From: Candidatus Woesearchaeota archaeon
GTDB taxonomy: Archaea > Nanobdellota > Nanobdellia > Woesearchaeales > JAWBMQ01
Reading direction: 5' to 3'
Assembly (NCBI GenBank): GCA_038828875.1
Contig: JAWBMQ010000002.1
Span: 25,314-89,313, forward strand
Length of the DNA stretch: 64,000 bases
Below the pieces are notes generated by a model that was not told the DNA's origin, ran no database searches, and was given only the letters and a program-made list of their open reading frames with translations. Made by a program: the position numbers and the translations under genes. Positions 1 to 64,000 of the stretch are shown in pieces. How positions within the stretch are numbered: position 1 is the first letter of the stretch; the number at the start of each line of letters is the position of its first letter.

Positions 1-13
1 AATTATTAGAGAT

Positions 14-2461
14 TTGAAAAAGATAAGGTTAGGTGTTCAGGAATTTATTTTTTCAGAGATGAAAGAATCAAAATATGAAAATTATTTTATTGTATTAGAT
101 CCAAAAGATAATGAATATATTTATTTTGAATTCAAAGATCCACAATGTAAATATTATAATAAAAAAGTAAAATACGAAGGAAAAGAATTAAAATTAGAAG
201 ATATAGTAATTAAAGTTTTTAATCCAGTAATAGAATTAGAAGAATGTAAAGAAGGAGCGACAAAGATTTCTCAAAGTTATGAAGTATCTTTAAGAGATAG
301 AAATGAAGATATAAATCAATATATAAATCTTTTGAGTTTATCTACAGATCAAGGGAAAATAATTTTCCCAGAAGTAGTGTTATCTTCAATAGAAGAAAAT
401 CAGCCCTATTATTTTGATAAAGAAATTTATTATACTAGATCTCTTAAAAAAGTAGCTAATACAGTAAATATTAATATAAATGATTATTTAGTTGAAAACT
501 GCCCAACAGATAAAGGAGTTATTGTTAAGAACTATGTCTCTATTAAAGATTATTTAGGAAATTATTACAACGTTCCGGTAGAATTTGTTCTAAAGAAAAA
601 GAATGCAGCATTAAATTGTTATGCAAAATTAGAATCAGTTTCTTCAGAATTAGATCTGAGTTCAACTAATGAATTAAAAGTTAACTTTGATTATGGTGCT
701 TGTAGTAAAGTTTTGCTTTATTTAAACAATAATCCAATTGATGTAACAGGTAAAAAAGTTCATACCTTTGAAATAATCAATACAGGAAGGTATGATTTAA
801 AATTAAAATGTGAAAATTCTTTTTTAGGGTTTTCTTGCGAAGATGCAAAATCAGTTAATGTTAAAAGAACAAATACCGAAACGTGTAGTTTTTCAATAAT
901 CCTTGATAGTAATCAATTTAAAGTTGGTGAAACCACAGTATTAAAAGTAGTTGCTAATAATGCAGAAAAATGGAATTTAACAATAATAACTCCTAAAGGA
1001 GTTAAAGTAAATCAACAATATATTAATAGGAGAGAATCTATTAATTTGAAATTTGATGAAGCAGGAACTTATAAACTTGAATTAAATTGTTATATTAATG
1101 GAATGATTAAAGGTAGATCCTCCAAAGAAATAGTAGTTTCACAAGATTCTTCAAATTACGAGTGTTTAGGCTTCAACAATCTCATCATTGATTCCGAGGT
1201 ATTCAAAGAAAATACAATAATTAATAAAGATATTTCAGATTTCTTTTCAAAATTTAGTATTGAAAGAGAAAATAGACCAACATTATTTAATGAACTATTG
1301 CCAGAAGAAGTAGAAATAAAGTTTAATTTTAACAATAATAAAGTTTCCGTTTTCAAAATATCTAATCTTAAACAAAACTATGAAAAAATAAATGAAGTTT
1401 CATATTCTGATTATACTATTAAACTAAATTTAACATATGATAAAGAAAGTAGTAAACTTTTAGCTAATATTTTTTACGATTTTAAAGAAATGCCTGTTGA
1501 TAATAATTGGAATTTTTTTATGAATACTTTAAAAAGTAAAAACATATCATTTAAAGCATTGAAAACATTTGATAAGATTATAGCAATCGAAGTTATAAGT
1601 TATTGTAAAGATCCTAGCAATAGAGATGTTTCAAAAAGAAATGTTTTTAAGTTTGATAAAAATTATGACTCTTTGGAAAGTAATATTAATAATATCACCA
1701 ATTTAATGAATTATTTAGATTGTTTCTACAATACGATAGATTCAACCAACAAAGTTATCACTCGTCAAAATCCATTCCTCTTTGAGTATCCTGCATCAAT
1801 ATTAAAACTTTTGAATGAAAATTATAGGATTAGCATGAATAAGATAATTTTTATTAACGGTGGATCAAGTTCAAGCTACTTCAGTTTTTGTTTAGAATAT
1901 TACCGAAATAGAAATTCAACAAATTACTGTACTAAATTTATCAAGTTAGATGAAAAACTAAATAATGATCTTCAGTTAATAAATAATTCGAATACAATAA
2001 CTTTAGAAGTTCCTTCTAAAACTGAAGTTAAATTATTTTCCCAACTCTTTTATAAAGATAAAAATAATGATGTAGTTAATATGAATTTAGATGAAATTTA
2101 TAGTGGCGTTACTTCTGAGCAATTTAAGTTTGAGTCACAATATCTAAACAAAATCAATTCTGAAATAAATACTGATCTTTTTACAAGAATACTTCTTAAA
2201 AATAATAATGTTTATTTTTATTTTGAGAAATATTCAATTCCTTTGAATCAGCTTAAAAATTATCAGCTTATCTTTACAAATTTTCATACAAATCAATATT
2301 TGTCAAGAGGAATGATGATTTTAAAACTACTTAATGAAATTAAGTTACAAGGAATAACAGATGCCGAAATTGCGGATATCTTTAAATTTAATAAAAATGA
2401 GCAGATACGTGATGGAGAAAATATTAAGAAAGTTAAAGATTTTTGTGGAGAATTTAAATAA
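14..2461 (+). CDS. Large (>=815 aa) beta-rich secreted/surface protein; N-terminus probably lies upstream of the window
   Basis: Long ORF opening with a TTG at 14. The frame stays open back to position 2, so the gene is likely 5'-truncated by the window edge. Paired Cys motifs and an Ig-like composition. No catalytic motifs recognised. Confidence 0.5.
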   Translation: MKKIRLGVQEFIFSEMKESKYENYFIVLDPKDNEYIYFEFKDPQCKYYNKKVKYEGKELKLEDIVIKVFNPVIELEECKEGATKISQSYEVSLRDRNEDINQYINLLSLSTDQGKIIFPEVVLSSIEENQPYYFDKEIYYTRSLKKVANTVNININDYLVENCPTDKGVIVKNYVSIKDYLGNYYNVPVEFVLKKKNAALNCYAKLESVSSELDLSSTNELKVNFDYGACSKVLLYLNNNPIDVTGKKVHTFEIINTGRYDLKLKCENSFLGFSCEDAKSVNVKRTNTETCSFSIILDSNQFKVGETTVLKVVANNAEKWNLTIITPKGVKVNQQYINRRESINLKFDEAGTYKLELNCYINGMIKGRSSKEIVVSQDSSNYECLGFNNLIIDSEVFKENTIINKDISDFFSKFSIERENRPTLFNELLPEEVEIKFNFNNNKVSVFKISNLKQNYEKINEVSYSDYTIKLNLTYDKESSKLLANIFYDFKEMPVDNNWNFFMNTLKSKNISFKALKTFDKIIAIEVISYCKDPSNRDVSKRNVFKFDKNYDSLESNINNITNLMNYLDCFYNTIDSTNKVITRQNPFLFEYPASILKLLNENYRISMNKIIFINGGSSSSYFSFCLEYYRNRNSTNYCTKFIKLDEKLNNDLQLINNSNTITLEVPSKTEVKLFSQLFYKDKNNDVVNMNLDEIYSGVTSEQFKFESQYLNKINSEINTDLFTRILLKNNNVYFYFEKYSIPLNQLKNYQLIFTNFHTNQYLSRGMMILKLLNEIKLQGITDAEIADIFKFNKNEQIRDGENIKKVKDFCGEFK

Positions 2462-2599
2462 GATGGAAAAATATCAAAAATATTTTTTATTATTTTCTAG
2501 TATCCTGTAAATAAAAAATAGTTGTAGATAACGTCTAATATCTAAAAAATTTCATATTTTTCGAAAAATTTAAAAATAAAAATGTCATTAATTTTTTAA

Positions 2600-3139
2600 T
2601 TGAGGGTAATTATGAACTCAATAGTTAATAAAAAATCTCAAACTACCGAAGAATTAACTTTGTGGATAGTTAGAATTATAATTGTTGTTTTAGCATTAAT
2701 TTCTTTATACAATTTTATTAGAGCATTAATAAATACTCCAGTGTATATTTATGAAGTTAAAGGAAAATATCTTTTTGATAGGTTATTTTACACATATGAT
2801 GGAATTTCTTGCATTGAAAAAAGAGAAAAAAATAACATAATTCTGAATTACTGTGTTGATTCTCAACGGTTAAAAACATTTGAATCAAGATTTAGTAAGC
2901 TTTATGACCCTAACTATATTTCTGTTTTTATAGTTCTAATTACTCAATCAGCAAGTGGAAATCAAATAAAAGAAACTTTTGTTTTCAATAAAGATCATTT
3001 TTTAACATTCTTTCCAGAGGCGTTAGCAAATAAAGTTGATTATCATATTCATTATGAAAGCAAGTATGTAAAATTTAGAGATGGAAATGTTGAAACTTTA
3101 GCTAAAATAGGAGCAATTATTATATTTCCAAAAGAATAA
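2600..3139 (+). CDS. Small membrane-anchored protein with a possible class III (type IV pilin-like) signal peptide
   Basis: N-terminus is ...NKKSQ followed by a long hydrophobic helix (LTLWIVRIIIVVLALISLY). RBS-like GAGGGT lies upstream. The NKKSQT motif is shared with the ORF at 19791..21071. Confidence 0.4.
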   Translation: MRVIMNSIVNKKSQTTEELTLWIVRIIIVVLALISLYNFIRALINTPVYIYEVKGKYLFDRLFYTYDGISCIEKREKNNIILNYCVDSQRLKTFESRFSKLYDPNYISVFIVLITQSASGNQIKETFVFNKDHFLTFFPEALANKVDYHIHYESKYVKFRDGNVETLAKIGAIIIFPKE

Positions 3140-3147
3140 AAAATAAA

Positions 3148-3678
3148 ATGGTAAAAAAGGCACAACAATATATTACTTTATTCATTGCAATACTTTTAAT
3201 ATTTTTTTTAATTTTTGGTACAGGAGTAATAATTTCATCATTATCTTTACAAGGAGAAAAAATTACATTATTAATCAATAGTGATTTGGAATCTATTTAT
3301 GCAATAATAGATACACCACTTTATTTATCTTTGAACGATATATCTGATAGTAAGATATATTATAAAGATATTGCTTTAGTAAATTTGCTTAGTGTTTCTT
3401 ATCAAAATAGTATAGATTCTTTACAATATATATTTGAAAAGTATAATTCAACATTTAAGCAAGTTTTCAACGATCTTGTTTGTATAGAGCAATATGAATT
3501 AGATTCAGATGGAAAAAAATCAAATATTGTAATGTATAATGAATGTAAAAAATCAAAAGATTCAGTTTTATTGACTTTTGGCAAGTATAATTTTAAGATA
3601 TCAATCCAGAAAGAATCCGATCAAAAGTTTATAATGAATGAAGCTTTAGAATATTTGAAAAATGTACAGCAAAATTAA
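3148..3678 (+). CDS. Small pilin-like membrane protein (KKAQ followed by a hydrophobic helix)
   Basis: The N-terminus MVKKAQ/QYITLFIAILLIFFLIFG resembles an archaeal prepilin (class III) signal. It sits immediately upstream of the giant protein gene and overlaps it by 17 bp. Confidence 0.4.
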   Translation: MVKKAQQYITLFIAILLIFFLIFGTGVIISSLSLQGEKITLLINSDLESIYAIIDTPLYLSLNDISDSKIYYKDIALVNLLSVSYQNSIDSLQYIFEKYNSTFKQVFNDLVCIEQYELDSDGKKSNIVMYNECKKSKDSVLLTFGKYNFKISIQKESDQKFIMNEALEYLKNVQQN

Positions 3679-6600
3679 GAAAAAATTATTTAGAAATAAA
3701 AAAGGAGTTAATCCTTTTGATGTAGTTTTAGTACTTACATTAACTTCAACAATTATATTTTCATCTATGTTTTTAATATATAGAAAATCCTCACCATCAA
3801 TGATACAGGATTTGGTAAATTCTATATATTCTTATAGAGAATCAGTAAATAGAGATATGTTAAATAATTATCAAGATTCTTTGGTTGATGAAATGTTACC
3901 TTGGGAAGTAGTTTTATCAATTTATGAAAGAGACGGAGAAGGAAAAAAATACAGTAATGATTTGCAACAAAAGATAAGTGCTTCTTTTTATGATGATATG
4001 GTAGGATATTTTTTTGTTATGAACAATATTGATGAAAGTTTCTTAATTGATAAAGTTAGAATTTTATTGCAAGATAAAATTGGATACATTCAAGATATAA
4101 AATATGATTTTTACAATGATAAAATTAAGATTTTTTCATATATTAACAAGGAAGAAGCTTTGAAGGCATCAGCACAAGCATATCGTTTAGAATTATCAAA
4201 AAGTAAAGAATTTCTGTTACAAATTGCTAAAAACGACTGGTCAGATAATTGTCTTTATCTTTTTTTAAATTATTCTGAAAATAAATTGACTTTACCTAAT
4301 GCAATAATATCAGATGATGTTGTACCATTTTACTTGACTTATTTAGCTTCTGATATAAGGTGCACTCCTTTTTGTAGAAGTGGATTCTATAATTTTGAGA
4401 TTTCTGGAATTTCATGTGGTAGTAATAAATTATTCAATAGAGATGGAATTGAAGAAGAAGTTTCTTCAGATATACAAAATACAATTATTACTACTATTGA
4501 TAATTTAAAGCAAGTCTTGACTTTTGTCGATAAGTTGCCATTCGATGCAGAAAATAAATTAAAATTAGTTGCATATCTTATTAAATATCATCCTAACAAA
4601 AAAATAGTTTCTTCTTTATCAACTTTAGATTTGAAAGATCCTAAAAGTTTAGAAGATGCAATCTTAACAATATGTACTAAAGATTTAATAGAGAAGGATT
4701 TTTGTTATTCACGATTGAATAAACTTGAAAAAGATTATAATACCTTTAAATATGATTTTGGTTTAACTAAAAATTACGTTTTTGAAAAAAGCGAAATTTC
4801 TAAAGTTAAAGATGAACGGTTATTAGAATGGACTTATCTTTCTAAACCGTTTCCAATTAAAGAAGTTTCAAAATTATATGTTAATTTTACAGAGATATTT
4901 AAAAAATACGATTTAGGTATAATGATTCTTCCAGATAAAAGAAACCTTACAAATATTACAGAATACTTAAATAATTATTATAACGAAAAAAATGAAACAT
5001 TCAATAAAGTTTTTTTCAATTCTTTGTGGGGATTTAATTTTTCGATTTCTAAAGAGAAATCTAACGATACTGTTGTTTTTGAAGAGTTAGTTGGAGTTAG
5101 TTTTCTTTATTCATTATATTTAAATTCTTTAGCCTTAAAAGATTGTGATATAAATTATGATTTCTTCGATCTAAAGAAAAATGTAGGAACAGATAAATAC
5201 AAATACGATAATTTAATTTTTAATTTAGAAACATTTACAGATAGTGAAAAAACGATTGTTGATAATATTACTCTTGAAATAAAATTAACTGATGGAACAA
5301 AAAAATCATACAAAATAAGTTTTTCCCAGATTAGAGCACTTAATAATGTTTCAATTACTAAAGATACTAGTGTTGATAAATTAAAATTATGTACTGAATT
5401 AACATTTTATTATGTGGTTCCTTTTAGCACTTTCGGTGAATTGATTCCAAAAAAATTAGAATATTCAGTTATTGAATCGGATTTAGAAAAAAAATGGAGA
5501 TTATCAAACTATGAGTATAATTTTTTGTTAGTTATTGAAGGAGAAAAAATTTCACAACATATTTTGAAAGATATAAAGGAAGTAACAATAGATAAATGTG
5601 TAAAATTTCAACCATATAATAATGATGCAATTTTGATTGATTTTTCTGAAAATGATGAAAATTGTCAAAACTTGAAGAATGAAATTATTAGCAATAAAGA
5701 TCAATGGGAAATTTCATGTATAAATGGATTAACTAATGATTTTCTTGCAGAATCAACATATATTCCATTAAAAGAAGGTGATTCAAGAGAAAGTAAGTTT
5801 AGAAATCTTAGAGCTAAAGCAAGAACCTCTTATAAATTAGCCGATATTTTAGTTCAGGATTCATATAGTGGAGAGTATTTCTTCTTTGCAGAGATGGTAA
5901 TTTGTTCAGATGATGATTATCCTATTTTTGATAATTCTCTTACAAGTAGAACAATAACTAAAGAAAAATTAGCAAATATTAAGTTGAGAAATTTGAACAA
6001 GAATTATGATGGATATACTTTTATTGTTAATGACATTTTTCAAGAGAAGTTTGCTTTTATAGAATATTACAATCATAAAGATGATGAACCGCCAATGCTT
6101 GCAAAAATTGAAAAATCTTCTGGTATGTATACTATTACTTTTCTAACTGATTTAGATGTTTCTTTAAGAGATGGAGTTTGTTGGTTTTCAAAATCAAATA
6201 CTAATTATTATGAAATCAAAAATTTGAAAGTTTTTGTAAATAAAGATGTTGAAAAATATAATAAAATTTCTTTTGAAACTAATTATTCAAATATTTCAAA
6301 ATACAATTCTCCTTCAATCAGTTATCATACAGAAAATCAAATAAAATTAACTTTTGATATTAATTTTAGTTTTAATTTTACATCTGTAAGTTTGAAAAGA
6401 GCAAATATTTATAATGATATTTTATCAGCATTTATAATGAAAGACATTTGGAATATTACAGTAAGTGCGTTTCCATCTTTATCTTCTGCTTTTGCTTCTG
6501 CTCTTGCTTCAGCTTCTGATTTTTTCAATTGTTCCTTGAAAAATATTAAATTAGATTTAGATCCATATTACATGATTTACATAGCTGAAGGGTTGTTAAA

Positions 6601-9600
6601 CTGTGAATTAGTTTTGGAAGATGAATCTCATGATTTTATAAGTTATGATAAGGAGATTTCTGATTTATTAAATAATAACGAATTTATACTTTATGTTGAT
6701 CAAATGTTGGATGAAAAAAATACGGCGAAAGTTGAATGTTTATCATCTGTAGTTGGAAGTTATACGACAGGTGGTTCTACTTTAGTAGAAGATTGTGGAA
6801 TTGATTATTTTCAAGCTAGTAAAAATTCTATTGAAAAAGGTGATAGTGTAGATTTGAGTTATGGTTTAAAAGCGAATCGTGAATGTTTTTATCATCTAAG
6901 ATGTACTAACGGCTTAATTGACAAACCTATAAAATTAGCTCAACCGTTTGATAGTGATTTTTCTAATACGGATCCTGTTGTATTTGATGATATTGGAACT
7001 TATGAGTGTAAGCTAACTGTTGAACGAGATGGTGCTGAAGTTGCCTCACAAAGTCATATTATAGAGGTATTTGAAAAGTGTCAAGCAGAAATAATTAGTT
7101 TTGAAATAACGCCTTTAGTAGCAAAAAAAAGAGAAAATATTGATTTTAGCTTTGAAGTTAATCTATGTCCAAATAATTTTGTTAATTTATATTGTGTTAA
7201 TAAGGATTCTGGAAGTAAGATCCCTTTTGTTTCAAATAATATCGATTTGATTTACAAGCAAAAAAATTATTTTAATGAAATTGGTAAATATGATTGTAAT
7301 TTGGAAATAACGAGAAATTCAGTAGTAGAAATCTCAGATTCTAAGCAAATAGAAATTTTTGATGTTTCCGCTTTAGTTTCAACACCATCTGCAACTCCCA
7401 CAACATCTTGCACAGCTAAAATAAATTCTTTTGAATCTTCAAAAACTACGCTTAAACTTTCTGAATCTGTTGATTTAAGTTGGGATGCAACAATTTGTTC
7501 AGGTGATGAATTACTTCTTGAATGTAATGATGAAAATGGTATTCAGGAATTAAATTCTAAGGTAAATTCTATTGGTAAAAGAACATTTAATCCAAGTAAA
7601 GAAGGAACATACATTTGTAAGTTAAGCATTTTAAAGAGTTCTGGAGGAGTTGTTAGTAGATCATTATCTTTGAATGTAATGTGTGAAAGAAAAATCAACG
7701 ATTTCTTTGCTTCTCCTATAGAAGTATGTAAAGATGGAGACGTTTCATTATCATGGGATGTTAAGATTTGTAAAAATGAAAAAGTTAATCTTTATTGTAG
7801 TGTTGATAAAACAAACTATGATGTTACTTCTTTAGTTAGTAAAACCTATACTGTTAGTGATATAAATAATCATTTATGTACCCTTTCAATTCTAGATGAT
7901 TCAGGAAATGTTTTAGTATTCATGAACACTAATTTTAAATCACTTTCTTGTGTAGTACCTACATCAACAACCTCTTGTACTCCTAAAATTAATGAATTCA
8001 AATCTTCAAAGAGTAAAATTGAAATTATTAATTTAGCAAATAATGAGAAATTCACATTATCTTGGAATGCAAATTTATGCGGTAATGAAGAGCTTAATTT
8101 AGTTTGTAATCCAGGATCTATTAATCAAAAAGGTTTGTCAGCAAGTGGAACTTATAATGTAGTTGCAAATTTAGATGAAACCTATAGTTGCGAGTTGAAA
8201 TTAATTGATAAATCTGATGGTTCTATTATTGATGCCAAAGATGTTAAGGTTGAAGTTATTGATAAAAGAATAACATTCACATTAAATACTAATAAAATTG
8301 AATATTCAAGTACTGTGAAAGCAACATGGACGGCACCTGCAAAAGCTAAATCAGTTAAATTAATTTTAGATTATGATTCTTTGACTGATATTGAAGAGAA
8401 ATTATCTACTTCAGGAAGTAAAGATTATCAATTAAAAGATTTAGTAAAATTTATTTATATTGTAGAGTTTAGAGATGGTAGTTCAAAAAATATAGAATTG
8501 CCTGTATGTGTTTTACCAAAAGCTAGTTTATCTGTACAGCCGATTGGGTGTAAAAAATACAAAGTTGATTTAATTTTAGAGCATAATGAGAGATTTTTAA
8601 AAAATCAAATTAAAGATGTATCCATTTCTGATAAATCCGGATTAAGTGGAAGTTATTCATCTAATAAAATGAGTTATTCAACACAATTAGAAAACAAAGC
8701 ATCTGATTTAAATGATAAAGTAATAATTATGTTTAATAATTTTTGTAATACTCAAGAGGTTACATATAGATATCCACCAATGACTATTCCTTCATTTACA
8801 TTTTCTGGAAGTGTTCAACATAATGAATTTTTAGTTGAAGATTGTAATAAGAACACTTTTATACAAAAATATACTACAAAAATTACAGGTAATAATTTTT
8901 TGAATTATTTTGATAAATTTAGCTTACGTAGTATCACATCAGGAAATGAGTTTATTAAGGATTTATCTTTCAATGAATTTAACTCTAAAACAACTTATGT
9001 TTCAGGAGATATTGAAATAAATTTTGATAAAAGTGGAAATAAATTAGAAATTATTAGAAAGAATGTTCAAGCACCATGTGGATCTTTAGAATCTCCTGTA
9101 ACGCACCTTTTAACTCTTACAGATTGTAATGGTAAAAATTATGAAGTTTATTTTGAATTTACTTTTAAAAAGAAAGGAACAACAGTTTCGTCAACTTCAC
9201 CTAGTTCTTCAAAATCATGCAAAATTGATTCTTTTACAGTAACTCCATCTAAATTAGATTTAGCTAAAATTAAAAAATTTACAATAAGTTATAGTCTTTC
9301 AAATTCAATTGAAAATAAATTATATGTAAAAGGTCCAAAAGATACAGTATTTCAAGATAAGAGTGGGATATTAACACAAAAAGAATTAGTTCCAACTCAA
9401 TTAGGTAAATATATTTTTAATTTAACTTGCAAAGGAAATGATGGAATTATTAATAGTAAAGTTGTTGAAGCAGAGGTTGTAGAATCTTGTTATATAGATA
9501 AATTTACACTTTCATCAGAAAAAGTAAGTATAGGACAATCTGTTAAAATAACTGCTAATTTTAGGAATTCACAACTAAGAAAACTTTTAATAAATCGAAT

Positions 9601-11611
9601 TCAACCAAAGCAAGAAAAAATAGTGGATGAAACAATAACTAAGGAAAATCATGAATATACTTGGAATAATATAAAAGAATTAGGAACTTATAATATTACA
9701 ATTCAATGTAATTCATCATCATCTAATGAAATTGTTCAACAATCAAAAATCGTGGAAGTTTCAAGTCCTTGTGAATCTACTACATTTAGTGTGGATAAAA
9801 CTAATTTACTTGTTGGTGAAAATGTTAAAATTACTTATTCAGTATCAAACGGCGCAAAACTAAATATTTCGATTACATCATCAAAAACGACGATACCAGA
9901 GCAATCATTTACGTCTTCAGGATCAACCAGTCATAAATTTGATAATGAAGGAATTTATAAAATAATAGGAAAATGTTTTGAAGGTGATGTTTTAAAAATT
10001 AAAAAGGAGATAGAGATTAATGTTATCAAACCTAAAACTACAAAAGAATGCAAGCCAGTAACTGAATTTAAGATAGATTCTAAAAAAATTAATAATAATC
10101 TAATTTTAAAGGATTTTAATCAAAATTTACAGTTAGACAAATTTTCTTATGAATTTGAGATTTCATTTAATGGGAAAGTTTCTAGTGAAGATCAACGCAT
10201 AGTTTACGAAGAACCTAAAAAATTAAATTTAGTTTTTTCTATTGATACGAAGAAAGGTAGAAAGGAATTTACTTTTTCAATTTCTGATACTTCTAAAAGT
10301 TCACAAGATTATTTTTTAATAAGTAATTATGGTGACGTAAAGAAAGAGAATGTCAATGATTTGTTGAATAAAATTATTGAGGATCCTCTTAATAATAAAT
10401 TTGGCTTCCCTAATGAAAATAACGATGATTTTTATCTGATTAGTTTATTTTTTACTTATGATCCTACTAACAAAATAATAAAAGTAAAATTAAATTATTA
10501 TTTCAAAATATTTTTTTACCAGCCCAGATTGAAAAGGTTGAAAAATAATCCAGGTACCCCTTTTTATTTGATTCCAACAGGGCTAGCTTTAAACTTTGAC
10601 AATAGCCTAATTTTTAACATAGACAAAATTTGTGAAAATTCAAACAGAAAGGTTCAGATAAAATTAAATGTTTATGACAAGGTATTTTCACAAATCTTTA
10701 ATAAGATTAATGATGCACGTGAAAAATTGTATAATTTGTTAAATAATAAGAAAGTTGGTTTTATTACTAGTGATAGATCATTAATTGGAAACAAAGATTA
10801 TATCTTCAAATATGATGGATTCTATGATCCATTGTTCAAAAATCAACAATTCTTTCCTTATTTAAGTATTATTAAGTATTATTTTTTTGATACTAACAAA
10901 GGTACATCCTATATTCTTATTTGTCTTTCTAGAGAGAGCGAACTTTATTGTGCTAAACCAATTACTTATGGTGAATTAGAACATATTCTAGAAAAAAATA
11001 GCAAAACTTTAGTATTTCTTGATACTATTGATTCTTCGTTTGCAAAATTGTATAGTTCTACATTCGGATATGTTTATTTTAAAGATTATACCGCTCGAGG
11101 GTATTGGTTTTTATCATTTATTCCACAAGTAGTGTTAGTAAATGCTAAAATGAATATTATTGATGATATCCTCTTAGACGAGGGATCAAGTGGAGCAGTA
11201 CGGATACAATATTCTTCAGGAGTACACTATAGTGCATTTAAAGAACGTTTTTTAAATGAAATAAAAAGTCCAAATTCATATACTGAAAATATTGTTAATG
11301 TTGAAAATGTTGCTAAAATTATAAAATTTAAATCTAGAGATTATGTTATTGGTAAGGTAAAATATAATGAAATAATGGAATATTATGAAGAATATTTACT
11401 AAATTTTAAAAATATAGCTTCTTTTGATTTCATTTTTTCTAATTATTTTTTATCATCATTTGAGACAACTTCTTTATTCTACGGAGAACGAAGAGGAGTT
11501 ATGATTATTTATCCTTATAATCATGCTAATAGAAAATACATGGTTAAAAAATATCTAAATACGAAAAGTGATAATTCAAAGGAATTAGTTTCAATAACTA
11601 CAATTCAATAA
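3662..11611 (+). CDS. Giant (2649 aa) cell-surface repeat protein, putative adhesin
   Basis: Uninterrupted 7.9-kb ORF. The N-terminus is basic, then KKG, then a hydrophobic helix (VNPFDVVLVLTLTSTIIF), which looks like a class-III-type signal or anchor. The central region has at least six repeated ~90-aa modules, each with a Cys pair and a Trp (e.g. C..KIN.F.SS...L.LSW.A..C...L.L.C), typical of Ig-like or adhesin domains. There is also an S/A-rich linker. Confidence 0.7.
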   Translation: MYSKIKKKLFRNKKGVNPFDVVLVLTLTSTIIFSSMFLIYRKSSPSMIQDLVNSIYSYRESVNRDMLNNYQDSLVDEMLPWEVVLSIYERDGEGKKYSNDLQQKISASFYDDMVGYFFVMNNIDESFLIDKVRILLQDKIGYIQDIKYDFYNDKIKIFSYINKEEALKASAQAYRLELSKSKEFLLQIAKNDWSDNCLYLFLNYSENKLTLPNAIISDDVVPFYLTYLASDIRCTPFCRSGFYNFEISGISCGSNKLFNRDGIEEEVSSDIQNTIITTIDNLKQVLTFVDKLPFDAENKLKLVAYLIKYHPNKKIVSSLSTLDLKDPKSLEDAILTICTKDLIEKDFCYSRLNKLEKDYNTFKYDFGLTKNYVFEKSEISKVKDERLLEWTYLSKPFPIKEVSKLYVNFTEIFKKYDLGIMILPDKRNLTNITEYLNNYYNEKNETFNKVFFNSLWGFNFSISKEKSNDTVVFEELVGVSFLYSLYLNSLALKDCDINYDFFDLKKNVGTDKYKYDNLIFNLETFTDSEKTIVDNITLEIKLTDGTKKSYKISFSQIRALNNVSITKDTSVDKLKLCTELTFYYVVPFSTFGELIPKKLEYSVIESDLEKKWRLSNYEYNFLLVIEGEKISQHILKDIKEVTIDKCVKFQPYNNDAILIDFSENDENCQNLKNEIISNKDQWEISCINGLTNDFLAESTYIPLKEGDSRESKFRNLRAKARTSYKLADILVQDSYSGEYFFFAEMVICSDDDYPIFDNSLTSRTITKEKLANIKLRNLNKNYDGYTFIVNDIFQEKFAFIEYYNHKDDEPPMLAKIEKSSGMYTITFLTDLDVSLRDGVCWFSKSNTNYYEIKNLKVFVNKDVEKYNKISFETNYSNISKYNSPSISYHTENQIKLTFDINFSFNFTSVSLKRANIYNDILSAFIMKDIWNITVSAFPSLSSAFASALASASDFFNCSLKNIKLDLDPYYMIYIAEGLLNCELVLEDESHDFISYDKEISDLLNNNEFILYVDQMLDEKNTAKVECLSSVVGSYTTGGSTLVEDCGIDYFQASKNSIEKGDSVDLSYGLKANRECFYHLRCTNGLIDKPIKLAQPFDSDFSNTDPVVFDDIGTYECKLTVERDGAEVASQSHIIEVFEKCQAEIISFEITPLVAKKRENIDFSFEVNLCPNNFVNLYCVNKDSGSKIPFVSNNIDLIYKQKNYFNEIGKYDCNLEITRNSVVEISDSKQIEIFDVSALVSTPSATPTTSCTAKINSFESSKTTLKLSESVDLSWDATICSGDELLLECNDENGIQELNSKVNSIGKRTFNPSKEGTYICKLSILKSSGGVVSRSLSLNVMCERKINDFFASPIEVCKDGDVSLSWDVKICKNEKVNLYCSVDKTNYDVTSLVSKTYTVSDINNHLCTLSILDDSGNVLVFMNTNFKSLSCVVPTSTTSCTPKINEFKSSKSKIEIINLANNEKFTLSWNANLCGNEELNLVCNPGSINQKGLSASGTYNVVANLDETYSCELKLIDKSDGSIIDAKDVKVEVIDKRITFTLNTNKIEYSSTVKATWTAPAKAKSVKLILDYDSLTDIEEKLSTSGSKDYQLKDLVKFIYIVEFRDGSSKNIELPVCVLPKASLSVQPIGCKKYKVDLILEHNERFLKNQIKDVSISDKSGLSGSYSSNKMSYSTQLENKASDLNDKVIIMFNNFCNTQEVTYRYPPMTIPSFTFSGSVQHNEFLVEDCNKNTFIQKYTTKITGNNFLNYFDKFSLRSITSGNEFIKDLSFNEFNSKTTYVSGDIEINFDKSGNKLEIIRKNVQAPCGSLESPVTHLLTLTDCNGKNYEVYFEFTFKKKGTTVSSTSPSSSKSCKIDSFTVTPSKLDLAKIKKFTISYSLSNSIENKLYVKGPKDTVFQDKSGILTQKELVPTQLGKYIFNLTCKGNDGIINSKVVEAEVVESCYIDKFTLSSEKVSIGQSVKITANFRNSQLRKLLINRIQPKQEKIVDETITKENHEYTWNNIKELGTYNITIQCNSSSSNEIVQQSKIVEVSSPCESTTFSVDKTNLLVGENVKITYSVSNGAKLNISITSSKTTIPEQSFTSSGSTSHKFDNEGIYKIIGKCFEGDVLKIKKEIEINVIKPKTTKECKPVTEFKIDSKKINNNLILKDFNQNLQLDKFSYEFEISFNGKVSSEDQRIVYEEPKKLNLVFSIDTKKGRKEFTFSISDTSKSSQDYFLISNYGDVKKENVNDLLNKIIEDPLNNKFGFPNENNDDFYLISLFFTYDPTNKIIKVKLNYYFKIFFYQPRLKRLKNNPGTPFYLIPTGLALNFDNSLIFNIDKICENSNRKVQIKLNVYDKVFSQIFNKINDAREKLYNLLNNKKVGFITSDRSLIGNKDYIFKYDGFYDPLFKNQQFFPYLSIIKYYFFDTNKGTSYILICLSRESELYCAKPITYGELEHILEKNSKTLVFLDTIDSSFAKLYSSTFGYVYFKDYTARGYWFLSFIPQVVLVNAKMNIIDDILLDEGSSGAVRIQYSSGVHYSAFKERFLNEIKSPNSYTENIVNVENVAKIIKFKSRDYVIGKVKYNEIMEYYEEYLLNFKNIASFDFIFSNYFLSSFETTSLFYGERRGVMIIYPYNHANRKYMVKKYLNTKSDNSKELVSITTIQ

Positions 11612-11653
11612 TAACAAATATTTATATATTGTTTTTGCAAAAGAAAGTAGAAT

Positions 11654-12946
11654 ATGATAGAACTCTTTAGAATTTCAAAGAAAGCTAAGTTTTTGTTTTT
11701 ATGCTTATTTTTTTCTTTAATGATTTCCGTTTCAGGAATTCAACAATTTCATCCTGCTTCAGAAATTGAACCAGGTACTTTTGGTACTGATTTGTATATT
11801 GGAAATTATTCTTTTCCTGATTCTTTAAGTGTTGCAAATAATCTTTACGTTGGTCAAAGAGTTGGTATTGGTGTTTCTAATCCAAGAGATGCTTTAGAGG
11901 TTGTTGGTAATTTAATAGTTTCTGGAGGAGATCGATACATAGGTTTAGTTGATAATTTTGCATTAGGAATAAGAACAAATAACATTGATAGAATTTATAT
12001 TACTAATTCTGGAAACGTAGGCATAGGAACAACAAGTCCTGGTTATAAGTTAGATATAAGTGGAACCTTAAGGAGTACCCAAGATGCATATTTAGCAACA
12101 AGTAGTGGTAATGTAGGCATAGGAACAACAAGTCCGAGTACAAAGTTACAAGTGGTAGGGGATATAGGATTAAGTGGTGCGGATAGATTTATAGGAACAA
12201 TAGATAATTATGCATTAAATTTAAGGACGAATAATGCTAATAGGGTAACAATAACTAATGCAGGAAATGTTGGTATAGGTACAACAAGTCCTGGTTATAA
12301 ATTAGATATAAGTGGAACAATAAGGAGTACAGATTCGACATATTTAGCTACATCCTCAGGGAATGTAGGTATAGGGAGTATAAGTGCAAGTTATAAATTA
12401 GATATAAGTGGAACATTAAGGAGTACTCAAGATGCATATTTAGCAACAAGTAGCGGTAATGTAGGCATAGGAACAACAAGTCCGAGTACAAAGTTACAGG
12501 TGGTAGGGGATATAGGATTAAGTGGTGCGGATAGATTTATAGGAACAATAGATAATTATGCATTAAATTTAAGGACGAATAATGCTAATAGGTTAACAAT
12601 AACTAATGCAGGAAATGTTGGTATAGGTACAACAAGTCCTGGTTATAAATTAGATATAAGTGGAACCTTAAGGAGTACAGATTCGACATATTTAGCTACA
12701 TCCTCAGGGAATGTAGGTATAGGGAGTACAAGTGCAAGTTACAAATTAGATATAAGTGGAACATTAAGGAGTACTCAAGATGCATATTTAGCAACAAGTA
12801 GTGGAAACGTAGGCATAGGAACAACAAATCCCCAAGCGAAGTTGCATGTAGAAGGTAAAATAAGGGTTAATAATGCAATTCAAGATTCAGGAGGTACAGA
12901 TAGAATAACATTCTCAGGAACTAATGTTATAATTACGATAGGATGA
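11654..12946 (+). CDS. Gly-rich fibre-like repeat protein with a Sec signal peptide (tail-fibre / trimeric-fibre-like repeats)
   Basis: Hydrophobic N-terminal signal. Eight copies of the motif SSGNVGIGTTSP(G/S)YKLD(I/V)SGT.RST, ending ...GNVGIGTTNPQAKLHVEG. This resembles the N.GIGTT.P.AKLHV repeats found in phage tail-fibre and fibre-domain proteins. Confidence 0.65.
   Translation: MIELFRISKKAKFLFLCLFFSLMISVSGIQQFHPASEIEPGTFGTDLYIGNYSFPDSLSVANNLYVGQRVGIGVSNPRDALEVVGNLIVSGGDRYIGLVDNFALGIRTNNIDRIYITNSGNVGIGTTSPGYKLDISGTLRSTQDAYLATSSGNVGIGTTSPSTKLQVVGDIGLSGADRFIGTIDNYALNLRTNNANRVTITNAGNVGIGTTSPGYKLDISGTIRSTDSTYLATSSGNVGIGSISASYKLDISGTLRSTQDAYLATSSGNVGIGTTSPSTKLQVVGDIGLSGADRFIGTIDNYALNLRTNNANRLTITNAGNVGIGTTSPGYKLDISGTLRSTDSTYLATSSGNVGIGSTSASYKLDISGTLRSTQDAYLATSSGNVGIGTTNPQAKLHVEGKIRVNNAIQDSGGTDRITFSGTNVIITIG
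12101..12840. repeat. Near-identical tandem direct repeat, 348-bp unit x ~2.1, within the coding sequence
   Basis: Copies starting at 12101, 12449 and 12797 are nearly base-identical (compare ...agtagtggtaatgtaggcataggaacaacaagtccgagtacaaagttaca...). A degenerate ~108-bp sub-repeat is also present from about 11990. Confidence 0.75.
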
Positions 12947-13013
12947 AAATTTTTTAATTTTTTTAAACTACTTCTAGAAGTTTTTAGCTTTTACCTCAAA
13001 ATTTTAAACTTTT

Positions 13014-15089
13014 TCAATTTAACGGTAAACCGCTCCAAAATTTCCAATCTTCAGAAGGAATTAAGTAAAGGTTATGACCATATTCACCAACTCTATACTT
13101 ATGATAAACGTTATCCCAATTTACATCACTCCATGAAACTCCTGAATTTCCACGAACGTAAACTGCATTAGCAATATTTCTCCAAGCAGCAAACAATTGT
13201 TCATTAGGATCACTCCAACCTTCAGAATTGATAGGTCCTTTATAGCCAGATTCTACTAATTTCTTAACAATTTCTTTCAAAGGTAATTCTCCTTCACCAG
13301 GTGGAAGTTGAGAATGACCGCCAAGAGAATCGACTAAATGCACATTTCCAATAACTTTTTCATCAATCAGTTTTTGAACTTTTTCCTTGAACCATTCTAA
13401 GAAAAGTTCGTCTTTTTTATCAGGATTATTAGCTTTAAAATAATTTTTCCATAAAGCCATATGTTCAGTATCTAATGTCATTTTAATATGTTTTTCAGCT
13501 AATTCTTTAGCTTTGTTAACATCTTTAACATAAAAAGGATTCTTAATTTTTTTTCCATTTTCTTCAATTTCAGGACTTGTTAACATTTCGACCATTTTTT
13601 TCCTTGCTTCTTTTATTAAATATAAAATTTCATCAGGATGAGTTCCAAATCCTCTTCCAGCTTCCCAATTTTCAGGAGCAATGTAAATAGGTTTAGGTAA
13701 ATTGTTTTTTTGAGTATATTCTAAAGCTTTTAATCCCATTTTAGCTAAAGTTTCTATACTTTTGTTAATTGCTACATCTTCTAAAGCCTTTATTCTTTCT
13801 TTTCTAGCTTCAATTTCTTTAAGCTGTTCTTCATAGCTTATCATTGCTTCGTATCTTCTTTTAGCTTCAACTTGTAAAGTTTGTATATATTTTTCTACAG
13901 CATCAACTTTTTTAAGTTCATCTACAGGAACATTAAAGCCTGCAACGTGCAACATATCAACATGAGTTAATAAATATCTTTTCAAAGGTTCAGGTAATTC
14001 TTTATTATTTTGAATTATATCTTCTCTCTTTTTCAACTCTTCTTTGAATTGTTCTAATGCAATTATACTTTTCTTAATTTGCTCAAATTCTTTCATCATT
14101 TCTATTTTTCTAGATTCTGCTTCTTTTTCTTGTTTTTCCATAGAAAGTAATACTAATGATAGATGAGGTTTATCATAAAGTTCATTTACATCTTTAATTA
14201 CTCCTTTATTTTTCATCTCAATTGCATTACTTGCTATTTTAGCAGCAATAGCTTTTAATTTTTCATCCTTTATTTTTTCAATTTCTTTCAATTCTTTGCA
14301 ATTTTTCAACAATTCGCCTGCCTTTTTAAAATCTTCAAAAGATGCTAAATCTACTTTAATATTTCCATTTTCCCAAGGTTGCTTAAATCTTATTTCGTTT
14401 CCTTTAATTTCAAAACTTTCCAAAGCAATAGGAATTGTAGTTTTTTCAGAAATTCCGCTAATTTCACCTTTTTCAACATCTACAACGTAATAAGGTTTTT
14501 CGCTTGTAACTACAAAACTTCCGTATTTTTTTTCTTCTTCTTCATAAACATTTTTCAAAGCACTTATTCTTGGTTGTCCTGGTACTTCAGCTACGTGAAC
14601 AACAATAGCAACACCGTCACTTTTACTTTCTTGTTTTTTTGGCATAATGTCTGATGCAAATTTCATCACATGATCAACTTTATTCATAAACAAATTAATT
14701 CTATCTTCACTTATTTTTCCTCTTTCAGGATCTATTCCAGAAAGTCCTTCTACATAAGTAGGAACATGAACGCTATTAACTTCAACTCCAGTAGCAAATT
14801 GTAATTCTCTTAACTCCTGCCTTTTTAAATTTCCATATCCTTCTACTCCATAACCCATTGCTTGTTCATTTGTAGCTAATTCAACTTTAGTTGTACCTTT
14901 TCTAGAAGCTTGAGCTAATGTTTTTCTAAAATCTCCTCCAGCATTGGGTCCTTCTGTAATGGTCATACCTATTCTACCTGTGCTTATTATTGGTTGCTCA
15001 AGTTTTTTATCTATGGCTAATTGAGCATTCTTTTGCTTATCCATTAATTCCTTAAATTCTTTTTCCCATTCAGGTACATAGTAGCTCAT
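13014..15089 (-). CDS. Xylose-isomerase-like TIM-barrel (sugar phosphate isomerase/epimerase, AP-endonuclease-2 fold) protein interrupted by a ~250-aa coiled-coil insertion
   Basis: The N-terminal segment (NSVHVP..., HVAEVPG) and the C-terminal segment (LDTEHMA...; NVHLVDSLGGHSQLPPGEGELPLKEIVKKLVESGYKGPINSEGW) match conserved metal-binding strands of the XylA-like TIM barrel. The middle segment is K/E-rich heptad-like. Confidence 0.45.
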   Translation of the reverse strand: MSYYVPEWEKEFKELMDKQKNAQLAIDKKLEQPIISTGRIGMTITEGPNAGGDFRKTLAQASRKGTTKVELATNEQAMGYGVEGYGNLKRQELRELQFATGVEVNSVHVPTYVEGLSGIDPERGKISEDRINLFMNKVDHVMKFASDIMPKKQESKSDGVAIVVHVAEVPGQPRISALKNVYEEEEKKYGSFVVTSEKPYYVVDVEKGEISGISEKTTIPIALESFEIKGNEIRFKQPWENGNIKVDLASFEDFKKAGELLKNCKELKEIEKIKDEKLKAIAAKIASNAIEMKNKGVIKDVNELYDKPHLSLVLLSMEKQEKEAESRKIEMMKEFEQIKKSIIALEQFKEELKKREDIIQNNKELPEPLKRYLLTHVDMLHVAGFNVPVDELKKVDAVEKYIQTLQVEAKRRYEAMISYEEQLKEIEARKERIKALEDVAINKSIETLAKMGLKALEYTQKNNLPKPIYIAPENWEAGRGFGTHPDEILYLIKEARKKMVEMLTSPEIEENGKKIKNPFYVKDVNKAKELAEKHIKMTLDTEHMALWKNYFKANNPDKKDELFLEWFKEKVQKLIDEKVIGNVHLVDSLGGHSQLPPGEGELPLKEIVKKLVESGYKGPINSEGWSDPNEQLFAAWRNIANAVYVRGNSGVSWSDVNWDNVYHKYRVGEYGHNLYLIPSEDWKFWSGLPLN

Positions 15090-15173
15090 ATTCTCTTTTT
15101 AGTATTTTATAATATATAAATATGTTTTTTCAATTCATAACTTTTATAAATTTTGACTACTTTCAAGTAGAAA

Positions 15174-16049
15174 ATGCCACGATCTGATAATTTTTGGGAA
15201 TTTTTTGATGGATTTTTTAATGAGAATAATTCTTATAGAAATAATTACTATAATGACTTTCTGAGGACAAATCAAAAATATTATGAAAATATAATCTTGG
15301 ATTATTTAGTATTAGAGCCAGAACTGCTTCATTCTGAATTTAAAGCGTATCAGATGCAGGATTTACTTATGTTACTAAATCTAGAAAATAGGGTCTCGTT
15401 GATAAAAAATATAAATTCTTCTTATTCAAGAATAAAGGAAATTTCAACAAAGAAAGAAATGAATTATTATCCAATTGATGTTTTTGAAAAATTTACAAGA
15501 TTATATAATGCATATTCTCAGTTAAAAGAATACAAAAATCAATTAGATTCAAATCTTAGACAATTAATTTCCTATGTAAACATTCCTTCTTACTACGACG
15601 TAGATTTTGATGATTTGTTTGTTTTTCTTGAAACAAATTCAAGGTATTATAATAAAATGAATGAATTATATGAAGGCTATAGCAATTTAAAAAATCAATT
15701 AGAAAAATGGGTTAATGCTTATGAACTTTTGATGGAAAAAAATCTTTTAAAAGAGTTTATAGAATTAGGAAAACAATGGAAAGAAGAGGTTAAAAAAAGA
15801 AACATTCCTGAATCATCTTATAATGATCAAGCACTTTTAAAGGAATTTAAAGATATGCATGCTAATTTAGAAAGAAGTTATACTAATTTGAAGAATATAG
15901 AGGTAAGAGAAAGATATTCTAAGATATATGCTGCTGTCAAAGATGTAATCAATTCAAATATGTTTCCTGTAGAGGTTTTATTTATGTTAAAGAATCAACT
16001 TATGAGGAAGAAGTTGCAGAGAAAAGAATATCAAGATTATAGAGATTAG
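15174..16049 (+). CDS. Hypothetical helical K/E/N/Y-rich protein
   Basis: 291-aa ORF with no recognisable motifs. Confidence 0.5.
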   Translation: MPRSDNFWEFFDGFFNENNSYRNNYYNDFLRTNQKYYENIILDYLVLEPELLHSEFKAYQMQDLLMLLNLENRVSLIKNINSSYSRIKEISTKKEMNYYPIDVFEKFTRLYNAYSQLKEYKNQLDSNLRQLISYVNIPSYYDVDFDDLFVFLETNSRYYNKMNELYEGYSNLKNQLEKWVNAYELLMEKNLLKEFIELGKQWKEEVKKRNIPESSYNDQALLKEFKDMHANLERSYTNLKNIEVRERYSKIYAAVKDVINSNMFPVEVLFMLKNQLMRKKLQRKEYQDYRD

Positions 16050-16052
16050 AAA

Positions 16053-16934
16053 ATGAATCTTTATGGTTTACTTGAAAATTGTGCATTGTGTCCAAGAAAT
16101 TGCAAAGTGAATCGAAAAGAAGAAACAGGTTATTGTAAAATAGGTTATACCCCTAAAATAAGTTCAATTTATATTTCTGCTTCAGAAGAACCTGTTCTAT
16201 GTAATGAAATAGGTTCAGGTTTAATATATTTTTCAGGATGTCCTATGGATTGTATTTATTGTCATATGTCTGGATTTTCTAGAACCGGAAAAGGAAAAGA
16301 AATTACATTGGATGATCTTGTTGATTCAATGTTAAGAATTCAAGAAAAAGGAGCTAAAACACTAATGTTATTATCCGCAACCCAACATTTACCTTGGGTT
16401 CTTGAAGCTATAGATTTGGCAAAATCAAAAGGATTTTCATTACCAATAGTTTATAAAACATCAGGATATGAAAAAATAGATGTTTTAAAGATGATGAAAA
16501 ATTACATTGATATTTATTTACCTGATTTAAGATATTCTTCAAATGAAATAGGAGAAAAATATTCTCATGTGTCTAACTATTGGGATGTAGCAAGAGATGC
16601 AATAACTGAAATGTATAACCAAGTAGGTCCTTTTGATGAAAATAAGATGAAAGGATTGATCATAAGACTTTTACTTTTACCTTATGATTTGAATGGTACA
16701 GAACATGCATTTAAATTTGTTAAATCATTAAACGAAAAAATTCCAGTTTCAATAATGACTCAATACACACCATTATTTGAAGCAAGACGTGATGAATATC
16801 TTTCAAGGCCTCTTAATACCGAAGAAATTTTCAATGTAATTGTTTTAGCTGCAAGATATAATATTAATGGATGGATTCAGGGTGAAAAATTAAGTTTTGA
16901 AGAAGCAAGAAAAAGAATAATCCCTATTAAATAA
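16053..16934 (+). CDS. Radical SAM protein, PflX-like (COG1313; pyruvate-formate-lyase-activating-enzyme homolog)
   Basis: N-terminal CALCPRNCKVNR...GYC motif followed by the canonical CPMDCIYC (CxxxCxxC) cluster. Confidence 0.75.
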   Translation: MNLYGLLENCALCPRNCKVNRKEETGYCKIGYTPKISSIYISASEEPVLCNEIGSGLIYFSGCPMDCIYCHMSGFSRTGKGKEITLDDLVDSMLRIQEKGAKTLMLLSATQHLPWVLEAIDLAKSKGFSLPIVYKTSGYEKIDVLKMMKNYIDIYLPDLRYSSNEIGEKYSHVSNYWDVARDAITEMYNQVGPFDENKMKGLIIRLLLLPYDLNGTEHAFKFVKSLNEKIPVSIMTQYTPLFEARRDEYLSRPLNTEEIFNVIVLAARYNINGWIQGEKLSFEEARKRIIPIK

Positions 16935-17033
16935 AGATTATTGTTTTGATTGTTGTTTTTTTAAGGATTTCAAATTCAAAGGAAAAAAATATATATTAGT
17001 TTTAATTACTTAAATGTAGTTAAAGGTGATACT

Positions 17034-17822
17034 ATGAGTACATACCTAGCTAAAGAATGGCATGAATTGCAAAAATTGGTAATGTATTTATTGAATCAAG
17101 GTGTTGATTTTAGTGATGAAGAACAGATGAAAAGATTAGGTGAAGTGCGCGAAAGTATATTAGAAATGAGTTTTCGTAATTTAAGACAAAATGATCTCGA
17201 AGAATTAAGAGATATTATAAATTATGTGAAAAACGGAAGCAGAGAATATAATCAAAAAAATAATTTTTATTATAATGATAGTAGAGACAGTGAGAATGTT
17301 TCGAAACAGTTAAGAAAAGAATATATGAGTCATTTTAATGAAAATTCATCAGTAAAAAATATTGATGATTTATTCATGAGTTTTTTAACATGTGAAAGTG
17401 GAAGAGCTAGTAGTAAAGATAATTATAAGCAAGAATATAATCCAAATTACTCAAGATCTGATTCTTATGAAAGGAGATATGATAATCTAAAAAATAATTA
17501 TAATTCAAATACTAATAATAACTTTTCAAAGAATCAATCAAATTTAGATTCACTTTTGGAGGAGTTGCTTTCTCAAGTTCAGAAAGAGTATAGAGGTAAT
17601 AAATCTGTTGATAATAAAAAATCAGACGACAAATATTTAGAACAAAATAAAAATCAAAAAGCATTAGATGCTTCAGAAAAACCAGAACCACTAGAATTCT
17701 ATTGGCCATCTAAGAAGAAGGAAAATAAAGATGATCAGTACATGGACTCTTACACTAGAAGAAAAAAAGAAGAAGAGAAAAGGTACCGTATATTTGATGA
17801 CGATGAAAATCCGTTCTTTTAA
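17034..17822 (+). CDS. Hypothetical low-complexity (N/K/S/Y-rich) protein
   Basis: 262-aa ORF preceded by AGGTGA. Contains Asn-rich tracts. Confidence 0.4.
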   Translation: MSTYLAKEWHELQKLVMYLLNQGVDFSDEEQMKRLGEVRESILEMSFRNLRQNDLEELRDIINYVKNGSREYNQKNNFYYNDSRDSENVSKQLRKEYMSHFNENSSVKNIDDLFMSFLTCESGRASSKDNYKQEYNPNYSRSDSYERRYDNLKNNYNSNTNNNFSKNQSNLDSLLEELLSQVQKEYRGNKSVDNKKSDDKYLEQNKNQKALDASEKPEPLEFYWPSKKKENKDDQYMDSYTRRKKEEEKRYRIFDDDENPFF

Positions 17823-17860
17823 TTATAAGTAGATTGTTTTTTCTTAATTGTTTTCTTTTT

Positions 17861-17884
17861 CTTTCTTTCTTTCTTTCTTTCTTT
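17861..17884. repeat. (CTTT)6 microsatellite within a T-rich intergenic tract (17838-17890); possible terminator region
   Basis: The sequence ctttctttctttctttctttcttt is read directly. Confidence 0.8.
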
Positions 17885-17974
17885 GTTTTTAGATTCTATG
17901 TAAATTTAAAGTTCAAAAAATTTATAAATAAGTATTATTACTTTTAAATAGTAACAAAATATTGAGGTGAAAAA

Positions 17975-18748
17975 ATGCCAGACTCTTTAGAAGAAAAGAT
18001 AAAAAATTTTTCTAATTTAGTTAAATTAGTTGCAATCGATCAGGTGAATTTTGAATTATCATCAAAATTTATGAATGTAATAAATGATATCATTCATAAT
18101 CATCCAAAAGGATATTATTATTTAACTTCAAAATACGGTTCTGTTGAAGAGGCAAAAAGATATAGTGGAATTACTGGAATTGATTTTAGAATTTCAACAT
18201 GGTATTATGATATTAGAAGAACTACAAGAGAAGCAGATCCCTATTTAGATTTTCTTTTAAGGGAAGTTTATGAGCCTTTTAAAAATAACGAGGAAAGATA
18301 TAATATTTATGATTTTTCAAGAAGACATTTAGATAATACAAGTTCATATGATGTACTTATGGAAGATTTATCAGCGATTTGGTATTGTTTTCCCCAGATG
18401 TATGTTGCAGGAAGAGAACTTGTTAATATGTTTATTAATCAAATGAAAAATATTAGTTCATCCAGAAGACAGCTAGAATTATTAGACACATTAATAGAGA
18501 AATATCGTGATTCTTTTCGCCTATTTCAAGAAAGTGCAAAGGAATTAGTTAGAGATTATCAAAACAGTGGTTCTGAACAATTTAAAATCTTGATGAAAAA
18601 TGTAGGTTCAAGATATCAGTTGTTAAAAGATGCAGAAACAAGATTTAGAGAAAAATTGGCAGATTACTTAATGAATGAATATCTCCCAAGTAATTATGGA
18701 TATAGAATTGATGGAAGAAGAATACCTCAGCCATGGGATATCTTTTAG
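17975..18748 (+). CDS. Hypothetical protein
   Basis: 257-aa ORF preceded by GAGGTGA. Confidence 0.5.
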   Translation: MPDSLEEKIKNFSNLVKLVAIDQVNFELSSKFMNVINDIIHNHPKGYYYLTSKYGSVEEAKRYSGITGIDFRISTWYYDIRRTTREADPYLDFLLREVYEPFKNNEERYNIYDFSRRHLDNTSSYDVLMEDLSAIWYCFPQMYVAGRELVNMFINQMKNISSSRRQLELLDTLIEKYRDSFRLFQESAKELVRDYQNSGSEQFKILMKNVGSRYQLLKDAETRFREKLADYLMNEYLPSNYGYRIDGRRIPQPWDIF

Positions 18749-18764
18749 TTAGGGGTGAAAAGTT

Positions 18765-19421
18765 ATGTCAGAAACAATACAAAAAATTGAAGATCATGAA
18801 AATAATGAAAAATCACATTTTATGGAATATAGAAAATATTATTCTATGTTAGAATCAATGGTCGAAAATCAGTTGATAGTGAGTGGTTGGGATTTTGAGA
18901 AAGTGAAGAAGCATATAAATTTTTTATCTCCTTATGATTTATCAGATAGAGTGACAAAAAAATTAGAAGAGTATCATAATTTTGCATCAACTGATGTGCT
19001 AGACCGGCTAAAAAATATTTTTAAGGAAGTCTATGCCAATAATCCTTCAGTACCGTATTCAATACTTTCTTCTTTAAAAAAAGGGTTTGATGCAAGTTAT
19101 GAAAATTTAGATAGATTAAGAAAGAAAAATTTAAAAATCATTTCTTCTACAGAAGCTATTTCTGTAGAAGACTATTATCGAGAGCTTCATAATTTAAAAG
19201 ATTTTTTAGAGTTAGGCATGATTTTCGATATGTTAAATAAATTATTTAGTAAATTATATTCTTTTAATCAAGGTAAAGATACTATTGAGCAAGATTTTTT
19301 TGATGAGTTATTCTTTTTGAATTTAAAAGTTAAGAATTATATGAGAAACAATGCAAATAATGGTTGTCAAAATTGTAACAAAGATGCAGATTTATTAACA
19401 GATTTATATATTAAACTTTAA
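18765..19421 (+). CDS. Hypothetical protein with a C-terminal CQNCNKD motif
   Basis: 218-aa ORF preceded by GGGGTGA. Confidence 0.5.
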   Translation: MSETIQKIEDHENNEKSHFMEYRKYYSMLESMVENQLIVSGWDFEKVKKHINFLSPYDLSDRVTKKLEEYHNFASTDVLDRLKNIFKEVYANNPSVPYSILSSLKKGFDASYENLDRLRKKNLKIISSTEAISVEDYYRELHNLKDFLELGMIFDMLNKLFSKLYSFNQGKDTIEQDFFDELFFLNLKVKNYMRNNANNGCQNCNKDADLLTDLYIKL

Positions 19422-19425
19422 TCTT

Positions 19426-19803
19426 TTACCTTTTATTCTTTATTAGAAAAATTCTAGCAACAATAGGATTGTAATGAGTAAAATTTCCGGAAATAAAAAG
19501 ATTATAAATTAGTTCAGCATTCTCATTAACAAATTCTAACTTTAAGCCAGAAACATAAACCTTACATCTTAAATTGAGCTTTTCATAATATTTAGTACAT
19601 ATTTCAGAAGCATAGGTTAAATTTCTTTCAATGACCGCATTTCTAAAATCCTCATCTTCTAATAGTTTTTCAATATGAATTTTTTGATCTAATCTATTAG
19701 CTTTGAAAAAAAGAAAAACCCCTAGCAAAATTATGCTAACTAGTAAAATGCCACCAATCGTTGCTTCTAAAGTTTTAATAAAACTTTTTTTCATTCTTTC
19801 CAC
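19426..19803 (-). CDS. Small N-terminally membrane-anchored protein (possible pilin-like)
   Basis: N-terminus is MERMKKSFIKTLEATIGGILLVSIILLGVFLFF. Confidence 0.4.
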   Translation of the reverse strand: MERMKKSFIKTLEATIGGILLVSIILLGVFLFFKANRLDQKIHIEKLLEDEDFRNAVIERNLTYASEICTKYYEKLNLRCKVYVSGLKLEFVNENAELIYNLFISGNFTHYNPIVARIFLIKNKR

Positions 19804-21071
19804 TCTAAAAATGATAAATAAACTGGAACTATTGTAAAATTTTCCATATCCAATAACATTTTCTCAACAAATGTTTCTACTTTAACATCACTTAAAGTTT
19901 CTTTACCGAAAGTATAAATGTATTTTCCATTTTCATCAGTAACAATAATGTCTCTAAATTGTAAATCAATTCCTAAATCAGGTTTTAATTTGAAATATTG
20001 ATCGATTTTTCTTTGACTGAGAACAGTTTTCTTAATAGGCATTCCTTCTTTAATAGAATATTGATAAGTATCTAAATTAAAATCGTAGTTCGATTCTTTT
20101 ATATTAAATGTGATTCTGTCATGATTGCTTATTCTTTTTTTAATATTTAAAGTTAGATTTTCATAATCATAGCAAATAGTAATATTCATAAACGAAGGAG
20201 ATGCAATTATAAATGAATATTCTTTATTAAGAAAATTAAAATAAAAGACAACGTATTTAGTTTCATCATCGAAACAGATAGTTTCGTTTAAATCGTATGC
20301 TCTTTCATAGTTTATTAAATATTTAAGAAATCTTGCAGTAGTTACTCTTGAAAAATTTAGAAGGTTAATGTTTAATTCTACATCAGAATAAGGTATAGGT
20401 TGCAAAAGATAAAAATCAATGAACATTTTAGAATTTAGATTTTTTAAACTGGATTTTATTCTTAATAAAGGATTTTCAGCATAAAATTCATAAAATAATT
20501 TATAATCTTTAGATGATTCATTTTGTATAATAAAAGCACCTTTGTCTTGTTTATATTGTATGTATTTTATCAATTGAAGATCATAAAATTTAATGTAATT
20601 CAATAAATTTCTTTCCAAACCATAAAGGATTCCTGCTTTTGGAATTCTGCAAGTGTCAATGAGGCAAGAAAATTCAAGAGGAATAATATTACTTCTATTT
20701 TCGAAATCACTGTCAAAATAAGTAATTTCTATACTATCTCGGTCTTTAATCTCTTTTAGTATATATAATTTGTAATTATCAACCACATATGGTTCTTTAA
20801 CGTCAAATGATTTATTTTTTAGAGCTATTTCAATAATATCATAACCTAAATTTTCTTGAGAAGAGATAAAATAGTATTCTTTTTGAATTTCAGTTTTAAA
20901 ATGGTTGTAAAATTTTTCTATGAATTCTGAATTTATTGTTAACATAAACGTGTTTTTGTAAAAATAATTTATGAAAGTGATCCCTAAAAATATAAATAGT
21001 AAAAATACAAGCAATGCGAAAATTTCATCAATATGTTCTGTTTGGGACTTTTTATTAAATCTCATTTTCAT
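19791..21071 (-). CDS. Membrane-anchored 426-aa protein with an NKKSQT N-terminal motif
   Basis: N-terminus is MKMRFNKKSQTEHIDEIFALLVFLLFIFLGITFI. It is co-oriented with 19426..19803 and overlaps it. Confidence 0.5.
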   Translation of the reverse strand: MKMRFNKKSQTEHIDEIFALLVFLLFIFLGITFINYFYKNTFMLTINSEFIEKFYNHFKTEIQKEYYFISSQENLGYDIIEIALKNKSFDVKEPYVVDNYKLYILKEIKDRDSIEITYFDSDFENRSNIIPLEFSCLIDTCRIPKAGILYGLERNLLNYIKFYDLQLIKYIQYKQDKGAFIIQNESSKDYKLFYEFYAENPLLRIKSSLKNLNSKMFIDFYLLQPIPYSDVELNINLLNFSRVTTARFLKYLINYERAYDLNETICFDDETKYVVFYFNFLNKEYSFIIASPSFMNITICYDYENLTLNIKKRISNHDRITFNIKESNYDFNLDTYQYSIKEGMPIKKTVLSQRKIDQYFKLKPDLGIDLQFRDIIVTDENGKYIYTFGKETLSDVKVETFVEKMLLDMENFTIVPVYLSFLEWKE

Positions 21072-21409
21072 TTTCTTTTTTGTTTTCAGTGTTGTAAAAT
21101 TTCAATTGCTTTTTCAACTCTATGTTTTCATTCGTTATTCTTTGAAGCATTAAAAACAATTGCTTATTTTCTTTTCTTAATCGGGCTATTTGTTTATCCT
21201 TGTGTTTGATTATTTCGATAATTTCCCTTTTGTTTTTCTTACTTGATTTTTTTAAATTCATAAAATAAATAATTAAATTTTCGTAAAACTCAAAATACTT
21301 TTCAAAAATTTTTATAAATATTTTTAACATCTTTGATTTTTTAGTATTCTTAAATTATAAAAGTTACTAACATAAAATTTTTAAATTAAGTGTTTGTTTT
21401 TAAAATCTA

Positions 21410-22198
21410 ATGAAAAAGATAGGATTTGGAACATACAGATTGAATACTAGTGATGAAAAAATATTAAAATATGCAATAGAACAAGGATATCGAATTTTAG
21501 ATACTGCTGAAAGTTATGGGACTGAAAAATTAATTGGAGATGTTTTAAAATTAGCAAATAGACGTGAATTTTTTATAATTACAAAGGTAAGCCCTGAAAA
21601 TTTAACTTACAAAGGAGTTATAAATTCAGTGTTAGGTTCTGTTTCGAGATTAAATACATATATTGATCTTTTATTAATTCATGTTCCTAATCCTAATATC
21701 CCACTAAAAGAAACGTTTTCAGCTATGAAGTTGTTGCAAGAAAAAAGAATAATAAGGTATTATGGAGTAAGTAATTTTGATTATAATCAAACTTTAGAGG
21801 CAATAAAGTATGGCATTTATGCTCATCAACATGAGTTTAGCTTAGTTTATCGATGGTATGAAGATGTTTTAATGTTATGTAATTTTAAGAATATTAAATT
21901 TTTTGCATATCGTCCATTTTCAAACGGAGATATTTTTAAAGATCCTTATAAAAGTTACATAGATATTGTAGCTAAAAAATATAATAAAACAATTGCTCAA
22001 ATCGCATTGAAATGGATTCAAATCCATGGAGCAATTCCAATAATAGGATCCAAAAATTTTGATCATATTAAGGAGAATATTGATTTGGATTTTGAGTTAA
22101 GCGAATTTGATTATTTATTTTTAGAAGATCTTTTTAGATTGTTGATTTTAAATCAAAATGAAAATAATTCTTTAAAAGAGTCTAAATCGCTATGTTGA
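21410..22198 (+). CDS. Aldo/keto reductase family oxidoreductase
   Basis: GFGTYRL...ILDTAESYGTEKLIG, typical of the AKR N-terminus. Confidence 0.7.
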   Translation: MKKIGFGTYRLNTSDEKILKYAIEQGYRILDTAESYGTEKLIGDVLKLANRREFFIITKVSPENLTYKGVINSVLGSVSRLNTYIDLLLIHVPNPNIPLKETFSAMKLLQEKRIIRYYGVSNFDYNQTLEAIKYGIYAHQHEFSLVYRWYEDVLMLCNFKNIKFFAYRPFSNGDIFKDPYKSYIDIVAKKYNKTIAQIALKWIQIHGAIPIIGSKNFDHIKENIDLDFELSEFDYLFLEDLFRLLILNQNENNSLKESKSLC

Positions 22199-22208
22199 AG
22201 GTGATTAT

Positions 22209-23633
22209 ATGGCTAACAAAGATGGCAGAGAAACATTAGGAATTACAACAAAGAAAGAGCAAGCTTTAGGGGATTGGTTCAGTGAGGTAATTGTAAAAGC
22301 TGGCTTTGCTGATTACAGTCCAGTTAAAGGGTGTATTTATTATTATCCTCCAGCCATTTACGCATGGGAAAAAGTACAAAGGTTTGCAGATGAGCTTTTT
22401 AATCAAATAAATATTGAAAATGTTTATTTGCCTATGTTTATTCCTGAAGAGATGTTTGCTAAAGAAGCAGAACATGTTGAAGGTTTTAAACCTGAAGTTG
22501 CATGGGTTGAAACAGATTCTGGAAAATGGGCTGTAAGACCTACTTCAGAAGTTCTTTTCAGTGATGTTTTTTCTAGAAAAATTAGAAGTTATAAAGATTT
22601 ACCATTAAAATACAATCAATGGTGCAGCGTAGTAAGAATGGAAACAAAGGCAGTAAAACCATTTTTAAGAGGAAGGGAATTTCTTTGGCAAGAAACTCAT
22701 GCAATATATGCTACAAAAGAAGAAGCTATGAATGATGTTATTTATGTGTTGAACAATATTTACAAAAGAATTTCAGAAGAACTGTTGCTTTTGCCAGTTA
22801 TTACAGGACGAAAAAGTCAGAGAGAAAAGTTTGCAGGAGCAGAATTTAGTTTTGGTATGGAATCAATAATGCCAGATGGAAAAGCTTTACAAACAGGAAC
22901 TACACATTATTTAGGAACAGGATTTGCGAGGTCTTTTAATATAACTTTTTTAGATGAAAATAATCAAACTAAATACGTTCACCAAACTTCTTGGGGAATT
23001 AGTACTAGATTGTTAGGTGCAGCAATTATGGTACATTCAGATAATAAAGGAATTGTATTAAATCCAGAACTTATAAGAAATAAGATTGTTTTTGTACCAA
23101 TAATTTACAAAGATAATCAAGAGCCTGTAAAATATGCAAAAATTCTTGCAGAAAAGTTGAAAGTTTTTAATCCAATTGTTGATGATAGAGATTACACTCC
23201 TGGATGGAAATTCAACGAATGGGAGTTGAAAGGAATTCCTTTAAGAATTGAAATTGGTCCAAAGGATTTGGAAAAGAAGCAAGTTGTTGCAGTGCTTAGG
23301 CATAGTAATGAGAAGATAATTATAAAATGGGATGAATTAACAGAAGAAAAAATAAATCAATTATTTGATAAGATGAAAAGAGAACTTTACAATAATGCAA
23401 AAAGAATGATGGATTCTTATTTAGATGAAGCTAAAACATTAGAAGAATTTGAGCAAAAAATATTGCAGAATAAGCTTATAAAAGTGCATTTTTGTGATAA
23501 TCCCGAATGTGAAGAAAAAGTTAAAGAAAAATATGGAGTTACTTCTAGAGTAATTGTTGAAGAAAAAGAAGGAAAATGCATATTTTGCAATAAACCAAGC
23601 AAATACGTAGCTTATTTTGGGAGTAGTTATTAA
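22209..23633 (+). CDS. proS: Prolyl-tRNA synthetase, archaeal/eukaryotic type
   Basis: Class II aaRS motifs, a C-terminal Zn-binding domain, and the extreme C-terminal ...SSY Tyr. RBS GAAGGTGA lies upstream. Confidence 0.85.
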   Translation: MANKDGRETLGITTKKEQALGDWFSEVIVKAGFADYSPVKGCIYYYPPAIYAWEKVQRFADELFNQINIENVYLPMFIPEEMFAKEAEHVEGFKPEVAWVETDSGKWAVRPTSEVLFSDVFSRKIRSYKDLPLKYNQWCSVVRMETKAVKPFLRGREFLWQETHAIYATKEEAMNDVIYVLNNIYKRISEELLLLPVITGRKSQREKFAGAEFSFGMESIMPDGKALQTGTTHYLGTGFARSFNITFLDENNQTKYVHQTSWGISTRLLGAAIMVHSDNKGIVLNPELIRNKIVFVPIIYKDNQEPVKYAKILAEKLKVFNPIVDDRDYTPGWKFNEWELKGIPLRIEIGPKDLEKKQVVAVLRHSNEKIIIKWDELTEEKINQLFDKMKRELYNNAKRMMDSYLDEAKTLEEFEQKILQNKLIKVHFCDNPECEEKVKEKYGVTSRVIVEEKEGKCIFCNKPSKYVAYFGSSY

Positions 23634-23650
23634 TTTTTTATTTTATTATA

Positions 23651-24400
23651 TTATTCTTCAGAAGTGATTTCTAAGTTCATTATCCATTTGCAAACACTGT
23701 TAAGTTCATTAGAAGGAATCATTTGAGGAATTACATATTCTTTTGAAAAAACTACTAAGAAATAAAATTCTTTAGTTTTAAACTTTAAATTAAGATTCTC
23801 TTCTAGGTAGAATTTAATATTTCCTGTTGGAGTATTCTGAAGTTCATCTAATAAGCTGCCATGTACTAAATATGATGGAATTGATTCTAGATAATCCAAA
23901 AAACGCAAATCTCTCAACTCAAAATAACCTTTATTTTTTAAATAATTTACAATATCATCTTCAAACTTAAGTTTTGTACAAATTAAGCAAGTATTTTTTT
24001 CTCTATCTAGGAGGTTTTGAACTTTAGACATTATGTTAAAATTTCCTGCTCCTACTTTTCTATAGCAATTTAAAAAGTCTTCAGCAATTATTTTATCAAT
24101 CTTTACACTCTCTTCATCTAATTTTACATTATTCTTGAATTTTACTTCGTTATCATTAAGCTTTATTTTTTTCAATTCAGCAAGGCCTAGATTTTTTATC
24201 TTTATTTGACAAAATTTTAATTTTAAATCTTTCAAATACATAACATTTTGATAACTAATTAATTCGCTAAAACATTCATCACCGGATTTTTCAATTGCTT
24301 TTTTTTCTCTGTTAAATAAATTCATCATTAAAAGCAATCCTAAAGCAGCTAAAATAGTTCCTATTAAAATCCAAACAGTAAGTAATGATGATTTTTTCAT
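23651..24400 (-). CDS. Membrane-anchored hypothetical protein; start probably at the MKKSSLL codon (24400) rather than the ORF-track start at 24490
   Basis: An internal Met begins the signal-anchor MKKSSLLTVWILIGTILAALG. Using this start avoids overlap with the divergent SAMP gene. Confidence 0.45.
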   Translation of the reverse strand: MKKSSLLTVWILIGTILAALGLLLMMNLFNREKKAIEKSGDECFSELISYQNVMYLKDLKLKFCQIKIKNLGLAELKKIKLNDNEVKFKNNVKLDEESVKIDKIIAEDFLNCYRKVGAGNFNIMSKVQNLLDREKNTCLICTKLKFEDDIVNYLKNKGYFELRDLRFLDYLESIPSYLVHGSLLDELQNTPTGNIKFYLEENLNLKFKTKEFYFLVVFSKEYVIPQMIPSNELNSVCKWIMNLEITSEE

Positions 24401-24451
24401 AAATATTTTTTGTGCAATAAACTTTATAAATTTTATTTCTTCAACAAGTTT

Positions 24452-24649
24452 ATGGAAATTTACATTGAAAGAACAAATAAAAAGTTTCAAAAGAATGTTG
24501 ATAAAATTAAAGTGATAGATCTACTAAAGGAGTTAAATATAAATTTGGAAGAGGTTTTAGTAACTAAGAATGATGAATTAGTTGATGAAAATGAAATTTT
24601 AGAAAATGATGATAAAGTTAAGATAATTTCAGTTATCTCAGGAGGCTAA
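24452..24649 (+). CDS. ThiS/MoaD/SAMP-like beta-grasp sulfur-carrier protein (65 aa, C-terminal Gly-Gly)
   Basis: MEIYIE...VKIISVISGG followed by stop. Its stop lies 1 bp before the ncsA start. Confidence 0.7.
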   Translation: MEIYIERTNKKFQKNVDKIKVIDLLKELNINLEEVLVTKNDELVDENEILENDDKVKIISVISGG

Positions 24650-24650
24650 T

Positions 24651-25532
24651 ATGAATTGTTTTTGTGGGAAAAAAGCGATAATTAGTGGATATTGTAAAGA
24701 TCATTTTATAGAATATGTAGAAAATAAAGTAAAACAAACGATAGAAAATTTCAATTTATTTACAAAAAACGATAGAATTGTTGTTGCTACTTCAGGAGGT
24801 AAGGATTCTTTAACAGTACTCTATCTTTTGAATAAATTTGGTTATAATGTTGAAGGTCTATTAATAGATGAAGGAATCTCAAATTATAGAGAACACACGA
24901 TTTCAGATTTAAGAAAATTTTCAGAGCAACACAATATAAAATTTAGAATAATTTCTTTCAAAGAGGAATTTAACTATACTCTTGATGAAATAGTAACTAA
25001 AATTAAAGATACTTTACCTTGTACTTTCTGTGGCATCTTTAGAAGACATTTACTTAATAAATATTCTAAGCAATACGATGTTCTTGTTACTGGACATAAT
25101 TTAGATGATGAATCACAAAGTGTGTTAATGAATTTATTAAAGAATCAAATTCCAATTCTTGCAAGAATCGGTCCTGTTGCAGGAATTAAAAGGATGAATT
25201 TTACGAAAAGAGTTAAGCCGTTGTATTTGCTAACTGAAAAAGAGATAAAAGCATACACTATTTTGCTTAATTTTCCGATAACTTATTCAGAATGTCCTTA
25301 TGCTAAATATAGTTATAGGAATCATGTTATTGATTTTATTCATAAGTTCTCAAATTCTAAATCAATAAAGGAAAACATAATTAATTTTCATTTAGAACGA
25401 TTATCAAGATTAAAAGAGAAATATCAAGATACTGAATTAAGATTTTGTAAAATATGTAATGAACCATCAACAAAAGAAATATGCAATTCATGTAAATTGA
25501 TAATGAAAATAACGGGTGAAATGAATGAATAA
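24651..25532 (+). CDS. ncsA: tRNA 2-thiolation PP-loop ATPase (NcsA/TtuA family)
   Basis: PP-loop SGGKDS, an N-terminal CxxC...C..H Zn finger, and a C-terminal CKIC...C..C Zn finger. Confidence 0.8.
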   Translation: MNCFCGKKAIISGYCKDHFIEYVENKVKQTIENFNLFTKNDRIVVATSGGKDSLTVLYLLNKFGYNVEGLLIDEGISNYREHTISDLRKFSEQHNIKFRIISFKEEFNYTLDEIVTKIKDTLPCTFCGIFRRHLLNKYSKQYDVLVTGHNLDDESQSVLMNLLKNQIPILARIGPVAGIKRMNFTKRVKPLYLLTEKEIKAYTILLNFPITYSECPYAKYSYRNHVIDFIHKFSNSKSIKENIINFHLERLSRLKEKYQDTELRFCKICNEPSTKEICNSCKLIMKITGEMNE

Positions 25533-26274
25533 AACTTTTGAAATTGTTGTTTCTACAACAGATCCTGCAAGTTTAAACATTTACAATTTTTTAAAACAGA
25601 AGCAATTAAAGAATACAAAATTTTATTTTACTGAGTTAGATGGAATTTATGCAGATATTAATTCTGATGCAGATTTTCTCATTGTTCTTTCAACACATTC
25701 AAGTCAAACTCAAAAACCTTGCTTAACTTTGCACAGCGTAGGAAATTTCAGAAATGCTGAATTAGGTGGAATAAGCAATACTTTAATGCCTACAGATGGA
25801 ATTTTAATAAGATCTTTATTTTTGACGTTGAAGAAATATTCACCTATTGATGTTGATCTAGAAGCAACCCATCATGGTCCTGTTACTAATAAGCCAACAG
25901 TTTTTGTTGAAATAGGAAGCACGGAAAAAGAATGGAACGATCCTAGTTTAGGAAAAATATGGGCAAATGTTTTGGAAGAAGCAATAAACAATTTTGATTA
26001 CAAAGTTGAAATTCCAACAGCAATTTATGTAGGAGGTTTGCATTACAGTAAAGCATCTTCTTTACTCGATGAATTTGCAATAGGTCATGTTTGTGCAAAA
26101 TACAATTTACCAATAACAGAGAAAGATCTTTTAGAAATGATAGTCAAAACAAATCCAAAGCCCCAGTATATTTTAGTAGAAAGAAAAGGTTTAGGAGAAT
26201 ATAAACAAGAAACTATTGCATTAATTGAAGATTTTTGTGCTAAATATAATTTAACTAAGAAAACTATAAACTAA
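25525..26274 (+). CDS. dtdA: D-aminoacyl-tRNA deacylase, archaeal type
   Basis: DPASLNI near the N-terminus, plus EATHHGP, VEIGSTEKEW and AIGH motifs characteristic of DtdA. Confidence 0.75.
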   Translation: MNKTFEIVVSTTDPASLNIYNFLKQKQLKNTKFYFTELDGIYADINSDADFLIVLSTHSSQTQKPCLTLHSVGNFRNAELGGISNTLMPTDGILIRSLFLTLKKYSPIDVDLEATHHGPVTNKPTVFVEIGSTEKEWNDPSLGKIWANVLEEAINNFDYKVEIPTAIYVGGLHYSKASSLLDEFAIGHVCAKYNLPITEKDLLEMIVKTNPKPQYILVERKGLGEYKQETIALIEDFCAKYNLTKKTIN

Positions 26275-26357
26275 CTTTTTTGTTATTGATTTCAATTTCA
26301 TAAAATTTAAATATAGCCTTTATAATCCTTCTAACTTCAATAAAAGAGGTGTGAAAA

Positions 26358-27326
26358 ATGGATACGAATAAAGGATTAAAAAAAGCATTAGATAGCGAGT
26401 TTGTAGAAAGTGTGTTGATAAGTGGTAGGTATATGCCTGTAGAAATTATTAAAGAACAGAAGAATGTTTTTACTGTAAAAGATATTTTAAGCTTAATGAA
26501 TGATTTTATTAAAGACTATAATTATATTAAAAATGTTGTAAGCGAGAAAAATTTAGGTTTAAAAATTGAGCAGATTCCTTCTGTAGAAGAAGAATTTGAA
26601 AATTTAAAAAAGTATTATAATAAAATGAATGATGCAATAAAAAGATATTATTCTTCATTCAAAAATCAAGATGTGTCACTGTATGAATCAACAAAGGAGT
26701 TTGAATTTTTATTTGAAAACAAGTATTTGAATCCAAAAAATATAAAAGAAATTGTAGCAAATGATAAGGACATAGAACAATTAATTCAAAGTGACGAATT
26801 TTATGATTCTCAACTTTTTACAGATTTTTATAGATTAAATAAAGCATTTGAACCAAGAATGATTTATTTTACTAGAAACGTTTTTGGTGTTTTGGATGAT
26901 CTTTTGAAAAAACAGCAAGCAGAACTTTTAGAAAGAATCGAATATGAAAAAATTTTAAATGAAATTGTTTTTGTAGACAGAGTTCCAGTGAGAGTTTCTT
27001 TTGAGGAAAATCCTTTGTATTTTGATAGAATAAATGTTGCTTATGTAGAAAGAAAAAGAGATAGAGATGCTATTGAAAAATATCTTGTATTGAAAAATTT
27101 AGAACCTGTTTATGAAAGATTAATTGATAAATATACAAAATTAAAATCAGGGTTTTATGAAATGTTAAATTATCATTATGATGTAGAAAGAAAAATTTTA
27201 AGGAATGACTCTTTAGTAGAAAACCTAAAAGAATCAATTTTGAAGCAAATGATTGCAGAAGAAATAACAAAAAGAGTTAATGAATCTAGTAATATGAAGT
27301 ATGGTAGTAAGTATACTCTCTTTTAA
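26358..27326 (+). CDS. Hypothetical acidic helical protein (block ORF 1)
   Basis: 322-aa ORF preceded by GAGGTG. No motifs. Confidence 0.5.
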   Translation: MDTNKGLKKALDSEFVESVLISGRYMPVEIIKEQKNVFTVKDILSLMNDFIKDYNYIKNVVSEKNLGLKIEQIPSVEEEFENLKKYYNKMNDAIKRYYSSFKNQDVSLYESTKEFEFLFENKYLNPKNIKEIVANDKDIEQLIQSDEFYDSQLFTDFYRLNKAFEPRMIYFTRNVFGVLDDLLKKQQAELLERIEYEKILNEIVFVDRVPVRVSFEENPLYFDRINVAYVERKRDRDAIEKYLVLKNLEPVYERLIDKYTKLKSGFYEMLNYHYDVERKILRNDSLVENLKESILKQMIAEEITKRVNESSNMKYGSKYTLF

Positions 27327-27414
27327 TTTTTTTATTTTTTAGATTTTTAGTGCATAAATTTTATATATTTTCTTTTTATTCTACTAAAACAAAATTTCAC
27401 TAAATAGTGATAAT

Positions 27415-28551
27415 ATGACAAAATATGTATCAGATTTAGATTTTGATTTTAGATTGTATCCGGTATTAGTTTATTTTTCTCCTTTAATACTTCCTAAAGA
27501 AGAATATGACAAATTAGGTCTAGAATTTCCAGATTCAGAATATCTAATTAATCAAAAATCATTGAGAAAGTCATTTAAACTTATGAAAAAAGAATTTAAT
27601 AAATCTTTTAAAAAAGATATTTCTGATATTGAAACATTATTTGAGAATTATTATTTTTCACTTAAAAACATAATTAATTTACCTCAAGAAATGTTATCTT
27701 TGTTAGGATATATTTATTATAAAGAGGAAGTGGAGCCAATAATTGAAGAACGAATGAAACGCTTTAATGAAAAAGTTGAATCTTATGTTTTTGATTATGA
27801 ACTATTGTCTAGAAAAAAAAGAAATGATGATTCTTTGGAGTTTATTGTTGATGAAACTAATCTAATGGAATTTATTGCATTATCAACTGATTTAAGTTTT
27901 CAAGAATTTTATTTAAATTTTTCAGAAAATGATGAAGAATCAAATTATTATTTAGCTTATTATTTGGAAGAAGAAAAAAATAAAAAAATCAAAGATATTC
28001 TTAAATATGATAACCTTGCTTATAGTTATCTTAAAAGAAAATATTTTGAATTAGCCAATATTTTAGATAAAATTGATGATGATTTCAATAAATTATATGA
28101 AAGAATGCTTTTCCTTTACAATGAGGGAGTTTCTTCTCTTAACAAAATAATGAAATTATTGCCATCTGCAGATCCTGATGCTAAAAAAATATTGAAAAAT
28201 CAATATAGTCATTTAGTTAAAATAATAGCAATAGAAGATGTTTTTTTAAAAAATTTAGAGGATAATTATTTTTCAATACAGATTAATAAAAATTATTTAA
28301 ATTCAGTCTATAATAAAATTAGATTGAATGATGATGTTTATTCAGAAATAAGTTCTTTTTTTCAATATCAAGGTTTAGCGATGTATATGTATGATTTAAT
28401 TGTTGAGTTAAATAAGAAACTTAGATGGGGAGAGAGGGATTTGAACCCTCGACACCACGGTCTTCAGCCGTGTGCTCTCCCAGCTGAGCTATCTCCCCAA
28501 AAATCTATTATTGATGATAAGCAATCATTTATAAATTTTTCGAAGAGGTGA
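27415..28551 (+). CDS. Hypothetical protein (block ORF 2); the 3' ~40 codons are the antisense translation of tRNA-Phe, so the true 3' end is uncertain
   Basis: ORF with no in-frame stop until 28551. The C-terminus ...GERDLNPRHHGLQPCALPAELSPQ is the tRNA read in antisense. Confidence 0.4.
   Translation: MTKYVSDLDFDFRLYPVLVYFSPLILPKEEYDKLGLEFPDSEYLINQKSLRKSFKLMKKEFNKSFKKDISDIETLFENYYFSLKNIINLPQEMLSLLGYIYYKEEVEPIIEERMKRFNEKVESYVFDYELLSRKKRNDDSLEFIVDETNLMEFIALSTDLSFQEFYLNFSENDEESNYYLAYYLEEEKNKKIKDILKYDNLAYSYLKRKYFELANILDKIDDDFNKLYERMLFLYNEGVSSLNKIMKLLPSADPDAKKILKNQYSHLVKIIAIEDVFLKNLEDNYFSIQINKNYLNSVYNKIRLNDDVYSEISSFFQYQGLAMYMYDLIVELNKKLRWGERDLNPRHHGLQPCALPAELSPQKSIIDDKQSFINFSKR
28426..28498 (-). 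tRNA. tRNA-Phe: tRNA-Phe (anticodon GAA), 73 nt, no intron, CCA not encoded
   Basis: Minus-strand sequence GGGGAGAtaGCTCagctgggaGAGCaCACGGctGAAgaCCGTGgtgtcGAGGGttcaaatCCCTCTCTCCCCa. It folds into a canonical cloverleaf with a 7-bp acceptor stem, D arm, 5-bp anticodon stem, GAA anticodon and T-psi-C arm GTTCAAATC. Confidence 0.9.
28528..28535 (-). promoter_or_regulatory. Putative TATA box (TTTATAAA), with a BRE-like CGAAAAA, about 30 nt upstream of the tRNA-Phe 5' end
   Basis: The minus-strand context is cgaaaaatttataaatgattgcttatcatcaataatagattttt|GGGG. Confidence 0.35.
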
Positions 28552-28556
28552 AATAG

Positions 28557-29255
28557 ATGCAAACATTAGAAGAAAAATTAGTTAGTGATGGAGTTAAGTT
28601 GTTTAAGGTAATGTATCCTTTGAATGTGTATTTAACTAGATTAACAGAAATAGTAGAAAAAAATGATTTGAAAAAAGATGAAACTTTGATGAAGTTGATA
28701 TATGGATTAAATGATGCTATAGAAAGATATGATAAGACGGTAATTGATTTCTGGAAGTTATATGCTGCAAGTTCTGAACTTTACAAAAAATATTATTCTC
28801 AAGATAAAGAGCTCGATAATGTTGAAAATTATTATAAAAAAGATTTAATTCAATTGGTAACAGGTGCGAAGTCAAAAGATTTGCCAAAAGTTATAATGTT
28901 CTTAAAAAAGGAGTTAGATTTTAAAGATGTGCCTGATTTGTATTCAATTTTGAAAAGGGATAAACTTGCATATCACGTTAACAATGCGTACATTTATTTC
29001 ATTGATATATTTGAAAAAGTACATAAAATTTACTCACATTTTGAAAAAAAGAAAAAAGATTATCTTTACCTGCCTTTAGTAAAGTTAGAAAATTCAATAT
29101 ATTCAATTTTAGGAAATGATAAGAATGATTTAAATCCTGAAGTTTTGAATTATTGTACTGAAATTGGATTAAAAATGCATTTAATTTCTCATGTTTTAGA
29201 TCTAGAAATTTATAAAAAATTCGAAGAAAAAAAGAAAAATTATATTAAAAAATAA
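28557..29255 (+). CDS. Hypothetical acidic helical protein (block ORF 3)
   Basis: ORF preceded by GAGGTGA. Confidence 0.5.
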   Translation: MQTLEEKLVSDGVKLFKVMYPLNVYLTRLTEIVEKNDLKKDETLMKLIYGLNDAIERYDKTVIDFWKLYAASSELYKKYYSQDKELDNVENYYKKDLIQLVTGAKSKDLPKVIMFLKKELDFKDVPDLYSILKRDKLAYHVNNAYIYFIDIFEKVHKIYSHFEKKKKDYLYLPLVKLENSIYSILGNDKNDLNPEVLNYCTEIGLKMHLISHVLDLEIYKKFEEKKKNYIKK

Positions 29256-29267
29256 TGCGGTGAAAAC

Positions 29268-30008
29268 ATGGACGAAAAAGAATTATCAAAAATTGTTGTT
29301 GCAATAAGTAATCTTTATAATGATACAAACAATAATTTGTACAAATATAATGAATTATTTTTTGATACTTTTTTTGAACATTTTAGAGAATATTATCGTG
29401 AGTTCATTGAAAATTATAAATCAATAACTGATGCATTAGAAATGATGAATGAGGATTATAAGAATTTAATGTTCAATTCAGTAAAAATCTTTCCAGAGTA
29501 TAGACATATGTTTGAATCAACCAAAAATTTTCAAAATTTGAAATCACTTTACAATTCAAATTCTTTAGAAGAGTTAATTATAAATAATCCTTTGGAAGAT
29601 GTTGTTGTTTTCTTTAGAGATGAATTAAATTTTAAAGAGAACTTTGATATTGAAAATAAGCACAAAGTTATGGATATTTTGTATTCTTTCCTTTCTGATT
29701 TTGAAGTAGTATATTATAGAATTCTTAAAACTGAAAAATGGATTAATCATTTAACATCCAATGGAACTTACATTTCAAGAAAATACTTGGATATTTCATC
29801 ATTTTTTGGAGAATGGCTTTATGAGGTTTATTCTTTCGATAAGAAAATTTCAGAAAAATTGAAGCAATATGAAGAAAATAGTTTAACTTATTTTGAAGAC
29901 AAAAGCGAATATTTGAAACTTTGGTTGAGAAATTATTTGTTAGCAAACGTTGACAATTATAAGGATCTGTTTTTATCTAAAAAAGAAAATATTATTACTA
30001 AAAAGTGA
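29268..30008 (+). CDS. Hypothetical protein (block ORF 4)
   Basis: ORF preceded by GGTGA. Confidence 0.5.
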   Translation: MDEKELSKIVVAISNLYNDTNNNLYKYNELFFDTFFEHFREYYREFIENYKSITDALEMMNEDYKNLMFNSVKIFPEYRHMFESTKNFQNLKSLYNSNSLEELIINNPLEDVVVFFRDELNFKENFDIENKHKVMDILYSFLSDFEVVYYRILKTEKWINHLTSNGTYISRKYLDISSFFGEWLYEVYSFDKKISEKLKQYEENSLTYFEDKSEYLKLWLRNYLLANVDNYKDLFLSKKENIITKK

Positions 30009-30062
30009 TTTCAAATTAACAAATTTTATAAATGGTTCTTTTTTTGGTAGTTTGGTGATATT

Positions 30063-30575
30063 ATGAGAGCTAATCTAGATGATTTTTTCAAGATGGACAA
30101 TTATAAAATTAGAGCTGAAATCAAGCAGTTAGATGCTGAAGTTTTGGTTTCTGCAAAATTATCAAAAAGTTTAGAAGATACAATTTCAAATTACAAAGAA
30201 GAATTATCTTATGATGTAAGATTAAGCTATGAAAAATTTCAGAAAAATGCCAAAAATTTGTTGAGTTATTGGTATAACTATAATACACAGAATGGAAATG
30301 GTAGAATTACATTGAGTGAATATTTATCTTCATTAAGGGCAAAACTTAATTCATTGTCTATTGATTTGTACGAATTAGAGCTTTCAATTTACGAAACTTT
30401 CAAAAAGCAAAAAAATGAAATATATGAATCTATAATTAGCACTATACATTCATCATTTAATTGGGAATATTTAGCTAAGAAAAATGATAAATATCTTGAA
30501 AGAGTTAAAAATGAGGTGCTTGATTTTTACTATCCACCTTTAAATGATGAGGATCTTTCAAATGATGTATATTGA
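30063..30575 (+). CDS. Hypothetical protein (block ORF 5)
   Basis: ORF preceded by GGTGATA. Confidence 0.5.
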   Translation: MRANLDDFFKMDNYKIRAEIKQLDAEVLVSAKLSKSLEDTISNYKEELSYDVRLSYEKFQKNAKNLLSYWYNYNTQNGNGRITLSEYLSSLRAKLNSLSIDLYELELSIYETFKKQKNEIYESIISTIHSSFNWEYLAKKNDKYLERVKNEVLDFYYPPLNDEDLSNDVY

Positions 30576-30637
30576 AAATAGATTTTTAAATAACAAAATT
30601 TATAAATTATGTAATACTACTACTAAATGGTGATACA

Positions 30638-31114
30638 ATGAATATAGAAAACCTACTTAGAAAATATGCAGTTGCTAATGCATACAAAAATACAATAGAA
30701 AAGTACAATGAAATTTTTGATAAAGAATACTACAAGGTAAGAAACGAAGATGAATTTTCTGATGAAGTTAACTACGTTAATTTGAAAAAGAAGACCTTAG
30801 AATTAGCAATGAAAAATTTAGAGATGGGAAGTGAATTAATACAAGTTAAAGTAAGTAAAGTAAAAAATTATCTTAACAAGAATATTGACGAGCAAAAGTT
30901 GAAAACTTCTGAAGAATATTTCGATAATTTTATGGATAATTTGATTACAAATTGCTTAGTTATGGATGAATTGAGAAGTTTAGTAGAAGGAAGATATTTA
31001 AATAATAGATCGCAATTAAACAGAGAAACATTAGACTCTATTGAGAATCTTTCAAATACAGTTAAAGAATACAGGAAAATAATAAAATCATTAATGGCAA
31101 TTGATGTTAATTAA
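30638..31114 (+). CDS. Hypothetical protein (block ORF 6)
   Basis: ORF preceded by GGTGATA. Confidence 0.5.
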   Translation: MNIENLLRKYAVANAYKNTIEKYNEIFDKEYYKVRNEDEFSDEVNYVNLKKKTLELAMKNLEMGSELIQVKVSKVKNYLNKNIDEQKLKTSEEYFDNFMDNLITNCLVMDELRSLVEGRYLNNRSQLNRETLDSIENLSNTVKEYRKIIKSLMAIDVN

Positions 31115-31148
31115 TTTGTTTATTTTTTATATTTTTTGAGGTGGGATA

Positions 31149-31505
31149 ATGAATTATAAAAATTTAGAAGATAAATTAGAGTTTCAAAATTTTAGATATT
31201 ATTCAGAAGTAATCAAAAAGAATCTAAATATTAAAGGATATTTTGACATCCTTAGGAATTGTTATTATGATGATTCAAATATAAGAAAATATTATTATTC
31301 ACTTGTTGAGGAATATCAAAGAAGTCCTAAAAAAAATAAAGATTTAGATTTAAAAATTTTTGAGTTATACAAATCAATGAATTATCTAACAAATTCAAAA
31401 AATAAAAAATCAGACATTTTAAACTACAACGAAGAAATACAAAAGTTTGCTATTGAATATTTAACTATAAAAAAACAAATTGAAAATGATAGACGACAAA
31501 ATTGA
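31149..31505 (+). CDS. Hypothetical protein (block ORF 7)
   Basis: ORF preceded by GAGGTGGGATA. Confidence 0.45.
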   Translation: MNYKNLEDKLEFQNFRYYSEVIKKNLNIKGYFDILRNCYYDDSNIRKYYYSLVEEYQRSPKKNKDLDLKIFELYKSMNYLTNSKNKKSDILNYNEEIQKFAIEYLTIKKQIENDRRQN

Positions 31506-31932
31506 TCAGCTTTATGATGAATTTTATGCAAAGATGGGAGAATTTTTTAATAGTGAAGAAATTACAGATTCTTTAGTAATTTTGCTTTCAAGAAAAAAAG
31601 TTTTGGAAAATTATATTAACAAAGTAATTGATCAAGTTAATTATATCCGACATAAAAATGAAAATTTTTATTATGATGTTTTAGATGATTTATCAAAATT
31701 AACTATTAGTAAAATGTGGAAAGTTCTTAATAATAAACCATCTGAACAGCAATCACTTGAAGAATATGAGAAAAATATTCTAGAATATCATAAAGAAGTA
31801 ATAGATTGTGCTAACGATTTAATATATTTGAAAAAGTTGATTGATTATTATACTCTTTATGATCTTTTTTGTGCTCCATATTATTTAGAAGAAGCAAAAA
31901 AATTTTCTAAACAAATTATTAAGGAGGTATAA
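31480..31932 (+). CDS. Hypothetical protein (block ORF 8)
   Basis: ORF overlapping the previous gene by 26 bp. Confidence 0.45.
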   Translation: MKMIDDKIDQLYDEFYAKMGEFFNSEEITDSLVILLSRKKVLENYINKVIDQVNYIRHKNENFYYDVLDDLSKLTISKMWKVLNNKPSEQQSLEEYEKNILEYHKEVIDCANDLIYLKKLIDYYTLYDLFCAPYYLEEAKKFSKQIIKEV

Positions 31933-31934
31933 AA

Positions 31935-32456
31935 ATGACTCTTCCTACAAGTATAGAAAAGATAATTAATGAGTATTATACTATTATAAATGCATTTCAT
32001 TCGAAGTACTTTAAAAATGAAAATTATAACTACACAAACAAATTTGCAGCATATAAGAAAATTTTTGAAAGTAATGAAGAAATATTAGATTATTTTTCTC
32101 AAAAAATTTCAGAAGATGCTAAAAAAAATATTAAACAATATAAAAAATTGCTGAATCTTTTTGATGAATTTAGGAAAGAATATTCTAAGTTTTGCAAAGA
32201 AAAGAAAAAAGTTGAAATAATATATCATAATAATAAAGAGTACAATTTAGAAGAATATTTCTATGATTTAGATAAAATTGCTTTAGAGATGTTAAAAGAT
32301 AGCAATGTTGAAGATGTTGGAAAAACGTTAAATGAGTTTTTGAAAAAGCGAATTGATTATATTGCAAAAGGTTATCAATTATCTATAATGTATTTGAATT
32401 TAATGGATGAATGTTCAAAAGTTTATGAAGATGGTGGATTGTATGACTCTCGATAA
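31935..32456 (+). CDS. Hypothetical protein (block ORF 9)
   Basis: ORF preceded by GGAGGT. Begins 3 bp after the previous stop. Confidence 0.5.
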   Translation: MTLPTSIEKIINEYYTIINAFHSKYFKNENYNYTNKFAAYKKIFESNEEILDYFSQKISEDAKKNIKQYKKLLNLFDEFRKEYSKFCKEKKKVEIIYHNNKEYNLEEYFYDLDKIALEMLKDSNVEDVGKTLNEFLKKRIDYIAKGYQLSIMYLNLMDECSKVYEDGGLYDSR

Positions 32457-32973
32457 AAAATTAAATGAACTTTATAAGAATTTGAAAGATAAATGGAAAC
32501 AGTTTGAAGAGTGGGAAAATCAGATTAGATCAAAATATCTTGAAAAATGGAAAAGTAAAGATATTGAAGATATCTATCAATTTATTAAATATCCTATGAG
32601 TTATGAGTTAATGAACCTTATTTTAGAGAAAGAATCAAAATATTATAAATTAAACGTAAAAACAAATAATGAGTATGATCAATTGTTTAATAAATTTTTA
32701 GAACTAAAAGATAAGAAATTTAAAAAGGATTATGTTAAATTTAATGGAACAACAATCTATTCTCTGGAAGATTTATTTTATATAACAAGAAATTCAACGG
32801 ATTTACCTTTTGTTTTTTTAGAAACTTCTTATTCTTTAGGTCTAAATGAAACTTCAACTATGAATATTTTTGAAAATTATTTAGAAGATTTAAAAAGTTA
32901 TTATCAATCTCTTTATGAATTCATAGATATGTTAACAAATTACATTGTAAAAAGAGGTGATAAAAATGAATAA
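32407..32973 (+). CDS. Hypothetical protein (block ORF 10)
   Basis: ORF overlapping the previous gene. A later start, e.g. MTLDKK at ~32443, is possible. Confidence 0.45.
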   Translation: MNVQKFMKMVDCMTLDKKLNELYKNLKDKWKQFEEWENQIRSKYLEKWKSKDIEDIYQFIKYPMSYELMNLILEKESKYYKLNVKTNNEYDQLFNKFLELKDKKFKKDYVKFNGTTIYSLEDLFYITRNSTDLPFVFLETSYSLGLNETSTMNIFENYLEDLKSYYQSLYEFIDMLTNYIVKRGDKNE

Positions 32974-33550
32974 TTTAGAAAAAATTACATCAATGTCTTA
33001 TCCTGAGTACAAAATGATAGAAGATAGGTGGAAGAAACATTTAGATTATATTGCTTCAAGAATCAATATGTTGTATAGTTCAATTGGCAATAAAACATTA
33101 ATAGATAAATTTTTGAATTATTATCAGCAAAGCAATGGAAATCTATATAATAAATTAAACGATCTTTTTTCTCAATATAATATAATGCTAAGCTATTCCT
33201 CAAATTCTAAAGTAAATGCAATTATTCAAGAGATAACTCAAGAAATACAAATTTATGAAAATCTAAAAAATAAGTTAGAGGAAATAACTTTTTCTCCAGA
33301 GAAAAGGTATAATTTTAGCGATATGATAAAAAAATATATTCAAGAGAACAACATAAAGAATTTTAATTTAGTAAAAGATTTTCCAAAATTGTTTTTTTGG
33401 ATCTCTAGGAAGAATAACCTAAATACTCAAGAGATAAAAGTAGGTTTAGACACATATATTTTGAAAAGAGAACAAATGTATTACAGTTTATTTAATTTAG
33501 TTGAGCTTTCTATAGATTTAGTAAAACAAGTATCCAGTAATAAAAAATAA
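32957..33550 (+). CDS. Hypothetical protein (block ORF 11)
   Basis: ORF preceded by AGAGGTGA. Confidence 0.5.
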   Translation: MIKMNNLEKITSMSYPEYKMIEDRWKKHLDYIASRINMLYSSIGNKTLIDKFLNYYQQSNGNLYNKLNDLFSQYNIMLSYSSNSKVNAIIQEITQEIQIYENLKNKLEEITFSPEKRYNFSDMIKKYIQENNIKNFNLVKDFPKLFFWISRKNNLNTQEIKVGLDTYILKREQMYYSLFNLVELSIDLVKQVSSNKK

Positions 33551-33599
33551 TAGATTTTGAAATCATAATATTTTTTAATTCTTTTTTGATATTTTATAA

Positions 33600-34133
33600 T
33601 TGGTGATACAGATGAAAGTTGGAAAAAATATTGAAAAAAAATTAGATGAATTATCTTTTAAAAGGTTAAGTATGGAATATTATAGAGCTTTAGAATTGTT
33701 ATATTCAAATTATATTTCATATAGATTTAGAGAACACATTGAAAATGAGAATATAAAAAATTACTATAATTTTGAGAAAGAAATTTCAAAGAAAGTGAAT
33801 CAAGAGCTAAAGCCTGTTCATGATATGTTTAATTACGTCAAAAAATCAATATTCGAATATCTTGATAATCCAGAAAACTTTAAAGATCCTGTTGTTTTTA
33901 AGTATTATGTTAAATCTTTGGTCAATCAGTTTGAAAAGACAAATTCTTTTTTTGAAAAACATGTTATGCCATATCTTTGTCAAAAACTAGAAAATAGAAA
34001 AGCAAATATAGTTAGTTATGATAAAGCAAATAAAAAGATATACTTTTTCTATACTAATCGGTATGAAGAGATGAACAATCTTTACAAAACAATGCAAATG
34101 ATCACAGAAAAGCTGAAAAAAGCCATTTCTTAA
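33600..34133 (+). CDS. Hypothetical protein (block ORF 12)
   Basis: ORF preceded by GGTGATA. Confidence 0.5.
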   Translation: MVIQMKVGKNIEKKLDELSFKRLSMEYYRALELLYSNYISYRFREHIENENIKNYYNFEKEISKKVNQELKPVHDMFNYVKKSIFEYLDNPENFKDPVVFKYYVKSLVNQFEKTNSFFEKHVMPYLCQKLENRKANIVSYDKANKKIYFFYTNRYEEMNNLYKTMQMITEKLKKAIS

Positions 34134-34187
34134 TCTTTTTTATTTTTTTAAGTTTTCTTTAAAATTTTAAAAAATTTTATAAATGAT

Positions 34188-34760
34188 TTGTATTTATCAT
34201 ACAGTGATAAAATGTCTTTGGATTTCAATATTGAAAAATATTATGAACATTTGTTGGAAGAAGTAAGAGATAGTTTAGTTTCTTTAGGTTGGGATAAGCA
34301 GTTTGTTGATGAACATATTCAAGAGTTAAATAAATATAATAGATATTCTTTATCAGAAGAAACCGATTTAGAATTGAGAAGATATAAAAATTTAATACAT
34401 AAAATTTATTTAGGAATGCCTTATAGATTGAAAGAATATTTTTTAGAAAGATCTGAATATGTTTCTTTAGATGTAAATAAAATCTTAGAACTTTTTGATG
34501 AAACTTATGATAAATTAATAGAATTTAGAAATAAAAAAAGAAATTCAGAATTAAAAGATTATGTTGATCAAGAAAGTAAATTTTTAACTGAACTAGTTCA
34601 CTATGGTTTAGGTATTGAAAATATAGAATCTATTTTTGAGATTATTTATTCTGATGAAGATCATCTTGATGAAAATACGATTTATGAAAAAAATCAAGCG
34701 GCAATAAGTTATATAAAAGATTTTTATTTTCCTGAATTAATTTTGAAAAAAGATGATTAA
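34188..34760 (+). CDS. Hypothetical protein (block ORF 13)
   Basis: ORF. Confidence 0.45.
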   Translation: MYLSYSDKMSLDFNIEKYYEHLLEEVRDSLVSLGWDKQFVDEHIQELNKYNRYSLSEETDLELRRYKNLIHKIYLGMPYRLKEYFLERSEYVSLDVNKILELFDETYDKLIEFRNKKRNSELKDYVDQESKFLTELVHYGLGIENIESIFEIIYSDEDHLDENTIYEKNQAAISYIKDFYFPELILKKDD

Positions 34761-34762
34761 AT

Positions 34763-36007
34763 ATGGATTCATACGAATATAACCTTTTGAAAAGAGAGCG
34801 AAATTTAGTAGATCTTTTTGAAAAAAATTCACATTTCCTTTTTTATGAAAATTTAAGAAAAAATTTTTCATATGCTGATGCTGATAAACTTTATGCAATT
34901 ATCGTTACTAAAATATCTTCTTTAGATTATTCTCTTCTTTTAGAGCTTAAAGCAGGAATAGAAGATAAGATTAATGATTATTACAACAATAGACAAATCT
35001 ATTCTTCAAAAATTTTTGATGAGTTAGAAGAACGATTGATTAAAGAAGCAAAACCATTCCTTGATAAAATTAGAAATGAATATAATTTATTTTATAACAT
35101 AGTATTATCTAATTTAAATCATCTCAAAGATCATGAGGCTTTTGCAGAAGCATTAATAAATATGACTTTAGCTGAAATTATCACCTTAGATTTAACATAT
35201 AAAGAAATTTCATCTATGGAAATGAATTATGCGTATTTAAAATATGATGAAATTAAGAACAAAATTTTAAAAAACAAAGAAAAAAGAATTTACATTCAAC
35301 CTGAGTTTGATGCAATTTTAAATGCATCATTATCAATTTCTGATAAAGATTTTATGCGATATTTACCTAGTTTTTTTGATCATTATAAATATGTTTTTGG
35401 TTTTGTATTAAGCAAAAATTCCTTTGAAAATTTAAAAAATTCAATTCAGGATTATAAAAATTCTATGGATAGAATTTGTTTTGATTTTCTAGAAGAAATT
35501 TCTAAGAAGAACATTTATTTTTTACCGACTACTTTCGAATTGAGATATAAGACGTTAGTTCCAGAAATGGAAATTTATGTTAATGAAAGTTATTATAAGA
35601 AATTGATGGTACAGCTTGATGTTTCTTATTTTTCAATGGAATATCAGAATTATATCTTAGAAAAATTTCAAAAGATAAAATCTTTTAATCTAGAAATTTT
35701 AGAAGATAATAAACTAAATGCTTCTTCTTTATTTCAAAACTTAGAAACATTAATTAAAGACCCCATGAAGTCAGAATCCCTCTTTTTAGAACCTATCTTA
35801 AAGATAATTCAAGATGCAATGTTAAACAATTCGAATTATTCAAATATATTCTTTAAAGAATTGAAAAATCAATATTTGAAAATAGCATTTTATGGAAATC
35901 TTATTGAATCTCTTGATTTAATTCAGGATTACTTTAATTATAGTAATAAGTTAGAAAAATTCAATGATTTTTTAAATTATTTAGACAATAAATGTAATCT
36001 AAGATGA
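34763..36007 (+). CDS. Hypothetical protein (block ORF 14, 414 aa)
   Basis: ORF beginning 3 bp after the previous stop. Confidence 0.5.
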   Translation: MDSYEYNLLKRERNLVDLFEKNSHFLFYENLRKNFSYADADKLYAIIVTKISSLDYSLLLELKAGIEDKINDYYNNRQIYSSKIFDELEERLIKEAKPFLDKIRNEYNLFYNIVLSNLNHLKDHEAFAEALINMTLAEIITLDLTYKEISSMEMNYAYLKYDEIKNKILKNKEKRIYIQPEFDAILNASLSISDKDFMRYLPSFFDHYKYVFGFVLSKNSFENLKNSIQDYKNSMDRICFDFLEEISKKNIYFLPTTFELRYKTLVPEMEIYVNESYYKKLMVQLDVSYFSMEYQNYILEKFQKIKSFNLEILEDNKLNASSLFQNLETLIKDPMKSESLFLEPILKIIQDAMLNNSNYSNIFFKELKNQYLKIAFYGNLIESLDLIQDYFNYSNKLEKFNDFLNYLDNKCNLR

Positions 36008-36543
36008 CATTTGACTTAGAAAGAAAACTCAATCAATATTTTTTGGAATATAAGGAAAAGTTGTTTAATCAAGGCATTCCTGAAAAATTCATAAATTATT
36101 ATACGGATTATTTTTTTAACAAAATTGATAAGTTAGTTTTTATCTATGAAAGTGCAGAGAAAAAATTAGATTCGATTTATTTTCTCTTAAACGAAATTTT
36201 TGTAGATGATAAAAAGATAGATGACATTCTTTTTTCTTGTGATCCTTTCCTTTCAGAGTATTATTTTAGCATAGATCTTTTGATGACTTCTCTTGAACAA
36301 ATAACATCAACAAATGAAATAAATTTCAAAGAAATTAAATCAGAATTGAGAAATTATTATAAAGCAGTTACTACTTTTATAAAATGCGCATATTATTTTG
36401 ATAAAATTTATTATGTGATAAGTGATGCAACTTTATTTTTAGATAAAAGCTTTCAAAATAATGAAAAAAAGATGTACAACTACATTAGATACAATATTTC
36501 TTTGTTAAAAGAGCAATATCATAGCAAAAAATTTAAAAACTAA
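36004..36543 (+). CDS. Hypothetical protein (block ORF 15)
   Basis: ATGA start/stop overlap with the previous gene. Confidence 0.5.
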   Translation: MTFDLERKLNQYFLEYKEKLFNQGIPEKFINYYTDYFFNKIDKLVFIYESAEKKLDSIYFLLNEIFVDDKKIDDILFSCDPFLSEYYFSIDLLMTSLEQITSTNEINFKEIKSELRNYYKAVTTFIKCAYYFDKIYYVISDATLFLDKSFQNNEKKMYNYIRYNISLLKEQYHSKKFKN

Positions 36544-36561
36544 AAAATAATAAATAGTTTT

Positions 36562-37185
36562 ATGGCATCTAAAACATTAAAGATCTTTATTGGTGTAGCT
36601 GGATTATTTACTGGAATTTCTTTGCTTTTTCCTCAAACCTACACAGGAAATTTTGTCAATCAAAATCCATCTTTTAGTATTTTTTCTTATTTAATGATTT
36701 TAGCATCATTTTTGTTGATTCTTGTTGCATCATCAGAATCAGAGACTTCAGAAAAGAAAGAAACTCTTGAAAATATAGTTGATGAATCTATTGATCCTGA
36801 TTTAGAAAAGTATTATTCTTTAGCAAAAAAAATATCAGAAAGCTATGAAAAAGCAATAGTACCTAAATATGATAAAGAACAAATAAAGGTAGATCTCTTT
36901 AATCTTATGAAAGGAAATATTTTATATTATGAAGAGAATAAAGAGAAGATGAAAAGGATTTTGGATTATTTATCAGCTAACAAAGATAAAGAATTGGCAG
37001 AATTAGTAAAAACAAAGATTGATTTCTTACAGAAAGAATTAGAATATATGATCAATTACATTGATGATTTTGAATATTCTTTAGATAAGGATAAAAAAGA
37101 GATGAACATAAAAAGTAAGAGAGAAGAGTTGCTGAAAGAGTTGAATGAATATTATAAAAAAGTAAAAAGCAAGTTGCAATATTAA
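36562..37185 (+). CDS. Hypothetical membrane protein (two N-terminal TM helices plus a coiled-coil tail; block ORF 16)
   Basis: N-terminal segments IFIGVAGLFTGISLLF and FSYLMILASFLLILVA, followed by a K/E-rich heptad-like tail. Confidence 0.5.
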   Translation: MASKTLKIFIGVAGLFTGISLLFPQTYTGNFVNQNPSFSIFSYLMILASFLLILVASSESETSEKKETLENIVDESIDPDLEKYYSLAKKISESYEKAIVPKYDKEQIKVDLFNLMKGNILYYEENKEKMKRILDYLSANKDKELAELVKTKIDFLQKELEYMINYIDDFEYSLDKDKKEMNIKSKREELLKELNEYYKKVKSKLQY

Positions 37186-37557
37186 TTATTTTTTCTTAAT
37201 AGTCTTTTTTAAAACATTTAATGGAAGCAAAGCACATTTAATTCTATTAATCCCTAAAGGAATTTTAATCATGTTTCTTATGAATGTTTCATCAAGTTTT
37301 TCAATTTCTTTTATTGATTTTCCAATTGCGTAATCTAATAACATATCAGCACTTGCGATGCAAATAGAACATCCTTTTCCTGAAAACTTTGCATCTTTTA
37401 TTTTTCCATTTTCTAAAACAACAAACATTTGAATATGATCTCCACAAATTGCATTTTCTTCTTCATCACTCAAACTGTTATCAATCTTTCCAAAATGAAC
37501 TGGTTTTTGACTTCTTTCTATGATTTCGTTAAGCATATTGATTATTATGAAGTTCAT
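37186..37557 (-). CDS. Fe-S cluster assembly scaffold, IscU/SufU/NifU-like N-terminal domain
   Basis: Three conserved Cys motifs: CGDHIQMF, GKGCSICIAS and RIKCALLP. Confidence 0.7.
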   Translation of the reverse strand: MNFIIINMLNEIIERSQKPVHFGKIDNSLSDEEENAICGDHIQMFVVLENGKIKDAKFSGKGCSICIASADMLLDYAIGKSIKEIEKLDETFIRNMIKIPLGINRIKCALLPLNVLKKTIKKK

Positions 37558-37641
37558 TTTTAAATATTTTTTGAATTTTCTGGTAGTTTAACTATCTTTA
37601 AATGAATATATTTATAAAATTCCTTTGGCATTTTTAAAAAA

Positions 37642-38574
37642 ATGAAAAATCCTTTTGATGTTAAATCCTTGGATGAATTGGTTTTAATGTTTAGAGATTA
37701 CAAAAATTATGATATTAGAACCTATGAAACAGAGAAATATAGTTATCAAATAAGTGATTATGATTACCTAATCATATCTAAGAAGGATTTCAAATCAAAG
37801 CATATTTACTTTGACTATTATTTTGTTCTTCTGGATCAACTTTATCAGAATTTTATGCTAGAAATAAATGATAATGAATTTTATCTTTCTTATAACAATC
37901 AAAAAATAAGACTTGCAAAACCTAATCAAGTTATCAATGGCTTGTTTTGTTTCTTAGACGATTCTGTTTTAGATATTTTTGTTGAAGACAATGAGTATAT
38001 GAATTCCTTGTACAAAAATTTAACAAATTTGATTTCGTCAGTTAAAAAAGTGAGTGTTTTTGATCAGATAGATAAAACCATTTTTTTAAAATCTTCAACA
38101 AAGAAGAATTTGATAAACGTATTAGATGAACTTTTTGTGCTTAGACAAGTAACTAAAAAAGTATCAATTTTATTGACTTATGATGTTGTTGATGAAAAAT
38201 TTTTAAGCATAAAATATGCAATTGATAATAAAGACAATGATAAATTTTATGTGCCTTTGGATTTTTACATAAAAGAAGGTAAAGGAATTTGTAAGCAATT
38301 TTCTTTACTTTATGGTTATTTTTTAGAAAAATTGATTCAAGAGAAATATCTTCCAGGATCTTTTGCAATAGATTTAAATTATCGTGATTTCAACGATTTG
38401 CCTAGTGGAGGCCATATGTGGGTAAGATATACTTCAGAAGCAGGAAATGTTTTTATTTTAGATAATAACCATATTATTGAATTGTTTTCTTCAAAAGAAA
38501 ATAAAAGTAATGCATATTATAAAAGACCTTACGAATTTGAGGAATATGTTAAGAAAAAAATAAAGAATGTTTAA
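37642..38574 (+). CDS. Transglutaminase-like / papain-fold cysteine protease superfamily protein, paralog 1
   Basis: Candidate Cys-His-Asp triad: GKGICKQFSLLYGYFLE, ~50 aa later GGHMWVRY, ~15 aa later FILDN. No signal peptide. Confidence 0.55.
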   Translation: MKNPFDVKSLDELVLMFRDYKNYDIRTYETEKYSYQISDYDYLIISKKDFKSKHIYFDYYFVLLDQLYQNFMLEINDNEFYLSYNNQKIRLAKPNQVINGLFCFLDDSVLDIFVEDNEYMNSLYKNLTNLISSVKKVSVFDQIDKTIFLKSSTKKNLINVLDELFVLRQVTKKVSILLTYDVVDEKFLSIKYAIDNKDNDKFYVPLDFYIKEGKGICKQFSLLYGYFLEKLIQEKYLPGSFAIDLNYRDFNDLPSGGHMWVRYTSEAGNVFILDNNHIIELFSSKENKSNAYYKRPYEFEEYVKKKIKNV

Positions 38575-38622
38575 CCACTACAAGATAGTAAAATTTATAA
38601 GGAAATTTATTTTTCTTTTTTT

Positions 38623-39585
38623 ATGGATAAATTGTTCAAAGCTAAAAGTTATGAAGAGTTGGAAGATTTAATTTATGAATATCTTGATCACGATCATAGA
38701 TGCTATCAGGATTTTAAAAGATATTATGAGATAAGCGATTATGATTACCATATTACGTTTTTAAATGATTCTAAAAGGTTTGTTGAGGTTTCTTTTTCAT
38801 ATTTTTACAATTTGTTTGATCATCTTTTGATAAATCAATTGATAAAAGTAAAAGATAATGAATTTATTCTTCAAGATTGTGATCTTAAGTTGGTTAAAGA
38901 GGATTCAGTTATCAATAGGTTGTTTTATCTATATCAGATTCAAGAACCTGCACACATTTATATTGAGGACAACGATTACATGAATAAAATCTATAATTCT
39001 TTGAAAGAAAGAATTTCTAAATCAAAAGAAAAATCAGTACTTCAAGAGATTGACAAAACAATTCATCTTAAAGAGCAAACGAAGAACAATTTAGAAGATC
39101 TTTTAATTCATGAACTGAATATTCTCAATAATGTTAGATTAACAGTATTGGAACATTTAAGATATGATTATTTTAAAGAAAATCAAATTGCAAAAATCAA
39201 ATCAAAAAATAGAAAAATTATTGTTGAAAAACCTTATGTGTTGTTAGATGAATTTATAAGAGAAAGAATTGGAGTTTGTAAGCAATTTTCTTTGTTCTAT
39301 GGTTACTTAATTGAAAAATTAATACAAGATAATATTCTTTTTGGAAACTATTGTTTGGATTCTAACTTAGTTTATTCCTCAGAAAAACCACCTTCAAGTC
39401 ATATTTGGGTAAGATATAAAACCATAACAGGTTCAACATTCATACTTGATCAAGAATATATTTTGGAATTAAATTCAAAAGTCGAAAACAAGATGACTAT
39501 TTTTTATAAAAGACCTAAGGAGTTCGAAAGACACATTGTTGGCTTGTTAAATGCAAAATTAATGGTAATAAACAAAAAAGCTTAA
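38623..39585 (+). CDS. Transglutaminase-like cysteine protease superfamily protein, paralog 2
   Basis: GVCKQFSLFYGYLIE ... SHIWVRY ... FILDQ. Shares the N-terminal ISDYDYHI motif with paralogs 1 and 3. Confidence 0.55.
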   Translation: MDKLFKAKSYEELEDLIYEYLDHDHRCYQDFKRYYEISDYDYHITFLNDSKRFVEVSFSYFYNLFDHLLINQLIKVKDNEFILQDCDLKLVKEDSVINRLFYLYQIQEPAHIYIEDNDYMNKIYNSLKERISKSKEKSVLQEIDKTIHLKEQTKNNLEDLLIHELNILNNVRLTVLEHLRYDYFKENQIAKIKSKNRKIIVEKPYVLLDEFIRERIGVCKQFSLFYGYLIEKLIQDNILFGNYCLDSNLVYSSEKPPSSHIWVRYKTITGSTFILDQEYILELNSKVENKMTIFYKRPKEFERHIVGLLNAKLMVINKKA

Positions 39586-39599
39586 TAAAATTAACTACC

Positions 39600-40592
39600 A
39601 TGGAAAAAATTTTCAAAGCTAAAACTTTAGAGGATTTAGATCGTTTTATTTTTAGAAATGAGTCTCATGATCATAGAGTATATGAGGATTATGATTTTTA
39701 TTATTACATAAGTGATTATGATTATCATATTTGCCCAAAATGGGATTCTAGAAAAACAATAACAATTTCTAGAGATTATTATTACCAACTTTTCAAAGAT
39801 CTTCGAAATCAATCTAAGTTAGAGATAAAGGATAATGAATTCTTCTCAAAAGATCATGATATTCCTATTGTAAAGCCCAATAAAATCAAAGATAGAGTAT
39901 TTATTTTTTATAAAGAACCATTAGACATTATAGTTCAAAACAATGACTATATGCAAAATATCTATGAAAGATTAAAGAAAAAGATCTTTTCTACAAAGAA
40001 AGGTGAAGTTCTAAGCAGTATAAATAATGAAATTTTTTTAACAAAAAAAACTTATGAAAAGTTAGATGATATTACTTTAAATGAGCTTCATTTTTTGAAA
40101 AATTTGAGAGATGTAGTTAATGAAATTTTAGTTTATGATGTGAAAGAAGAAAACAAACTTCTTACAGAATTTATAATAAAAGAGATTCAGGAAATAAAAG
40201 TCTTTGATGATCTTTTTGCCTTTTTATATAATCCAACAAAAAATAGGATATCCATAAAATTAGAGGAATACTTAAAACGAGGAAAAGGAGTTTGTAAGCA
40301 ATTTGCATTGCTCTATGGTTATTTATTAGAATCATTAAGTGATGATTTTCTTTTAGCTGGAAATTTCTCTTTAGATCTGTATCTAATTAATGATTATAGA
40401 GATAGTTTGAATTTAGGTCATATTTGGGTAAGGTATGAATCTTTAGAAAATAAAGTATTTATTCTTGATCAAAGATATATTTTGGAGTTGTTTTCTAATA
40501 CAGAAAGACAAATAGGTCAGCATTATAATACGCCTAATGAATTTGAAGAATATATCAAGAGAAGAATAAAGAATAAATATTATTCAGTATAA
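39600..40592 (+). CDS. Transglutaminase-like cysteine protease superfamily protein, paralog 3
   Basis: GKGVCKQFALLYGYLLE ... GHIWVRY ... FILDQ. Confidence 0.55.
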   Translation: MEKIFKAKTLEDLDRFIFRNESHDHRVYEDYDFYYYISDYDYHICPKWDSRKTITISRDYYYQLFKDLRNQSKLEIKDNEFFSKDHDIPIVKPNKIKDRVFIFYKEPLDIIVQNNDYMQNIYERLKKKIFSTKKGEVLSSINNEIFLTKKTYEKLDDITLNELHFLKNLRDVVNEILVYDVKEENKLLTEFIIKEIQEIKVFDDLFAFLYNPTKNRISIKLEEYLKRGKGVCKQFALLYGYLLESLSDDFLLAGNFSLDLYLINDYRDSLNLGHIWVRYESLENKVFILDQRYILELFSNTERQIGQHYNTPNEFEEYIKRRIKNKYYSV

Positions 40593-41422
40593 AATTCTTC
40601 TTCTATTCTAGAAACTTCACCATTTTTATTATGATAAACTTTAACGAATCCAAAACCAACATAAGGAACAATCTTTTTTCCTTTCATAAATAAAGTTTGA
40701 TTGCATAATGTTCCAGATTCAAAAGCGTGAATGTTTCTTCTGAAGATATACAGATACTTATGATAATGTCCTGAATGTAAAATATTAGGTTTATTTTCAC
40801 CTTCAAGAGCGTCAATTAATTTTTCAATTTGATAGCTCATTCCAAATGCACTCTTATCGTTAGCATGGAAAAGTTTAATCTTAATTCCATCAATAGTAAT
40901 ACTTCCATCCATTTGTCCAAGATGAACATAATTATCTAAAACTTCTTCAAGCTTTTTTCCTACTATGATGCCAATGTTAAACTTGCTATGGTACCACATA
41001 TCATGATTTCCATCAATGCCATAAATAGTTACAGGAATTTTACTTAACAATTCAACAGCGTAATTGAATTGTTCATCAAATCCTATCTTTTCTAATTCAT
41101 AAATGTGTCCATCTCTTCCAGACATACCTTCCAAAGTATCACCGACATTTATTACAAAATCTGGTTTCTTTTGTTTAATCATTTTCACCATATAGTCAAA
41201 CATTTTTTTGTTGAATTGTTTATGTCCTATGTGAGGATCTGCAAAATAACAATAATAAAAGCTTTTGTTTCCTAAATCAATTTTCAAAGGTTCTTCTTCC
41301 TTTTGTTTAGCGTTTAAAATTATTTGTTCTAATTTATCTAAAGAAACATTATTTTCCTTCATCAATTTGATAATTTTTTCTAAATTACCATTATACATTT
41401 TAATGATTTCATCATCATTCAT
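40580..41422 (-). CDS. Calcineurin-like metallophosphoesterase, paralog A
   Basis: Motifs D-x-H (FADPHIG), GD (NVGDTLEG), GNHD and GHYH. Confidence 0.75.
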   Translation of the reverse strand: MNDDEIIKMYNGNLEKIIKLMKENNVSLDKLEQIILNAKQKEEEPLKIDLGNKSFYYCYFADPHIGHKQFNKKMFDYMVKMIKQKKPDFVINVGDTLEGMSGRDGHIYELEKIGFDEQFNYAVELLSKIPVTIYGIDGNHDMWYHSKFNIGIIVGKKLEEVLDNYVHLGQMDGSITIDGIKIKLFHANDKSAFGMSYQIEKLIDALEGENKPNILHSGHYHKYLYIFRRNIHAFESGTLCNQTLFMKGKKIVPYVGFGFVKVYHNKNGEVSRIEEEFYTE

Positions 41423-41430
41423 CTTTTCAC

Positions 41431-42339
41431 CTAATCTCTATAACTTGGAACAAAAACATGATTTAATCTTTTTATTTCATTATTTTCATAATTAACTTTT
41501 ACAATACCAAAGCCCATTGCTGCTGGAATTTTTTTATTTTTCATGTACAACGTTTGTCCACATAAGGTTCCTGACATAATTGCTACAATATCTCTTAATT
41601 CTGTTTTAAATGCTTGATGATAATGTCCTACGTGCAAAATGTTCGGTTTTTCACCGCCTCTAATACTTGCAATAAGTTTCTGAATTTTATAACTTGTAGT
41701 ATATGCTGGAGTATCAGTAGGATGAAATAACATGATTTTTATAGAATTTACTAAGATGTGTCCTTCTAATTGTCCAAGATAATTATAATTAGGTAATTCC
41801 TTTTCTAATTCATAACCTACTATAATTTGATTATTTTTCTTTTTGTAGAATTCTTTATCATGTTCTCCATCTATTGCATAAATTGGAATCTCAATTAAGC
41901 TTAGAAGATTTTTAGCATAATTCAACTGTTCTTGTAAGCCAAATTTATCCAATTCAAATGTGTTTCCTTCTATGCCTTTCATTCCTTGAACAAGATCTCC
42001 AACAAAAACCACAAAATCAGGTCTGTACTTCTTTATAGCTTTTAGCATTTTAAGATAAAGCTTTTCACTGAATTCAATATTACCCATATGAGTGTCAGAA
42101 AAGTACAAATATTGAAACTTTTTTTCAGGAATATCTATTTTAGCTGCTTCTTTAACAATATTTTTAGAACCAAGAATCATTGCTTCTAAATCTTCTAAGT
42201 TTAGTTTATATTTATTCATGAACTCAATTACTTTCTTTTTATCTTCATCACTTATCTTTATATTCTTGACTTCAAAACTTTTAAGAATATCTTCTAAATT
42301 CCCCCCCTCGTTCATTTTACTTTTATTAGTTTTTAACAT
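41431..42339 (-). CDS. Calcineurin-like metallophosphoesterase, paralog B
   Basis: Motifs FSDTHMG, VGDLVQG, GEHD and GHYH. A G7 tract lies at codons 4-6. Confidence 0.75.
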   Translation of the reverse strand: MLKTNKSKMNEGGNLEDILKSFEVKNIKISDEDKKKVIEFMNKYKLNLEDLEAMILGSKNIVKEAAKIDIPEKKFQYLYFSDTHMGNIEFSEKLYLKMLKAIKKYRPDFVVFVGDLVQGMKGIEGNTFELDKFGLQEQLNYAKNLLSLIEIPIYAIDGEHDKEFYKKKNNQIIVGYELEKELPNYNYLGQLEGHILVNSIKIMLFHPTDTPAYTTSYKIQKLIASIRGGEKPNILHVGHYHQAFKTELRDIVAIMSGTLCGQTLYMKNKKIPAAMGFGIVKVNYENNEIKRLNHVFVPSYRD

Positions 42340-42452
42340 TTATTAATTTTGTTGAAATTAAATATATAGATTAATTGAGTACTTTAGTTGTGCTTTATTT
42401 TTGAATACTATTTTTCAAGAATTAATTTTTTTGTTTTTGTTTTGTTACTAAC

Positions 42453-43625
42453 TTATATCTTTTTTAAAACATCAACAAACATATCAATTTCTTCAAAAGT
42501 GTTATAGAAATAAAGTGATGCTCTCACGCTTCCTTGATTGAAGTTTAAAGCATTATGTAAAGGCATTGCACAGTGAAAACCTGATCTAGTTGCTATGTTT
42601 TTTTCATTAAGCAAAGCACTCACATCATGACAATGCAATTTTTTATGTCTAAATGCAAATAAAGCTTGATCTGGCTCAGAAATCAGTTCTATATTATTAA
42701 GTTTTGTTAACCTTTCATAAAGATAATCTCTTAGCTTTTTTTCATACTTTTCAATGTTTTTCATGCCTAATTTGTTTAGATAATCAATTGCTGCTTTTAA
42801 GCTATAAGCTTCAACAAAAGGTTGAGTTCCTGCTTCAAATTTTTGAGGAATTTCAGCAGTTGAAAAATCTTCTTTAGTTACTTTGCTTATCATTTCTCCT
42901 CCACCAAGAAATGGTGGAATTTCTTTTGCTAAATCTTTATCTATTTTTAATACTCCTATTCCTGTACTAGCTAGCATTTTATGTCCTGAAAATGCAAAAG
43001 CGTGTGCTTTCAAATTAAATTCATGATGTGGAATGTATTGAGCTAAATCTAGAATAAGAAATCTTGCTCTTTTAGCTATTTTCAAAGTTTCTTTGTTTAT
43101 GTTTTTTCCAGTTACGTTTGAAGATGCTGTGATACTTAAAATGTCTGTGTTTTTAACTTTTTTTTCTAAATCTTCAACATCAATGTACTTTGTATTTTTA
43201 TCAATTTTAACAAAATCAAGCATTATCTTTTTCTTTTTTGCAAGGATTTGCCAAGGAACTATGTTGGAATGATGTTCTAATTCACTTATAGTTACATTAA
43301 TCTCTTTTTCTTTTTCTAATAAATAATCTGTTAAAGAATTAGCAATCAAGTTTATTCCCTCTGTTGTGTTCTTAACAAAAACAATCTCTTCGGGTTTAGC
43401 ATTTACGAATTCAGCAACTTTTCTTCTAGAATCTTCAAACAATTCTGTAGCTTCTTCACTCAACCTGTACAATCCTCGATGAGTGTTTGCATAGTGTTTA
43501 AGAAAGAAATCATTCATTGCTTGAATTACTTGTTTTGGTTTCAAAGTACTAGCTGCATTATCAAAATATATCTGTTCAAAATGAAAATCATTCCTTATTT
43601 TTTCCAAGTTTTTTTCAATATCCAT
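42453..43625 (-). CDS. sufS: Cysteine desulfurase (class V aminotransferase, SufS/NifS-like)
   Basis: PLP-Lys motif SGHKM and C-terminal RSGFHCAMP catalytic Cys loop. Confidence 0.8.
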   Translation of the reverse strand: MDIEKNLEKIRNDFHFEQIYFDNAASTLKPKQVIQAMNDFFLKHYANTHRGLYRLSEEATELFEDSRRKVAEFVNAKPEEIVFVKNTTEGINLIANSLTDYLLEKEKEINVTISELEHHSNIVPWQILAKKKKIMLDFVKIDKNTKYIDVEDLEKKVKNTDILSITASSNVTGKNINKETLKIAKRARFLILDLAQYIPHHEFNLKAHAFAFSGHKMLASTGIGVLKIDKDLAKEIPPFLGGGEMISKVTKEDFSTAEIPQKFEAGTQPFVEAYSLKAAIDYLNKLGMKNIEKYEKKLRDYLYERLTKLNNIELISEPDQALFAFRHKKLHCHDVSALLNEKNIATRSGFHCAMPLHNALNFNQGSVRASLYFYNTFEEIDMFVDVLKKI

Positions 43626-44097
43626 TTTTTTCTAAAATTTCATCAACTATTTTTTTTTCATCTTCTGTAATGTTAAGATGATTATATATTATTACTCTTT
43701 CAGGATTTTTAACATTTTTGCTTTTCAAATAAAATAAGAACTCTTTGTTCAATGGTTGAATTCGTGCAGAATGTTTGGCTTTTTTTATTCCATTTATTAG
43801 TAATGCTGGCATTATAGTAGTTGATTCTTTCAACTTTATCACATCAATTTCAATATTAACTTCATCCTTTCCATAAACAAAAATCTCTAAATTGCTTAAC
43901 GAAACTGCATTTATATTTATTGTTGAATTTGTAACTTTGTTTATCATAATTCTATTCTTTTCATTTGCAAGAATGAATATTTTACAATTGTTTAATATTT
44001 CTAAATCTATTTGATTCTTTCCATAGATGAATATTTCAGCTTCTTTTTCAATCCTTAAATTTCCCTCAAATTTAGTTATTAATATTTTGTCTTTCAT
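43615..44097 (-). CDS. Short (160 aa) SufD-like beta-helix fragment, or divergent Suf accessory protein
   Basis: Repetitive beta-helix-like segments with AKHSARIQP, similar to the SufB/D C-terminal motif. Too short for a canonical SufD. Confidence 0.35.
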   Translation of the reverse strand: MKDKILITKFEGNLRIEKEAEIFIYGKNQIDLEILNNCKIFILANEKNRIMINKVTNSTININAVSLSNLEIFVYGKDEVNIEIDVIKLKESTTIMPALLINGIKKAKHSARIQPLNKEFLFYLKSKNVKNPERVIIYNHLNITEDEKKIVDEILEKNGY

Positions 44098-45419
44098 TTT
44101 TCCATCGCTAATTCGATTAGTTTATTTAGTTCTATGGCATATTCTAAAGGCAACTCCTTAGCTACAGGACTTAAAAATCCTAAAACAAGTAAAGTTTTTG
44201 CTCTGCTTTCAGGAATTCCTTTGCTTTTTAAATAGTAAAGTAAAGTTTCATCAATGTAACTTGCTTTAGCTTCATGCTTAAGCAAAACATCTCCATTGTT
44301 TATATTAGTAGGAAATGTATTACTTTCTGCTTTTTCAGAAAGTATTAAACTATCACAATCAATGTTTATCATTCCTGAAGAATTTTCAGTAGTTTTAGCT
44401 AAGCTTCTAAAATTAGCTATAGCATTATCTTTAACTAGGGATTTGTTTATAACGTTAGCTCGACAATTTTTTCCTTGAAACAATACTTTTGCTCCTGCAT
44501 CTATTATTTGATTTTCAGTTGCTAAACTTAAGCTTAAAATTTCAGCTTTGGCATTATCTTTAAGTATAGCCATAGGATATTTCATTGTTAACTTGCTTCC
44601 TAGGTTTCCATCAATCCATTCAATGATTCCATTTTCTTCAACTAATGCTCTTTTAGTTGAAAAATTATAAACGTTCTTACTCCAATTTTGTATTGTAGTG
44701 AAACGCATCTTTCCATTTTTCTTAACGAAGATCTCTACAACTCCTGCATGAACATTAGCTTTCTTATAGATTGGAGCTGTACAACCTTCTATGTAATGTA
44801 ATTCAGCATCTTCATCTACAATAATTAAAGTTCTTTCAAATTGTCCTGTTCTTTCAAAATTTATTAAGTAGAATGTTTGTAACGGCATTTCTAGCTTAAT
44901 TCCTTTTGGAACGTAAATGAAAGTACCTCCTGTCCAAGCTGCTGCATTGAGTGCTGCAGCTTTATTATCTGAAAAGCCAATTAATTTTCCAAAGTATTCT
45001 TTTACTAAGTTTTCATGATTTTTTACAGCTTCTTCCATTGATTCAAAGATTATTCCTCTTTTCTTAATTTCTTCTTTTAGTTTCTTATAAATAACTTCTG
45101 CTTCTAGCTGAGTTGCTGAACCACTTAAATAGTTAATTTCTGCTTCAGGAATGCCTAGCTTTTTGTAAGTTTCTTTTATTTCTTTTGGTAGTTCTTCTAG
45201 ATCGTTTATTTTTTTATTTAAGGCTTTTACATCAATGAGTATGTCTTCATAATCTATTTTCTCTACAGGACTCCAGGAAGGCATATCTAATTTGAAGAAA
45301 AATTCTAAACCTTTCAATCTGAAATCAAGTAACCATTTTGGTTCTTGCCTTTCTTTACTTAATTCAACAATATTCTCTTTAGTTATTCCAATTTTTGAAG
45401 CCATTTTTCTCAATTTCAT
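44094..45419 (-). CDS. sufB: Fe-S cluster assembly protein SufB (SufB/SufD family)
   Basis: Conserved SufB C-terminal beta-helix region. Adjacent to sufC. Confidence 0.8.
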   Translation of the reverse strand: MKLRKMASKIGITKENIVELSKERQEPKWLLDFRLKGLEFFFKLDMPSWSPVEKIDYEDILIDVKALNKKINDLEELPKEIKETYKKLGIPEAEINYLSGSATQLEAEVIYKKLKEEIKKRGIIFESMEEAVKNHENLVKEYFGKLIGFSDNKAAALNAAAWTGGTFIYVPKGIKLEMPLQTFYLINFERTGQFERTLIIVDEDAELHYIEGCTAPIYKKANVHAGVVEIFVKKNGKMRFTTIQNWSKNVYNFSTKRALVEENGIIEWIDGNLGSKLTMKYPMAILKDNAKAEILSLSLATENQIIDAGAKVLFQGKNCRANVINKSLVKDNAIANFRSLAKTTENSSGMINIDCDSLILSEKAESNTFPTNINNGDVLLKHEAKASYIDETLLYYLKSKGIPESRAKTLLVLGFLSPVAKELPLEYAIELNKLIELAMEK

Positions 45420-46086
45420 CTAAAAGCTCTTTGTTTCCGGATTTTATAATTGTTTTCAACAAAATATGCACTTTGTCTATATTCAGTTCTTTTAATAATC
45501 TTGAATTATGGGAAATCAAAATTATTCCAACATCTTGCTTAATTTTATTTAAAATTTTTGAAAATATTTTCAAGTTGTCAATATCTACGCCAGAATCAAT
45601 TTCATCAAGGATTAAGAATTTAGGTTTTTGCAATAAGCAAAGCATAAGTTCAATTCTTTTCTTTTCTCCTCCACTGAAACCTGTGCTTCTGCTAAGATAG
45701 CTTTCAGGAATGTTAAGTTTTTCTAACAATTCTTTAAGTTTCTTTTGAAATTCTACGGCATTGTAATTGTTCTGTGCTATGTACCATGCTAATTGCCTTA
45801 ATTGTAGATTTTCAAACTCAGGTACATGTTGAAAAGCTATTGATATTTCTTTAGCTATATTTTCTGTTTTTTCATTAGTTATGTCTTTATCATTTAACAA
45901 AATTTTTCCTTCTTTTTGGTAATTAGGATGGTTCATTATTGCATTTATTAAAGAAGTTTTTCCTACTCCATTAGGACCAACAATTACATGAATTTCATTC
46001 TGTTTTATCTCTAAAGAAACATTTTCTATCAATTTTTTTCCATCAGCTAACTTTACACTCAGATTTTTTAACTTTAGTGTGTTCAT
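45379..46086 (-). CDS. sufC: Fe-S cluster assembly ATPase SufC (ABC ATPase)
   Basis: Walker A GPNGVGKTS, ABC signature LSGGEKKR, Walker B FLILDEIDSG, H-loop. Confidence 0.85.
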   Translation of the reverse strand: MNTLKLKNLSVKLADGKKLIENVSLEIKQNEIHVIVGPNGVGKTSLINAIMNHPNYQKEGKILLNDKDITNEKTENIAKEISIAFQHVPEFENLQLRQLAWYIAQNNYNAVEFQKKLKELLEKLNIPESYLSRSTGFSGGEKKRIELMLCLLQKPKFLILDEIDSGVDIDNLKIFSKILNKIKQDVGIILISHNSRLLKELNIDKVHILLKTIIKSGNKELLDEIEKNGFKNWNN

Positions 46087-46200
46087 AGTATATGAGAATT
46101 AATCTTTAATTTTATAAAGTTAATGAATTTTTTGGTAATATAGTAATATTTATAAATTGACCACCTTTTCACTTTGTATTACTTTTATCATGGTGATTAT

Positions 46201-46314
46201 ATGAAAAGATCCAGTAGACGTTGGAAAAAGAAAAATCAAATGCGTTGGAAGTGGCAAAGAAAAAAGATTAAAAGAGTTAAGAGAAAGAAGAAGATGCAAA
46301 GAGGATTAATATAA
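46201..46314 (+). CDS. rpl41e: Candidate ribosomal protein L41e (37-aa highly basic peptide); missed by the ORF track because of its size
   Basis: MKRSSRRWKKKNQMRWKWQRKKIKRVKRKKKMQRGLI resembles eukaryotic/archaeal L41e (M.AKWRKKRMRRLKRKRRKMR). Confidence 0.5.
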   Translation: MKRSSRRWKKKNQMRWKWQRKKIKRVKRKKKMQRGLI

Positions 46315-46347
46315 AAACTTATAAATCTTTTAATTTTTCTTTTCTTT

Positions 46348-47313
46348 ATGATTTACGATTATGATTTTTTTAAAAAGATAGCTTATTTTCCAGAGCCAAA
46401 AATTATAATTGATCGTGCTTTTAAGAGTGCTAAAAAAAGTCTTTCTAATTTAGAATTGCCTTCAAAGAAAGAATTAGTAAAGTTGAAAAAAATAAAGCAT
46501 AAGATCTTTGTCAATATTTTTGTTTTTATGATAGATCAAGAGCTTAATGAGATAATTTCTAAGTTACCAAATTTTAATGAACTTTCAGGTTTTTATCGCG
46601 ATCTAATTTCAGCTAAATTTGATTTTAACCAGATTAAATTAGAAATCAGAAAAATTAAATTTACTATTAAAAAGATAAAAGAATTTAAGAAAATCTATCT
46701 TGAAGATTATAAAAAGTATGAAGAATTTATTGGAAGAACTACTGATTTGGTTGAAAATTTATCAGATACTATTGAATATTTAAACTCATTCGTTGATTAT
46801 GTTCATAGTTTTCCTAATTTGAAATACTTGCCAACTATAGCTTTAGCAGGTTATCCTAATGTCGGAAAAAGTTCTTTTTTAAGATATTTTACAAAAGCAG
46901 ATGTAGAGGTTCAGGATTATGCTTTTACAACCAAACGTTTGCAAATAGGTTATGTTCAAGATTTACCTGCTTTACAGATTGTAGATGCTCCAGGAATGTT
47001 AGATCGTCCTTTCGAAGAAATGAATTTCATAGAAAAACAGGCGTATTTAGTTTTAAAATATGCTACTGCGGTGTTTTTTATCTTTGATCCTGGATTAGAT
47101 CATGAAAAGCAGCTTAATCTTTTGAGAAGAGTTAAAGAAATAAAAGATGTTTATATCATTGTAAATAAGATTGATCTTTATCCAGAATTCAAATGGAATT
47201 ACGATAATGCTCTAGGAATTTATTATATTTCACTTTCTACAGGAAAAAATTGTGAAGAAGTTTACAATTTAATGAAAAAGATCTTCTATGAAAATTATAA
47301 AACTTATAAGTGA
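46348..47313 (+). CDS. Nog1-like GTPase (archaeal NOG1/Obg-related family)
   Basis: G1 GYPNVGKSS, G2 FTT, G3 DAPG, G4 NKID. Confidence 0.7.
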   Translation: MIYDYDFFKKIAYFPEPKIIIDRAFKSAKKSLSNLELPSKKELVKLKKIKHKIFVNIFVFMIDQELNEIISKLPNFNELSGFYRDLISAKFDFNQIKLEIRKIKFTIKKIKEFKKIYLEDYKKYEEFIGRTTDLVENLSDTIEYLNSFVDYVHSFPNLKYLPTIALAGYPNVGKSSFLRYFTKADVEVQDYAFTTKRLQIGYVQDLPALQIVDAPGMLDRPFEEMNFIEKQAYLVLKYATAVFFIFDPGLDHEKQLNLLRRVKEIKDVYIIVNKIDLYPEFKWNYDNALGIYYISLSTGKNCEEVYNLMKKIFYENYKTYK

Positions 47314-47337
47314 TGAAAAAGATTTAAAAGTTTCTAA

Positions 47338-47607
47338 GTGCATTATGTTCCAATGTATCAGCGAAAGATGAATCCTAAAACTAAGATGATGATTTGTCTA
47401 TATGCTTTTCTCTTGCTAAATTTAGTGCTTTTTACTTTGATTTTAATTAAAGCTTCAGATAAGATAAAAACTATTCAAGTGAAGAATGAATTTTCAGAAG
47501 TTCAGAAATATGTTCCTACTGAAAATCCTTCCCAAGAACAATCTTCTGAAAAAGTAACTAATGATGGAATGAAATTGATCGCAAAAGTTGAGGTATCAAG
47601 AGAATGA
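47338..47607 (+). CDS. Small single-TM protein
   Basis: 89-aa ORF with the TM helix ICLYAFLLLNLVLFTLILI. Confidence 0.3.
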   Translation: MHYVPMYQRKMNPKTKMMICLYAFLLLNLVLFTLILIKASDKIKTIQVKNEFSEVQKYVPTENPSQEQSSEKVTNDGMKLIAKVEVSRE

Positions 47608-47648
47608 ATAATAATATTTAAAAATAATTATGTTTCTTATTCTTTAGG

Positions 47649-48233
47649 ATGAAAAAGAAAAAGAATAATAAAAAACGATTGATTTGGATAGTTGTTTCTT
47701 TATTGTTTATTTTTGTTGTAATCGGTTTGTTTTTTTTGTTTTCTTCAAAAAACAAAGAATCTGAATATGTTTTTAATGGTTTTACTTTTTACAGAAGTAT
47801 TGCAAATACATGGAAATTTAAATTTAATTACCAAGGTCAAGAGTACGATGTTGCTCTTAGAGTAGACCCTAAATCTTTGATAGCTAAAAATTATAAATTA
47901 GTAGAAAATTACGATATGTTTTTGCGTTTACAATCTGTAAATATCTTTTCAGATCCTGATTTAGATGCTAAATATACTTTTGGTATGTACGATCTTGGAA
48001 AGATTTTTGCATCTGTTTTTGGAATAAAAGTAAATTATGGAGTCAGTAGGAGTTATGCAGATTTAGCGGTTTATAACTGTTCAGAATATGGTTTCTATTT
48101 TACAAAGAATAATGAAAGTAATAAATTTTATTGGTTAGATAAATGTTTAGTTATCAATACAACTAATGCTGATGTTGCAATAGAATATGCTGATTTCTTA
48201 GTTTATCATTATTTGGGTGTTCTGAATGGTTGA
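47649..48233 (+). CDS. Membrane-anchored or secreted hypothetical protein
   Basis: Poly-Lys N-terminus followed by a hydrophobic helix. Confidence 0.45.
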   Translation: MKKKKNNKKRLIWIVVSLLFIFVVIGLFFLFSSKNKESEYVFNGFTFYRSIANTWKFKFNYQGQEYDVALRVDPKSLIAKNYKLVENYDMFLRLQSVNIFSDPDLDAKYTFGMYDLGKIFASVFGIKVNYGVSRSYADLAVYNCSEYGFYFTKNNESNKFYWLDKCLVINTTNADVAIEYADFLVYHYLGVLNG

Positions 48234-48819
48234 GCATTACTTTTCTAAACATCCTAAATCAGAAGAGAAAATTTTTGAGATTCAAGTTGATTTAGATATT
48301 TCTTTTAAAATTTATTCTGCAACAGGTTTGTTTAGTAAAGATGAGCTAGATTTAGGAACTGAAGTTCTGTTGAAGCATTTAAAGATTCAACCTTTTTGGA
48401 CTGTTTTAGATTACGGCTGTGGAAATGGTGTTCTTGGAATTTATCTTAAACTAAAATATCCAGGGATTACAGTATATGCAACTGATATTAATGAAAGAGC
48501 ACTAAAGATTACAAGAATGAACGTTAAAAAATTTGGATTTGAAAACTTTGAGGTTTTAAAAGTTAGAAAAATTTTAGAATTAGAAAACTTTTTTGATGCT
48601 ATTTATTTAAATCCTCCGATGGCAGCAGGTTTTAATGCAATTAAAGAGATGTTTATAAATGCTAAGAAAATGCTAAAACCAGGAGGTGTTTTTCAGATCG
48701 TTGTAAGGAGTAAAAAAGGAGCTAATTCTTTAGAAAAGATGCTTTACGAAATATTTGGAAACGTTAATGTTTCTGGCATAAAATCTGGTTTTAAAGTTTT
48801 AGAATCAACTAAGCTTTAA
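48226..48819 (+). CDS. Class I SAM-dependent methyltransferase (RsmC/RsmD-like small-domain MTase with an NPPM motif)
   Basis: Motif I LDYGCGNGVLG; motif IV YLNPPMAAG. Confidence 0.7.
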   Translation: MVEHYFSKHPKSEEKIFEIQVDLDISFKIYSATGLFSKDELDLGTEVLLKHLKIQPFWTVLDYGCGNGVLGIYLKLKYPGITVYATDINERALKITRMNVKKFGFENFEVLKVRKILELENFFDAIYLNPPMAAGFNAIKEMFINAKKMLKPGGVFQIVVRSKKGANSLEKMLYEIFGNVNVSGIKSGFKVLESTKL

Positions 48820-49264
48820 GTTTTTTGCTTAAATCATCAACAACCTTATCTAAATCTTTAACTTTTCTAATATCATAAGGCTTTAGCCAGATATCTATAA
48901 ATCTAAACATGAAAAATCTTTTAGCATAATAATTCCTATCTAAAGCTTCTTCAATTTTTCCTTGATATGATCCAAGTTTATCATCTATCTTTGCATCAAC
49001 ATCTACAGTAATTTTAGAATTTTTTCCGTCTGAATTTATTTTTATGCTTAATTTAAATTCATGGGTTATTTGTTCATGTATTTTTTTGCTGTATGTTCTT
49101 TTTTCTCCATATTCGATTTTATCTCCTTTTAAAGAGCCTTCTATGCTAGGAACTTCATCTAACTTCAATTGATTCTCTTGTTGCCATTGATCTAGTCTTT
49201 TAAAAAATTCTTTAACAGGCAAATTGCATTCAATTTTTTTATGGATTATTTTGTAAGTTGGCAT
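48809..49264 (-). CDS. Hypothetical protein
   Basis: 151-aa ORF. Confidence 0.45.
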   Translation of the reverse strand: MPTYKIIHKKIECNLPVKEFFKRLDQWQQENQLKLDEVPSIEGSLKGDKIEYGEKRTYSKKIHEQITHEFKLSIKINSDGKNSKITVDVDAKIDDKLGSYQGKIEEALDRNYYAKRFFMFRFIDIWLKPYDIRKVKDLDKVVDDLSKKLKA

Positions 49265-49266
49265 TT

Positions 49267-49734
49267 TCAGTTGTAAATATTAAGTAAATCTTTTATTCTT
49301 TTCTTAAAATCACCCATCAAATTACCTTCTTCTTTTTCCATATATTTTTCTTCTCCTTTACTGTATTCTTTGAACTTATTTTTCATGAATTCTGCTAAAT
49401 TACCTTCTGCGTTCTTGAAGGGTTTATCGTAATTGAAGGAAAATTCAAAACTGATAGAAAGTTCTAAATAACCAGTAAAACCTTCTACTTCTTTGGAATC
49501 TTTTTTCATAGTAGCTTTTTTAAGATCTGAAGCTTGAACTGATACTTCTCCTTCCATCTTTATATAGCTAGAATAATCTCTTGAGAATTTAATTTTTAAT
49601 TCGTAAGAATCAGGCTTAACTTTAATTTTTTGTTCATCTAAATCAATCTCATTATCATCTAGCCAAGAAGTTATAGTTTTTTTAATTTCATTAGGTTGAA
49701 AGAATCCTTTATAGTTAAGAGCAAACCTTGCCAT
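49267..49734 (-). CDS. Hypothetical protein
   Basis: 155-aa ORF, similar in size and composition to the neighbouring gene. Confidence 0.45.
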   Translation of the reverse strand: MARFALNYKGFFQPNEIKKTITSWLDDNEIDLDEQKIKVKPDSYELKIKFSRDYSSYIKMEGEVSVQASDLKKATMKKDSKEVEGFTGYLELSISFEFSFNYDKPFKNAEGNLAEFMKNKFKEYSKGEEKYMEKEEGNLMGDFKKRIKDLLNIYN

Positions 49735-49753
49735 GATTTTGCTTATATATTAT

Positions 49754-50665
49754 TCAATATATAAATGTTTTCAACAAGCTTATTGCTTCATCAGGATCGT
49801 TTATTATCTTTACATCTTTAGCAATCAAATCTTTAGTGTTGAATTTATCGTTTATACTAACTTTGCCTCTTACAAAAAGAATTTTTCCTAATAAGTTGTT
49901 TAGATTCTCTAAACTTCCTATTATTTCAAAAACTTCTTTGAAAAGAACTACTCTTATGCTATCAGTGGCATCATCAAGAATTAAAGTTACAACATAATTG
50001 TTTTCAGGAAGTTCATTAGAATGTTCTTGGCAAAAGTTTTCTACTCTTCTTTTACAAATTTTGCAAGTCTTGAAAGTTTTAGGTTCAAAAATCTTCACAA
50101 TAATTCCTAATGTTTCTACATCTTCTGGTTTTTGAATTTCTATTATTCTTTTTCTTATTCTTGGTTTTTCTTCATTCTTGATCTTTTCTACTTCGTTAAT
50201 TTCACTTTTAGAAGTTAAATGTACTTCATAGCTATTGTTATTTTTCTTTATCCTAACATTTTTGATTTCATAGATCGTTTGTTCTTCAAGCTGGAATTGA
50301 TCAATAAGATCGTTCCAAAGTACTATTCTTGTAGTTCCTGTTTCATCAGAAGCAAAATATGTTCTTACTCTTCCACTTTGACCGTCTTTTCTTACGAATT
50401 CAGAAATTCCGTTATCTCTGATCACTTTAAGCTTCACATTTGCTGATTCAGTTTCAAAGAATTCATTTACTTTAAGAACAATGTTATTAAAATCAGAGAA
50501 ATTTATCTTAAGTTCATTAGCTACTAGTAATGCTGCTCCTTCTCTTGAAAGAATGTTTGAAAATTGTCTTAATTTCTCTTGAATTTTTTCTTCTATCTCT
50601 TGCTTAGTTAAAGAAGTTTGTGCTTCTATGAAGTCAATTATTTTGTTGTAAGGAATCTTTAGCAT
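49754..50665 (-). CDS. RPA-like single-stranded-DNA-binding protein (OB folds plus a Zn ribbon)
   Basis: The N-terminus ...TKQEIEEKIQEKL....ILSREGAALLVANELKI is typical of archaeal RPA. Contains a CKICKRRVENFCQEH Zn motif. Confidence 0.5.
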   Translation of the reverse strand: MLKIPYNKIIDFIEAQTSLTKQEIEEKIQEKLRQFSNILSREGAALLVANELKINFSDFNNIVLKVNEFFETESANVKLKVIRDNGISEFVRKDGQSGRVRTYFASDETGTTRIVLWNDLIDQFQLEEQTIYEIKNVRIKKNNNSYEVHLTSKSEINEVEKIKNEEKPRIRKRIIEIQKPEDVETLGIIVKIFEPKTFKTCKICKRRVENFCQEHSNELPENNYVVTLILDDATDSIRVVLFKEVFEIIGSLENLNNLLGKILFVRGKVSINDKFNTKDLIAKDVKIINDPDEAISLLKTFIY

Positions 50666-50702
50666 TTGGTAGATTTGTGAGAATTAGATTTTAAAAATGT
50701 TT

Positions 50703-51377
50703 TTAAAAAAATTTCAAAAATTCAGGAGCATAATCTTTCCAATTAACAATTTCTTTCTGTATTATTTTTTGTTCATTGTTTTTGAAAATGTGTGTTTCAA
50801 GAATTAAGGTTAAAGATTCTTCAGGATTAATGTAGTAGGAATATGGCAACGTAGAGATGTGTTTTAAGTAAGATTTTACATAAACTCCAGGTTTCATTAA
50901 AAAATAAATTGGTCCTGTTCCTGTTGTGTTTATTGAGGTTTGACTCATAATTATTATTGGTGCTCCTGTTATAAGATGAATGCTTAATCCTGCTTCTCTT
51001 TTTGTTCCTGTTTTTTCTCCAAAATAAGCTTTTGCTAAATCCTTTATACTGTTAAAAGAAGGAAAAAGATCATGTACTAATGAATACTTTGGCTTTAACG
51101 TTATGTTGTTGCTTATTTGATTGTTCTTTAAGTCAATAATTATTGCTTTGTCTTCGTAAATTCTGTTTATAAGTTCATCTTTTAGATTTTCAATCTCTTT
51201 AAAATGAGGTTCTTCTGCTAAAAACTCTTCAGGAATTTTTTCTAGAATTAAAAATAATCCTGAAGTGTTATGATTTTCTTGATTAATTATTGTAGAATAA
51301 CCCTTATAATCATAGTAAATTCTTATAAAATTACATAGCGTAAAAACATCTTCGTTTTTTAGTGTAGTTTTTAGCAT
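50703..51377 (-). CDS. Hypothetical protein
   Basis: 224-aa ORF. Confidence 0.45.
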   Translation of the reverse strand: MLKTTLKNEDVFTLCNFIRIYYDYKGYSTIINQENHNTSGLFLILEKIPEEFLAEEPHFKEIENLKDELINRIYEDKAIIIDLKNNQISNNITLKPKYSLVHDLFPSFNSIKDLAKAYFGEKTGTKREAGLSIHLITGAPIIIMSQTSINTTGTGPIYFLMKPGVYVKSYLKHISTLPYSYYINPEESLTLILETHIFKNNEQKIIQKEIVNWKDYAPEFLKFF

Positions 51378-51601
51378 ATTGGTATAATTATGTGTATAAT
51401 AGTATTTAAATGTTTTGTTTTATCATTTTTCTGAATTTTATGAAAAATTAGAAATCATTTAAAAATGGTTTTTTCTTTATTTATAAATAGGGGTTGTTGT
51501 TTTGTTAATTACTCTTTAGTTATGAAAGTCTAAAAGTTCAAAATTTTGCAGTTTTAGGCTTTATCTTTGAATATGGTGTTTTTGATGTAGATTTTTGATA
51601 C

Positions 51602-51617
51602 AAAACATTTATAAATA
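51602..51617 (+). promoter_or_regulatory. Putative BRE/TATA (aaaacatttataaata) upstream of the S-layer gene; SD GGTGAG at 51661-51666
   Basis: TTTATAAATA lies ~55 nt upstream of the ATG. GGTGAG lies 5 nt upstream of the ATG. Confidence 0.25.
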
Positions 51618-51671
51618 GTTTAATGCTATTATCATATTAGCATTTTATGCTATAAATTCAGGTGAGAAAAA

Positions 51672-54056
51672 ATGAAAAACGGAAAAAAAATTAAAAAGTT
51701 AGTTGCATTGGGTACTGGTGCCCTAATGGTAGGTGCCAGTTTGTTCGGTGCAATGGCAGCTGGTTTGAGTGATTTGCCATCGCCATTTGTAAAGGCAGAT
51801 GGTAGTTTCGATGGGTTCATCGTAGTAGGTGCAGACGCAAAGACTGGAGATGTTTTAGGAGCAATCGACATTGCAACAGCATTCCAAGCAAGAGCAGTTA
51901 AGAAAGAAGTTGTAAGTGTTGAAGGAACAAGCAAAACTGAAGTTAGTGTAGATGATGGAGTTCTTCTTTGGAGTACTACTAAGCATCTAACATTAGATAA
52001 AAATTTAGATGGAAGAAGATCAACATTAAGAGAAGCACAATGGGATGTATTGAAAGAAAGAGAAATGAGATCCGATACAGGAAGTAAGAAAGTTAAGTAT
52101 ACTCAAAGTATAGCATTACCATCAGGTGTTGCAGTCGCATATGGAAGACCAGAATATTCTGATTTATTACCAATATTGCATTATGATATTACCAATAAAG
52201 AATTTACATATACCGTAAGTTTTGAAAGTGGATCTTGGAATTTTTCAGAATTTAAAAATGCAGAATTAGTATTATTTGGAAAAACATTTTATGTTACAGA
52301 TGCAACATACAACAGTTCAAGTAGTTTAACAAAACTAGTTTTATCAGGAGCAGCAGATGAAGTTACTATGAAAGTAGGAGATAAACAAACAGTAGGAGGT
52401 AAAAGTGTAGAACTAATCGGTGCAAATGAAAATACAAAAGATGTTTCTTTGAGAATAAATGGAAGATTGTATTCTGCTAAAGAAGGAGATAATATAGAAT
52501 TAACTGATGGAGATACAGTTTATGTTAGAAAGGTTATTTTGTATACAATTCCTGAGAAAAGTGTTTATGTAGAATTGTCAGTAGGTTCTAAGAAAATGGA
52601 ATTTGAAACAGGAAAAGTAACGATCAATGGAAAATCATATGGCGCTTCTAATGGAATTGATGTAACTTTACAGGATGACAAATTAACTGTGAAAATAAAA
52701 CCCTCTGCATTTTCAACAGATTTTGGAGGAGTTTTCAAGTATTGGAGAGAAGGTAGTGAATGGACAGATCCAATATTTGGTTTAAAATGGAGATTTGAAG
52801 GAACAACTCCTAATTATAAAGTTACAGAAAATAAAGTTCCAATAAGATTAGTGAGAGATGGAGATAGTTATGTAATCTTTAGAGGAGTAAGAGCAGATGA
52901 TAAAGAAGTAGAAATAAAATTATTTGAAAGTGATAACGCATCTCAAGTAAAAGTGTATAATGAATCAAATTATAAATTAGTTTTACAAGGAAATTTAACA
53001 AACGTAGAGGTAGGAACGGTATTTATTTACAATGATGCAGATTATGGAGACTATCCATTAACTAGAGTGTTCATGTTAGATAATATTTATGATGCAACAG
53101 GAACGGATAAAGACAGAATAAGACTTATTGATTTAACTACTAACGAATATATTGAAAAAGAAGATACAAATGGAAATTGCATAGAATTGATAAGCGATAA
53201 AGTATGGGGTAAAGTAAATTCAAGTACATTAGTTGATTTTTATAGTAACTCAGTTTGTAATGCATCATATAATTTAGCAGCATCTTCAGACTTTTATGCA
53301 AAAGGAGGATTTAAAATTACTTTTGAAATAGCCAGTAATAATGGAAAAATAACTTTAAATGAAAATACTGCAACAGATATTAAAGATGAAGTAACTAGCT
53401 TGATTCAAGGTCAAGTTATAAGCGTAACTGCTGATAGTACTAAGAAAATTTCTATGGATTTAGTTTCCACAGGAGGAATTATAGCTCTAGTTAAAGAAAG
53501 AGATGGAGATTGGAAATATGGAGTTAGTAATTTAGGAACTTTCTTCAAAGCAGATGATAAAGATAAGGATGAGGTATACATTTATTTACCACAAGAAGAA
53601 GCAAAGGTTGTTGTTGCAGTAGGAACTGAAGATATGAAAATTAACTATGGTGCAGCTGCTACATCAGGCTCTGTTGAAACACAAACAGTTAAACCAATTA
53701 AGTTAGGTGCTGCAGTATTGGATACTGAAGTACTTGGACAAGTTGGTAGAGCAAACATGATCAGTGTTGGTGGTCCAGCAGTTAACAGAGTAAGTGCAGA
53801 ATTGATGGGATTAACTTACCCAACCTATGGTACAGCATCAGGAATTCCAAAGGATTCAGGATTAATCAAGATGTTTAAAACTGGAAGCAAAGTAGGAATT
53901 GTTGTTGCTGGTTGGGAAGAAGAGCAAAGCAGAATGGCAGCAAGAGTTTTAGCAGAATACTTAGTAAGTGGTAAATATGCAAGTGATTTAAAAGATAAAG
54001 AAGAAGTTGTTGTTACTGGTTCAAGAGATAACATCAAAGTAACAACACCACAATAA
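51672..54056 (+). CDS. S-layer / major surface (glyco)protein
   Basis: The signal peptide MKNGKKIKKLVALGTGALMVGASLFGAMAAG resembles Methanococcales/Thermococcales S-layer protein signals. The 794-aa product is beta-rich and Thr/Val/Gly-rich. Confidence 0.65.
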   Translation: MKNGKKIKKLVALGTGALMVGASLFGAMAAGLSDLPSPFVKADGSFDGFIVVGADAKTGDVLGAIDIATAFQARAVKKEVVSVEGTSKTEVSVDDGVLLWSTTKHLTLDKNLDGRRSTLREAQWDVLKEREMRSDTGSKKVKYTQSIALPSGVAVAYGRPEYSDLLPILHYDITNKEFTYTVSFESGSWNFSEFKNAELVLFGKTFYVTDATYNSSSSLTKLVLSGAADEVTMKVGDKQTVGGKSVELIGANENTKDVSLRINGRLYSAKEGDNIELTDGDTVYVRKVILYTIPEKSVYVELSVGSKKMEFETGKVTINGKSYGASNGIDVTLQDDKLTVKIKPSAFSTDFGGVFKYWREGSEWTDPIFGLKWRFEGTTPNYKVTENKVPIRLVRDGDSYVIFRGVRADDKEVEIKLFESDNASQVKVYNESNYKLVLQGNLTNVEVGTVFIYNDADYGDYPLTRVFMLDNIYDATGTDKDRIRLIDLTTNEYIEKEDTNGNCIELISDKVWGKVNSSTLVDFYSNSVCNASYNLAASSDFYAKGGFKITFEIASNNGKITLNENTATDIKDEVTSLIQGQVISVTADSTKKISMDLVSTGGIIALVKERDGDWKYGVSNLGTFFKADDKDKDEVYIYLPQEEAKVVVAVGTEDMKINYGAAATSGSVETQTVKPIKLGAAVLDTEVLGQVGRANMISVGGPAVNRVSAELMGLTYPTYGTASGIPKDSGLIKMFKTGSKVGIVVAGWEEEQSRMAARVLAEYLVSGKYASDLKDKEEVVVTGSRDNIKVTTPQ

Positions 54057-54064
54057 AAACCAAC

Positions 54065-54093
54065 TTTTTAACCTTTTTTTTCTTTTCTTTTTC
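54065..54093 (+). terminator. Oligo-T tract (archaeal-type intrinsic terminator candidate) after the S-layer gene
   Basis: ttttttaaccttttttttcttttcttttt lies immediately 3' of the stop. Confidence 0.3.
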
Positions 54094-54140
54094 TAAAAAA
54101 ATTCATAATAGTTATAAATTGATAAAAGATTCTTGAATTT

Positions 54141-54974
54141 ATGGATTTATATGATTATTTAGATTTTGATAATAAGGAATTGCACAAGATGAATTATTCT
54201 AAGGAAGATTTACAAAAGATTTTAAATTTTCTTATAGATTTAGGAAGTTTATATGTTTTAGAAAACACAGAAGAAAAATTAAAAACATTAACTCCTTTTC
54301 CAGAAGAAGAAATAAAAAAAATATGGTTTTATAGAGCGATTCTTTACAGATTTAAGTCAAATGCATTCCATCTTTAAGAAAAGAGGAAGTTGAAAAGTTA
54401 CTAAAGAATTATGCAGATTTAGATTATTACTTAAAAAAGGAATATCCTATTAGAACTACACAAGGAGTTAGAAGAACTTTATACTAATTATTATAAAGAA
54501 TTAAAAAAACCAATAAATCCTGAACTTTACAAAGCTATAGAGAAAGAAATCAAGTCAATAGAAAAACTTATTATTACAGAAAAAGAAGAAGTAAGGCAAT
54601 TAGCAGAGAGTTATCTAGAAGAGTTTTTAAGATCATTTTACAGTTTAAATCTAAAGCCAGAAGATTTAGAAAAGATTACTAGTTTAAGTTATCTTAAAGA
54701 AGAGCTTAAGAATTATAGAATTCAAAGATTAAATACTAATTTTTTAGGATATATTAAGCTAGAAGCAATTCAAGAGATTACTGAAGAAGAGATTTTTATA
54801 ATTTCTAATTTAGATCCATTTAAATATCATGATTTTCAAGAAAATATCTGTAAAATTTTAGAAAAAGAGCCAATTCAACTTAAAGCTAAACTGCAATTTT
54901 ATTATAATGCAAAAGAAAATTATAAAAAACTTAAACATCAAAAGTCCACCAACGATTCCATTTCTTATATTTAA
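54141..54974 (+). pseudogene. Gene of ~277 codons disrupted by two compensating frameshifts (frame 0, then frame 2, then frame 0)
   Basis: Frame 0 is open over 54141-54377. Frame 2 is open over 54356-54487 (…IPSLRKEEVEKLLKNYADLDYYLKKEYPIRTTQGVRRTLY). Frame 0 is open again, without any ATG, over 54435-54974, i.e. 180 stop-free codons in ~25-30% GC DNA. Confidence 0.45.
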
Positions 54975-56340
54975 TGTAAATATCAGTCAAATCACTAACT
55001 ATCTTTTTCTTATCAACTTCTTTTTTAGATTCAGATTTTTTCTCTTCGCTAGGTTCAGGTAAAAATAAAGTAAACAATTCAATAAGTCCTTCAGCCAATG
55101 CTTTCAATGGTTCAAAGAGATCTCCAAAAGAATCATTTTTAGCAGAAGATTCCTTTTTCTCTTCTTTCTTAGTTTCTTCCTTTTTAACTCCTTCAGCTTC
55201 TTTTAAATATTTTTCAAAATCATCGCCTAAGTTTTTCAAAGTTTCTCTAATGCTATTGTCAATATCAGCAATCAAACTTAAACCTTCTTCTTCACGCATT
55301 TTTTTATAATTTTCAATCTCTTCTTTGCTCCAAACATAGCCACGTAAAGTAATTTCTAAAGTGCCGAGATGAATAGGATATCTTTGATATTCTTGACCTG
55401 TCATCATCAAAGGAGCAGTTCTAAAAAACATATTTACAAGAACACAATCGTACTTTGAGCTATCTCCTGAATTCTTTCTTTTAGCTAGAAATTCAATTTC
55501 AGTTACATTAGCATCAAAGCTATTAACAATGTAAACAGAGTTCATGTACTTTTCATGCAAATTTAAATAACGCACATTAGTTAAGTAAGGTTTTAACCAA
55601 TGAGAATACATTTTTAAAGAATTATAGTTTTGAACCATCATTTTTAAAAGAACATTTCTTCTTACACTTAATTCATGTTCAATTTCTTTTGCCCATCTTA
55701 GAAAGCTCATCAATTTCCTTTTTAAAACGCTTTTCAGAGGTAAAGAAACATCATAAGCATCAACAATAGTATCAATTTCCTTTTCATCTTGAACAAAGGT
55801 TCTAAAGAAAAGATCAGGCAAAGCACTGTATCCTGCTTGTTGAGCTAAAACAAATAAACCCATTTCTGTTTTAGAAGCATTATCGACATTATCAGCCCAG
55901 ATTCCTTTTAAAGCTACATCTGCAGCTTGACTTTTTTCTTTCCAAGCTTTAAAGTAGCCTAATCTTTCATCAATTTTCCTTAATTCTTGAACTTGTTTCA
56001 ATATGTCAATGCTTAACTTACCAATAGCTGCAAGAATTCCGCTGATTCTATCTTGTTGACTAGCTAATCTTTGCATAGCATTTCCAAAAAATCCAGACAT
56101 AGTTGATGAAGAGTAAACATCAGTAATTTTTTCAAACTCTTCAAACCTTTTAATTCTTTCAAGAAAATTCACAAAAAAATAGTAATGATTTTCTAAAGTA
56201 GCTTTAGGAGAAGAATAAATAATTTTAAAGTACTTTAAAGGCTTCGGATATCCTGTAACAATACCATTTACAGGATCTTTTTCGACTTCTTTAAAATTAT
56301 ATTTTTTCAAAAGATCTTCATTGTTCTTTGGAACTATCAT
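54931..56340 (-). CDS. Hypothetical 469-aa protein
   Basis: ORF with a K/E-rich C-terminal tail. Confidence 0.5.
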   Translation of the reverse strand: MIVPKNNEDLLKKYNFKEVEKDPVNGIVTGYPKPLKYFKIIYSSPKATLENHYYFFVNFLERIKRFEEFEKITDVYSSSTMSGFFGNAMQRLASQQDRISGILAAIGKLSIDILKQVQELRKIDERLGYFKAWKEKSQAADVALKGIWADNVDNASKTEMGLFVLAQQAGYSALPDLFFRTFVQDEKEIDTIVDAYDVSLPLKSVLKRKLMSFLRWAKEIEHELSVRRNVLLKMMVQNYNSLKMYSHWLKPYLTNVRYLNLHEKYMNSVYIVNSFDANVTEIEFLAKRKNSGDSSKYDCVLVNMFFRTAPLMMTGQEYQRYPIHLGTLEITLRGYVWSKEEIENYKKMREEEGLSLIADIDNSIRETLKNLGDDFEKYLKEAEGVKKEETKKEEKKESSAKNDSFGDLFEPLKALAEGLIELFTLFLPEPSEEKKSESKKEVDKKKIVSDLTDIYIKYKKWNRWWTFDV

Positions 56341-56902
56341 TTTCAGATTTTATTTTTTCATATTCCGCAAGCACTTCAATAAACGCATTTTTTACTTTTT
56401 TCATTATAATCTCATCAATCTTACTATTAACATCAAAGCTTTCAAATGCTTCTTTAATTTTTTCATTTAAAACGTGATCCAATCCAGAATAAGTTACAAA
56501 TTCAATAGGTTTCCAAAAGTCAATATATTTCTCTAATCTCATCACATCTTCTTTTTTAGCAGAGCCTTTTAATTCAGAAACCATTTTGTTCATAAGATCA
56601 GTTAATTGGTTCAAATTTTTTCTAAATTGTTCTAAATCACTTTTAAGTATATCAATTTGATCTTTATCTTTCTTAAACGTAGTAAGCATGTTTTGATTAA
56701 ATACTTCAATCTTCTTCTTTAAAAGTTGCAATTCATATTCTAACTCTTTCATTCTTTCGCTTAATCTTCTAACTTCTTCGGTTAATATTGGAATGATATC
56801 TACATTTTGTTGCTTTGGTTGAGTTGTTTGAGGTTTTTGCTGCTGGGGAGCTTGTTGCTGAGTTTGCTTTGTAACAGGTGGAGGAGGTGGAGGTGTTACC
56901 AT
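56318..56902 (-). CDS. Hypothetical protein with a Pro/Gln-rich N-terminus and a coiled-coil C-terminus
   Basis: Begins MVTPPPPPPVTKQTQQQAPQQQKPQTTQPKQQ, then heptad-like. Overlaps the downstream gene by 23 bp, suggesting an operon. Confidence 0.5.
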   Translation of the reverse strand: MVTPPPPPPVTKQTQQQAPQQQKPQTTQPKQQNVDIIPILTEEVRRLSERMKELEYELQLLKKKIEVFNQNMLTTFKKDKDQIDILKSDLEQFRKNLNQLTDLMNKMVSELKGSAKKEDVMRLEKYIDFWKPIEFVTYSGLDHVLNEKIKEAFESFDVNSKIDEIIMKKVKNAFIEVLAEYEKIKSENDSSKEQ

Positions 56903-56987
56903 TTCAAAATTCTAAGCTTTTACTATATTTAAATATTTCTAAAATTCATAACTTTTTTAAATTGAAATTATTGTGTTAGTTTGAAAG

Positions 56988-57581
56988 GTGATTCTTATGG
57001 CATTGGAAATAATAAATTTACTTATAGTACTTCAGATTTTTACTTTGGTAAATCCTTTAAGCTCAATTCCTATGCTTTTGATGGCATACAAAAATAATGC
57101 GGATGTTAAGAAAATTGCTTTAAAAGGAGTGATGTTGGCTTTGATTATTGCAATAGCAATGGTTCTTATAGGTCCTTTGTTGTTTAATTTGTTTGGTATA
57201 AGTATTGATGCATTCCGCATAGCAGGAGGGATTGTATTATTGCTTTTAGGTATTGATACTATAAGGGAGAAAGAGGAAGAAGAAGTTCAAAGATCAAAAC
57301 CTAATGATAGCATAGTTGCATTATTAGCAACTCCTATGCTTACTGGACCAGCAACAATTTCATTCTTAACTTTAAAAACCATGGAATTAGGTGCACAATA
57401 TATGATTTTTAACATAATTTTATCTTTTATTTTAGTACTTTTAGTTTTCTATCCATTAGCAACAATGATACCTAAAATAAATATGACAGTAATTAGTATC
57501 CTTTCAAGGATTTTAGGATTGTTTCTTACTGCAATGGCTATTGAAATGATTTTTGCAGGAGTAAAAGCAATAATTTTTTAA
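56988..57581 (+). CDS. MarC-family (UPF0056) integral membrane protein
   Basis: Six predicted TM helices. N-terminal FTLVNPLSSIPMLL matches the MarC family signature. Confidence 0.65.
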   Translation: MILMALEIINLLIVLQIFTLVNPLSSIPMLLMAYKNNADVKKIALKGVMLALIIAIAMVLIGPLLFNLFGISIDAFRIAGGIVLLLLGIDTIREKEEEEVQRSKPNDSIVALLATPMLTGPATISFLTLKTMELGAQYMIFNIILSFILVLLVFYPLATMIPKINMTVISILSRILGLFLTAMAIEMIFAGVKAIIF

Positions 57582-57607
57582 AATTGAAATTTACCTAGAA
57601 AATTAAT

Positions 57608-57805
57608 ATGATAAAGAAACTTTTATCTTTATTTTTAATTTTTAGTTTGTTTTTTATTTCTTGTGAAGAATCTTTGCCAAAAGAAACTAGGAAAGAGCTT
57701 TGTAATGCAGTAGATTATTCAGTAACAGAGGTTAGTGTAAACAATATAGATAATAAAATTTCAATAGTTCTAGATGTGAAAAATGAAGGAAAATCAAGTA
57801 ATTAG
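57608..57805 (+). CDS. Lipoprotein-like small protein (signal plus Cys); possibly the 5' part of a frameshifted gene continuing in 57783..58079
   Basis: MIKKLLSLFLIFSLFFISC. The ORF ends 22 bp after the start of the next ORF in another frame. Confidence 0.35.
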   Translation: MIKKLLSLFLIFSLFFISCEESLPKETRKELCNAVDYSVTEVSVNNIDNKISIVLDVKNEGKSSN

Positions 57806-58079
57806 TGGAATTGAGTACAGAATAAAATCTGAGAAAGCAGTAGGAATAGAATATACGGGTTTTTACACTGCAGAATTTCACAATAAATTAAGTCTTGAGC
57901 AGAAGAAAAGTTTGTTCATAAATTATCCAGAAGTGGATTTTAAAGAAGCAAAAGAATTAATTTTATATCCAAGAGTAGAAGTAAAAGAAGAAAAAACTAG
58001 AAGAGGAGTTTGTAGAGAAAAAGAGAAGAAAATTAATCTAGAAGATTATAAAGGAGGAATTAGAATAAGAATAGAATGA
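57783..58079 (+). CDS. Hypothetical protein (possibly the 3' part of the same gene as 57608..57805)
   Basis: 98-aa ORF. Confidence 0.35.
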   Translation: MKENQVISGIEYRIKSEKAVGIEYTGFYTAEFHNKLSLEQKKSLFINYPEVDFKEAKELILYPRVEVKEEKTRRGVCREKEKKINLEDYKGGIRIRIE

Positions 58080-58621
58080 AATTTAAAGAACATTTAGCAA
58101 TAAACGCAATAACTTTTTTTCCTTTACTTTTATTTGCTGAAAGTTTTTTAGATGTATTCATATACATAAACATATTGATATTCGCAATAATACCGGATCT
58201 AGATTATTATAAGAAATTTTCAATATTGAAAATTTTTCCATTCCTGCTTTCTTTGTTTTTCTTAAGAAAACCTAAACATAGAGATGTTTTTCATAGCATA
58301 TTTTCTTCCCTTCTAGTTTCTTTTCTTTTACCACTGCTTTACTTATTCTTTTTAAAATTTGATCAATATTTAACTATAGTTTTTTATTGCTTTTTATCTT
58401 ATTCATTACATCTTCTTTTAGATTCTTTTACTGTTTCAGGAGTTAAGCCTTTTCTTCCTTTTTCTGAAAAAAAATTTTCAGGAAGTTTAAGAAATACAAC
58501 CACAATTCTAATATTGATTATTCTTTTAATAGCTCAAATCGTGCTTTATCCCATTTTAAGAAAAGAAACAATAATTTTTGCTAATTTCTTGTTGATTTTT
58601 TGTTTAAGGTTTATTATTTAA
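58076..58621 (+). CDS. Polytopic membrane protein (possible membrane-bound metal-dependent hydrolase, DUF457-like)
   Basis: Multiple TM helices, with a conserved His cluster KHRDVFHS. Confidence 0.4.
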   Translation: MKFKEHLAINAITFFPLLLFAESFLDVFIYINILIFAIIPDLDYYKKFSILKIFPFLLSLFFLRKPKHRDVFHSIFSSLLVSFLLPLLYLFFLKFDQYLTIVFYCFLSYSLHLLLDSFTVSGVKPFLPFSEKKFSGSLRNTTTILILIILLIAQIVLYPILRKETIIFANFLLIFCLRFII

Positions 58622-58756
58622 GTTCTCTAAAATTTTTTCAACTTTAGGATTTTAATAGATTAATTTTAAAATCATAAATCTAGTCCAAAATTTAAAATAT
58701 TTTAGAAACTTTTTTATTTTTTTCAATTTATTCATAATCTACTAAATGGTGATAAA

Positions 58757-59716
58757 ATGAAAAATATAGAACATTTAATTGCAAAAAAGGAAAGGGAGTT
58801 GAAGATTGACGACTTTATGAATTTGCCTGATTTGAAGAAGAAGATACAAGCAAGTTGTGTAGAAAATTTCTTTAAGATGCAAAAATTGTTATATGAAATT
58901 TCAAGTATAGAAAAAGAAGTATATATTTCTAATTTTTCAAAAGATCGAAGACTTTGTAGAGATGTTTCTGAGTACATTGAAACTTTGAATAAGCTTTCGG
59001 CGTTGCAAACTAATACCTATTTAAAAATCATAAAAATGTTTGGAAAGATAAATTATTTATCAAAAGAAAAAGAAGAAGTTTTTGATGAAGAGATATTAAA
59101 TATTTACAAAAAATATCCTAATTTCAATTCATTTATCTATAATTATGAAAAGAAAGTGTTGAATAATCCAGATTATAGCGATTTAGACACAATGCTAAAG
59201 TTTTTAGAGAAAGAATTTGATTACAAAATTGCTTATGATCCTACTGTAGAGAATGAAGTGGTTTTAGAGGTTATTTTTGGAAAATATTATGACAATTTTA
59301 AAATATTAAATAATGTGATCTACAATATCAAAGAATGTTTGCACAATGAAGTAAAAAAGCTTCAAAAAGAATATTCAAAAAAGTATATTTTAGATGTGCC
59401 TTTTGAATTAGATGCTTTAACTTATGAAGAAGTTTTTAAAAAATATGATAAAGTAAAGCAAAGTTGGGATTATTCCTCTATTGAGAAACTTTATGAAAAA
59501 ATTTTAGAATTTGAAAGGCAGTTCGATGAAATTTTAAATGAAAATTTTAAGAGATATGAGTTGTTCTTTAAAGATCCAGAATACGATAAAAAGCATAATG
59601 AAAAGCAAACGAAATTCGGCATTTTAAGAGAAATTAAAGAAACCATAAGTTGGTATAGATTTGAAAAAGAATATCAGAAAAAAAGAAAGCAAGTTATTAA
59701 AAAAACAAAAGAATAA
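58757..59716 (+). CDS. Hypothetical K/E-rich helical protein
   Basis: 319-aa ORF preceded by GGTGATA. Confidence 0.5.
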   Translation: MKNIEHLIAKKERELKIDDFMNLPDLKKKIQASCVENFFKMQKLLYEISSIEKEVYISNFSKDRRLCRDVSEYIETLNKLSALQTNTYLKIIKMFGKINYLSKEKEEVFDEEILNIYKKYPNFNSFIYNYEKKVLNNPDYSDLDTMLKFLEKEFDYKIAYDPTVENEVVLEVIFGKYYDNFKILNNVIYNIKECLHNEVKKLQKEYSKKYILDVPFELDALTYEEVFKKYDKVKQSWDYSSIEKLYEKILEFERQFDEILNENFKRYELFFKDPEYDKKHNEKQTKFGILREIKETISWYRFEKEYQKKRKQVIKKTKE

Positions 59717-59806
59717 TTTTTTCATTTTTTCTTTGTTTTATTTAAAAATAATTTCTAAATTGGAATAGTTAAATTTATAATAAACAAAAGAATTTACATT
59801 CTAGAG

Positions 59807-60787
59807 GTGGTTTTAATGCCAAAGGAAGAAAAATCTAAAACACAAGAAAAGGAAATTACAATTTATGATCTTCCAGGAGTAGGACCAGCTACTGCTGAAA
59901 AGCTTGAAAGTGCGGGTTATAGTGATGTAATGTCTATTGCAGTTGCATCTCCCACAGAATTGGCTGAAATTACAGGTTTAACTGTAGCAGCAGCTAGAAA
60001 GATCATTCAATTTGCAAGAGAGCAATTTAATATGAGTTTTGTTAGAGGAGATGAAGTTCTTAAGCAAAGACAAACAGTGCTAAAGCTTTCTACAGGTTGT
60101 AAAGCAGTAGATGATTTACTTGGAGGAGGTTTTGAAACAGGAGCTATTACTGAAGCTTATGGTGAATTTGGTTCAGGAAAAACTCAATTAGGTTTAACTT
60201 TAGCAGTTAGAACAATAGCTTTAGAACCTGATGCAAAAGTTGTTTATATCGATACTGAAGCGACATTTAGACCTGAAAGAATAATTCAGATTGCACAAGG
60301 AATGAATTTAAAACCAGAAGATGTATTGAAAAGTATTTTTGTTGCAAGAGCATTCAATTCTGATCATCAAATGCTTTTAGCTGAAAAGGTAGAAGATTTA
60401 ATAAAGAAAGAAAATCAAAAGGTAAGAACTGTAATTGTAGATTCATTAACAGCACATTTCAGAGCAGAGTTTGTTGGAAGAGGAACTTTAGCTGAAAGAC
60501 AGCAAAAATTAAACAAACATATGCATCAATTGCTTAAACTTGCACAAGTTTATAATATATGTGTTTACGTTACTAATCAAGTTATGGCTAAACCAGATAC
60601 TTTTTTCGGAGATCCTACTGCAGCAATTGGAGGAAATATTGTAGCACATACTTCAACATATAGAATTTATTTAAGAAAAGGAAAAGCAGGTTCAAGAGTT
60701 GCAAGGATGATTGATTCTCCATCATTACCAGAAGCAGAAGCAGTATTTTACATTACTCCTACAGGAATTTCAGATAAACCTCAATAA
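59807..60787 (+). CDS. radA: DNA repair and recombination protein RadA
   Basis: N-terminal HhH domain ([18 protein letters not shown]), Walker [11 protein letters not shown], and RecA-fold Walker B. RBS GAGGTGG. The true start may be the Met at 59816. Confidence 0.9.
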
Positions 60788-60788
60788 G

Positions 60789-61271
60789 ATGAGATTATTC
60801 CTTGCAGTTAATGTCCCAGAAGAATATCATAAAATAATTGAGGAATTTCAAGATAGCATTAAAGGAATTCAAGGAACTAAGAATAAGCATTATCACTTTA
60901 CTCTTTATTTTTTTGGAGAAAAAACAGAAAAAGAGATGCAAGATATTATAGAAAAAGTATCAGCAATAAACTTTGAAAGGTTTAAGAATGAAGAAGTTAT
61001 TGTAAAAGATTTAGGTTTTTTTGACAACAGGGTTTTATTTCTTAAAGGTTATAATCTAGAAAATCTTTACAATGAAGTGATTTCAGTTTTAAAACTTCCA
61101 AAGGAAAATTTTCAGGCACATTTAACTTTATACAGAATAAAAAAACTTCTAACTTCAAAAGAAAATATTCTTAAACTAAAATCTCCAGAATTTAAGTTTA
61201 AGATGAATTTACATCTTATCGAATCAAGGTTAGATGTACATCAATATTTTATCAAAAAAACGTTCTTTTAG
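60789..61271 (+). CDS. thpR: 2H phosphoesterase (RNA 2',3'-cyclic phosphodiesterase / LigT-ThpR-like)
   Basis: Two H-x-T-x motifs (HFTLYF and HLTLYR). The start is set at MRLFLAVNVP, 1 bp after the radA stop. Confidence 0.65.
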   Translation: MRLFLAVNVPEEYHKIIEEFQDSIKGIQGTKNKHYHFTLYFFGEKTEKEMQDIIEKVSAINFERFKNEEVIVKDLGFFDNRVLFLKGYNLENLYNEVISVLKLPKENFQAHLTLYRIKKLLTSKENILKLKSPEFKFKMNLHLIESRLDVHQYFIKKTFF

Positions 61272-61279
61272 GTGAAAAT

Positions 61280-61864
61280 ATGAAAAAAACAAAACAAGAG
61301 TTAATAAAAATGCTATTAAAAGCTTATGTAGGAGAAAGTTTAGCAAGATTAAGGTATACATTTTACGCCAAAGTAGCAAGAAAAGAAAATCTTTTCAAGC
61401 TTGAAGAAATTTTTCTGATTACCTCAGAGAATGAATTAGAACATGCAGAATGGTTTTCAAGAATGATAAAATCTATAGATCCTAATTTTGAAATTGAAGA
61501 AATTACTTTAGAAGAACATCTTAGTTTAGGAAATTCTATTGCAAACCTTGAAACAGCAATTCAAGGAGAAAATTATGAAAATTCGAAATTTTATTTAGAG
61601 ATTGCAAAACTAGCTGAAGATCTAAACTATCTTGAAATTGCAAAGAGAGTTAGAGCTATAGCAATAGCAGAAAAACATCACGAAGAAAGATTTAGGAAGT
61701 TTTTAGATCAGTTAAAAAACAACACCTTACTGAAAAAAGAGAAGAATGTTTATTGGGTTTGTAGAAAATGTGGTTATATACATTATGGTAAAGAACCTCC
61801 ATCAGAATGTCCAAGTTGTGGACATTCAAAAGAATATTACGAATTGATGAACGAAGAATATTAA
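61280..61864 (+). CDS. rbr: Rubrerythrin
   Basis: Ferritin-like diiron motifs (E..H: ELEHAEW, AEKHHEE) plus a C-terminal rubredoxin-like CRKC...CPSC. Confidence 0.8.
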   Translation: MKKTKQELIKMLLKAYVGESLARLRYTFYAKVARKENLFKLEEIFLITSENELEHAEWFSRMIKSIDPNFEIEEITLEEHLSLGNSIANLETAIQGENYENSKFYLEIAKLAEDLNYLEIAKRVRAIAIAEKHHEERFRKFLDQLKNNTLLKKEKNVYWVCRKCGYIHYGKEPPSECPSCGHSKEYYELMNEEY

Positions 61865-61877
61865 AAAAAGAAAAAAT

Positions 61878-63041
61878 TTAATTTTTTACTTTTATTTCTA
61901 CTAAATTATCTACTTTCTTTACAATTCCGTCTGCAAAAACACACTTAGGACTTGGAATTCCATTAAACGTAGTTCCGTATTCTAATGTGTATGCTCCTGC
62001 TGCAAAGAAATATACTAGATCGTTCATAGTTATGCTTTTAGGTAATTCTATGTTGTAATACATAACATCCATACTATCGCAAGTAGGCCCTGCTAAATTA
62101 AACTTCTCTTTACTTTCATTGTCTTTTCCTTCTACTGAAATTCTGTACTTGATGTTTTGTATTGTTTCAGTTAAACCGTGAAATACTCCTGCATCAACGT
62201 AAACCCAATTTTCATTAAATTTAGTACTTCTTAAAATTACTTTAGTGATCATTATTCCTGCATTACCTACCATACTTCTTCCTGGTTCAGCAATAACTCT
62301 AACATCTTTTCCTAAATATTGTTCTACTGATTCATTAATTACTTTTGCAATTTCCTCAACCTTAGGAATTTCTTTTATGTATCTTACTGGTACTCCTCCA
62401 CCAGTATTAACCATATTTAATTTTATTCCCATTGCCTTAGCTGCATTGAAAATTTCAGCAGTTTGTTTTATTGCAATTCTCCAATTTTCAGGATTGTAAT
62501 TTTGACTTCCTACGTGAAAGCTTACTCCAATAGGTTCTAAGCCTAGATCTTTTGCATACTTAACTAATTTTATGCAATGTTCAACACTTGTTCCGAATTT
62601 TCTAGTTAATGGCCAATCTGCATCTTCTTCCATTCCGTTTGTGCTTAATCTTACATAAATTTTGCTTCCTTTTGCAACTTTTGCTATCTTTTCTAATTCC
62701 ATTTCTGCATCTACTGCAAACATTCTAACTCCTTTTTTATAAGCGTATTCTATATCTTCTAATTTCTTTATTGTATTTCCAAAACTCATTCTGTCTGGAG
62801 AAACTCCTAAAGAAAGTAGCTTATCAATTTCTCCTCTAGATGCTACATCAAAGTTGCTTCCTAAATCTCTTAGCAACTTCAATATGTTTTCATGGCTATT
62901 TGCTTTTACTGCATAATAAATTTCTACATTCTTAATGTTTTTCTTCAAAGTCATATAGTTTTCTTTTACTACTTCTAAATCCATTACTAACAAAGGCGTA
63001 CCAAACTTTTCAGCTAAATCTTTTAATGGAGTTGTGTCCAT
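61878..63041 (-). CDS. PLP-dependent fold-III decarboxylase (Orn/DAP/Arg decarboxylase family; LysA-like)
   Basis: YAVKAN PLP-Lys motif, GGG loop, and C-terminal beta-sandwich CDSMD substrate motif. Confidence 0.8.
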   Translation of the reverse strand: MDTTPLKDLAEKFGTPLLVMDLEVVKENYMTLKKNIKNVEIYYAVKANSHENILKLLRDLGSNFDVASRGEIDKLLSLGVSPDRMSFGNTIKKLEDIEYAYKKGVRMFAVDAEMELEKIAKVAKGSKIYVRLSTNGMEEDADWPLTRKFGTSVEHCIKLVKYAKDLGLEPIGVSFHVGSQNYNPENWRIAIKQTAEIFNAAKAMGIKLNMVNTGGGVPVRYIKEIPKVEEIAKVINESVEQYLGKDVRVIAEPGRSMVGNAGIMITKVILRSTKFNENWVYVDAGVFHGLTETIQNIKYRISVEGKDNESKEKFNLAGPTCDSMDVMYYNIELPKSITMNDLVYFFAAGAYTLEYGTTFNGIPSPKCVFADGIVKKVDNLVEIKVKN

Positions 63042-63280
63042 TTTCTTTTTCCCTCTTTTACAATCTTTTTTAAATTAGTTTAAGAATATAAAAAGCAATG
63101 CTCTGCATTTAAGAAGCAGATTGAACAATTTCAGTGAGAATCTATTTTTAAATTTTATGAATTTTAGATTTTAAAACTGAAAGGAAATGAAAAAATGCTC
63201 TATTTTATGCCAACATTTTTGAAAAATTTTCAAGATATGATTAAGATTAAATATATTTTTAAATCTAATTTTTTTATTTA

Positions 63281-64000
63281 ATGTTTTTAGAATTCCTTTT
63301 TGGTATTTTATTTGGAATAATTGCAGGATTGATTCCTTCAGTTCATATTAATTTTATTGCAGCAATTGTTCCTAGCAATTCGCCTTATTTTTTGATTCCA
63401 TTAGCTATAATTTTTTCTTACTTAAACACTATTCCAGCAATACTATTGCAATATGCAGATGATTATACAATAACTCTAAAAACTCAAGCAAGTGAATGGT
63501 TAAAACAAGGAAGAGCAATGGAAGCAATAGATTTGACAATTTTAGGTTCTTTTTATGCATCAATAATTTCAATAAATTTAGTTTTTCTCTTAGATTTTGT
63601 TCCATTAGATGCTATAAAATATTTTAGCGTTGCAGTTTTGGCAACGATAATAATTTATTTTCTAAAAATAGATTTTCTGATTTCTTTACTATACGGCTTT
63701 CTTGGATTTTTCTCATTCAACTTCAAACAAGGACTTTTTCATATATTTTCTTTAGGCATTGCAACTTACAATTTTTTTCATTTTTCAAAATCCAAAATTC
63801 CAGAACAAAAAATAATCTATGGAAAAATTAAGCTAAAAGAATTAATTGCATTGATTTTCGTATCATTGTTATCGATAATCTTCTTATTTTATCCAGGAAT
63901 TACAAGTAGCTTAGCAATTGTTCCTTTAATGTATTTATTTAGAAATCAAAAAAACGAAAGATTATACTTTCTTTTCATAGGTGCATTGAACAGTGCAAGT
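63281..64000 (+). CDS. Polytopic integral membrane protein (3'-truncated by the window end)
   Basis: Open frame from the ATG at 63281 to the window edge. At least seven hydrophobic helices. Confidence 0.5.
   Translation, partial: MFLEFLFGILFGIIAGLIPSVHINFIAAIVPSNSPYFLIPLAIIFSYLNTIPAILLQYADDYTITLKTQASEWLKQGRAMEAIDLTILGSFYASIISINLVFLLDFVPLDAIKYFSVAVLATIIIYFLKIDFLISLLYGFLGFFSFNFKQGLFHIFSLGIATYNFFHFSKSKIPEQKIIYGKIKLKELIALIFVSLLSIIFLFYPGITSSLAIVPLMYLFRNQKNERLYFLFIGALNSAS

Follow-up and report, generated by a model that had tools for sequence, protein, structure and literature searches.

A MAG from Woesearchaeota, tiny archaea of symbiotic type, encodes a 2649-aa protein, G2, whose N-terminus resembles those of archaeal pilins, and the question this raises is whether that N-terminus delivers the giant into a filament or simply ties it to the membrane, and what the surrounding genes would do with either arrangement. 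The G2 region is the right end of a co-directional locus of 15 genes and ~30.4 kb. In order, this locus encodes proteins of 181, 492 and 53 aa, a giant of 1886 aa (giant0), a 101-aa protein, an M23 endopeptidase (497 aa), a 163-aa protein, an SLT lytic transglycosylase (579 aa), a 230-aa protein, the small protein sB1, a giant of 2203 aa (G1), the small proteins sA2 and sB2, G2, and the tail-fibre-like d430. The locus is conserved but confined to a narrow Woesearchaeota (DPANN) clade, with synteny kept in three further MAGs; an exhaustive HMMER scan of 1.84 billion representative proteins returned a giant family of four members, confined to four MAGs.

The window, which is the whole 64-kb stretch analysed, holds only the right end of the locus, and the preliminary description covered that part alone; the remainder lies upstream. 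All three ORFs described there (2600/2612-3139, 3148-3678 and 3662-11611) are present, and the first ORF of the window (14-2461) proves to be the end of a second giant, the start of which lay outside the sequence first described. The locus genes in the window are as follows (↓, putative cleavage site).

14 to 2461, plus strand: C-terminal 815 aa of G1 (P0002), a tandem paralog of G2
2612 to 3139, plus strand: sA2, 175 aa, with NKKS↓QTTEELTLW (Q+1, E+4/E+5) and two conserved Cys
3148 to 3678, plus strand: sB2 (P0006), 176 aa, N-terminus VKKA↓QQYITLFIAILLIFFLIF
3662 to 11611, plus strand: G2 (P0001), 2649 aa, the focal giant
11654 to 12946, plus strand: d430, 430 aa, with a Sec signal and VGIGTTSPxxKL repeats, a trimeric beta-helix like that of phage tail fibres and Bdellovibrio MAT fibres

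The mechanical ORF call for sA2 began at TTG 2600 (179 aa), but its start is most likely ATG 2612, which is preceded by GAGGG. sB2 is 37% identical to sB1, and in five of five sB-giant pairs the sB stop overlaps the start of the giant by 1-20 nt; the overlap of the sB2 stop codon with the G2 ATG points to sB2 and the giant as translationally coupled partners.

Twelve of the 15 locus proteins share a common N-terminus, in which a short basic leader and a G/A/S residue are followed, after a short polar or acidic stretch, by a hydrophobic helix of ~20 aa, and it is found on the M23 endopeptidase, the SLT lytic transglycosylase and the second, paralogous giant as well as on the small proteins. sA2 begins MNSIVNKKS↓QTTEELTLWIVRIIIVVLALISLY, sB2 begins MVKKA↓QQYITLFIAILLIFFLIFGTG, and G2 reads ...FRNKKG↓VNPFDVVLVLTLTSTIIFSSMF with Asp at +5; G1, which starts upstream of the window, begins MSQVMHKKG↓INPFDVVLV. 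The helix had been described as following the leader immediately, and while the shared KK-[G/A/S] and the hydrophobic helix after it hold, sA2 has a seven-residue polar/acidic spacer; 5-9 polar residues precede the helix in several proteins, and Lys or Arg lies inside it in the M23 protein and in sA. giant0 is without the small residue, yet has a conserved N-terminal TM segment.

Substrates of archaeal prepilin peptidases carry G/A/S at -1 and a charged -2 residue, with processing before the H-domain, and Q+1/E+5 is the signature of EppA substrates (PMC4371748). A motif-scan rule built from published class III criteria selects 11 of the 15 locus genes (one of them, d430, a Sec-type false positive) versus three of the 59 other genes in the window, and the pattern exceeds chance. 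Outside the locus, the NKKSQT leader does recur as first noticed, in the first of two minus-strand ORFs, both of which are conserved in L005.

19791 to 21071, minus strand: ORF of 426 aa, NKKS↓QTEHIDEIFALLVF, start codon at 21071 (MKMRFNKKSQTEH)
19426 to 19803, minus strand: ORF of 125 aa, MKKS↓FIKTLEATIGGILLV

Orthologs from three other MAGs keep the motif at 27-45% identity; we looked among them for loss of the basic-KKx-hydrophobic pattern and found it retained, so that the class III reading stands on this point. All four giants have KK[GA]↓xN[PS]FD at 26-32% overall identity, and the Asp at +5 pointed out earlier in G2 (D20) is invariant in all four orthologs, as are K13, K14, N17 and F19 of G2. 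The sA orthologs (45-58% identity) keep K[KR][SC]↓QTxEE, including Q+1 and E+5, with K, Q, T, E and E invariant, and the sB orthologs keep KK[AS]↓Q[QS]Y. Across seven families in 3-4 lineages, the -1 residue within each family is only G/A/S, with a single exception, a Cys in one sA ortholog. The N-terminal segment is 1.1-2.2x as conserved as the rest of the protein in seven families, against 0.5-0.85x in two Sec-signal families of the same locus, and it is the best-conserved part of each protein carrying it.

These features agree with the published substrate criteria and with the class III reading proposed for the small proteins and the giant; however, no pilin or archaellin HMM supports it, with PF07790, PF04021, PF01917, PF07963 and TIGR02537 matching none of the N-termini even at E<=10. 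No similarity to solved pilins was detected with the sA and sB profiles. Genes for a prepilin peptidase, a PilB/ArlI-type ATPase or a PilC/ArlJ-type platform were looked for over ~91 kb of genome, covering the locus and the 64-kb window together with the flank on the left and 10 kb on the right, and none was found. Because pilin HMM matches, solved-pilin similarity and nearby machinery are all lacking, a filament tipped by the giant is something that we infer. Among DPANN, an Epd-like TFF 'system 1' is known, and large Ig-rich adhesin-like genes are often present in archaeal TFF loci (bioRxiv 10.64898/2026.04.22.720090). We suggest, tentatively and at slightly less than even odds, that the N-terminus is cleaved by a prepilin peptidase and used in filament-type assembly.

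A plain membrane anchor is a serious rival to this pilin reading. The N-termini would then be uncleaved type II signal anchors (N-in, C-out), and the proteins membrane-tethered adhesins and wall hydrolases protruding through the S-layer, with no peptidase or filament involved. The composition of this 25%-GC genome and the positive-inside rule lead one to expect Lys-rich leaders in front of TM helices, which would account for the KK in a Lys-rich proteome, and an anchor fits the absence of pilin matches and of TFF machinery in about 91 kb, the polar spacers and intra-helix charges of some members, and the TM segment that giant0 keeps without the small residue. It leaves unexplained why -1 should be restricted to G/A/S, why Asp+5 in the giants and Q+1/E+5 in sA are invariant, why these segments are the best conserved while Sec signals in the same locus drift, and why the motif is missing from five other proteins in the window that have hydrophobic segments at their N-termini. 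We regard it as quite possible, but do not favor it.

The remainder of G2 resolves into the following parts.

3662 to 3781, plus strand: G2 aa 1-40, a 15-aa basic leader ending NKKG, putative cleavage after G15, VNPFD (Asp+5), hydrophobic helix
3782 to 5551, plus strand: conserved N-terminal domain, to about aa 630, with eight invariant Cys and YLTYLASDxxCxPFCxxGFYNF, an orphan fold
6794 to 8254, plus strand: five tandem Ig-like modules, aa 1045-1531, ~90 aa each, with a Cys/Trp pattern
9218 to 10024, plus strand: three diverged Ig-like modules, aa 1853-2121
10049 to 11608, plus strand: conserved C-terminal domain, about aa 2130-2649, orphan, with the motif D[FI]IF[ST]NYW...ERRG

G2 has no Pfam, PHROG or PDB match, and its N-domain likewise has none in PDB and an AF2 pLDDT of 44, too low to interpret. 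The Ig-like modules are predicted with confidence (AF2 pLDDT 97.3, seven strands), as had been anticipated for the repeats, and match PKD/Ig/FnIII accessory domains in Foldseek; aa 1853-1936 are recognized by a seed-only HMM (E=2e-6). The eight modules are real, but the earlier picture of a body built from them applies to just ~28% of the protein, the rest being the ~630-aa Cys-rich orphan N-domain, unassigned middle segments (~aa 630-1045 and 1531-1853) and the ~520-aa orphan C-domain, in which no C-terminal anchor was found. G1 and G2 align by blastp in the N-domain (30% identity, E=6e-60) and the C-domain (22%, E=2e-11), and the giants have a common plan in which conserved orphan N- and C-domains enclose 0-8 Ig-like modules. 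We consider G2 likely to be an adhesin-like protein that is anchored by its N-terminus, exposed at the surface and encoded in a locus for host interaction.

The neighboring genes bear on what such an adhesin would be for. Both enzymes have clear domain matches (M23, 85.7 bits, E=2.6e-24; SLT, 27.3 bits, cutoff 21.3), and their catalytic motifs, ES...GLGQI...RRYNG and HKGID/HLHY, are conserved and intact and, judged from sequence, are those for cleaving bacterial peptidoglycan. The SLT motifs are kept in all lineages; the M23 domain is lost in one. In the M23 enzyme, a module of the 163-aa family (f163) is fused to the catalytic domain, the N-terminal region aligning to f163 with HHalign probability 99% (E=3e-18). 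d430, the last gene of the locus, directly follows the giant in every lineage and matches PDB entries 8ond (Bd2133, E=4e-9) and 8ojn (Bd3182, E=1.5e-7). The idea of host attachment advanced in the preliminary description is strengthened by the MAT/tail-fibre-like gene and by two peptidoglycan hydrolases with the same N-terminus as the giant, and adhesin giants and wall-cutting enzymes with a shared signal suggest an unusual device for gripping and breaching bacteria. We propose, with a probability of about 0.5, that the locus encodes a host or prey attachment and wall-breaching apparatus displayed via prepilin-like N-termini. The N-termini would be class III signals: insertion through Sec would be followed by cleavage after the G/A/S, by a prepilin peptidase whose gene lies elsewhere, and the helices that remain would either assemble into a short fibre resembling a pilus or pseudopilus, or keep the proteins together at the surface much as in a bindosome. 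A bacterial host or prey cell would meet the giant Ig-stalk adhesins and the two wall-cutting enzymes of this assembly, together with the trimeric fibre secreted via Sec; it would be gripped, and its wall opened locally. G2 would serve as a 'modular pilin' of very large size, found either at the tip or as a decoration, and sB as an adaptor.

The locus could instead derive from a mobile element or virus, either as a decayed prophage or an element akin to a tailocin, or as the surface module of a Gram-positive-type (T4SS-like) conjugation system; giant adhesins are typical of such systems, as are small VirB8-like TM proteins and SLT/M23 hydrolases that are VirB1-like and TM-anchored. d430 is homologous to tail fibres (phrog_9942, E=2.8e-36), both the M23 and the SLT domain have matches in phage endolysin, tape-measure and lytic-tail families, and 0.9 kb to the left of the locus there is a tRNA-Ala. 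Genes for capsid, portal, terminase, sheath, tube, integrase, relaxase, VirB4 or VirD4 are, however, present neither in the locus nor beside it; PHROG has no match for G2, giant0, sA, sB or the proteins of 181, 492 and 163 aa, 2.9 million viral contigs do not contain the giant N-domain, the locus has no GC break, and in a second MAG it is flanked by the same housekeeping genes, all of which make a mobile origin improbable. More improbable still is self-directed envelope maintenance, with the giants and small proteins as S-layer-associated or division parts, the hydrolases relics or acting on the cell's own polymers, and no host interaction. An S-layer protein is indeed encoded in the window (51672-54056), and loss of the M23 domain in one lineage shows it to be dispensable; but SLT and M23 target bacterial murein and this archaeon encodes an S-layer protein, the SLT motifs persist in all lineages, restriction to four MAGs argues against a core envelope role, and a tail-fibre/MAT-type gene is a recognition device.

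The apparatus that we favor has partial counterparts in known systems. Among archaeal type IV pilins, those cleaved by EppA/PibD, such as Methanococcus maripaludis Epd (sites KG↓QV and RA↓QI), share the basic leader, charged -2, small -1 and a site before a ~20-aa H-domain, and their minor-pilin sets resemble the clustering of several signal-bearing genes here (PMC4371748); Q+1 occurs in sA, sB, the 53-aa gene and the ORF at 19791, and an acidic +5 in sA and all giants. Unlike those pilins, the commonest -1 residue is Ser, polar spacers reach nine residues, no pilin N-terminal HMM matches, sizes run from 53 to 2649 aa, with enzymes among the proteins, and ATPase, platform and peptidase are not nearby. 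In the Sulfolobus bindosome, sugar-binding subunits have class III signals, and large non-pilin proteins are surface-displayed by TFF machinery without a classical pilus (PMC4371748); its cargo is solute-binding proteins and it has a dedicated BasEF ATPase/platform, whereas adhesin-like giants and wall hydrolases are found here, and no machinery in ~91 kb. The Ig-rich TFF-locus adhesins, such as arCOG05616 and arCOG07037, are also large multi-Ig-fold proteins tied to pilin genes, with a proposed role in adhesion (bioRxiv 10.64898/2026.04.22.720090), but they lie beside ATPase and platform genes belonging to defined TFF subsystems; the present family, with its four members, has no such adjacent machinery, and no homology to them was found in Pfam or PDB.

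In Woesearchaeota, large lytic murein transglycosylases of the SLT/GH23 type (AR20, Lake A MAGs) have been interpreted as anti-bacterial (PMC9723730), and archaeal peptidoglycan hydrolases have been interpreted as acting on bacterial walls (PMC12352652). Those reports concern isolated genes, and mention no prepilin-like N-terminus, no M23 companion built on a module from a small protein, no giant partners with Ig repeats and no conserved locus of 15 genes; JGI metagenomes, scanned by pattern, contained no relative with the N-terminus of this family. MAT (mosaic adhesive trimer) fibres of Bdellovibrio bacteriovorus recognise prey (PMC10769870), and d430 shares the trimeric beta-helix stalk repeat of Bd2133, Bd3182 and Bd1334 (E=4e-9 to 1e-7), including a capping-loop-like VGxGTTxPxxKL; only this neighbor is homologous, G2 being unrelated, and d430 differs in its Sec signal and clade-specific N-terminal region. 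Bacterial modular type IV pilins are a widespread design of >1,200 proteins (for example Streptococcus sanguinis PilB/PilC), whose bulky modules are expected to be tip-exposed (PMC8179133). The f163-like module joined to a peptidase, and the giants with their Ig-like repeats, seem to follow the same scheme of a small carrier with a class III-type N-terminus and a grafted module, although in an archaeal host, with SLT/M23 payloads and no IPR012902/N_methyl motif. The largest modular pilin listed has 860 aa and is from a CPR bacterium; G2 is ~3 times longer (PMC8179133).

The two small genes and the giant one reported in the preliminary description were all recovered as ORF calls, and they belong to a co-directional cluster of 15 genes extending over about 30.4 kb. 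Comparison with public contigs carrying exactly G2, the 2649-aa giant, identifies the first ORF of the window (14-2461) as the C-terminal 815 aa of G1, a 2203-aa tandem paralog. The genes upstream of G1 share its strand and code, in order towards G1, for proteins of 181, 492, and 53 aa, for giant0 (a third giant, of 1886 aa), a 101-aa protein, an M23 peptidase (497 aa), a 163-aa protein, an SLT lytic transglycosylase (579 aa), and a 230-aa protein with a Sec signal. The left boundary is formed by housekeeping DNA (MC1, tRNA-Ala, and the CCA-adding enzyme), and the right boundary lies just after d430, a tail-fibre-like gene.

Features of the locus and its left flank (window coordinates, except where the left part of the locus, L008, is named)
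2600/2612-3139: sA2, small gene (ORF call)
3148-3678: sB2, small gene (ORF call)
3662-11611: G2, giant of 2649 aa (ORF call)
11654-12946 (+): d430, 430-aa gene directly after G2
L008 9611-15271: giant0 (P0005, 1886 aa), with a counterpart at 952-6375 of the related locus L012
L008 6344-6418 (-): tRNA-Ala(TGC), ~0.9 kb to the left of the first locus gene

The likely start codon of sA2 is the ATG at 2612, which has GAGGG ahead of it. Neighbouring genes of the locus mostly lie close together or overlap, whereas G1 and sA2 are separated by a 150-nt AT-rich gap (2462-2611) containing TTTAAAAATAAAAAT plus the GAGGG before the ATG at 2612; an internal promoter driving the sA2-sB2-G2 cassette may lie in this gap. 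The window has a GC content of ~25% and is archaeal, coding for a DTD2-type deacylase, an archaeal-type ProRS, NOG1, RadA, and an S_layer_C protein, and its source MAG is listed at NCBI as 'Candidatus Woesearchaeota archaeon' (GCA_038830485.1). Corresponding loci were compared from the relatives whose giants were found by HMMER and from the only further MAG given by a scan of GTDB representative genomes. They are syntenic, with a giant0-like gene, a gene of ~100 aa, an M23-family gene, one of ~165 aa, an SLT-family gene, a Sec-signal protein gene, sA, sB, a giant, and a d430-like gene, and in one of them the housekeeping genes on either side match those of the window.

Twelve of the 15 locus proteins start with a basic leader of 4-15 residues ending in K/R-K/R-[G/A/S], followed by polar or acidic residues at +1 to +5 and a hydrophobic helix of ~20 residues. 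With the putative processing site marked by a slash, the N-termini read NKKS/QTTEELTLWIVRIIIVV in sA2, VKKA/QQYITLFIAILLIFF in sB2, and NKKG/VNPFDVVLVLTLT in G2. In archaea, prepilin processing requires G/A/S at -1 and a charge at -2, which is critical for the archaeal peptidases, and the site must precede the H-domain; EppA substrates typically have Q+1 with E+5, at sites such as KG/QV or RA/QI (PMC4371748). The locus families carry G/A/S at -1: G, G, A, and A in the giants; A, S, S, and A in sB; S and S in sA, with the caveat of a Cys in one ortholog; S, A, and S in the M23 family; S, A, and G in f163 (the family of the 163-aa protein); A or S in SLT; and S, G, and S in f101 (that of the 101-aa protein). 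K or R is present at -2, and usually also at -3, in all 12 motif-bearing proteins of this genome; the exceptions are orthologs, namely NKVG in f163 of the L006/L012 lineage (V at -2) and MKAS in f101 of L012 (A, if cut after S).

N-terminal motifs of the locus families
Giants: KK[GA]/xN[PS]FD, with K13, K14, N17, F19, and D20 invariant
sA: K[KR][SC]/QTxEE
sB: KK[AS]/Q[QS]Y
M23: KK[SA]/ExExLLM
f163: K[KRV][SAG]/[ED]V[SA]G
SLT: K[KA][AS]/[AS]S..E
f101: [KRA][SG]/..xxW

The motif is thus kept among the orthologs of every family, and the class III reading of the preliminary description withstands the comparison in which loss of the motif would have counted against it, with the caveat that some members have long polar spacers or charge in the helix. 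The N-terminal ~32-40 residues are conserved 1.1-2.2x relative to the rest of each protein, whereas the two Sec-signal families of the same locus show the opposite, with ratios of 0.85x and 0.51x. Besides the long spacers, the helix charges, and the Cys in sA, the N-terminus of giant0 speaks against a true class III signal, as it has a conserved TM segment without a small residue at -1.

We coded the published criteria as a rule, in which the H-domain is an uncharged 15-aa window with a mean hydropathy of at least 2.0 that starts within 8 residues of +1. Eleven of the 15 locus genes are positive, among them d430, which is a Sec-type false positive; the site precedes the H-domain in the other 10, and the M23 protein and sA2 are negative solely through one charged residue (Lys/Arg) in the helix. 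Elsewhere in the window, 3 of 59 genes are positive, and five proteins with N-terminal hydrophobic segments are negative. The NKKSQT leader does, as had been noted, recur in the minus-strand ORF at 19791-21071, which is part of a trio outside the locus with no Pfam matches:

19426-19803 (-): 125-aa gene with a KKS/polar-hydrophobic N-terminus, kept in the related locus L005
19791-21071 (-): 426-aa gene with a KKS/polar-hydrophobic N-terminus, kept in L005
21055-21330 (-): 91-aa coiled-coil-like protein

A 249-aa protein (23651-24490, -), read from an internal Met, begins MKKS/SLLTVWILIGTILAALG; it is rule-positive, with a class III-like signal, and has no Pfam match.

The main rival is that these N-termini are uncleaved signal anchors, a possibility that we take seriously and consider somewhat doubtful. 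It draws on missing pilin HMM matches and missing type IV filament (TFF) machinery. N-terminal fragments of 56-60 aa from 10 proteins, scanned against Pfam and NCBIfam at E<=10, gave generic TM noise only and no match to PF07790 (Pilin_N), PF04021 (Class_IIIsignal), PF01917, PF07963 (N_methyl), or TIGR02537; a PDB profile search with sA and sB matched no solved pilin; and a Pfam scan of every window gene left G2, sA, and sB without a match and detected no TFF machinery. Across ~91 kb of the genome, made up of the 64-kb window, the left part of the locus with its flank (17 kb), and 10 kb to the right, no A24-family prepilin peptidase (PibD/FlaK/EppA) is encoded. In none of the four MAGs does the locus contain such a peptidase, a TFF assembly ATPase, or a polytopic platform, and the last two are also missing from every flank fetched. 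Archaeal pilin genes are often unlinked to their machinery (PMC4371748), so the lack of adjacent TFF genes is not decisive, and it does not settle the class III question because the search covered only ~91 kb. Signal anchors, however, leave the residue-specific conservation at -1, +1, and +5 unexplained.

The giants form an almost unique family, with an exhaustive HMMER scan of 1.84 billion representatives with G2 aa 1-1200 yielding only four members: G2, G1, and the giants P0003 (1946 aa) and P0004 (1328 aa) of relatives. Word-index searches with G2, giant0, and sB2 returned only self or the tandem paralog; the HMMER scan is the informative one because the word-index method is weak for AT-rich orphan proteins. 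Nothing was found with the giant N-domain in viral contigs, JGI metagenomes had no match with either the SLT-family N-terminal patterns or the giant N-domain, and PDB searches by profile or sequence with the G2 N-domain, its C-domain, whole G2, giant0, sA, and sB gave no matches. Between G1 and G2, an N-terminal domain of ~620 aa is 30% identical (E=6e-60) and a C-terminal domain of ~600 aa 22% identical. G1 has its own sB gene in front, 37% identical to sB2, and the sB-giant pair was duplicated as one unit. In 5/5 sB-giant pairs the sB stop overlaps the giant ATG by 1-20 nt, an arrangement of reading frames that indicates translational coupling and a stoichiometric partnership.

Architecture of G2
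aa 1-40: leader and helix
to ~aa 630: Cys-rich orphan N-domain; eight Cys are invariant, and a profile search of the PDB gave no relative
between the N-domain and the tandem modules: unassigned
aa 1045-1531: five tight tandem modules
between the tandem and the diverged modules: unassigned
aa 1853-2121: three diverged modules
after the diverged modules: orphan C-domain without a membrane anchor

An AF2 model of one module, made with a 14-module alignment, is a seven-strand beta-sandwich of the ~90-aa, tandemly arrayed Ig-like/PKD-like kind (pLDDT 97.3, pTM 0.86). Foldseek matched it to the ColG PKD domain (2y72, E=6e-4), GbpA, RbmA, and S-layer Ig domains, with TMq up to 0.77; the predicted fold places the module among Ig/PKD/FnIII-type accessory domains, and no Pfam Ig or PKD model reaches threshold on the modules. 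A module HMM finds eight copies in G2, four in G1, three in P0003, and none in P0004; it was built from G1 and G2 only, so that the P0003 matches (E=3.5e-17 to 1e-8) are independent. The earlier view that the body of G2 consists of Ig-like modules therefore holds for the nature of the modules, but they make up only about 28% of the protein. The N-domain model (4-sequence alignment) has a pLDDT of 44 and was left out of the fold search. The orthologs and the confident module model rule out G2 as a chance ORF in AT-rich DNA. giant0 heads the enzyme part of the locus and has a long, Lys/Glu-rich, apparently helix-rich middle and two hydrophobic segments at its extreme C-terminus. It has no relatives in Pfam, PHROG, or the PDB, and its word-index search returned itself only; we raise as a question whether it is a scaffold or tape-measure-like protein.

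Both wall hydrolases appear intact from their conserved residues. The M23 domain scores 85.7 bits against a cutoff of 28.7 (E=2.6e-24) with HxxxD and HxH present, and the SLT (GH23) domain scores 27.3 bits against a Pfam cutoff of 21.3, with the catalytic Glu-Ser (ES), GLGQI, and RRYNG kept in three lineages. Over its first ~160 aa, the M23 protein shares homology with the standalone f163 family (HHalign 99%, E=3e-18, 144 columns), and the enzyme is therefore a small-protein module with a grafted catalytic domain. In the L006/L012 lineage the M23-family gene (L012 6653-7129) codes for just 158 aa, the carrier module being kept and the catalytic domain absent; the carrier can thus stand alone. 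Bacterial modular pilins, of which the largest listed has 860 aa, share this design of a small module with a grafted functional domain (PMC8179133). A recognised Sec or Tat signal is present in only 32% of archaeal PG hydrolases (PMC12352652). Because the archaeon itself encodes an S-layer protein, the hydrolases most plausibly act on another organism, as Woesearchaeal lytic transglycosylases, noted as isolated genes, have been read before (PMC9723730). A self-directed role in the archaeon's own envelope is poorly supported, and we think it very improbable.

The gene d430 follows the giant in every lineage. Its product has a Sec signal and VGIGTTSPxxKL repeats and shows homology to the trimeric beta-helix stalks of three Bdellovibrio MAT fibres, Bd2133, Bd3182, and Bd1334 (E=4e-9 to 1.5e-7), with PDB matches to 8ond (E=4.4e-9) and 8ojn (E=1.5e-7); phage tail fibres are matched too (phrog_9942, E=2.8e-36; cyanophage and pelagiphage). 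Stalk repeats and a capping-loop motif, compared with the published one, are both present, and the protein is predicted to be trimeric; MAT fibres are the prey-recognition fibres of Bdellovibrio (PMC10769870). Conservation between lineages is high in the N-terminal ~60 aa (IQQxHPASEIEPGTFGTD...), and family members range from 430 aa in the window to 923 aa in L005 (15909-18680); the L006 copy is called at 223 aa only, and the L012 copy (15081-15659) is cut by the contig end.

Matches to phage proteins raise the alternative of a prophage or tailocin. PHROG matches are confined to the M23, SLT, and fibre genes, the core genes having none; capsid, portal, terminase, sheath/tube, and integrase genes are missing, no relative lies on a viral contig, and the chromosomal housekeeping flanks are conserved, and this origin was rejected. 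A conjugation or T4SS module was likewise rejected: neither the 15 genes nor their orthologs code for a P-loop ATPase, with both VirB4 and VirD4 lacking, and a mobile-element or T4SS origin in general is poorly supported and improbable. The nearby tRNA-Ala(TGC) might suggest a tRNA-adjacent genomic island; no integrase, repeat, or GC break was seen, and this too was rejected.

Little is known of how DPANN archaea attach to their hosts and exploit them, or of whether some have bacteria rather than archaea as targets. We propose, with a probability of about one half, that the locus codes for a host or prey attachment and wall-breaching apparatus, whose components would be exported and organised through prepilin-type N-termini, with G2 and G1 as giant modular adhesins acting together with sB. 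The data show the locus, the motif with its conservation, the modular fusion, the sB-giant coupling, the Ig modules, the intactness of both enzymes, and the homology of the fibre; prepilin-peptidase cleavage, assembly into a filament or bindosome-like structure, and a bacterial target are inferred. The locus offers a testable hypothesis, that wall-cutting enzymes and giant adhesins are exported and displayed by prepilin-type N-termini as one co-evolving apparatus. If these N-termini are processed, the 'modular pilin' principle would reach archaea, enzymatic payloads, and proteins three times larger than any listed; if they are not, the genes still form a compact orphan host-interaction set, which could mark a bacterium-associated lineage of Woesearchaeota. 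The ingredients (class III-type signals, modular pilins, Ig-repeat adhesins, archaeal PG hydrolases, and tail-fibre-like adhesins) are each known, and the literature searched held no description of them combined in one conserved archaeal locus.

A stronger form, which we regard as unlikely, is that the locus is a type-IV-filament-derived organelle with enzymatic pilins, used by the archaeon to attack bacteria. Modular 'pilins' bearing the lytic transglycosylase, the M23 endopeptidase, and megadalton-scale Ig-stalk adhesins would assemble into a short fibre or pseudopilus-like structure, which, together with the tail-fibre-like recognition protein, would dock on a bacterial cell and open its peptidoglycan wall. 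Were this so, no known pilin-type protein would be larger than G2 (2649 aa), the organelle would add a functional class to the type IV filaments, and the locus would provide DPANN parasitism or predation across domains with a concrete mechanism.

Elsewhere in the window, ~15 consecutive small co-directional ORFs of 118-414 aa (28557-37185, +) appear Lys/Glu/Tyr-rich by eye. They have no Pfam matches, are not paralogous by blastp, and lack an N-terminal hydrophobic segment except in the last (36562-37185); without TM segments or paralogy, this run at 28.5-37 kb was rejected as a pilin cluster. A tRNA-Phe(GAA) gene (28424-28499, -; ARAGORN, 70 bits in Rfam) lies inside the 3' end of the ORF at 27415-28551 (+), which is therefore probably over-extended. 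Three tandem paralogs of 310, 320, and 330 aa (37642-40592, +) share 39-41% identity (E~1e-60), with weak transglutaminase-like (DUF553) matches, just under the Pfam threshold, in those at 38623-39585 and 39600-40592, and they are followed by two tandem calcineurin-like phosphoesterase genes (40580-42339, -).

Follow-up and report, generated by a model that had tools for sequence, protein, structure and literature searches.

A putatively exported, phage-type fibre protein with a duplicated stalk cassette encoded in a Woesearchaeota chromosome

Anatomy of the fibre gene and its tandem array

The window analysed here is a stretch of 64,000 nt from a Candidatus Woesearchaeota archaeon (assembly GCA_038828875.1, contig JAWBMQ010000002.1, forward strand, positions 25,314-89,313). 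At 11654-12946 of its + strand, stop codon included, lies a gene for a 430-aa protein which matches tail-fibre families in PHROGs and the MAT fibres in the PDB. The protein consists of a predicted signal peptide, a short N-terminal segment, a row of modules in the order L0-Sa-(L-S-S)-(L-S-S), and a 47-aa end piece; all of these features are on the + strand.

The first 28 residues (MIELFRISKKAKFLFLCLFFSLMISVSG, 11654-11737), as read from the sequence, resemble a signal peptide with a K-rich n-region and a 14-residue hydrophobic core, and AF2 predicts a helix at residues 2-26. It is likely that the protein is exported and this segment cleaved. In the NCBI annotation of the MAG to which the window belongs, the protein begins only at M23, by which the signal peptide is lost. 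A lysine at +1 after a KKA motif is atypical for class III (pilin) signals, and because the fibre has a lysine in this position a pilin-type signal is unlikely. Upstream of the gene an archaeal TATA-box-like element, TTTATATA (11621-11628, +), lies 25 nt before the ATG at 11654, and the same geometry precedes a 691-aa gene (15113-15120, minus strand). The element has 10 exact matches in the window against 18.6 expected by chance; it is suggestive only of a promoter belonging to the fibre gene itself and of a leaderless or short-leader mRNA. A scan for sigma-70 promoters and terminators, whose model is not applicable to archaea, gave no terminator.

The mature N-terminal segment (aa 29-66, IQQFHPASEIEPGTFGTDLYIGNYSFPDSLSVANNLYV, 11738-11851) is modelled by AF2 with a pLDDT <50, and lies inside a block shared with the orthologue of a sister species. 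It is followed by L0 (aa 67-119, 11852-12010), a divergent long module with 58% DNA identity to L1 and L2, and by the short module Sa (aa 120-151, 12011-12106). The first cassette comprises L1 (aa 152-203, 12107-12262), which aligns with a β-helix region of Bd2133, Sb (aa 204-235, 12263-12358) and Sc (aa 236-267, 12359-12454), and the second L2 (aa 268-319, 12455-12610), Sd (aa 320-351, 12611-12706) and Se (aa 352-383, 12707-12802). The C-terminal piece (aa 384-430, 12803-12943) holds a final GNVGIGTTNPQAKLHVEG motif and KIRVNNAIQDSGGTDRITFSGTNVIITIG; only 29 residues follow the last motif, and a Pfam search of the piece gave no domain. The conserved ends can be written as the pattern IQQ.HPASEIEPGTFG ... 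SGTNVIITIG. A preliminary description of this DNA had counted eight uniform YKLD.SGT.RST repeats. The repetitive build holds, while the number and uniformity do not: the protein has nine GxVGIG motifs in two module types, three long (L, 52-53 aa) and five short (S, 32 aa), and YKLDISGT.RST is confined to the five short modules Sa-Se.

The central part of the gene is a tandem array (12008-12831, +; 2.37 copies) whose 348-bp unit encodes one L-S-S cassette of 116 aa. Tandem Repeats Finder places it at 12017-12831 (period 348, 2.3 copies, 95% matches, score 1490) with 96-bp periods nested inside, a separate repeat search gives a spacing of 348 with sub-spacings of 252/96, and in a comparison at offset 348 the segment 12008-12483 resembles 12356-12831. 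The two near-identical units and partial third proposed in the preliminary description are confirmed: in its register (12101-12448 vs 12449-12796) 7 of 348 positions mismatch (98.0% identity), at the same offset 10 of the 412 positions of the core 12042-12453 differ (97.6%), and the partial third copy ends at 12831. This similarity is far beyond chance. Between corresponding modules the DNA identity is 98.7% for L1/L2, 97.9% for Sb/Sd and 96.9% for Sc/Se, and the longest identical stretch shared by the cassettes measures 93 bp (12152-12244 and 12500-12592, both +). The array thus offers in-frame, near-identical tandem repeats suited to homologous recombination, and near-identical internal cassettes are also seen in 7 of 59 homologues. 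The 10 differences between the cassettes, seven of them synonymous and three conservative, are consistent with purifying selection. They are not adenine-specific, and a diversity-generating retroelement was rejected as their source; the scanned window ORFs included no reverse transcriptase.

Relatives of the fibre and its chromosomal setting

Searches by sequence, by profile and by fold agree in pointing to trimeric β-helical fibres, in line with the tail-fibre likeness first noticed in the repeats. The PHROG tail-fibre matches are strong (phrog_9942, 2.8e-36; phrog_18345, 5.1e-24), 24 phage records annotated as tail-fibre or endosialidase-chaperone proteins match at 25-35% identity, 271 viral models of BFVD match at E<=1e-3, and relatives in IMG/VR reach only 26-32% identity. 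Against the PDB, phmmer recovers Bd2133 (4.4e-9), and a profile of 60 homologues recovers Bd2133 (1.5e-31), Bd3182 (2.3e-15), Bd1334 (8e-14) and Bd2439 (4e-12), then MyRF (0.004) and nothing beyond these; the Bdellovibrio MAT fibres are the only solved relatives. The AF2 monomer has a pTM of 0.45, with low confidence in the S modules and both termini, and its extended chain gives low TM-scores against the solved fibres. No fewer than 67,569 clusters, defined by 50% identity, make up the family, and an S74 chaperone is present in 21 of the 120 best matches. In the fibre itself a Pfam search for this chaperone, named in the preliminary description as worth looking for, gave no match to PF13884 (Peptidase_S74) at E<=0.01, and beyond the repeats no Pfam, NCBIfam or PDB domain was found. 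A confident match to a non-fibre family was likewise sought, with none returned; matches to EutS, LLC1 and acylphosphatase (Pfam/NCBIfam) are low-complexity, fall far below the cut-offs and are spurious.

The stalks of MAT fibres are surface-displayed trimeric β-helices with the motif located in the capping loops (PMC10769870), and the proteins of their NS74 subgroup from Bdellovibrio bacteriovorus, Bd2133, Bd1334 and Bd2439 (PDB 8OND, 8OML, 8OL4; PMC10769870), bear comparison with the archaeal protein in several respects. Both are cellular, carry a signal peptide, a putative one in the archaeal protein, and the same GNVGIG..P..KL modules of capping loop and β-helix stalk (motif V-G-x-G..P...L), and lack the S74 chaperone; both show mosaic evolution with conserved ends and an exchangeable middle; and the archaeon, like Bdellovibrio, is presumably dependent on contact with other cells. 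Unlike the MAT proteins, which have about 1,000 residues, the archaeal protein has 430, and only 38 aa (29-66) lie between its signal peptide and the first repeat in place of the conserved N-terminal anchoring domain of ~130 aa. Its 47-aa end piece stands where MAT fibres have a folded tip (β-sandwich, TNF-like or C-type lectin), and variation affects the number of stalk cassettes, whereas in MAT fibres it is the tip that is swapped. Compared with the S74 fibres and tailspikes of phages (T5 pb1, 4UW8; K1F endosialidase, 3GW6; PHROGs 9942 and 18345), it is an archaeal fibre without PF13884, with a predicted signal peptide, a chromosomal and non-viral context and 25-35% identity to any phage record.

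A search of genome contigs with the fibre returned only two relatives. Among chromosomal fibre proteins of other ultra-small or low-GC prokaryotes, one on a bacterial SecE-NusG-L11 contig (P0007) and one on an Aenigmatarchaeota contig (L002) begin like the Woesearchaeota protein with a signal or transmembrane segment and contain its long module (..GNIG.[QS][AG]G.N.FIGT[LI]DNYALSLRT.N.DR..IT..GNVGIGTT.P), which is 46% identical in L002. The bacterial protein differs in ending in an S74 chaperone and the Aenigmatarchaeota protein in an N-terminal domain of ~170 aa and other inserts, and the L-S-S cassette duplication is absent from both. The preliminary description had considered such a pattern rare in archaeal chromosomal genes, which is not established: three MAGs of two Woesearchaeota species and one Aenigmatarchaeota MAG contain relatives.

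Immediately upstream of the fibre gene, and ending 43 nt before it, lies a gene for a giant orphan protein of 2649 aa with an N-terminal hydrophobic segment (3662-11611, +). It has no Pfam, PHROG or NCBIfam match, and its only relatives are itself and a paralogue whose gene is represented in the window by its 3' part (14-2461, +; 2203 aa in Logan contig L012). Its syntenic counterpart in the sister species encodes 1946 aa and is 31% identical. Two small ORFs at 2600-3139 and 3148-3678 (+) follow the paralogue; both encode a single hydrophobic helix at the N-terminus, and neither has a Pfam, PHROG or NCBIfam family match. The other neighbours include archaeal housekeeping genes (DTD2, archaeal-type ProRS, the SUF genes, NOG1 and RadA) and an S-layer protein. 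The fibre gene stands where a conserved chromosomal core meets a hypervariable island of giant surface proteins; the position of the 2649-aa protein suggests that it may be associated with the fibre.

This setting bears on the possibility that the gene is viral and encodes the tail fibre of an archaeal provirus, integrated or degraded, which we regard as very improbable. It would explain why phage tail-fibre PHROGs head the family matches, why viral models in BFVD and S74-bearing proteins occur among the matches, and why a signal peptide is lacking and the N-terminus phage-like in most of the 59 homologues aligned. The four upstream neighbours, however, have no significant PHROG match (best E 0.004, for a 176-aa ORF), the remaining neighbours, scanned with Pfam only, gave either no match or archaeal housekeeping matches, and no integrase, capsid or terminase was found among the window ORFs scanned. 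Moreover, the gene occupies the same site beside the same housekeeping neighbours in two species of ~87% DNA identity, its nearest IMG/VR and GenBank phage relatives are distant (25-35% identity), and its N-terminus is signal-peptide-like, a feature superfluous in a virion fibre, which is assembled in the cytoplasm. Signal-peptide-bearing relatives are, furthermore, encoded in an Aenigmatarchaeota chromosome and in the bacterial chromosome of P0007. The fibre gene lies in an archaeal chromosome, not in a prophage, and is in all likelihood cellular.

Length alleles and the assembly question

A second Woesearchaeota MAG (GCA_038830485.1, contig JAWBLI010000010.1) encodes a 314-aa allele of the fibre that has exactly one 116-residue cassette fewer. 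A simulated 348-nt deletion of the window allele reproduces it exactly: it carries the variants of the first unit on the left and those of the second on the right, its junction lies within the 93-bp identical stretch, and it has no private substitutions. Over ~20 kb of flanks the two assemblies show 0 substitutions, and apart from the cassette they differ only in a (CTTT)n microsatellite, by a single unit (6 vs 7). The comparison of strains or MAGs proposed earlier thus shows copy number to vary between assemblies (430 vs 314 aa). The duplication had been described as very recent, which is true only in a relative sense: because the cassettes differ at 10 sites while the strains lack SNPs in 20 kb, the duplication is older than the divergence of the strains, and of the two alleles the short one is, to judge from these variants, derived.

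In the sister species (~87% DNA identity) a 923-aa orthologue occupies the same position, which is conserved in three MAGs from the two Woesearchaeota species and yields a syntenic length series of 314, 430 and 923 aa. Between the 430- and 923-aa proteins 128 of 137 N-terminal and 46 of 47 C-terminal residues are identical, and the centre is different. In the orthologue the N-terminus is likewise hydrophobic, with an unrelated sequence, and the conserved part starts exactly at I29. The length variation through the repeat that had been anticipated is thus supported by the 314-aa allele and by the orthologue.

The anticipated risk of assembly collapse is supported as well. In the window allele k-mers recur for each k as far as 91, but no longer at k>=99; those of 77 and 91 nt that recur are restricted to 12152-12592. 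It is accordingly conceivable that the 2.37-copy, 430-aa gene is present in every cell and that the 314-aa version is a short-read shortcut through the 93-bp node, in which case the protein would still be a fibre but without length variation within the species. We give this artefact a substantial chance, though one that falls short of even. The 314-aa allele is the exact product expected of a de Bruijn assembler with k<=91 that skips the loop at the shared node, with which its junction and its lack of private substitutions agree. Both k=31 Logan assemblies (SRR27730013 and SRR27730014) fragment around the gene, whereas a sample with only the 314-aa allele, which by itself has no repeated 31-mer, should assemble straight through. 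Homologous recombination, on the other hand, would also be expected to place the junction in the longest identical stretch. The Logan contigs break at 11767 and 12043 to the left of the array and at 12776 and 12839 to its right; the breaks at 12043 and 12776 are not accounted for by either allele, and because those at 11767 and 12839 fall at non-repeat positions the breaks are uninformative on copy number. The (CTTT)6/7 difference, in turn, is easily spanned by short reads, and an assembler would not invent it. The contigs of both runs terminate in the (CTTT)n run, that of SRR27730013 exactly where the 6- and 7-unit alleles diverge and that of SRR27730014 3 nt short of this point. Because the microsatellite alleles differ and a Logan contig ends at their divergence, two genotypes seem to coexist. 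One taxonomic level up, the 923-aa orthologue makes the length difference real. The 314/430 difference may well exist in cells and not only in assemblies. A search of metagenome contigs with the N-terminal 119 aa gave no near-identical locus, and the exact 430-aa protein was absent from the protein collection searched.

Surface proteins whose repeat number varies by recombination include the alpha C/Rib family of group B Streptococcus and the Vlp proteins of mycoplasmas. Like these, the archaeal protein combines near-identical in-frame repeats in a predicted exported protein with alleles that differ by whole units and with constant ends. It differs from them in fold and domain of life, in having two or three copies and hence a small range, and in that there is no evidence of immune or predator pressure on the archaeal fibre.

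Proposed structure and role of the fibre

Taken together, these observations are best explained by an exported surface fibre of Woesearchaeota (DPANN) with a trimeric stalk, a length module built of cassettes and a likely part in attachment or spacing, a reading that we consider reasonably probable. After removal of a Sec-type signal peptide (aa 1-28), the chain would consist almost wholly of 'GNVGIGTTxPxxKLxVxG' modules, which by homology with MAT and phage fibres would form an intertwined homotrimeric β-helical stalk with capping loops. Scaled from the published dimensions of Bdellovibrio fibres, three chains would make a thin stalk roughly 15-30 nm long, whose cell-proximal part would probably be the conserved N-terminal segment and whose far end the conserved C-terminal piece of 47 aa. 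In the middle, the two copies of the 116-aa cassette would act as the length module. RadA-type homologous recombination (RadA is encoded within the window) or replication slippage between the 97.6-98% identical copies could remove or add a cassette in frame, changing the stalk by an estimated 4-8 nm and leaving both ends untouched. The fibre would then serve in surface attachment or spacing, for example in contact with host cells or particles, and may act in concert with the hypervariable giant surface proteins whose genes lie immediately upstream.

The features that make known fibres adhesive or self-assembling, the S74 chaperone and the C-terminal tip domain, are both missing. The protein might hence be an exported β-rich structural component and not an adhesin, such as a spacer or strut of the S-layer or giant proteins or a subunit of a pilus-like polymer, in which the repeats simply set a distance. 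This is unlikely in our view, though it accords with several observations: a binding tip or lectin domain is not recognisable, the gene lies 43 nt downstream of that of a giant orphan surface protein, adjacent small ORFs have pilin-like N-termini, and an S-layer protein is encoded in the window. In addition, the extreme C-terminus (..SGTNVIITIG) recurs in docking-strand-like fashion at the C-terminus of unrelated-looking exported proteins on other contigs. The characterised relatives, namely phage fibres and MAT proteins, are on the contrary all receptor-binding fibres, the near-complete conservation of the C-terminal 47 aa across species above a freely varying stalk is the pattern of a functional tip, and the lysine after the KKA motif speaks against a pilin. 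A sorting signal was also considered for the C-terminal ..NVIITIG / ..SVIIRLG, which is more likely a degenerate last repeat strand (compare ITNAGNVGIG).

The surface fibre that we favour adds to a huge known family a new archaeal member, minimal in build and variable in stalk length, that is otherwise an ordinary one; knowledge of the family itself, very large as it is, is unchanged. The locus provides a clean natural example of a change in stalk length with both ends kept, and it carries a practical warning, as one public annotation gives the gene a wrong start and a collapsed copy may be present in one public MAG. Woesearchaeota and other DPANN are mostly uncultivated, and for their attachment to hosts this small fibre without a tip, a homologue of prey-binding fibres of solved structure, represents a concrete, expressible candidate. 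A bolder proposal, which we think rather doubtful at present, is that DPANN, like Bdellovibrio, use a phage-type trimeric fibre as an organelle of host contact, here in a minimal form whose reach is tuned within the population by gain and loss of cassettes. Such a fibre would consist of a signal peptide, a stalk and a conserved 47-aa tip, encoded beside an island of hypervariable giant surface proteins, and, if this proposal were true, it would provide the first molecular handle on partner recognition by Woesearchaeota.

Modular anatomy and putative export signal of the fibre protein

The fibre gene (11654..12946, plus strand; 430 aa in the window's ORF listing) contains a 348-bp period of 2.3 copies at 12017-12831, recovered by Tandem Repeats Finder with 95% matches and a score of 1490, with 96-bp periods nested within it; the 348 spacing and a 252/96 sub-pattern also emerged from a separate repeat search of the window. 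In a base-by-base comparison at offset 348, positions 12008-12483 resemble 12356-12831. In the register of the preliminary description, which had reported a near-identical 348-bp tandem duplication (12101 vs 12449), 7 of 348 positions mismatch (98.0% identity), and the core 12042-12453 differs from its offset copy at 10 of 412 (97.6%). With an incomplete third copy ending at 12831, the duplication is as it had been described. The count of eight uniform repeats given there was a simplification: the protein opens with a hydrophobic stretch (aa 1-28), which is followed by a segment of 38 aa (aa 29-66). Beyond it the chain is made of long modules, with 53 aa in L0 and 52 aa in both L1 and L2, and of five short ones (Sa to Se) with 32 aa apiece, and it closes with a 47-aa C-terminal end piece; the order is L0-Sa-[L1-Sb-Sc]-[L2-Sd-Se]-Cterm. 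One long and two short modules form a cassette of 116 aa, or 348 nt. At the DNA level L1/L2 are 98.7% identical, Sb/Sd 97.9% and Sc/Se 96.9%, whereas the remaining short-module pairs show 75-86% and L0/L1 58%, so that the gene preserves a record of older module duplications and, after them, of a single cassette duplication. The cassettes differ at 10 sites, seven of them synonymous, the others being V198L, I223L and I243T.

The public start codons disagree (11654 vs 11720), with M1 used in QXS41_03620 and M23 in QW210_01025. From M23 onwards the protein is identical to MEM2031905.1 of a 'Candidatus Woesearchaeota archaeon' MAG, and this start leaves out the putative signal peptide. We favour M1, because it gives a K-rich stretch and hydrophobic N-terminus as in cellular relatives, because near-identity with the 923-aa orthologue of a sister species (P0125) starts exactly at I29 (IQQ.HPASEIEPGTFG), after unrelated hydrophobic residues (the first 24 in P0125), and because a TTTATATA box sits 25 nt ahead of the ATG at 11654. 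This box occurs 10 times in the whole window, and the neighbouring 691-aa gene has the same box-to-start geometry. The conservation break at I29 is probably the signature of a cleaved signal peptide. Several window ORFs begin with a KK[SAG] motif, then Q or a hydrophobic residue, then a hydrophobic helix (2600-3139, 3148-3678, 19426-19803 and 19791-21071, the latter two on the minus strand, and 3662-3780); these N-termini (KKS-QTTEELTLW, KKA-QQYITLF, KKS-FIKTLEATIGG, KKS-QTEHIDEIF and KKG-VNPFDVV) are similar to the class III (type IV pilin-like) signal peptides of archaea.

Assembled alleles differing by one cassette

Among database proteins the closest is P0001, whose length of 314 aa equals 430 minus 116; it is encoded on JAWBLI010000010.1 of GCA_038830485.1, likewise from Woesearchaeota. 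Across ~20.5 kb this contig is identical to the window base for base save two changes, namely the lack of one 348-bp unit and an additional CTTT in the intergenic (CTTT)n run at window 17861-17884. In the short allele the variants are those of the first unit up to 12151 and those of the second from 12593; the junction therefore lies within the 93-bp stretch 12152-12244 (equal to 12500-12592), and in-silico removal of 348 nt from the window allele gives P0001 exactly. Given that the cassettes differ at ten sites and the two genomes show no substitution, the duplication long predates the strain split, which makes the 314-aa form the derived one.

K-mers are repeated in the window allele up to k=91, with none at k>=99, and the short allele has no repeated 31-mers. 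This bears out the earlier warning of a potential assembly-collapse site: the product of a loop-skipping assembler would be exactly the 314-aa allele, and the short state could have come about either in cells or in the assembler. What speaks for a genuine polymorphism is that the microsatellite difference between the two assemblies is no assembly artefact; Logan contigs of both runs (SRR27730013 and SRR27730014) end within the (CTTT)n run, one of them exactly at the 6-unit/7-unit divergence point. Therefore two genotypes probably coexist.

The Logan k=31 contigs also break on either side of the array and at non-repeat positions. Two SRR27730014 breaks, the end of L013 (window 12043) and the start of L015 (window 12776), are predicted as branch points by neither allele; further alleles could exist in the population, e.g. 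one joining the 29-nt identical stretches 12080-12108 and 12776-12804, with both cassettes gone. The microsatellite itself (17855-17885, between ORFs 17034..17822 and 17975..18748) has six units in the window and seven in JAWBLI010000010.1; it seems to vary within the population that was sampled, and it may influence the promoter of the gene that follows.

Conserved fibre ends beside a hypervariable island

P0125 came from an exhaustive search; its gene occupies the syntenic position in GCA_038889815.1, the third Woesearchaeota MAG, whose right flank shows 86.7% DNA identity to the window across 10.3 kb. The mature N-terminus (128 of 137 residues) and the C-terminal 47 residues (46 identical) are conserved between the two proteins, and the sequence of the putative signal peptide is not. 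The centre of P0125 has a different make-up and about 500 additional aa; it includes a single S-L-S cassette, at 81% DNA identity to the window's. The locus thus retains both fibre ends while its stalk varies. The proposal that the repeat is a source of fibre length variation has forms of 314, 430 and 923 aa in its favour, which make a good case, short of proof.

The locus borders on a hypervariable island of surface proteins. The same strand carries, upstream of the fibre gene, the 3' part of a giant gene (14-2461; a longer contig gives it 2203 aa), two small ORFs whose N-termini each contain one hydrophobic helix (2600-3139 and 3148-3678) and a 2649-aa gene (3662-11611) ending 43 nt short of the fibre gene; a convergent gene for a 691-aa TIM-barrel protein lies downstream. 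Neither of the giant proteins nor the 179-aa ORF matches anything in Pfam, PHROG or NCBIfam, and the only matches of the 176-aa ORF are marginal ones (E 0.004-0.009) to PHROG families of unknown function. The giant paralogues share 31% identity across 23% of their length, and among 5.8 billion clusters the 2649-aa protein has no relatives other than itself and its upstream paralogue. In the sister species the syntenic upstream giant has 1946 aa and is 31% identical to the window's, the small ORFs are 34-59% identical, and for other neighbours the values lie between 53% and 99%. The region of the giant genes (14-2461 and 3662-11611) is thus hypervariable while some neighbours are 99% identical. 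Protein identity is strongly mosaic along the conserved flank (13014-22198 vs 12840-22029 of the sister-species contig), the 691-aa and 426-aa proteins being 99% and the 291-aa and 262-aa proteins 53% identical, which suggests that lineages have recently recombined or that constraint is very uneven.

The window (G+C ~26%) has a set of archaeal markers, namely an archaeal-type ProRS, a D-aminoacyl-tRNA deacylase (PF04414), SufS, SufB/D, SufC, RadA, a NOG1 GTPase and a PF05124-bearing S-layer protein, and no viral genes were seen around the fibre gene. Farther along, 15 consecutive same-strand ORFs (28557-37185; 118-414 aa, K/E/N/Y-rich) have no Pfam match, and only the last (36562-37185) has a hydrophobic N-terminus. 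They start directly after tRNA-Phe (28424-28499, minus strand), which the 3' end of plus-strand ORF 27415..28551 overlaps; either the true ORF is shorter or there is no gene. Three tandem paralogues follow at 37642-40592 (310, 320 and 330 aa), with a common N-terminal pattern (..F.AKS.EEL....Y..HDHR.Y......Y.ISDYDYH..) and, in one, a marginal match to transglutaminase-like (DUF553).

Family relationships and a putative surface stalk

The tail-fibre-like character attributed to the protein is supported by PHROG tail-fibre families (2.8e-36 and 5.1e-24), by 24 GenBank phage records at 25-35% identity in tblastn (whose annotations read tail fibre, virion structural protein or 'chaperone of endosialidase') and by PDB. 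There, fibres of Bdellovibrio bacteriovorus are the only matches, Bd2133 at 4.4e-9 with the single sequence and, with a 60-homologue profile, Bd2133 (1.5e-31), Bd3182 (2.3e-15), Bd1334 (8e-14), Bd2439 (4e-12) and MyRF (0.004). IMG/VR relatives are all at just 26-32% identity. Caulton et al. showed the Bdellovibrio fibres, the 'mosaic adhesive trimers' (MATs), to be intertwined trimeric beta-helical fibres displayed on the surface, with capping loops bearing a motif found in our modules and ends formed by an S74 chaperone or swappable adhesive tips (PMC10769870). The fibre protein lacks PF13884 and a tip domain, and whereas Bdellovibrio MATs have a defining N-terminal domain of ~130 aa, it has no space for one; it is thus best viewed as a stalk relative, outside MAT in the strict sense. 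Its C-terminus, ..SGTNVIITIG (12917-12943), resembles the ..GSVIIRLG ending three exported proteins on two unrelated metagenome contigs (L004 ~4484-4507; L006 ~3788-3811 and ~5299-5322), one of which (274 aa) is without fibre repeats; in the proteins P0047 and P0090 the last residues are ..SGNVIIEL and ..GNTVIITL, respectively. Such an end may be a terminal docking strand or merely a degenerate last repeat.

At E<=1e-3 the family comprises at least 67,569 clusters (50% identity), of which 1,864 also pass E<=1e-30, and many of its members are giant proteins. About 9 of 59 aligned homologues have signal or transmembrane N-termini, the others looking phage-like. One close L-module relative (P0007) adjoins SecE-NusG-L11 on a bacterial chromosome, and another adjoins ProRS and a proteasome subunit in an Aenigmatarchaeota MAG. 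Near-identical recent cassette duplications in 7 of the 59 indicate that internal cassette duplication is a family trait.

We propose that the protein would form an exported homotrimeric beta-helical stalk, with a conserved base, a cassette-built middle and a conserved 47-aa distal piece. Homologous recombination or slippage would lengthen or shorten the middle by 116 aa at a time, and a RadA gene is present in the window. Scaling from published fibre dimensions (135 aa per 60 Å and 370 aa per 142 Å; full-length Bd3182, about 550 Å; PMC10769870), we estimate that each cassette would add about 4-8 nm and that the whole would measure about 15-30 nm. The main weakness of this model is that the protein is without a chaperone, tip or anchoring domain. 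The preliminary observation is upheld, as is most of the interpretation given with it. The relatives and the DPANN lifestyle point to a putative adhesion or host-contact role. The fibre-repeat family is already well known and very large, and the novelty lies in a new, minimal archaeal member.

What the first reader, a model, noticed from the sequence alone, without database searches (positions are those of the whole stretch)
13014..15089. Xylose-isomerase-like TIM barrel split by a ~250-aa coiled-coil insertion
The N-terminal ~180 aa and C-terminal ~200 aa carry the conserved metal-ligand strands of the sugar-phosphate isomerase/epimerase (AP endonuclease 2) barrel: NSVHVP; EH; HLVDSLGGH...GEGELPLKEIVKKLVESGYKGPINSE. 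The intervening segment (~aa 230-470) is a K/E-rich heptad-like coiled coil. A catalytic barrel with a long coiled-coil stalk is an unusual architecture, possibly a scaffolded or filament-associated enzyme.
Basis: partly seen in the sequence, partly recalled or inferred. Interest (0 to 1): 0.5.

Follow-up and report, generated by a model that had tools for sequence, protein, structure and literature searches.

The report
Stalked metal-enzyme barrel of Woesearchaeota
This gene encodes a metal-binding TIM-barrel enzyme whose barrel is interrupted by a roughly 260-residue module of unknown fold family; the architecture is real, fixed across hundreds of tiny DPANN archaea and usually co-transcribed with two other unknown proteins, but its substrate is unknown.

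Summary

The architecture is not a one-off. An exhaustive search gave 432 cluster representatives at E<=1e-30, and the best 150 are essentially all 560-770 aa.

The conserved site is richer than the E-D-H-E of sugar epimerases. The family consensus fills all nine ligand positions of the endonuclease IV/MJ1311 trinuclear centre; the window protein has H592/Q594 at the third site.

In 52 of 67 informative genomes the gene follows, on the same strand, a ~480-aa unknown protein and usually a ~190-aa coiled-coil protein. In this window that partner lies 40 kb away.

Best reading: an uncharacterised multinuclear-metal enzyme, probably a phosphoesterase, with a lid-and-stalk insert. It is a new variant of a known fold, of moderate interest.

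The parts
13014..15089 (-). Whole gene: 691-aa TIM-barrel protein with an insert (the end coordinate includes the stop codon)
   Evidence: ORF list. An identical protein is annotated 'TIM barrel protein', Candidatus Woesearchaeota.
14976..15089 (-). N-terminal extension, aa 1-38; predicted helix 7-30 at low confidence
   Evidence: AF2 DSSP and pLDDT. Low conservation, 1.08 bits.
14577..14975 (-). First barrel half, aa 39-171: beta1 40-45, beta2 68-72, beta3 103-108 (H108), beta4 160-166 (H165), then invariant E168
13788..14576 (-). Insert in the beta4-alpha4 loop, aa 172-434 (family range 190-306 aa, median 246)
   Evidence: AF2 secondary structure, insert lengths. No Pfam or PDB sequence relative. 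No structural match in Foldseek.
14340..14495 (-). Beta subdomain of the insert, aa 199-250: six predicted strands, conserved V203-D204 and G208
   Evidence: 1.59 bits, occupancy 0.91.
14007..14168 (-). Long helix 1 of the insert, aa 308-361 (54 residues)
   Evidence: AF2 DSSP, pLDDT about 90. Hydrophobic period about 3.45-3.5, weak signal.
13788..13907 (-). Long helix 2 of the insert, aa 395-434
   Evidence: AF2 DSSP, pLDDT above 90. Hydrophobic period about 3.55, weak signal.
13170..13787 (-). Second barrel half, aa 435-640: alpha4 436-461, beta5 468-474 (E473), YG(S/T)HPxE motif (H484), beta6 537-540 (D540, H543), beta7 580-585 (H584, D587), loop H592/Q594, beta8 620-623 (E623)
13017..13169 (-). 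Conserved C-terminal tail, aa 641-691 (motif IPSxDWxxWSGxPL, W685); modelled at low confidence
   Evidence: pLDDT below 50, but 1.85 bits mean conservation.
54931..56340 (-). 469-aa homolog of the 'cluster 1' protein, which in most other genomes lies two genes upstream of the TIM-insert gene; here it is unlinked, 40 kb away
   Evidence: tblastn E 1e-75 to 1e-82, HMM E 8e-157, neighbourhood statistics.

Best explanation
The gene encodes one polypeptide that folds into a single xylose-isomerase-like (PF01261) TIM barrel of the MJ1311/endonuclease IV type. A family-specific module of about 260 residues is spliced into the beta4-alpha4 loop.

Beta-to-alpha loops lie on the catalytic face of TIM barrels. 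The module therefore rises from the active-site side, directly after the invariant E168. Its conserved beta subdomain most likely acts as a lid or substrate-recognition element over the metal centre. Its two long helices most likely form a projecting hairpin used for dimerisation or for docking partner proteins.

The metal centre is predicted to hold two or three divalent ions. Site 1 would use H108, H165 and E473. Site 2 would use E473, D540, H584 and E623. Site 3 would use H543, H592 and, in most relatives, H594. Such a centre most likely catalyses hydrolysis of a phosphoester, with a nucleic-acid (RNA or DNA end) substrate favoured over a free sugar.

The protein belongs to a large family found so far only in Woesearchaeota/Nanoarchaeota. 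There it is normally co-transcribed with a ~480-aa protein and a ~190-aa coiled-coil protein, both of unknown function, and probably works with them.

Shown: the gene, the single barrel in the model, the position and make-up of the insert, the residue conservation, the family size and the operon. Inferred: the metal number, the chemistry, the substrate, the lid and stalk roles, and complex formation.
For: Fold:
- AF2 model: pTM 0.77, mean pLDDT 78.5.
- PF01261 hit above the gathering score.
- A profile of the family with the insert removed finds MJ1311 at E 2.2e-7, sharing the motif H-x-H-x-x-D-N-x-G-Y-x-D-E-H-L-x-x-G-x-G.

Active site, in 134 diverse members:
- E168, E473, D540, H543 and E623 are invariant.
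- H108, H165 and H584 are present in 116 of 134.
- D587 in 131, H484 in 129, H at position 594 in 122, D or H at position 592 in 133.
- A weak HMM alignment places H584, position 592, position 594 and E623 on endonuclease IV H216, D229, H231 and E261.

The insert is a fixed feature:
- 432 representatives at E<=1e-30. The top 150 are 560-773 aa apart from four N-terminally truncated fragments.
- Insert length is 190-306 aa in all 134 aligned members.

Operon:
- Cluster 1 lies upstream on the same strand in 52 of 67 loci that have at least 3 kb of upstream sequence.
- The gap from cluster 2 to the TIM gene is -23 to +3 nt in 16 loci.
- A YhbY/CRM RNA-binding gene, a small DOT1-like methyltransferase and a Pol-beta-type nucleotidyltransferase are frequent direct neighbours.
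Against: - Nothing here is biochemical.
- The window protein has Q594 where 122 of 134 relatives have His, so its third metal site may be degenerate.
- The DNA-intercalating Tyr of endonuclease IV has no conserved counterpart; position 112 is G, S, N or Q.
- The profile alignment to E. coli endonuclease IV is not significant.
- The model rests on only nine sequences. I could not inspect coordinates, so the position of the insert over the active site follows from barrel topology, not from measured distances.
- In this window the gene stands alone, not in the operon.
- The RNA-related flavour of the neighbours is only moderately frequent: 18 of 56 loci for YhbY.
Confidence: 0.5

Rival explanations
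1. It is what the databases call it: a sugar or sugar-phosphate isomerase/epimerase using a single Mn/Co ion bound by E473, D540, H584 and E623. The insert would serve only as an oligomerisation arm.
Against: Additional residues at endonuclease IV metal sites 1 and 3 are conserved: H108, H165, H543, D/H592 and H594. Epimerases do not need these. No sugar kinase, transporter or other carbohydrate gene sits in the conserved neighbourhood. Epimerase matches cover only about 55-65 C-terminal residues.
Confidence: 0.2
2. It is the AP endonuclease / 3'-repair diesterase (a functional endonuclease IV) of Woesearchaeota, with the insert acting as a DNA clamp.
Against: No NCBIfam or Pfam endonuclease IV-specific hit. 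No significant profile match to E. coli Nfo. The intercalating Tyr is not conserved. The window protein lacks the H231-equivalent. Neighbouring genes are not repair genes. From my own memory of the MJ1311 structure paper, which was not held in the library, MJ1311 lacks a DNA-binding groove.
Confidence: 0.15
3. The barrel is catalytically inert, and the protein is mainly a structural coiled-coil component of a cytoskeletal or envelope scaffold.
For: Long helices in the insert. A co-operonic coiled-coil protein and a helix-rich partner. A conserved, unstructured-looking C-terminal tail typical of docking motifs.
Against: Five putative ligand or catalytic residues are invariant across 134 sequences at about 28% pairwise identity, and the barrel is the best conserved part at 2.1-2.2 bits against 0.6-1.6 in the insert. 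That is the pattern of an active enzyme.
Confidence: 0.1
4. The long ORF is an artefact: a gene fusion, an assembly chimera, or two genes joined by a sequencing error.
For: None beyond the unusual length for this fold.
Against: Hundreds of independent full-length homologs come from different assemblies and sources. The barrel would be incomplete without both halves.
Confidence: 0.01

Closest known systems
MJ1311 of Methanocaldococcus jannaschii (PDB 3WQO, 'D-tagatose 3-epimerase-like protein'; function unknown)
   Different: MJ1311 is a compact barrel of about 290 aa with no insert. The window protein has 263 extra residues in the beta4-alpha4 loop, an N-terminal extension and a conserved 50-aa tail. 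It reads GGHSQL where MJ1311 reads DDEHL.
Endonuclease IV (Nfo; e.g. 1QTW, 2X7W)
   Different: No significant sequence match. The DNA-recognition Tyr is not conserved. The window protein has His and Gln at the D229 and H231 positions. Nfo has no insert.
D-tagatose / D-psicose 3-epimerases and related ketose epimerases (2OU4, 4XSL, 8XIV, YcjR 6WN6)
   Same: Same fold and the same E-D-H-E metal site. The local motif xLPPGEGxLP...GYxGxI..E matches at E about 2e-4.
   Different: Epimerases bind one metal and lack the conserved His pair on beta3 and beta4 and the D/H-x-H loop. They have no insert. Their genomic context is carbohydrate metabolism, which is absent here.

Membership tests
Xylose isomerase-like TIM barrel superfamily (Pfam PF01261, AP_endonuc_2) | Match to the family HMM above the curated threshold | tested here: met
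   47.4 bits against a cut-off of 31.1, but only profile positions 146-237 of 249. N-terminal halves of 5 of 9 relatives also match, best E 1.3e-4.
Xylose isomerase-like TIM barrel superfamily (Pfam PF01261, AP_endonuc_2) | A complete (beta/alpha)8 barrel formed by the chain | tested here: met
Xylose isomerase-like TIM barrel superfamily (Pfam PF01261, AP_endonuc_2) | Glu, Asp, His and Glu metal ligands at the ends of beta5, beta6, beta7 and beta8 | tested here: met
   E473, D540 and E623 are invariant; H584 is present in 116 of 134 members and in the window protein.
Endonuclease IV (Nfo) | Nine ligands of the trinuclear zinc centre (H69, H109, E145, D179, H182, H216, D229, H231, E261) | tested here: inconclusive
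   The family consensus fills all nine positions. The window protein has H592 for D229 and Q594 for H231. The equivalences rest on strand order and a non-significant HMM alignment.
Endonuclease IV (Nfo) | Sequence-level membership (nfo HMMs) and DNA-recognition loop residues such as the intercalating Tyr after the beta3 His | tested here: not met
   No endonuclease IV model among the NCBIfam or Pfam hits. hhalign probability 0.5%. Position 112 is variable: G, S, N or Q.
Endonuclease IV (Nfo) | AP-endonuclease / 3'-diesterase activity | not testable with these tools
   Needs biochemistry.
Ketose 3-epimerases (DTEase/DPEase) | Full-length similarity to characterised epimerases and their single-metal site | tested here: inconclusive
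   Only aa ~589-642 align, E 0.007-0.02 for the single sequence and about 2e-4 for the profile. NCBIfam epimerase models score 18 bits against a cut-off of 305.
MJ1311-like archaeal barrels | Closest relative by both sequence and fold, with shared beta7-loop motif | tested here: met
MJ1311-like archaeal barrels | Compact single-domain architecture of about 290 aa | tested here: not met
   691 aa with a 263-aa insert. All 134 aligned relatives have inserts of 190-306 aa.
Coiled-coil proteins | Long helices with heptad (about 3.5-residue) hydrophobic periodicity that pair with each other or with a partner | tested here: inconclusive
   Helices of 54 and 38 residues at high pLDDT. The periodicity maxima at 3.45-3.55 have low power. 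Pairing and oligomeric state could not be examined because no coordinates or multimer model were available.

The most novel reading that the evidence does not exclude
The TIM-insert protein, the ~480-aa 'cluster 1' protein (a KA1-like alpha+beta core with very long helices) and the ~190-aa coiled-coil 'cluster 2' protein together form a previously unrecognised three-protein machine found so far only in Woesearchaeota/Nanoarchaeota. In it, a multinuclear-metal nuclease or phosphoesterase is held on helical stalks and acts on RNA or DNA, for example in ribosome or tRNA maturation or in end repair. That would fill a function that these reduced genomes seem to lack.
Probability: 0.2. Interest if true: 0.65.

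Novelty: new variant of a known kind. Interest (0 to 1): 0.45.

Why it matters
DPANN archaea have very small genomes, so a 600-700-aa protein kept in hundreds of Woesearchaeota lineages, with invariant catalytic residues, is likely to do something important. Yet it is annotated only as 'TIM barrel protein', 'sugar phosphate isomerase/epimerase' or 'hypothetical protein'.

Three results turn a vague annotation into testable questions:
- The barrel carries an endonuclease IV/MJ1311-type multi-metal site.
- A conserved lid-and-stalk module is inserted on the catalytic face.
- The gene travels with two other unknown proteins.

The questions are which metal, which phosphoester substrate and which complex. 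It is also a clear example of how a long loop insertion hides half of a common fold from routine domain annotation.

Tried and rejected
- **Domain scans of the whole protein.** Pfam and NCBIfam find only the C-terminal part of the barrel. An N-terminal-half profile against PDB sequences found nothing.
- **Comparison with E. coli Nfo.** hhalign and hmmsearch of the de-inserted family against it gave no significant alignment.
- **Phage or defence origin.** PHROGs gave no hit. PADLOC gave only a weak sub-threshold match (E 0.007, 14 bits, no stretch passing on its own), which I treat as noise. Neither library gave a convincing hit for the cluster 1 or cluster 2 proteins. Rejected.
- **The insert alone.** A profile against PDB sequences and a Pfam scan of 12 members gave only noise.
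- **Foldseek against PDB.** No hit at E<=0.001, because the insert breaks sequential alignment. The top hits are still the same barrels, and nothing matches the insert.
- **Library limits.** The afdb50 library was not available.
- **Locus search.** The search for related loci with the broad alignments failed for lack of a conserved stretch. A tighter 12-sequence alignment worked.
- **Partner cluster 2.** No Pfam or PDB relative.
- **Rest of the operon in this window.** HMMs for clusters 2, 3, 4, 5, 6 and 12 found nothing in the 64 kb.
- **Literature.** No paper describes this family. MJ1311 appears only in a table of predicted EndoIV homologs. The MJ1311 structure paper is not held.
- **Canonical nfo in the window.** None found, but 64 kb says nothing about the whole genome.

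Full report
**1. The observation**

Window 13014-15089 (-) is a 691-aa ATG-initiated ORF in a genome of about 25% GC. An identical protein is deposited as 'TIM barrel protein' from a Candidatus Woesearchaeota MAG. Full-length homologs of 48-64% identity and more distant ones of 26-31% were found at once. The central region is K/E-rich: aa 251-470 are 16.8% K and 15.0% E. The gene is real and the description is accurate.

**2. One barrel, not two things**

- Pfam PF01261 matches aa 528-631 at 47.4 bits against a gathering score of 31.1, but this covers only the last third of the profile.
- The window protein's N-terminal 180 residues give no hit alone. The equivalent segments of 5 of 9 relatives do hit PF01261, best E 1.3e-4.
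- An AlphaFold2 model built on a nine-sequence alignment reached pTM 0.77 and mean pLDDT 78.5.
- Foldseek aligns sequentially and is disrupted by the insert, so it gives no hit at E<=0.001. It still ranks the same family first.

**3. Anatomy**

| Element | Residues | Key residues |
|---|---|---|
| beta1 | 40-45 | |
| beta2 | 68-72 | |
| beta3 | 103-108 | H108 |
| beta4 | 160-166 | H165, then E168 |
| Insert | ~172-434 | see below |
| alpha4 | 436-461 | |
| beta5 | 468-474 | E473 |
| beta6 | 537-540 | D540, H543 |
| beta7 | 580-585 | H584, D587 |
| Loop after beta7 | | H592, Q594 |
| beta8 | 620-623 | E623 |
| alpha8 | 628-640 | |
| C-terminal tail | 641-691 | W685 |

The insert contains helix 176-189, six short strands between 200 and 250, several helices between 251 and 305, a 54-residue helix (308-361), a poorly modelled loop, and a 38-residue helix (395-432).

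The tail is modelled poorly but is well conserved, at 1.85 bits.

The interruption therefore lies in the beta4-alpha4 loop and spans about 263 residues. It is a composite module, not a pure coiled coil. Segment 251-307 is occupied in only 41% of relatives, so it is a sub-insertion of the window's own clade. The beta subdomain and both long helices are present throughout the family, with occupancy 0.91-1.0. The two long helices show a hydrophobic period of about 3.45-3.55, but the signal is weak. I had no access to coordinates and could not verify that they pair.

The insert has no relative in Pfam or among PDB sequences.

**4. The active site**

In an alignment of 134 diverse family members (about 28% identity to the query):

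- Invariant: E168, E473, D540, H543 and E623.
- Near-invariant: H484 (129 of 134), D587 (131), H at position 594 (122), D or H at position 592 (133), and H108, H165 and H584 (116 each).

E473, D540, H584 and E623 form the universal Glu-Asp-His-Glu site of the superfamily. The additional His on beta3 and beta4, the His three residues after the beta6 Asp, and the D/H-x-H loop after beta7 occupy the positions of H69, H109, H182, D229 and H231 of E. coli endonuclease IV. That mapping rests on strand order and on a weak, non-significant HMM alignment that pairs H584, position 592, position 594 and E623 with H216, D229, H231 and E261.

MJ1311 is the closest solved relative by sequence (E 2.2e-7). 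It shows the same beta3 and beta4 His and the motif HVHAHDNNGYDDEHLKIGEG. It was listed as the predicted EndoIV homolog of M. jannaschii (PMC2770678). From my own memory of its structure paper, which the library does not hold, MJ1311 keeps the nine endonuclease IV ligands but lacks a DNA groove, and residues just after beta4 of the neighbouring subunit cover its metal site. That is the loop that carries the insert here.

Two variations deserve note:
- The window protein and its close relatives read H592/Q594 instead of D/H-x-H.
- Eighteen members show the correlated changes H108E, V163D, H165(W/V/L) and H584Q.

The DNA-intercalating Tyr of endonuclease IV is not conserved.

**5. Size and distribution of the family**

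An exhaustive profile search of 1.84 billion representatives gave 966 hits at E<=0.001 and 432 at E<=1e-30. The best 150 (E<=1e-129) are 560-773 aa, apart from four N-terminally truncated fragments, and match the profile end to end. All 134 aligned members have an insert of 190-306 residues, median 246.

Only 966 proteins are hit, although PF01261 proteins are, from general knowledge, very numerous. The family therefore appears to be a discrete island within the superfamily.

A scan of species-representative genomes with two family peptides returned 93 loci. Nearly all are titled Woesearchaeota, Nanoarchaeota, Nanoarchaeia or Nanobdellota. Many carry a generic 'uncultured Methanosarcinales' label, and one, titled 'Aminicenantes', looks mis-binned. 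Source names are 'hypothetical protein' or 'sugar phosphate isomerase/epimerase'. No paper describing the family was found.

**6. Genomic context**

I clustered the ORFs of 85 loci. The recurrent co-directional array is:

Kef-type antiporter > YhbY/CRM > cluster 1 (~480 aa) > cluster 2 (~190 aa, K/E-rich coiled coil) > TIM-insert > small DOT1-like methyltransferase > Pol-beta-type nucleotidyltransferase (Pfam assignments).

- Cluster 1 lies upstream on the same strand in 52 of 67 loci with at least 3 kb of upstream sequence.
- The usual 500-730-nt gap between cluster 1 and the TIM gene is filled by the small coiled-coil gene.
- The cluster 2 stop and the TIM start overlap or nearly abut (-23 to +3 nt) in 16 loci, which suggests translational coupling.
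- YhbY directly precedes cluster 1 in about 15 of 56 loci. The methyltransferase or the nucleotidyltransferase directly follows the TIM gene in about 14 and 13 loci respectively.

In this window the gene is monocistronic, flanked by a convergent and a divergent gene. A cluster 1 homolog (469 aa) is nevertheless present at 54931-56340 (-), HMM E 8e-157. The other array members are absent from the 64 kb.

**7. The partners**

**8. Mechanism and rivals**

Beta-to-alpha loops form the catalytic face of TIM barrels (established knowledge). The insert must therefore emerge beside the metal site, immediately after the invariant E168 and the near-invariant R171 position.

- **Favoured reading (0.5).** A multinuclear-metal enzyme, probably a phosphoesterase. 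The conserved beta subdomain shapes or gates the substrate site, and the long helices dimerise or dock the operon partners. A nucleic-acid substrate is favoured because of the endonuclease IV-like ligand set and the RNA-flavoured neighbours.
- **Sugar epimerase with an oligomerisation arm (0.2).** It explains the best named sequence hits. It does not explain the extra conserved ligands or the context.
- **True AP endonuclease (0.15).** It fits the ligands. It lacks the DNA-recognition residues and any repair context.
- **Inert structural protein (0.1).** The barrel is the most conserved part of the protein, which contradicts this.
- **Assembly or fusion artefact.** Excluded.

**9. Verdict**

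The protein belongs to the PF01261 superfamily and is closest to MJ1311. It is not demonstrably an endonuclease IV or a ketose epimerase.

The novelty lies in three things: the conserved lid-and-stalk module inserted on the catalytic face, the discrete family found so far only in Woesearchaeota, and the three-gene module of unknowns. It is a new variant of a known kind, of moderate interest.

Main limits: no biochemistry, a model built on a shallow alignment, no coordinate-level inspection, and no multimer prediction.

Noticed in passing
window 54931-56340 (-) and 56318-56902 (-): A 469-aa protein of a large family found in Woesearchaeota, with no Pfam or PDB sequence relative. Its model shows a KA1-like alpha+beta core plus 50- and 66-residue helices. 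In most genomes it lies two genes upstream of the TIM-insert gene. Here it is preceded by an overlapping 194-aa ORF with a P/Q-rich N-terminus and predicted coiled coil; that ORF is not detectably related to the usual cluster 2 protein.
   Followed up: partly
window 11654-12946 (+): A 430-aa protein made of tandem 'GNVGIGTTSPxYKLDISGTLRST'-type repeats. It matches phage tail-fibre PHROGs (E 2.8e-36). It lies directly downstream of a 2649-aa giant ORF at 3662-11611 (+), which may be a surface or adhesion protein.
   Followed up: no
alignment A5 (family of the target), positions 108/163/165/584 in window-protein numbering: Eighteen of 134 family members carry the fully correlated substitutions H108E, V163D, H165(W/V/L) and H584Q while keeping E168, E473, D540, H543, H592, H594 and E623. 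This suggests a subclade with a remodelled metal site.
   Followed up: partly
window 13308-13316 (aa 592-594 of the target): The window protein and five relatives (P0002-4, P0042, P0064) have Gln at position 594, where 122 of 134 members have His. The third metal site may be weakened in this subclade.
   Followed up: partly
L031 (JAFCCF010000009.1): A contig titled 'Candidatus Aminicenantes bacterium' carries the archaeal cluster 1 - cluster 2 - TIM-insert array, so it is probably a mis-binned Woesearchaeota contig. Many records titled 'uncultured Methanosarcinales archaeon' likewise look like generic labels.
   Followed up: no
window 28424-28499 (-): The only tRNA in the window (tRNA-Phe, GAA) lies inside the mechanical ORF 27415-28551 (+). 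That ORF's 3' end is therefore probably over-called.
   Followed up: no
window 16053-16934 (+): A 293-aa radical SAM protein (PF04055, E 2e-10) lies one gene beyond the divergent 291-aa helical neighbour of the target. It is not part of the conserved array in other genomes.
   Followed up: no
L020 10070-10618 and 10687-11487; L020 5765-6046: A small DOT1-like class I methyltransferase and a Pol-beta-type nucleotidyltransferase frequently follow the TIM-insert gene directly. A YhbY/CRM RNA-binding protein often directly precedes cluster 1. This gives the extended neighbourhood an RNA-related flavour.
   Followed up: partly
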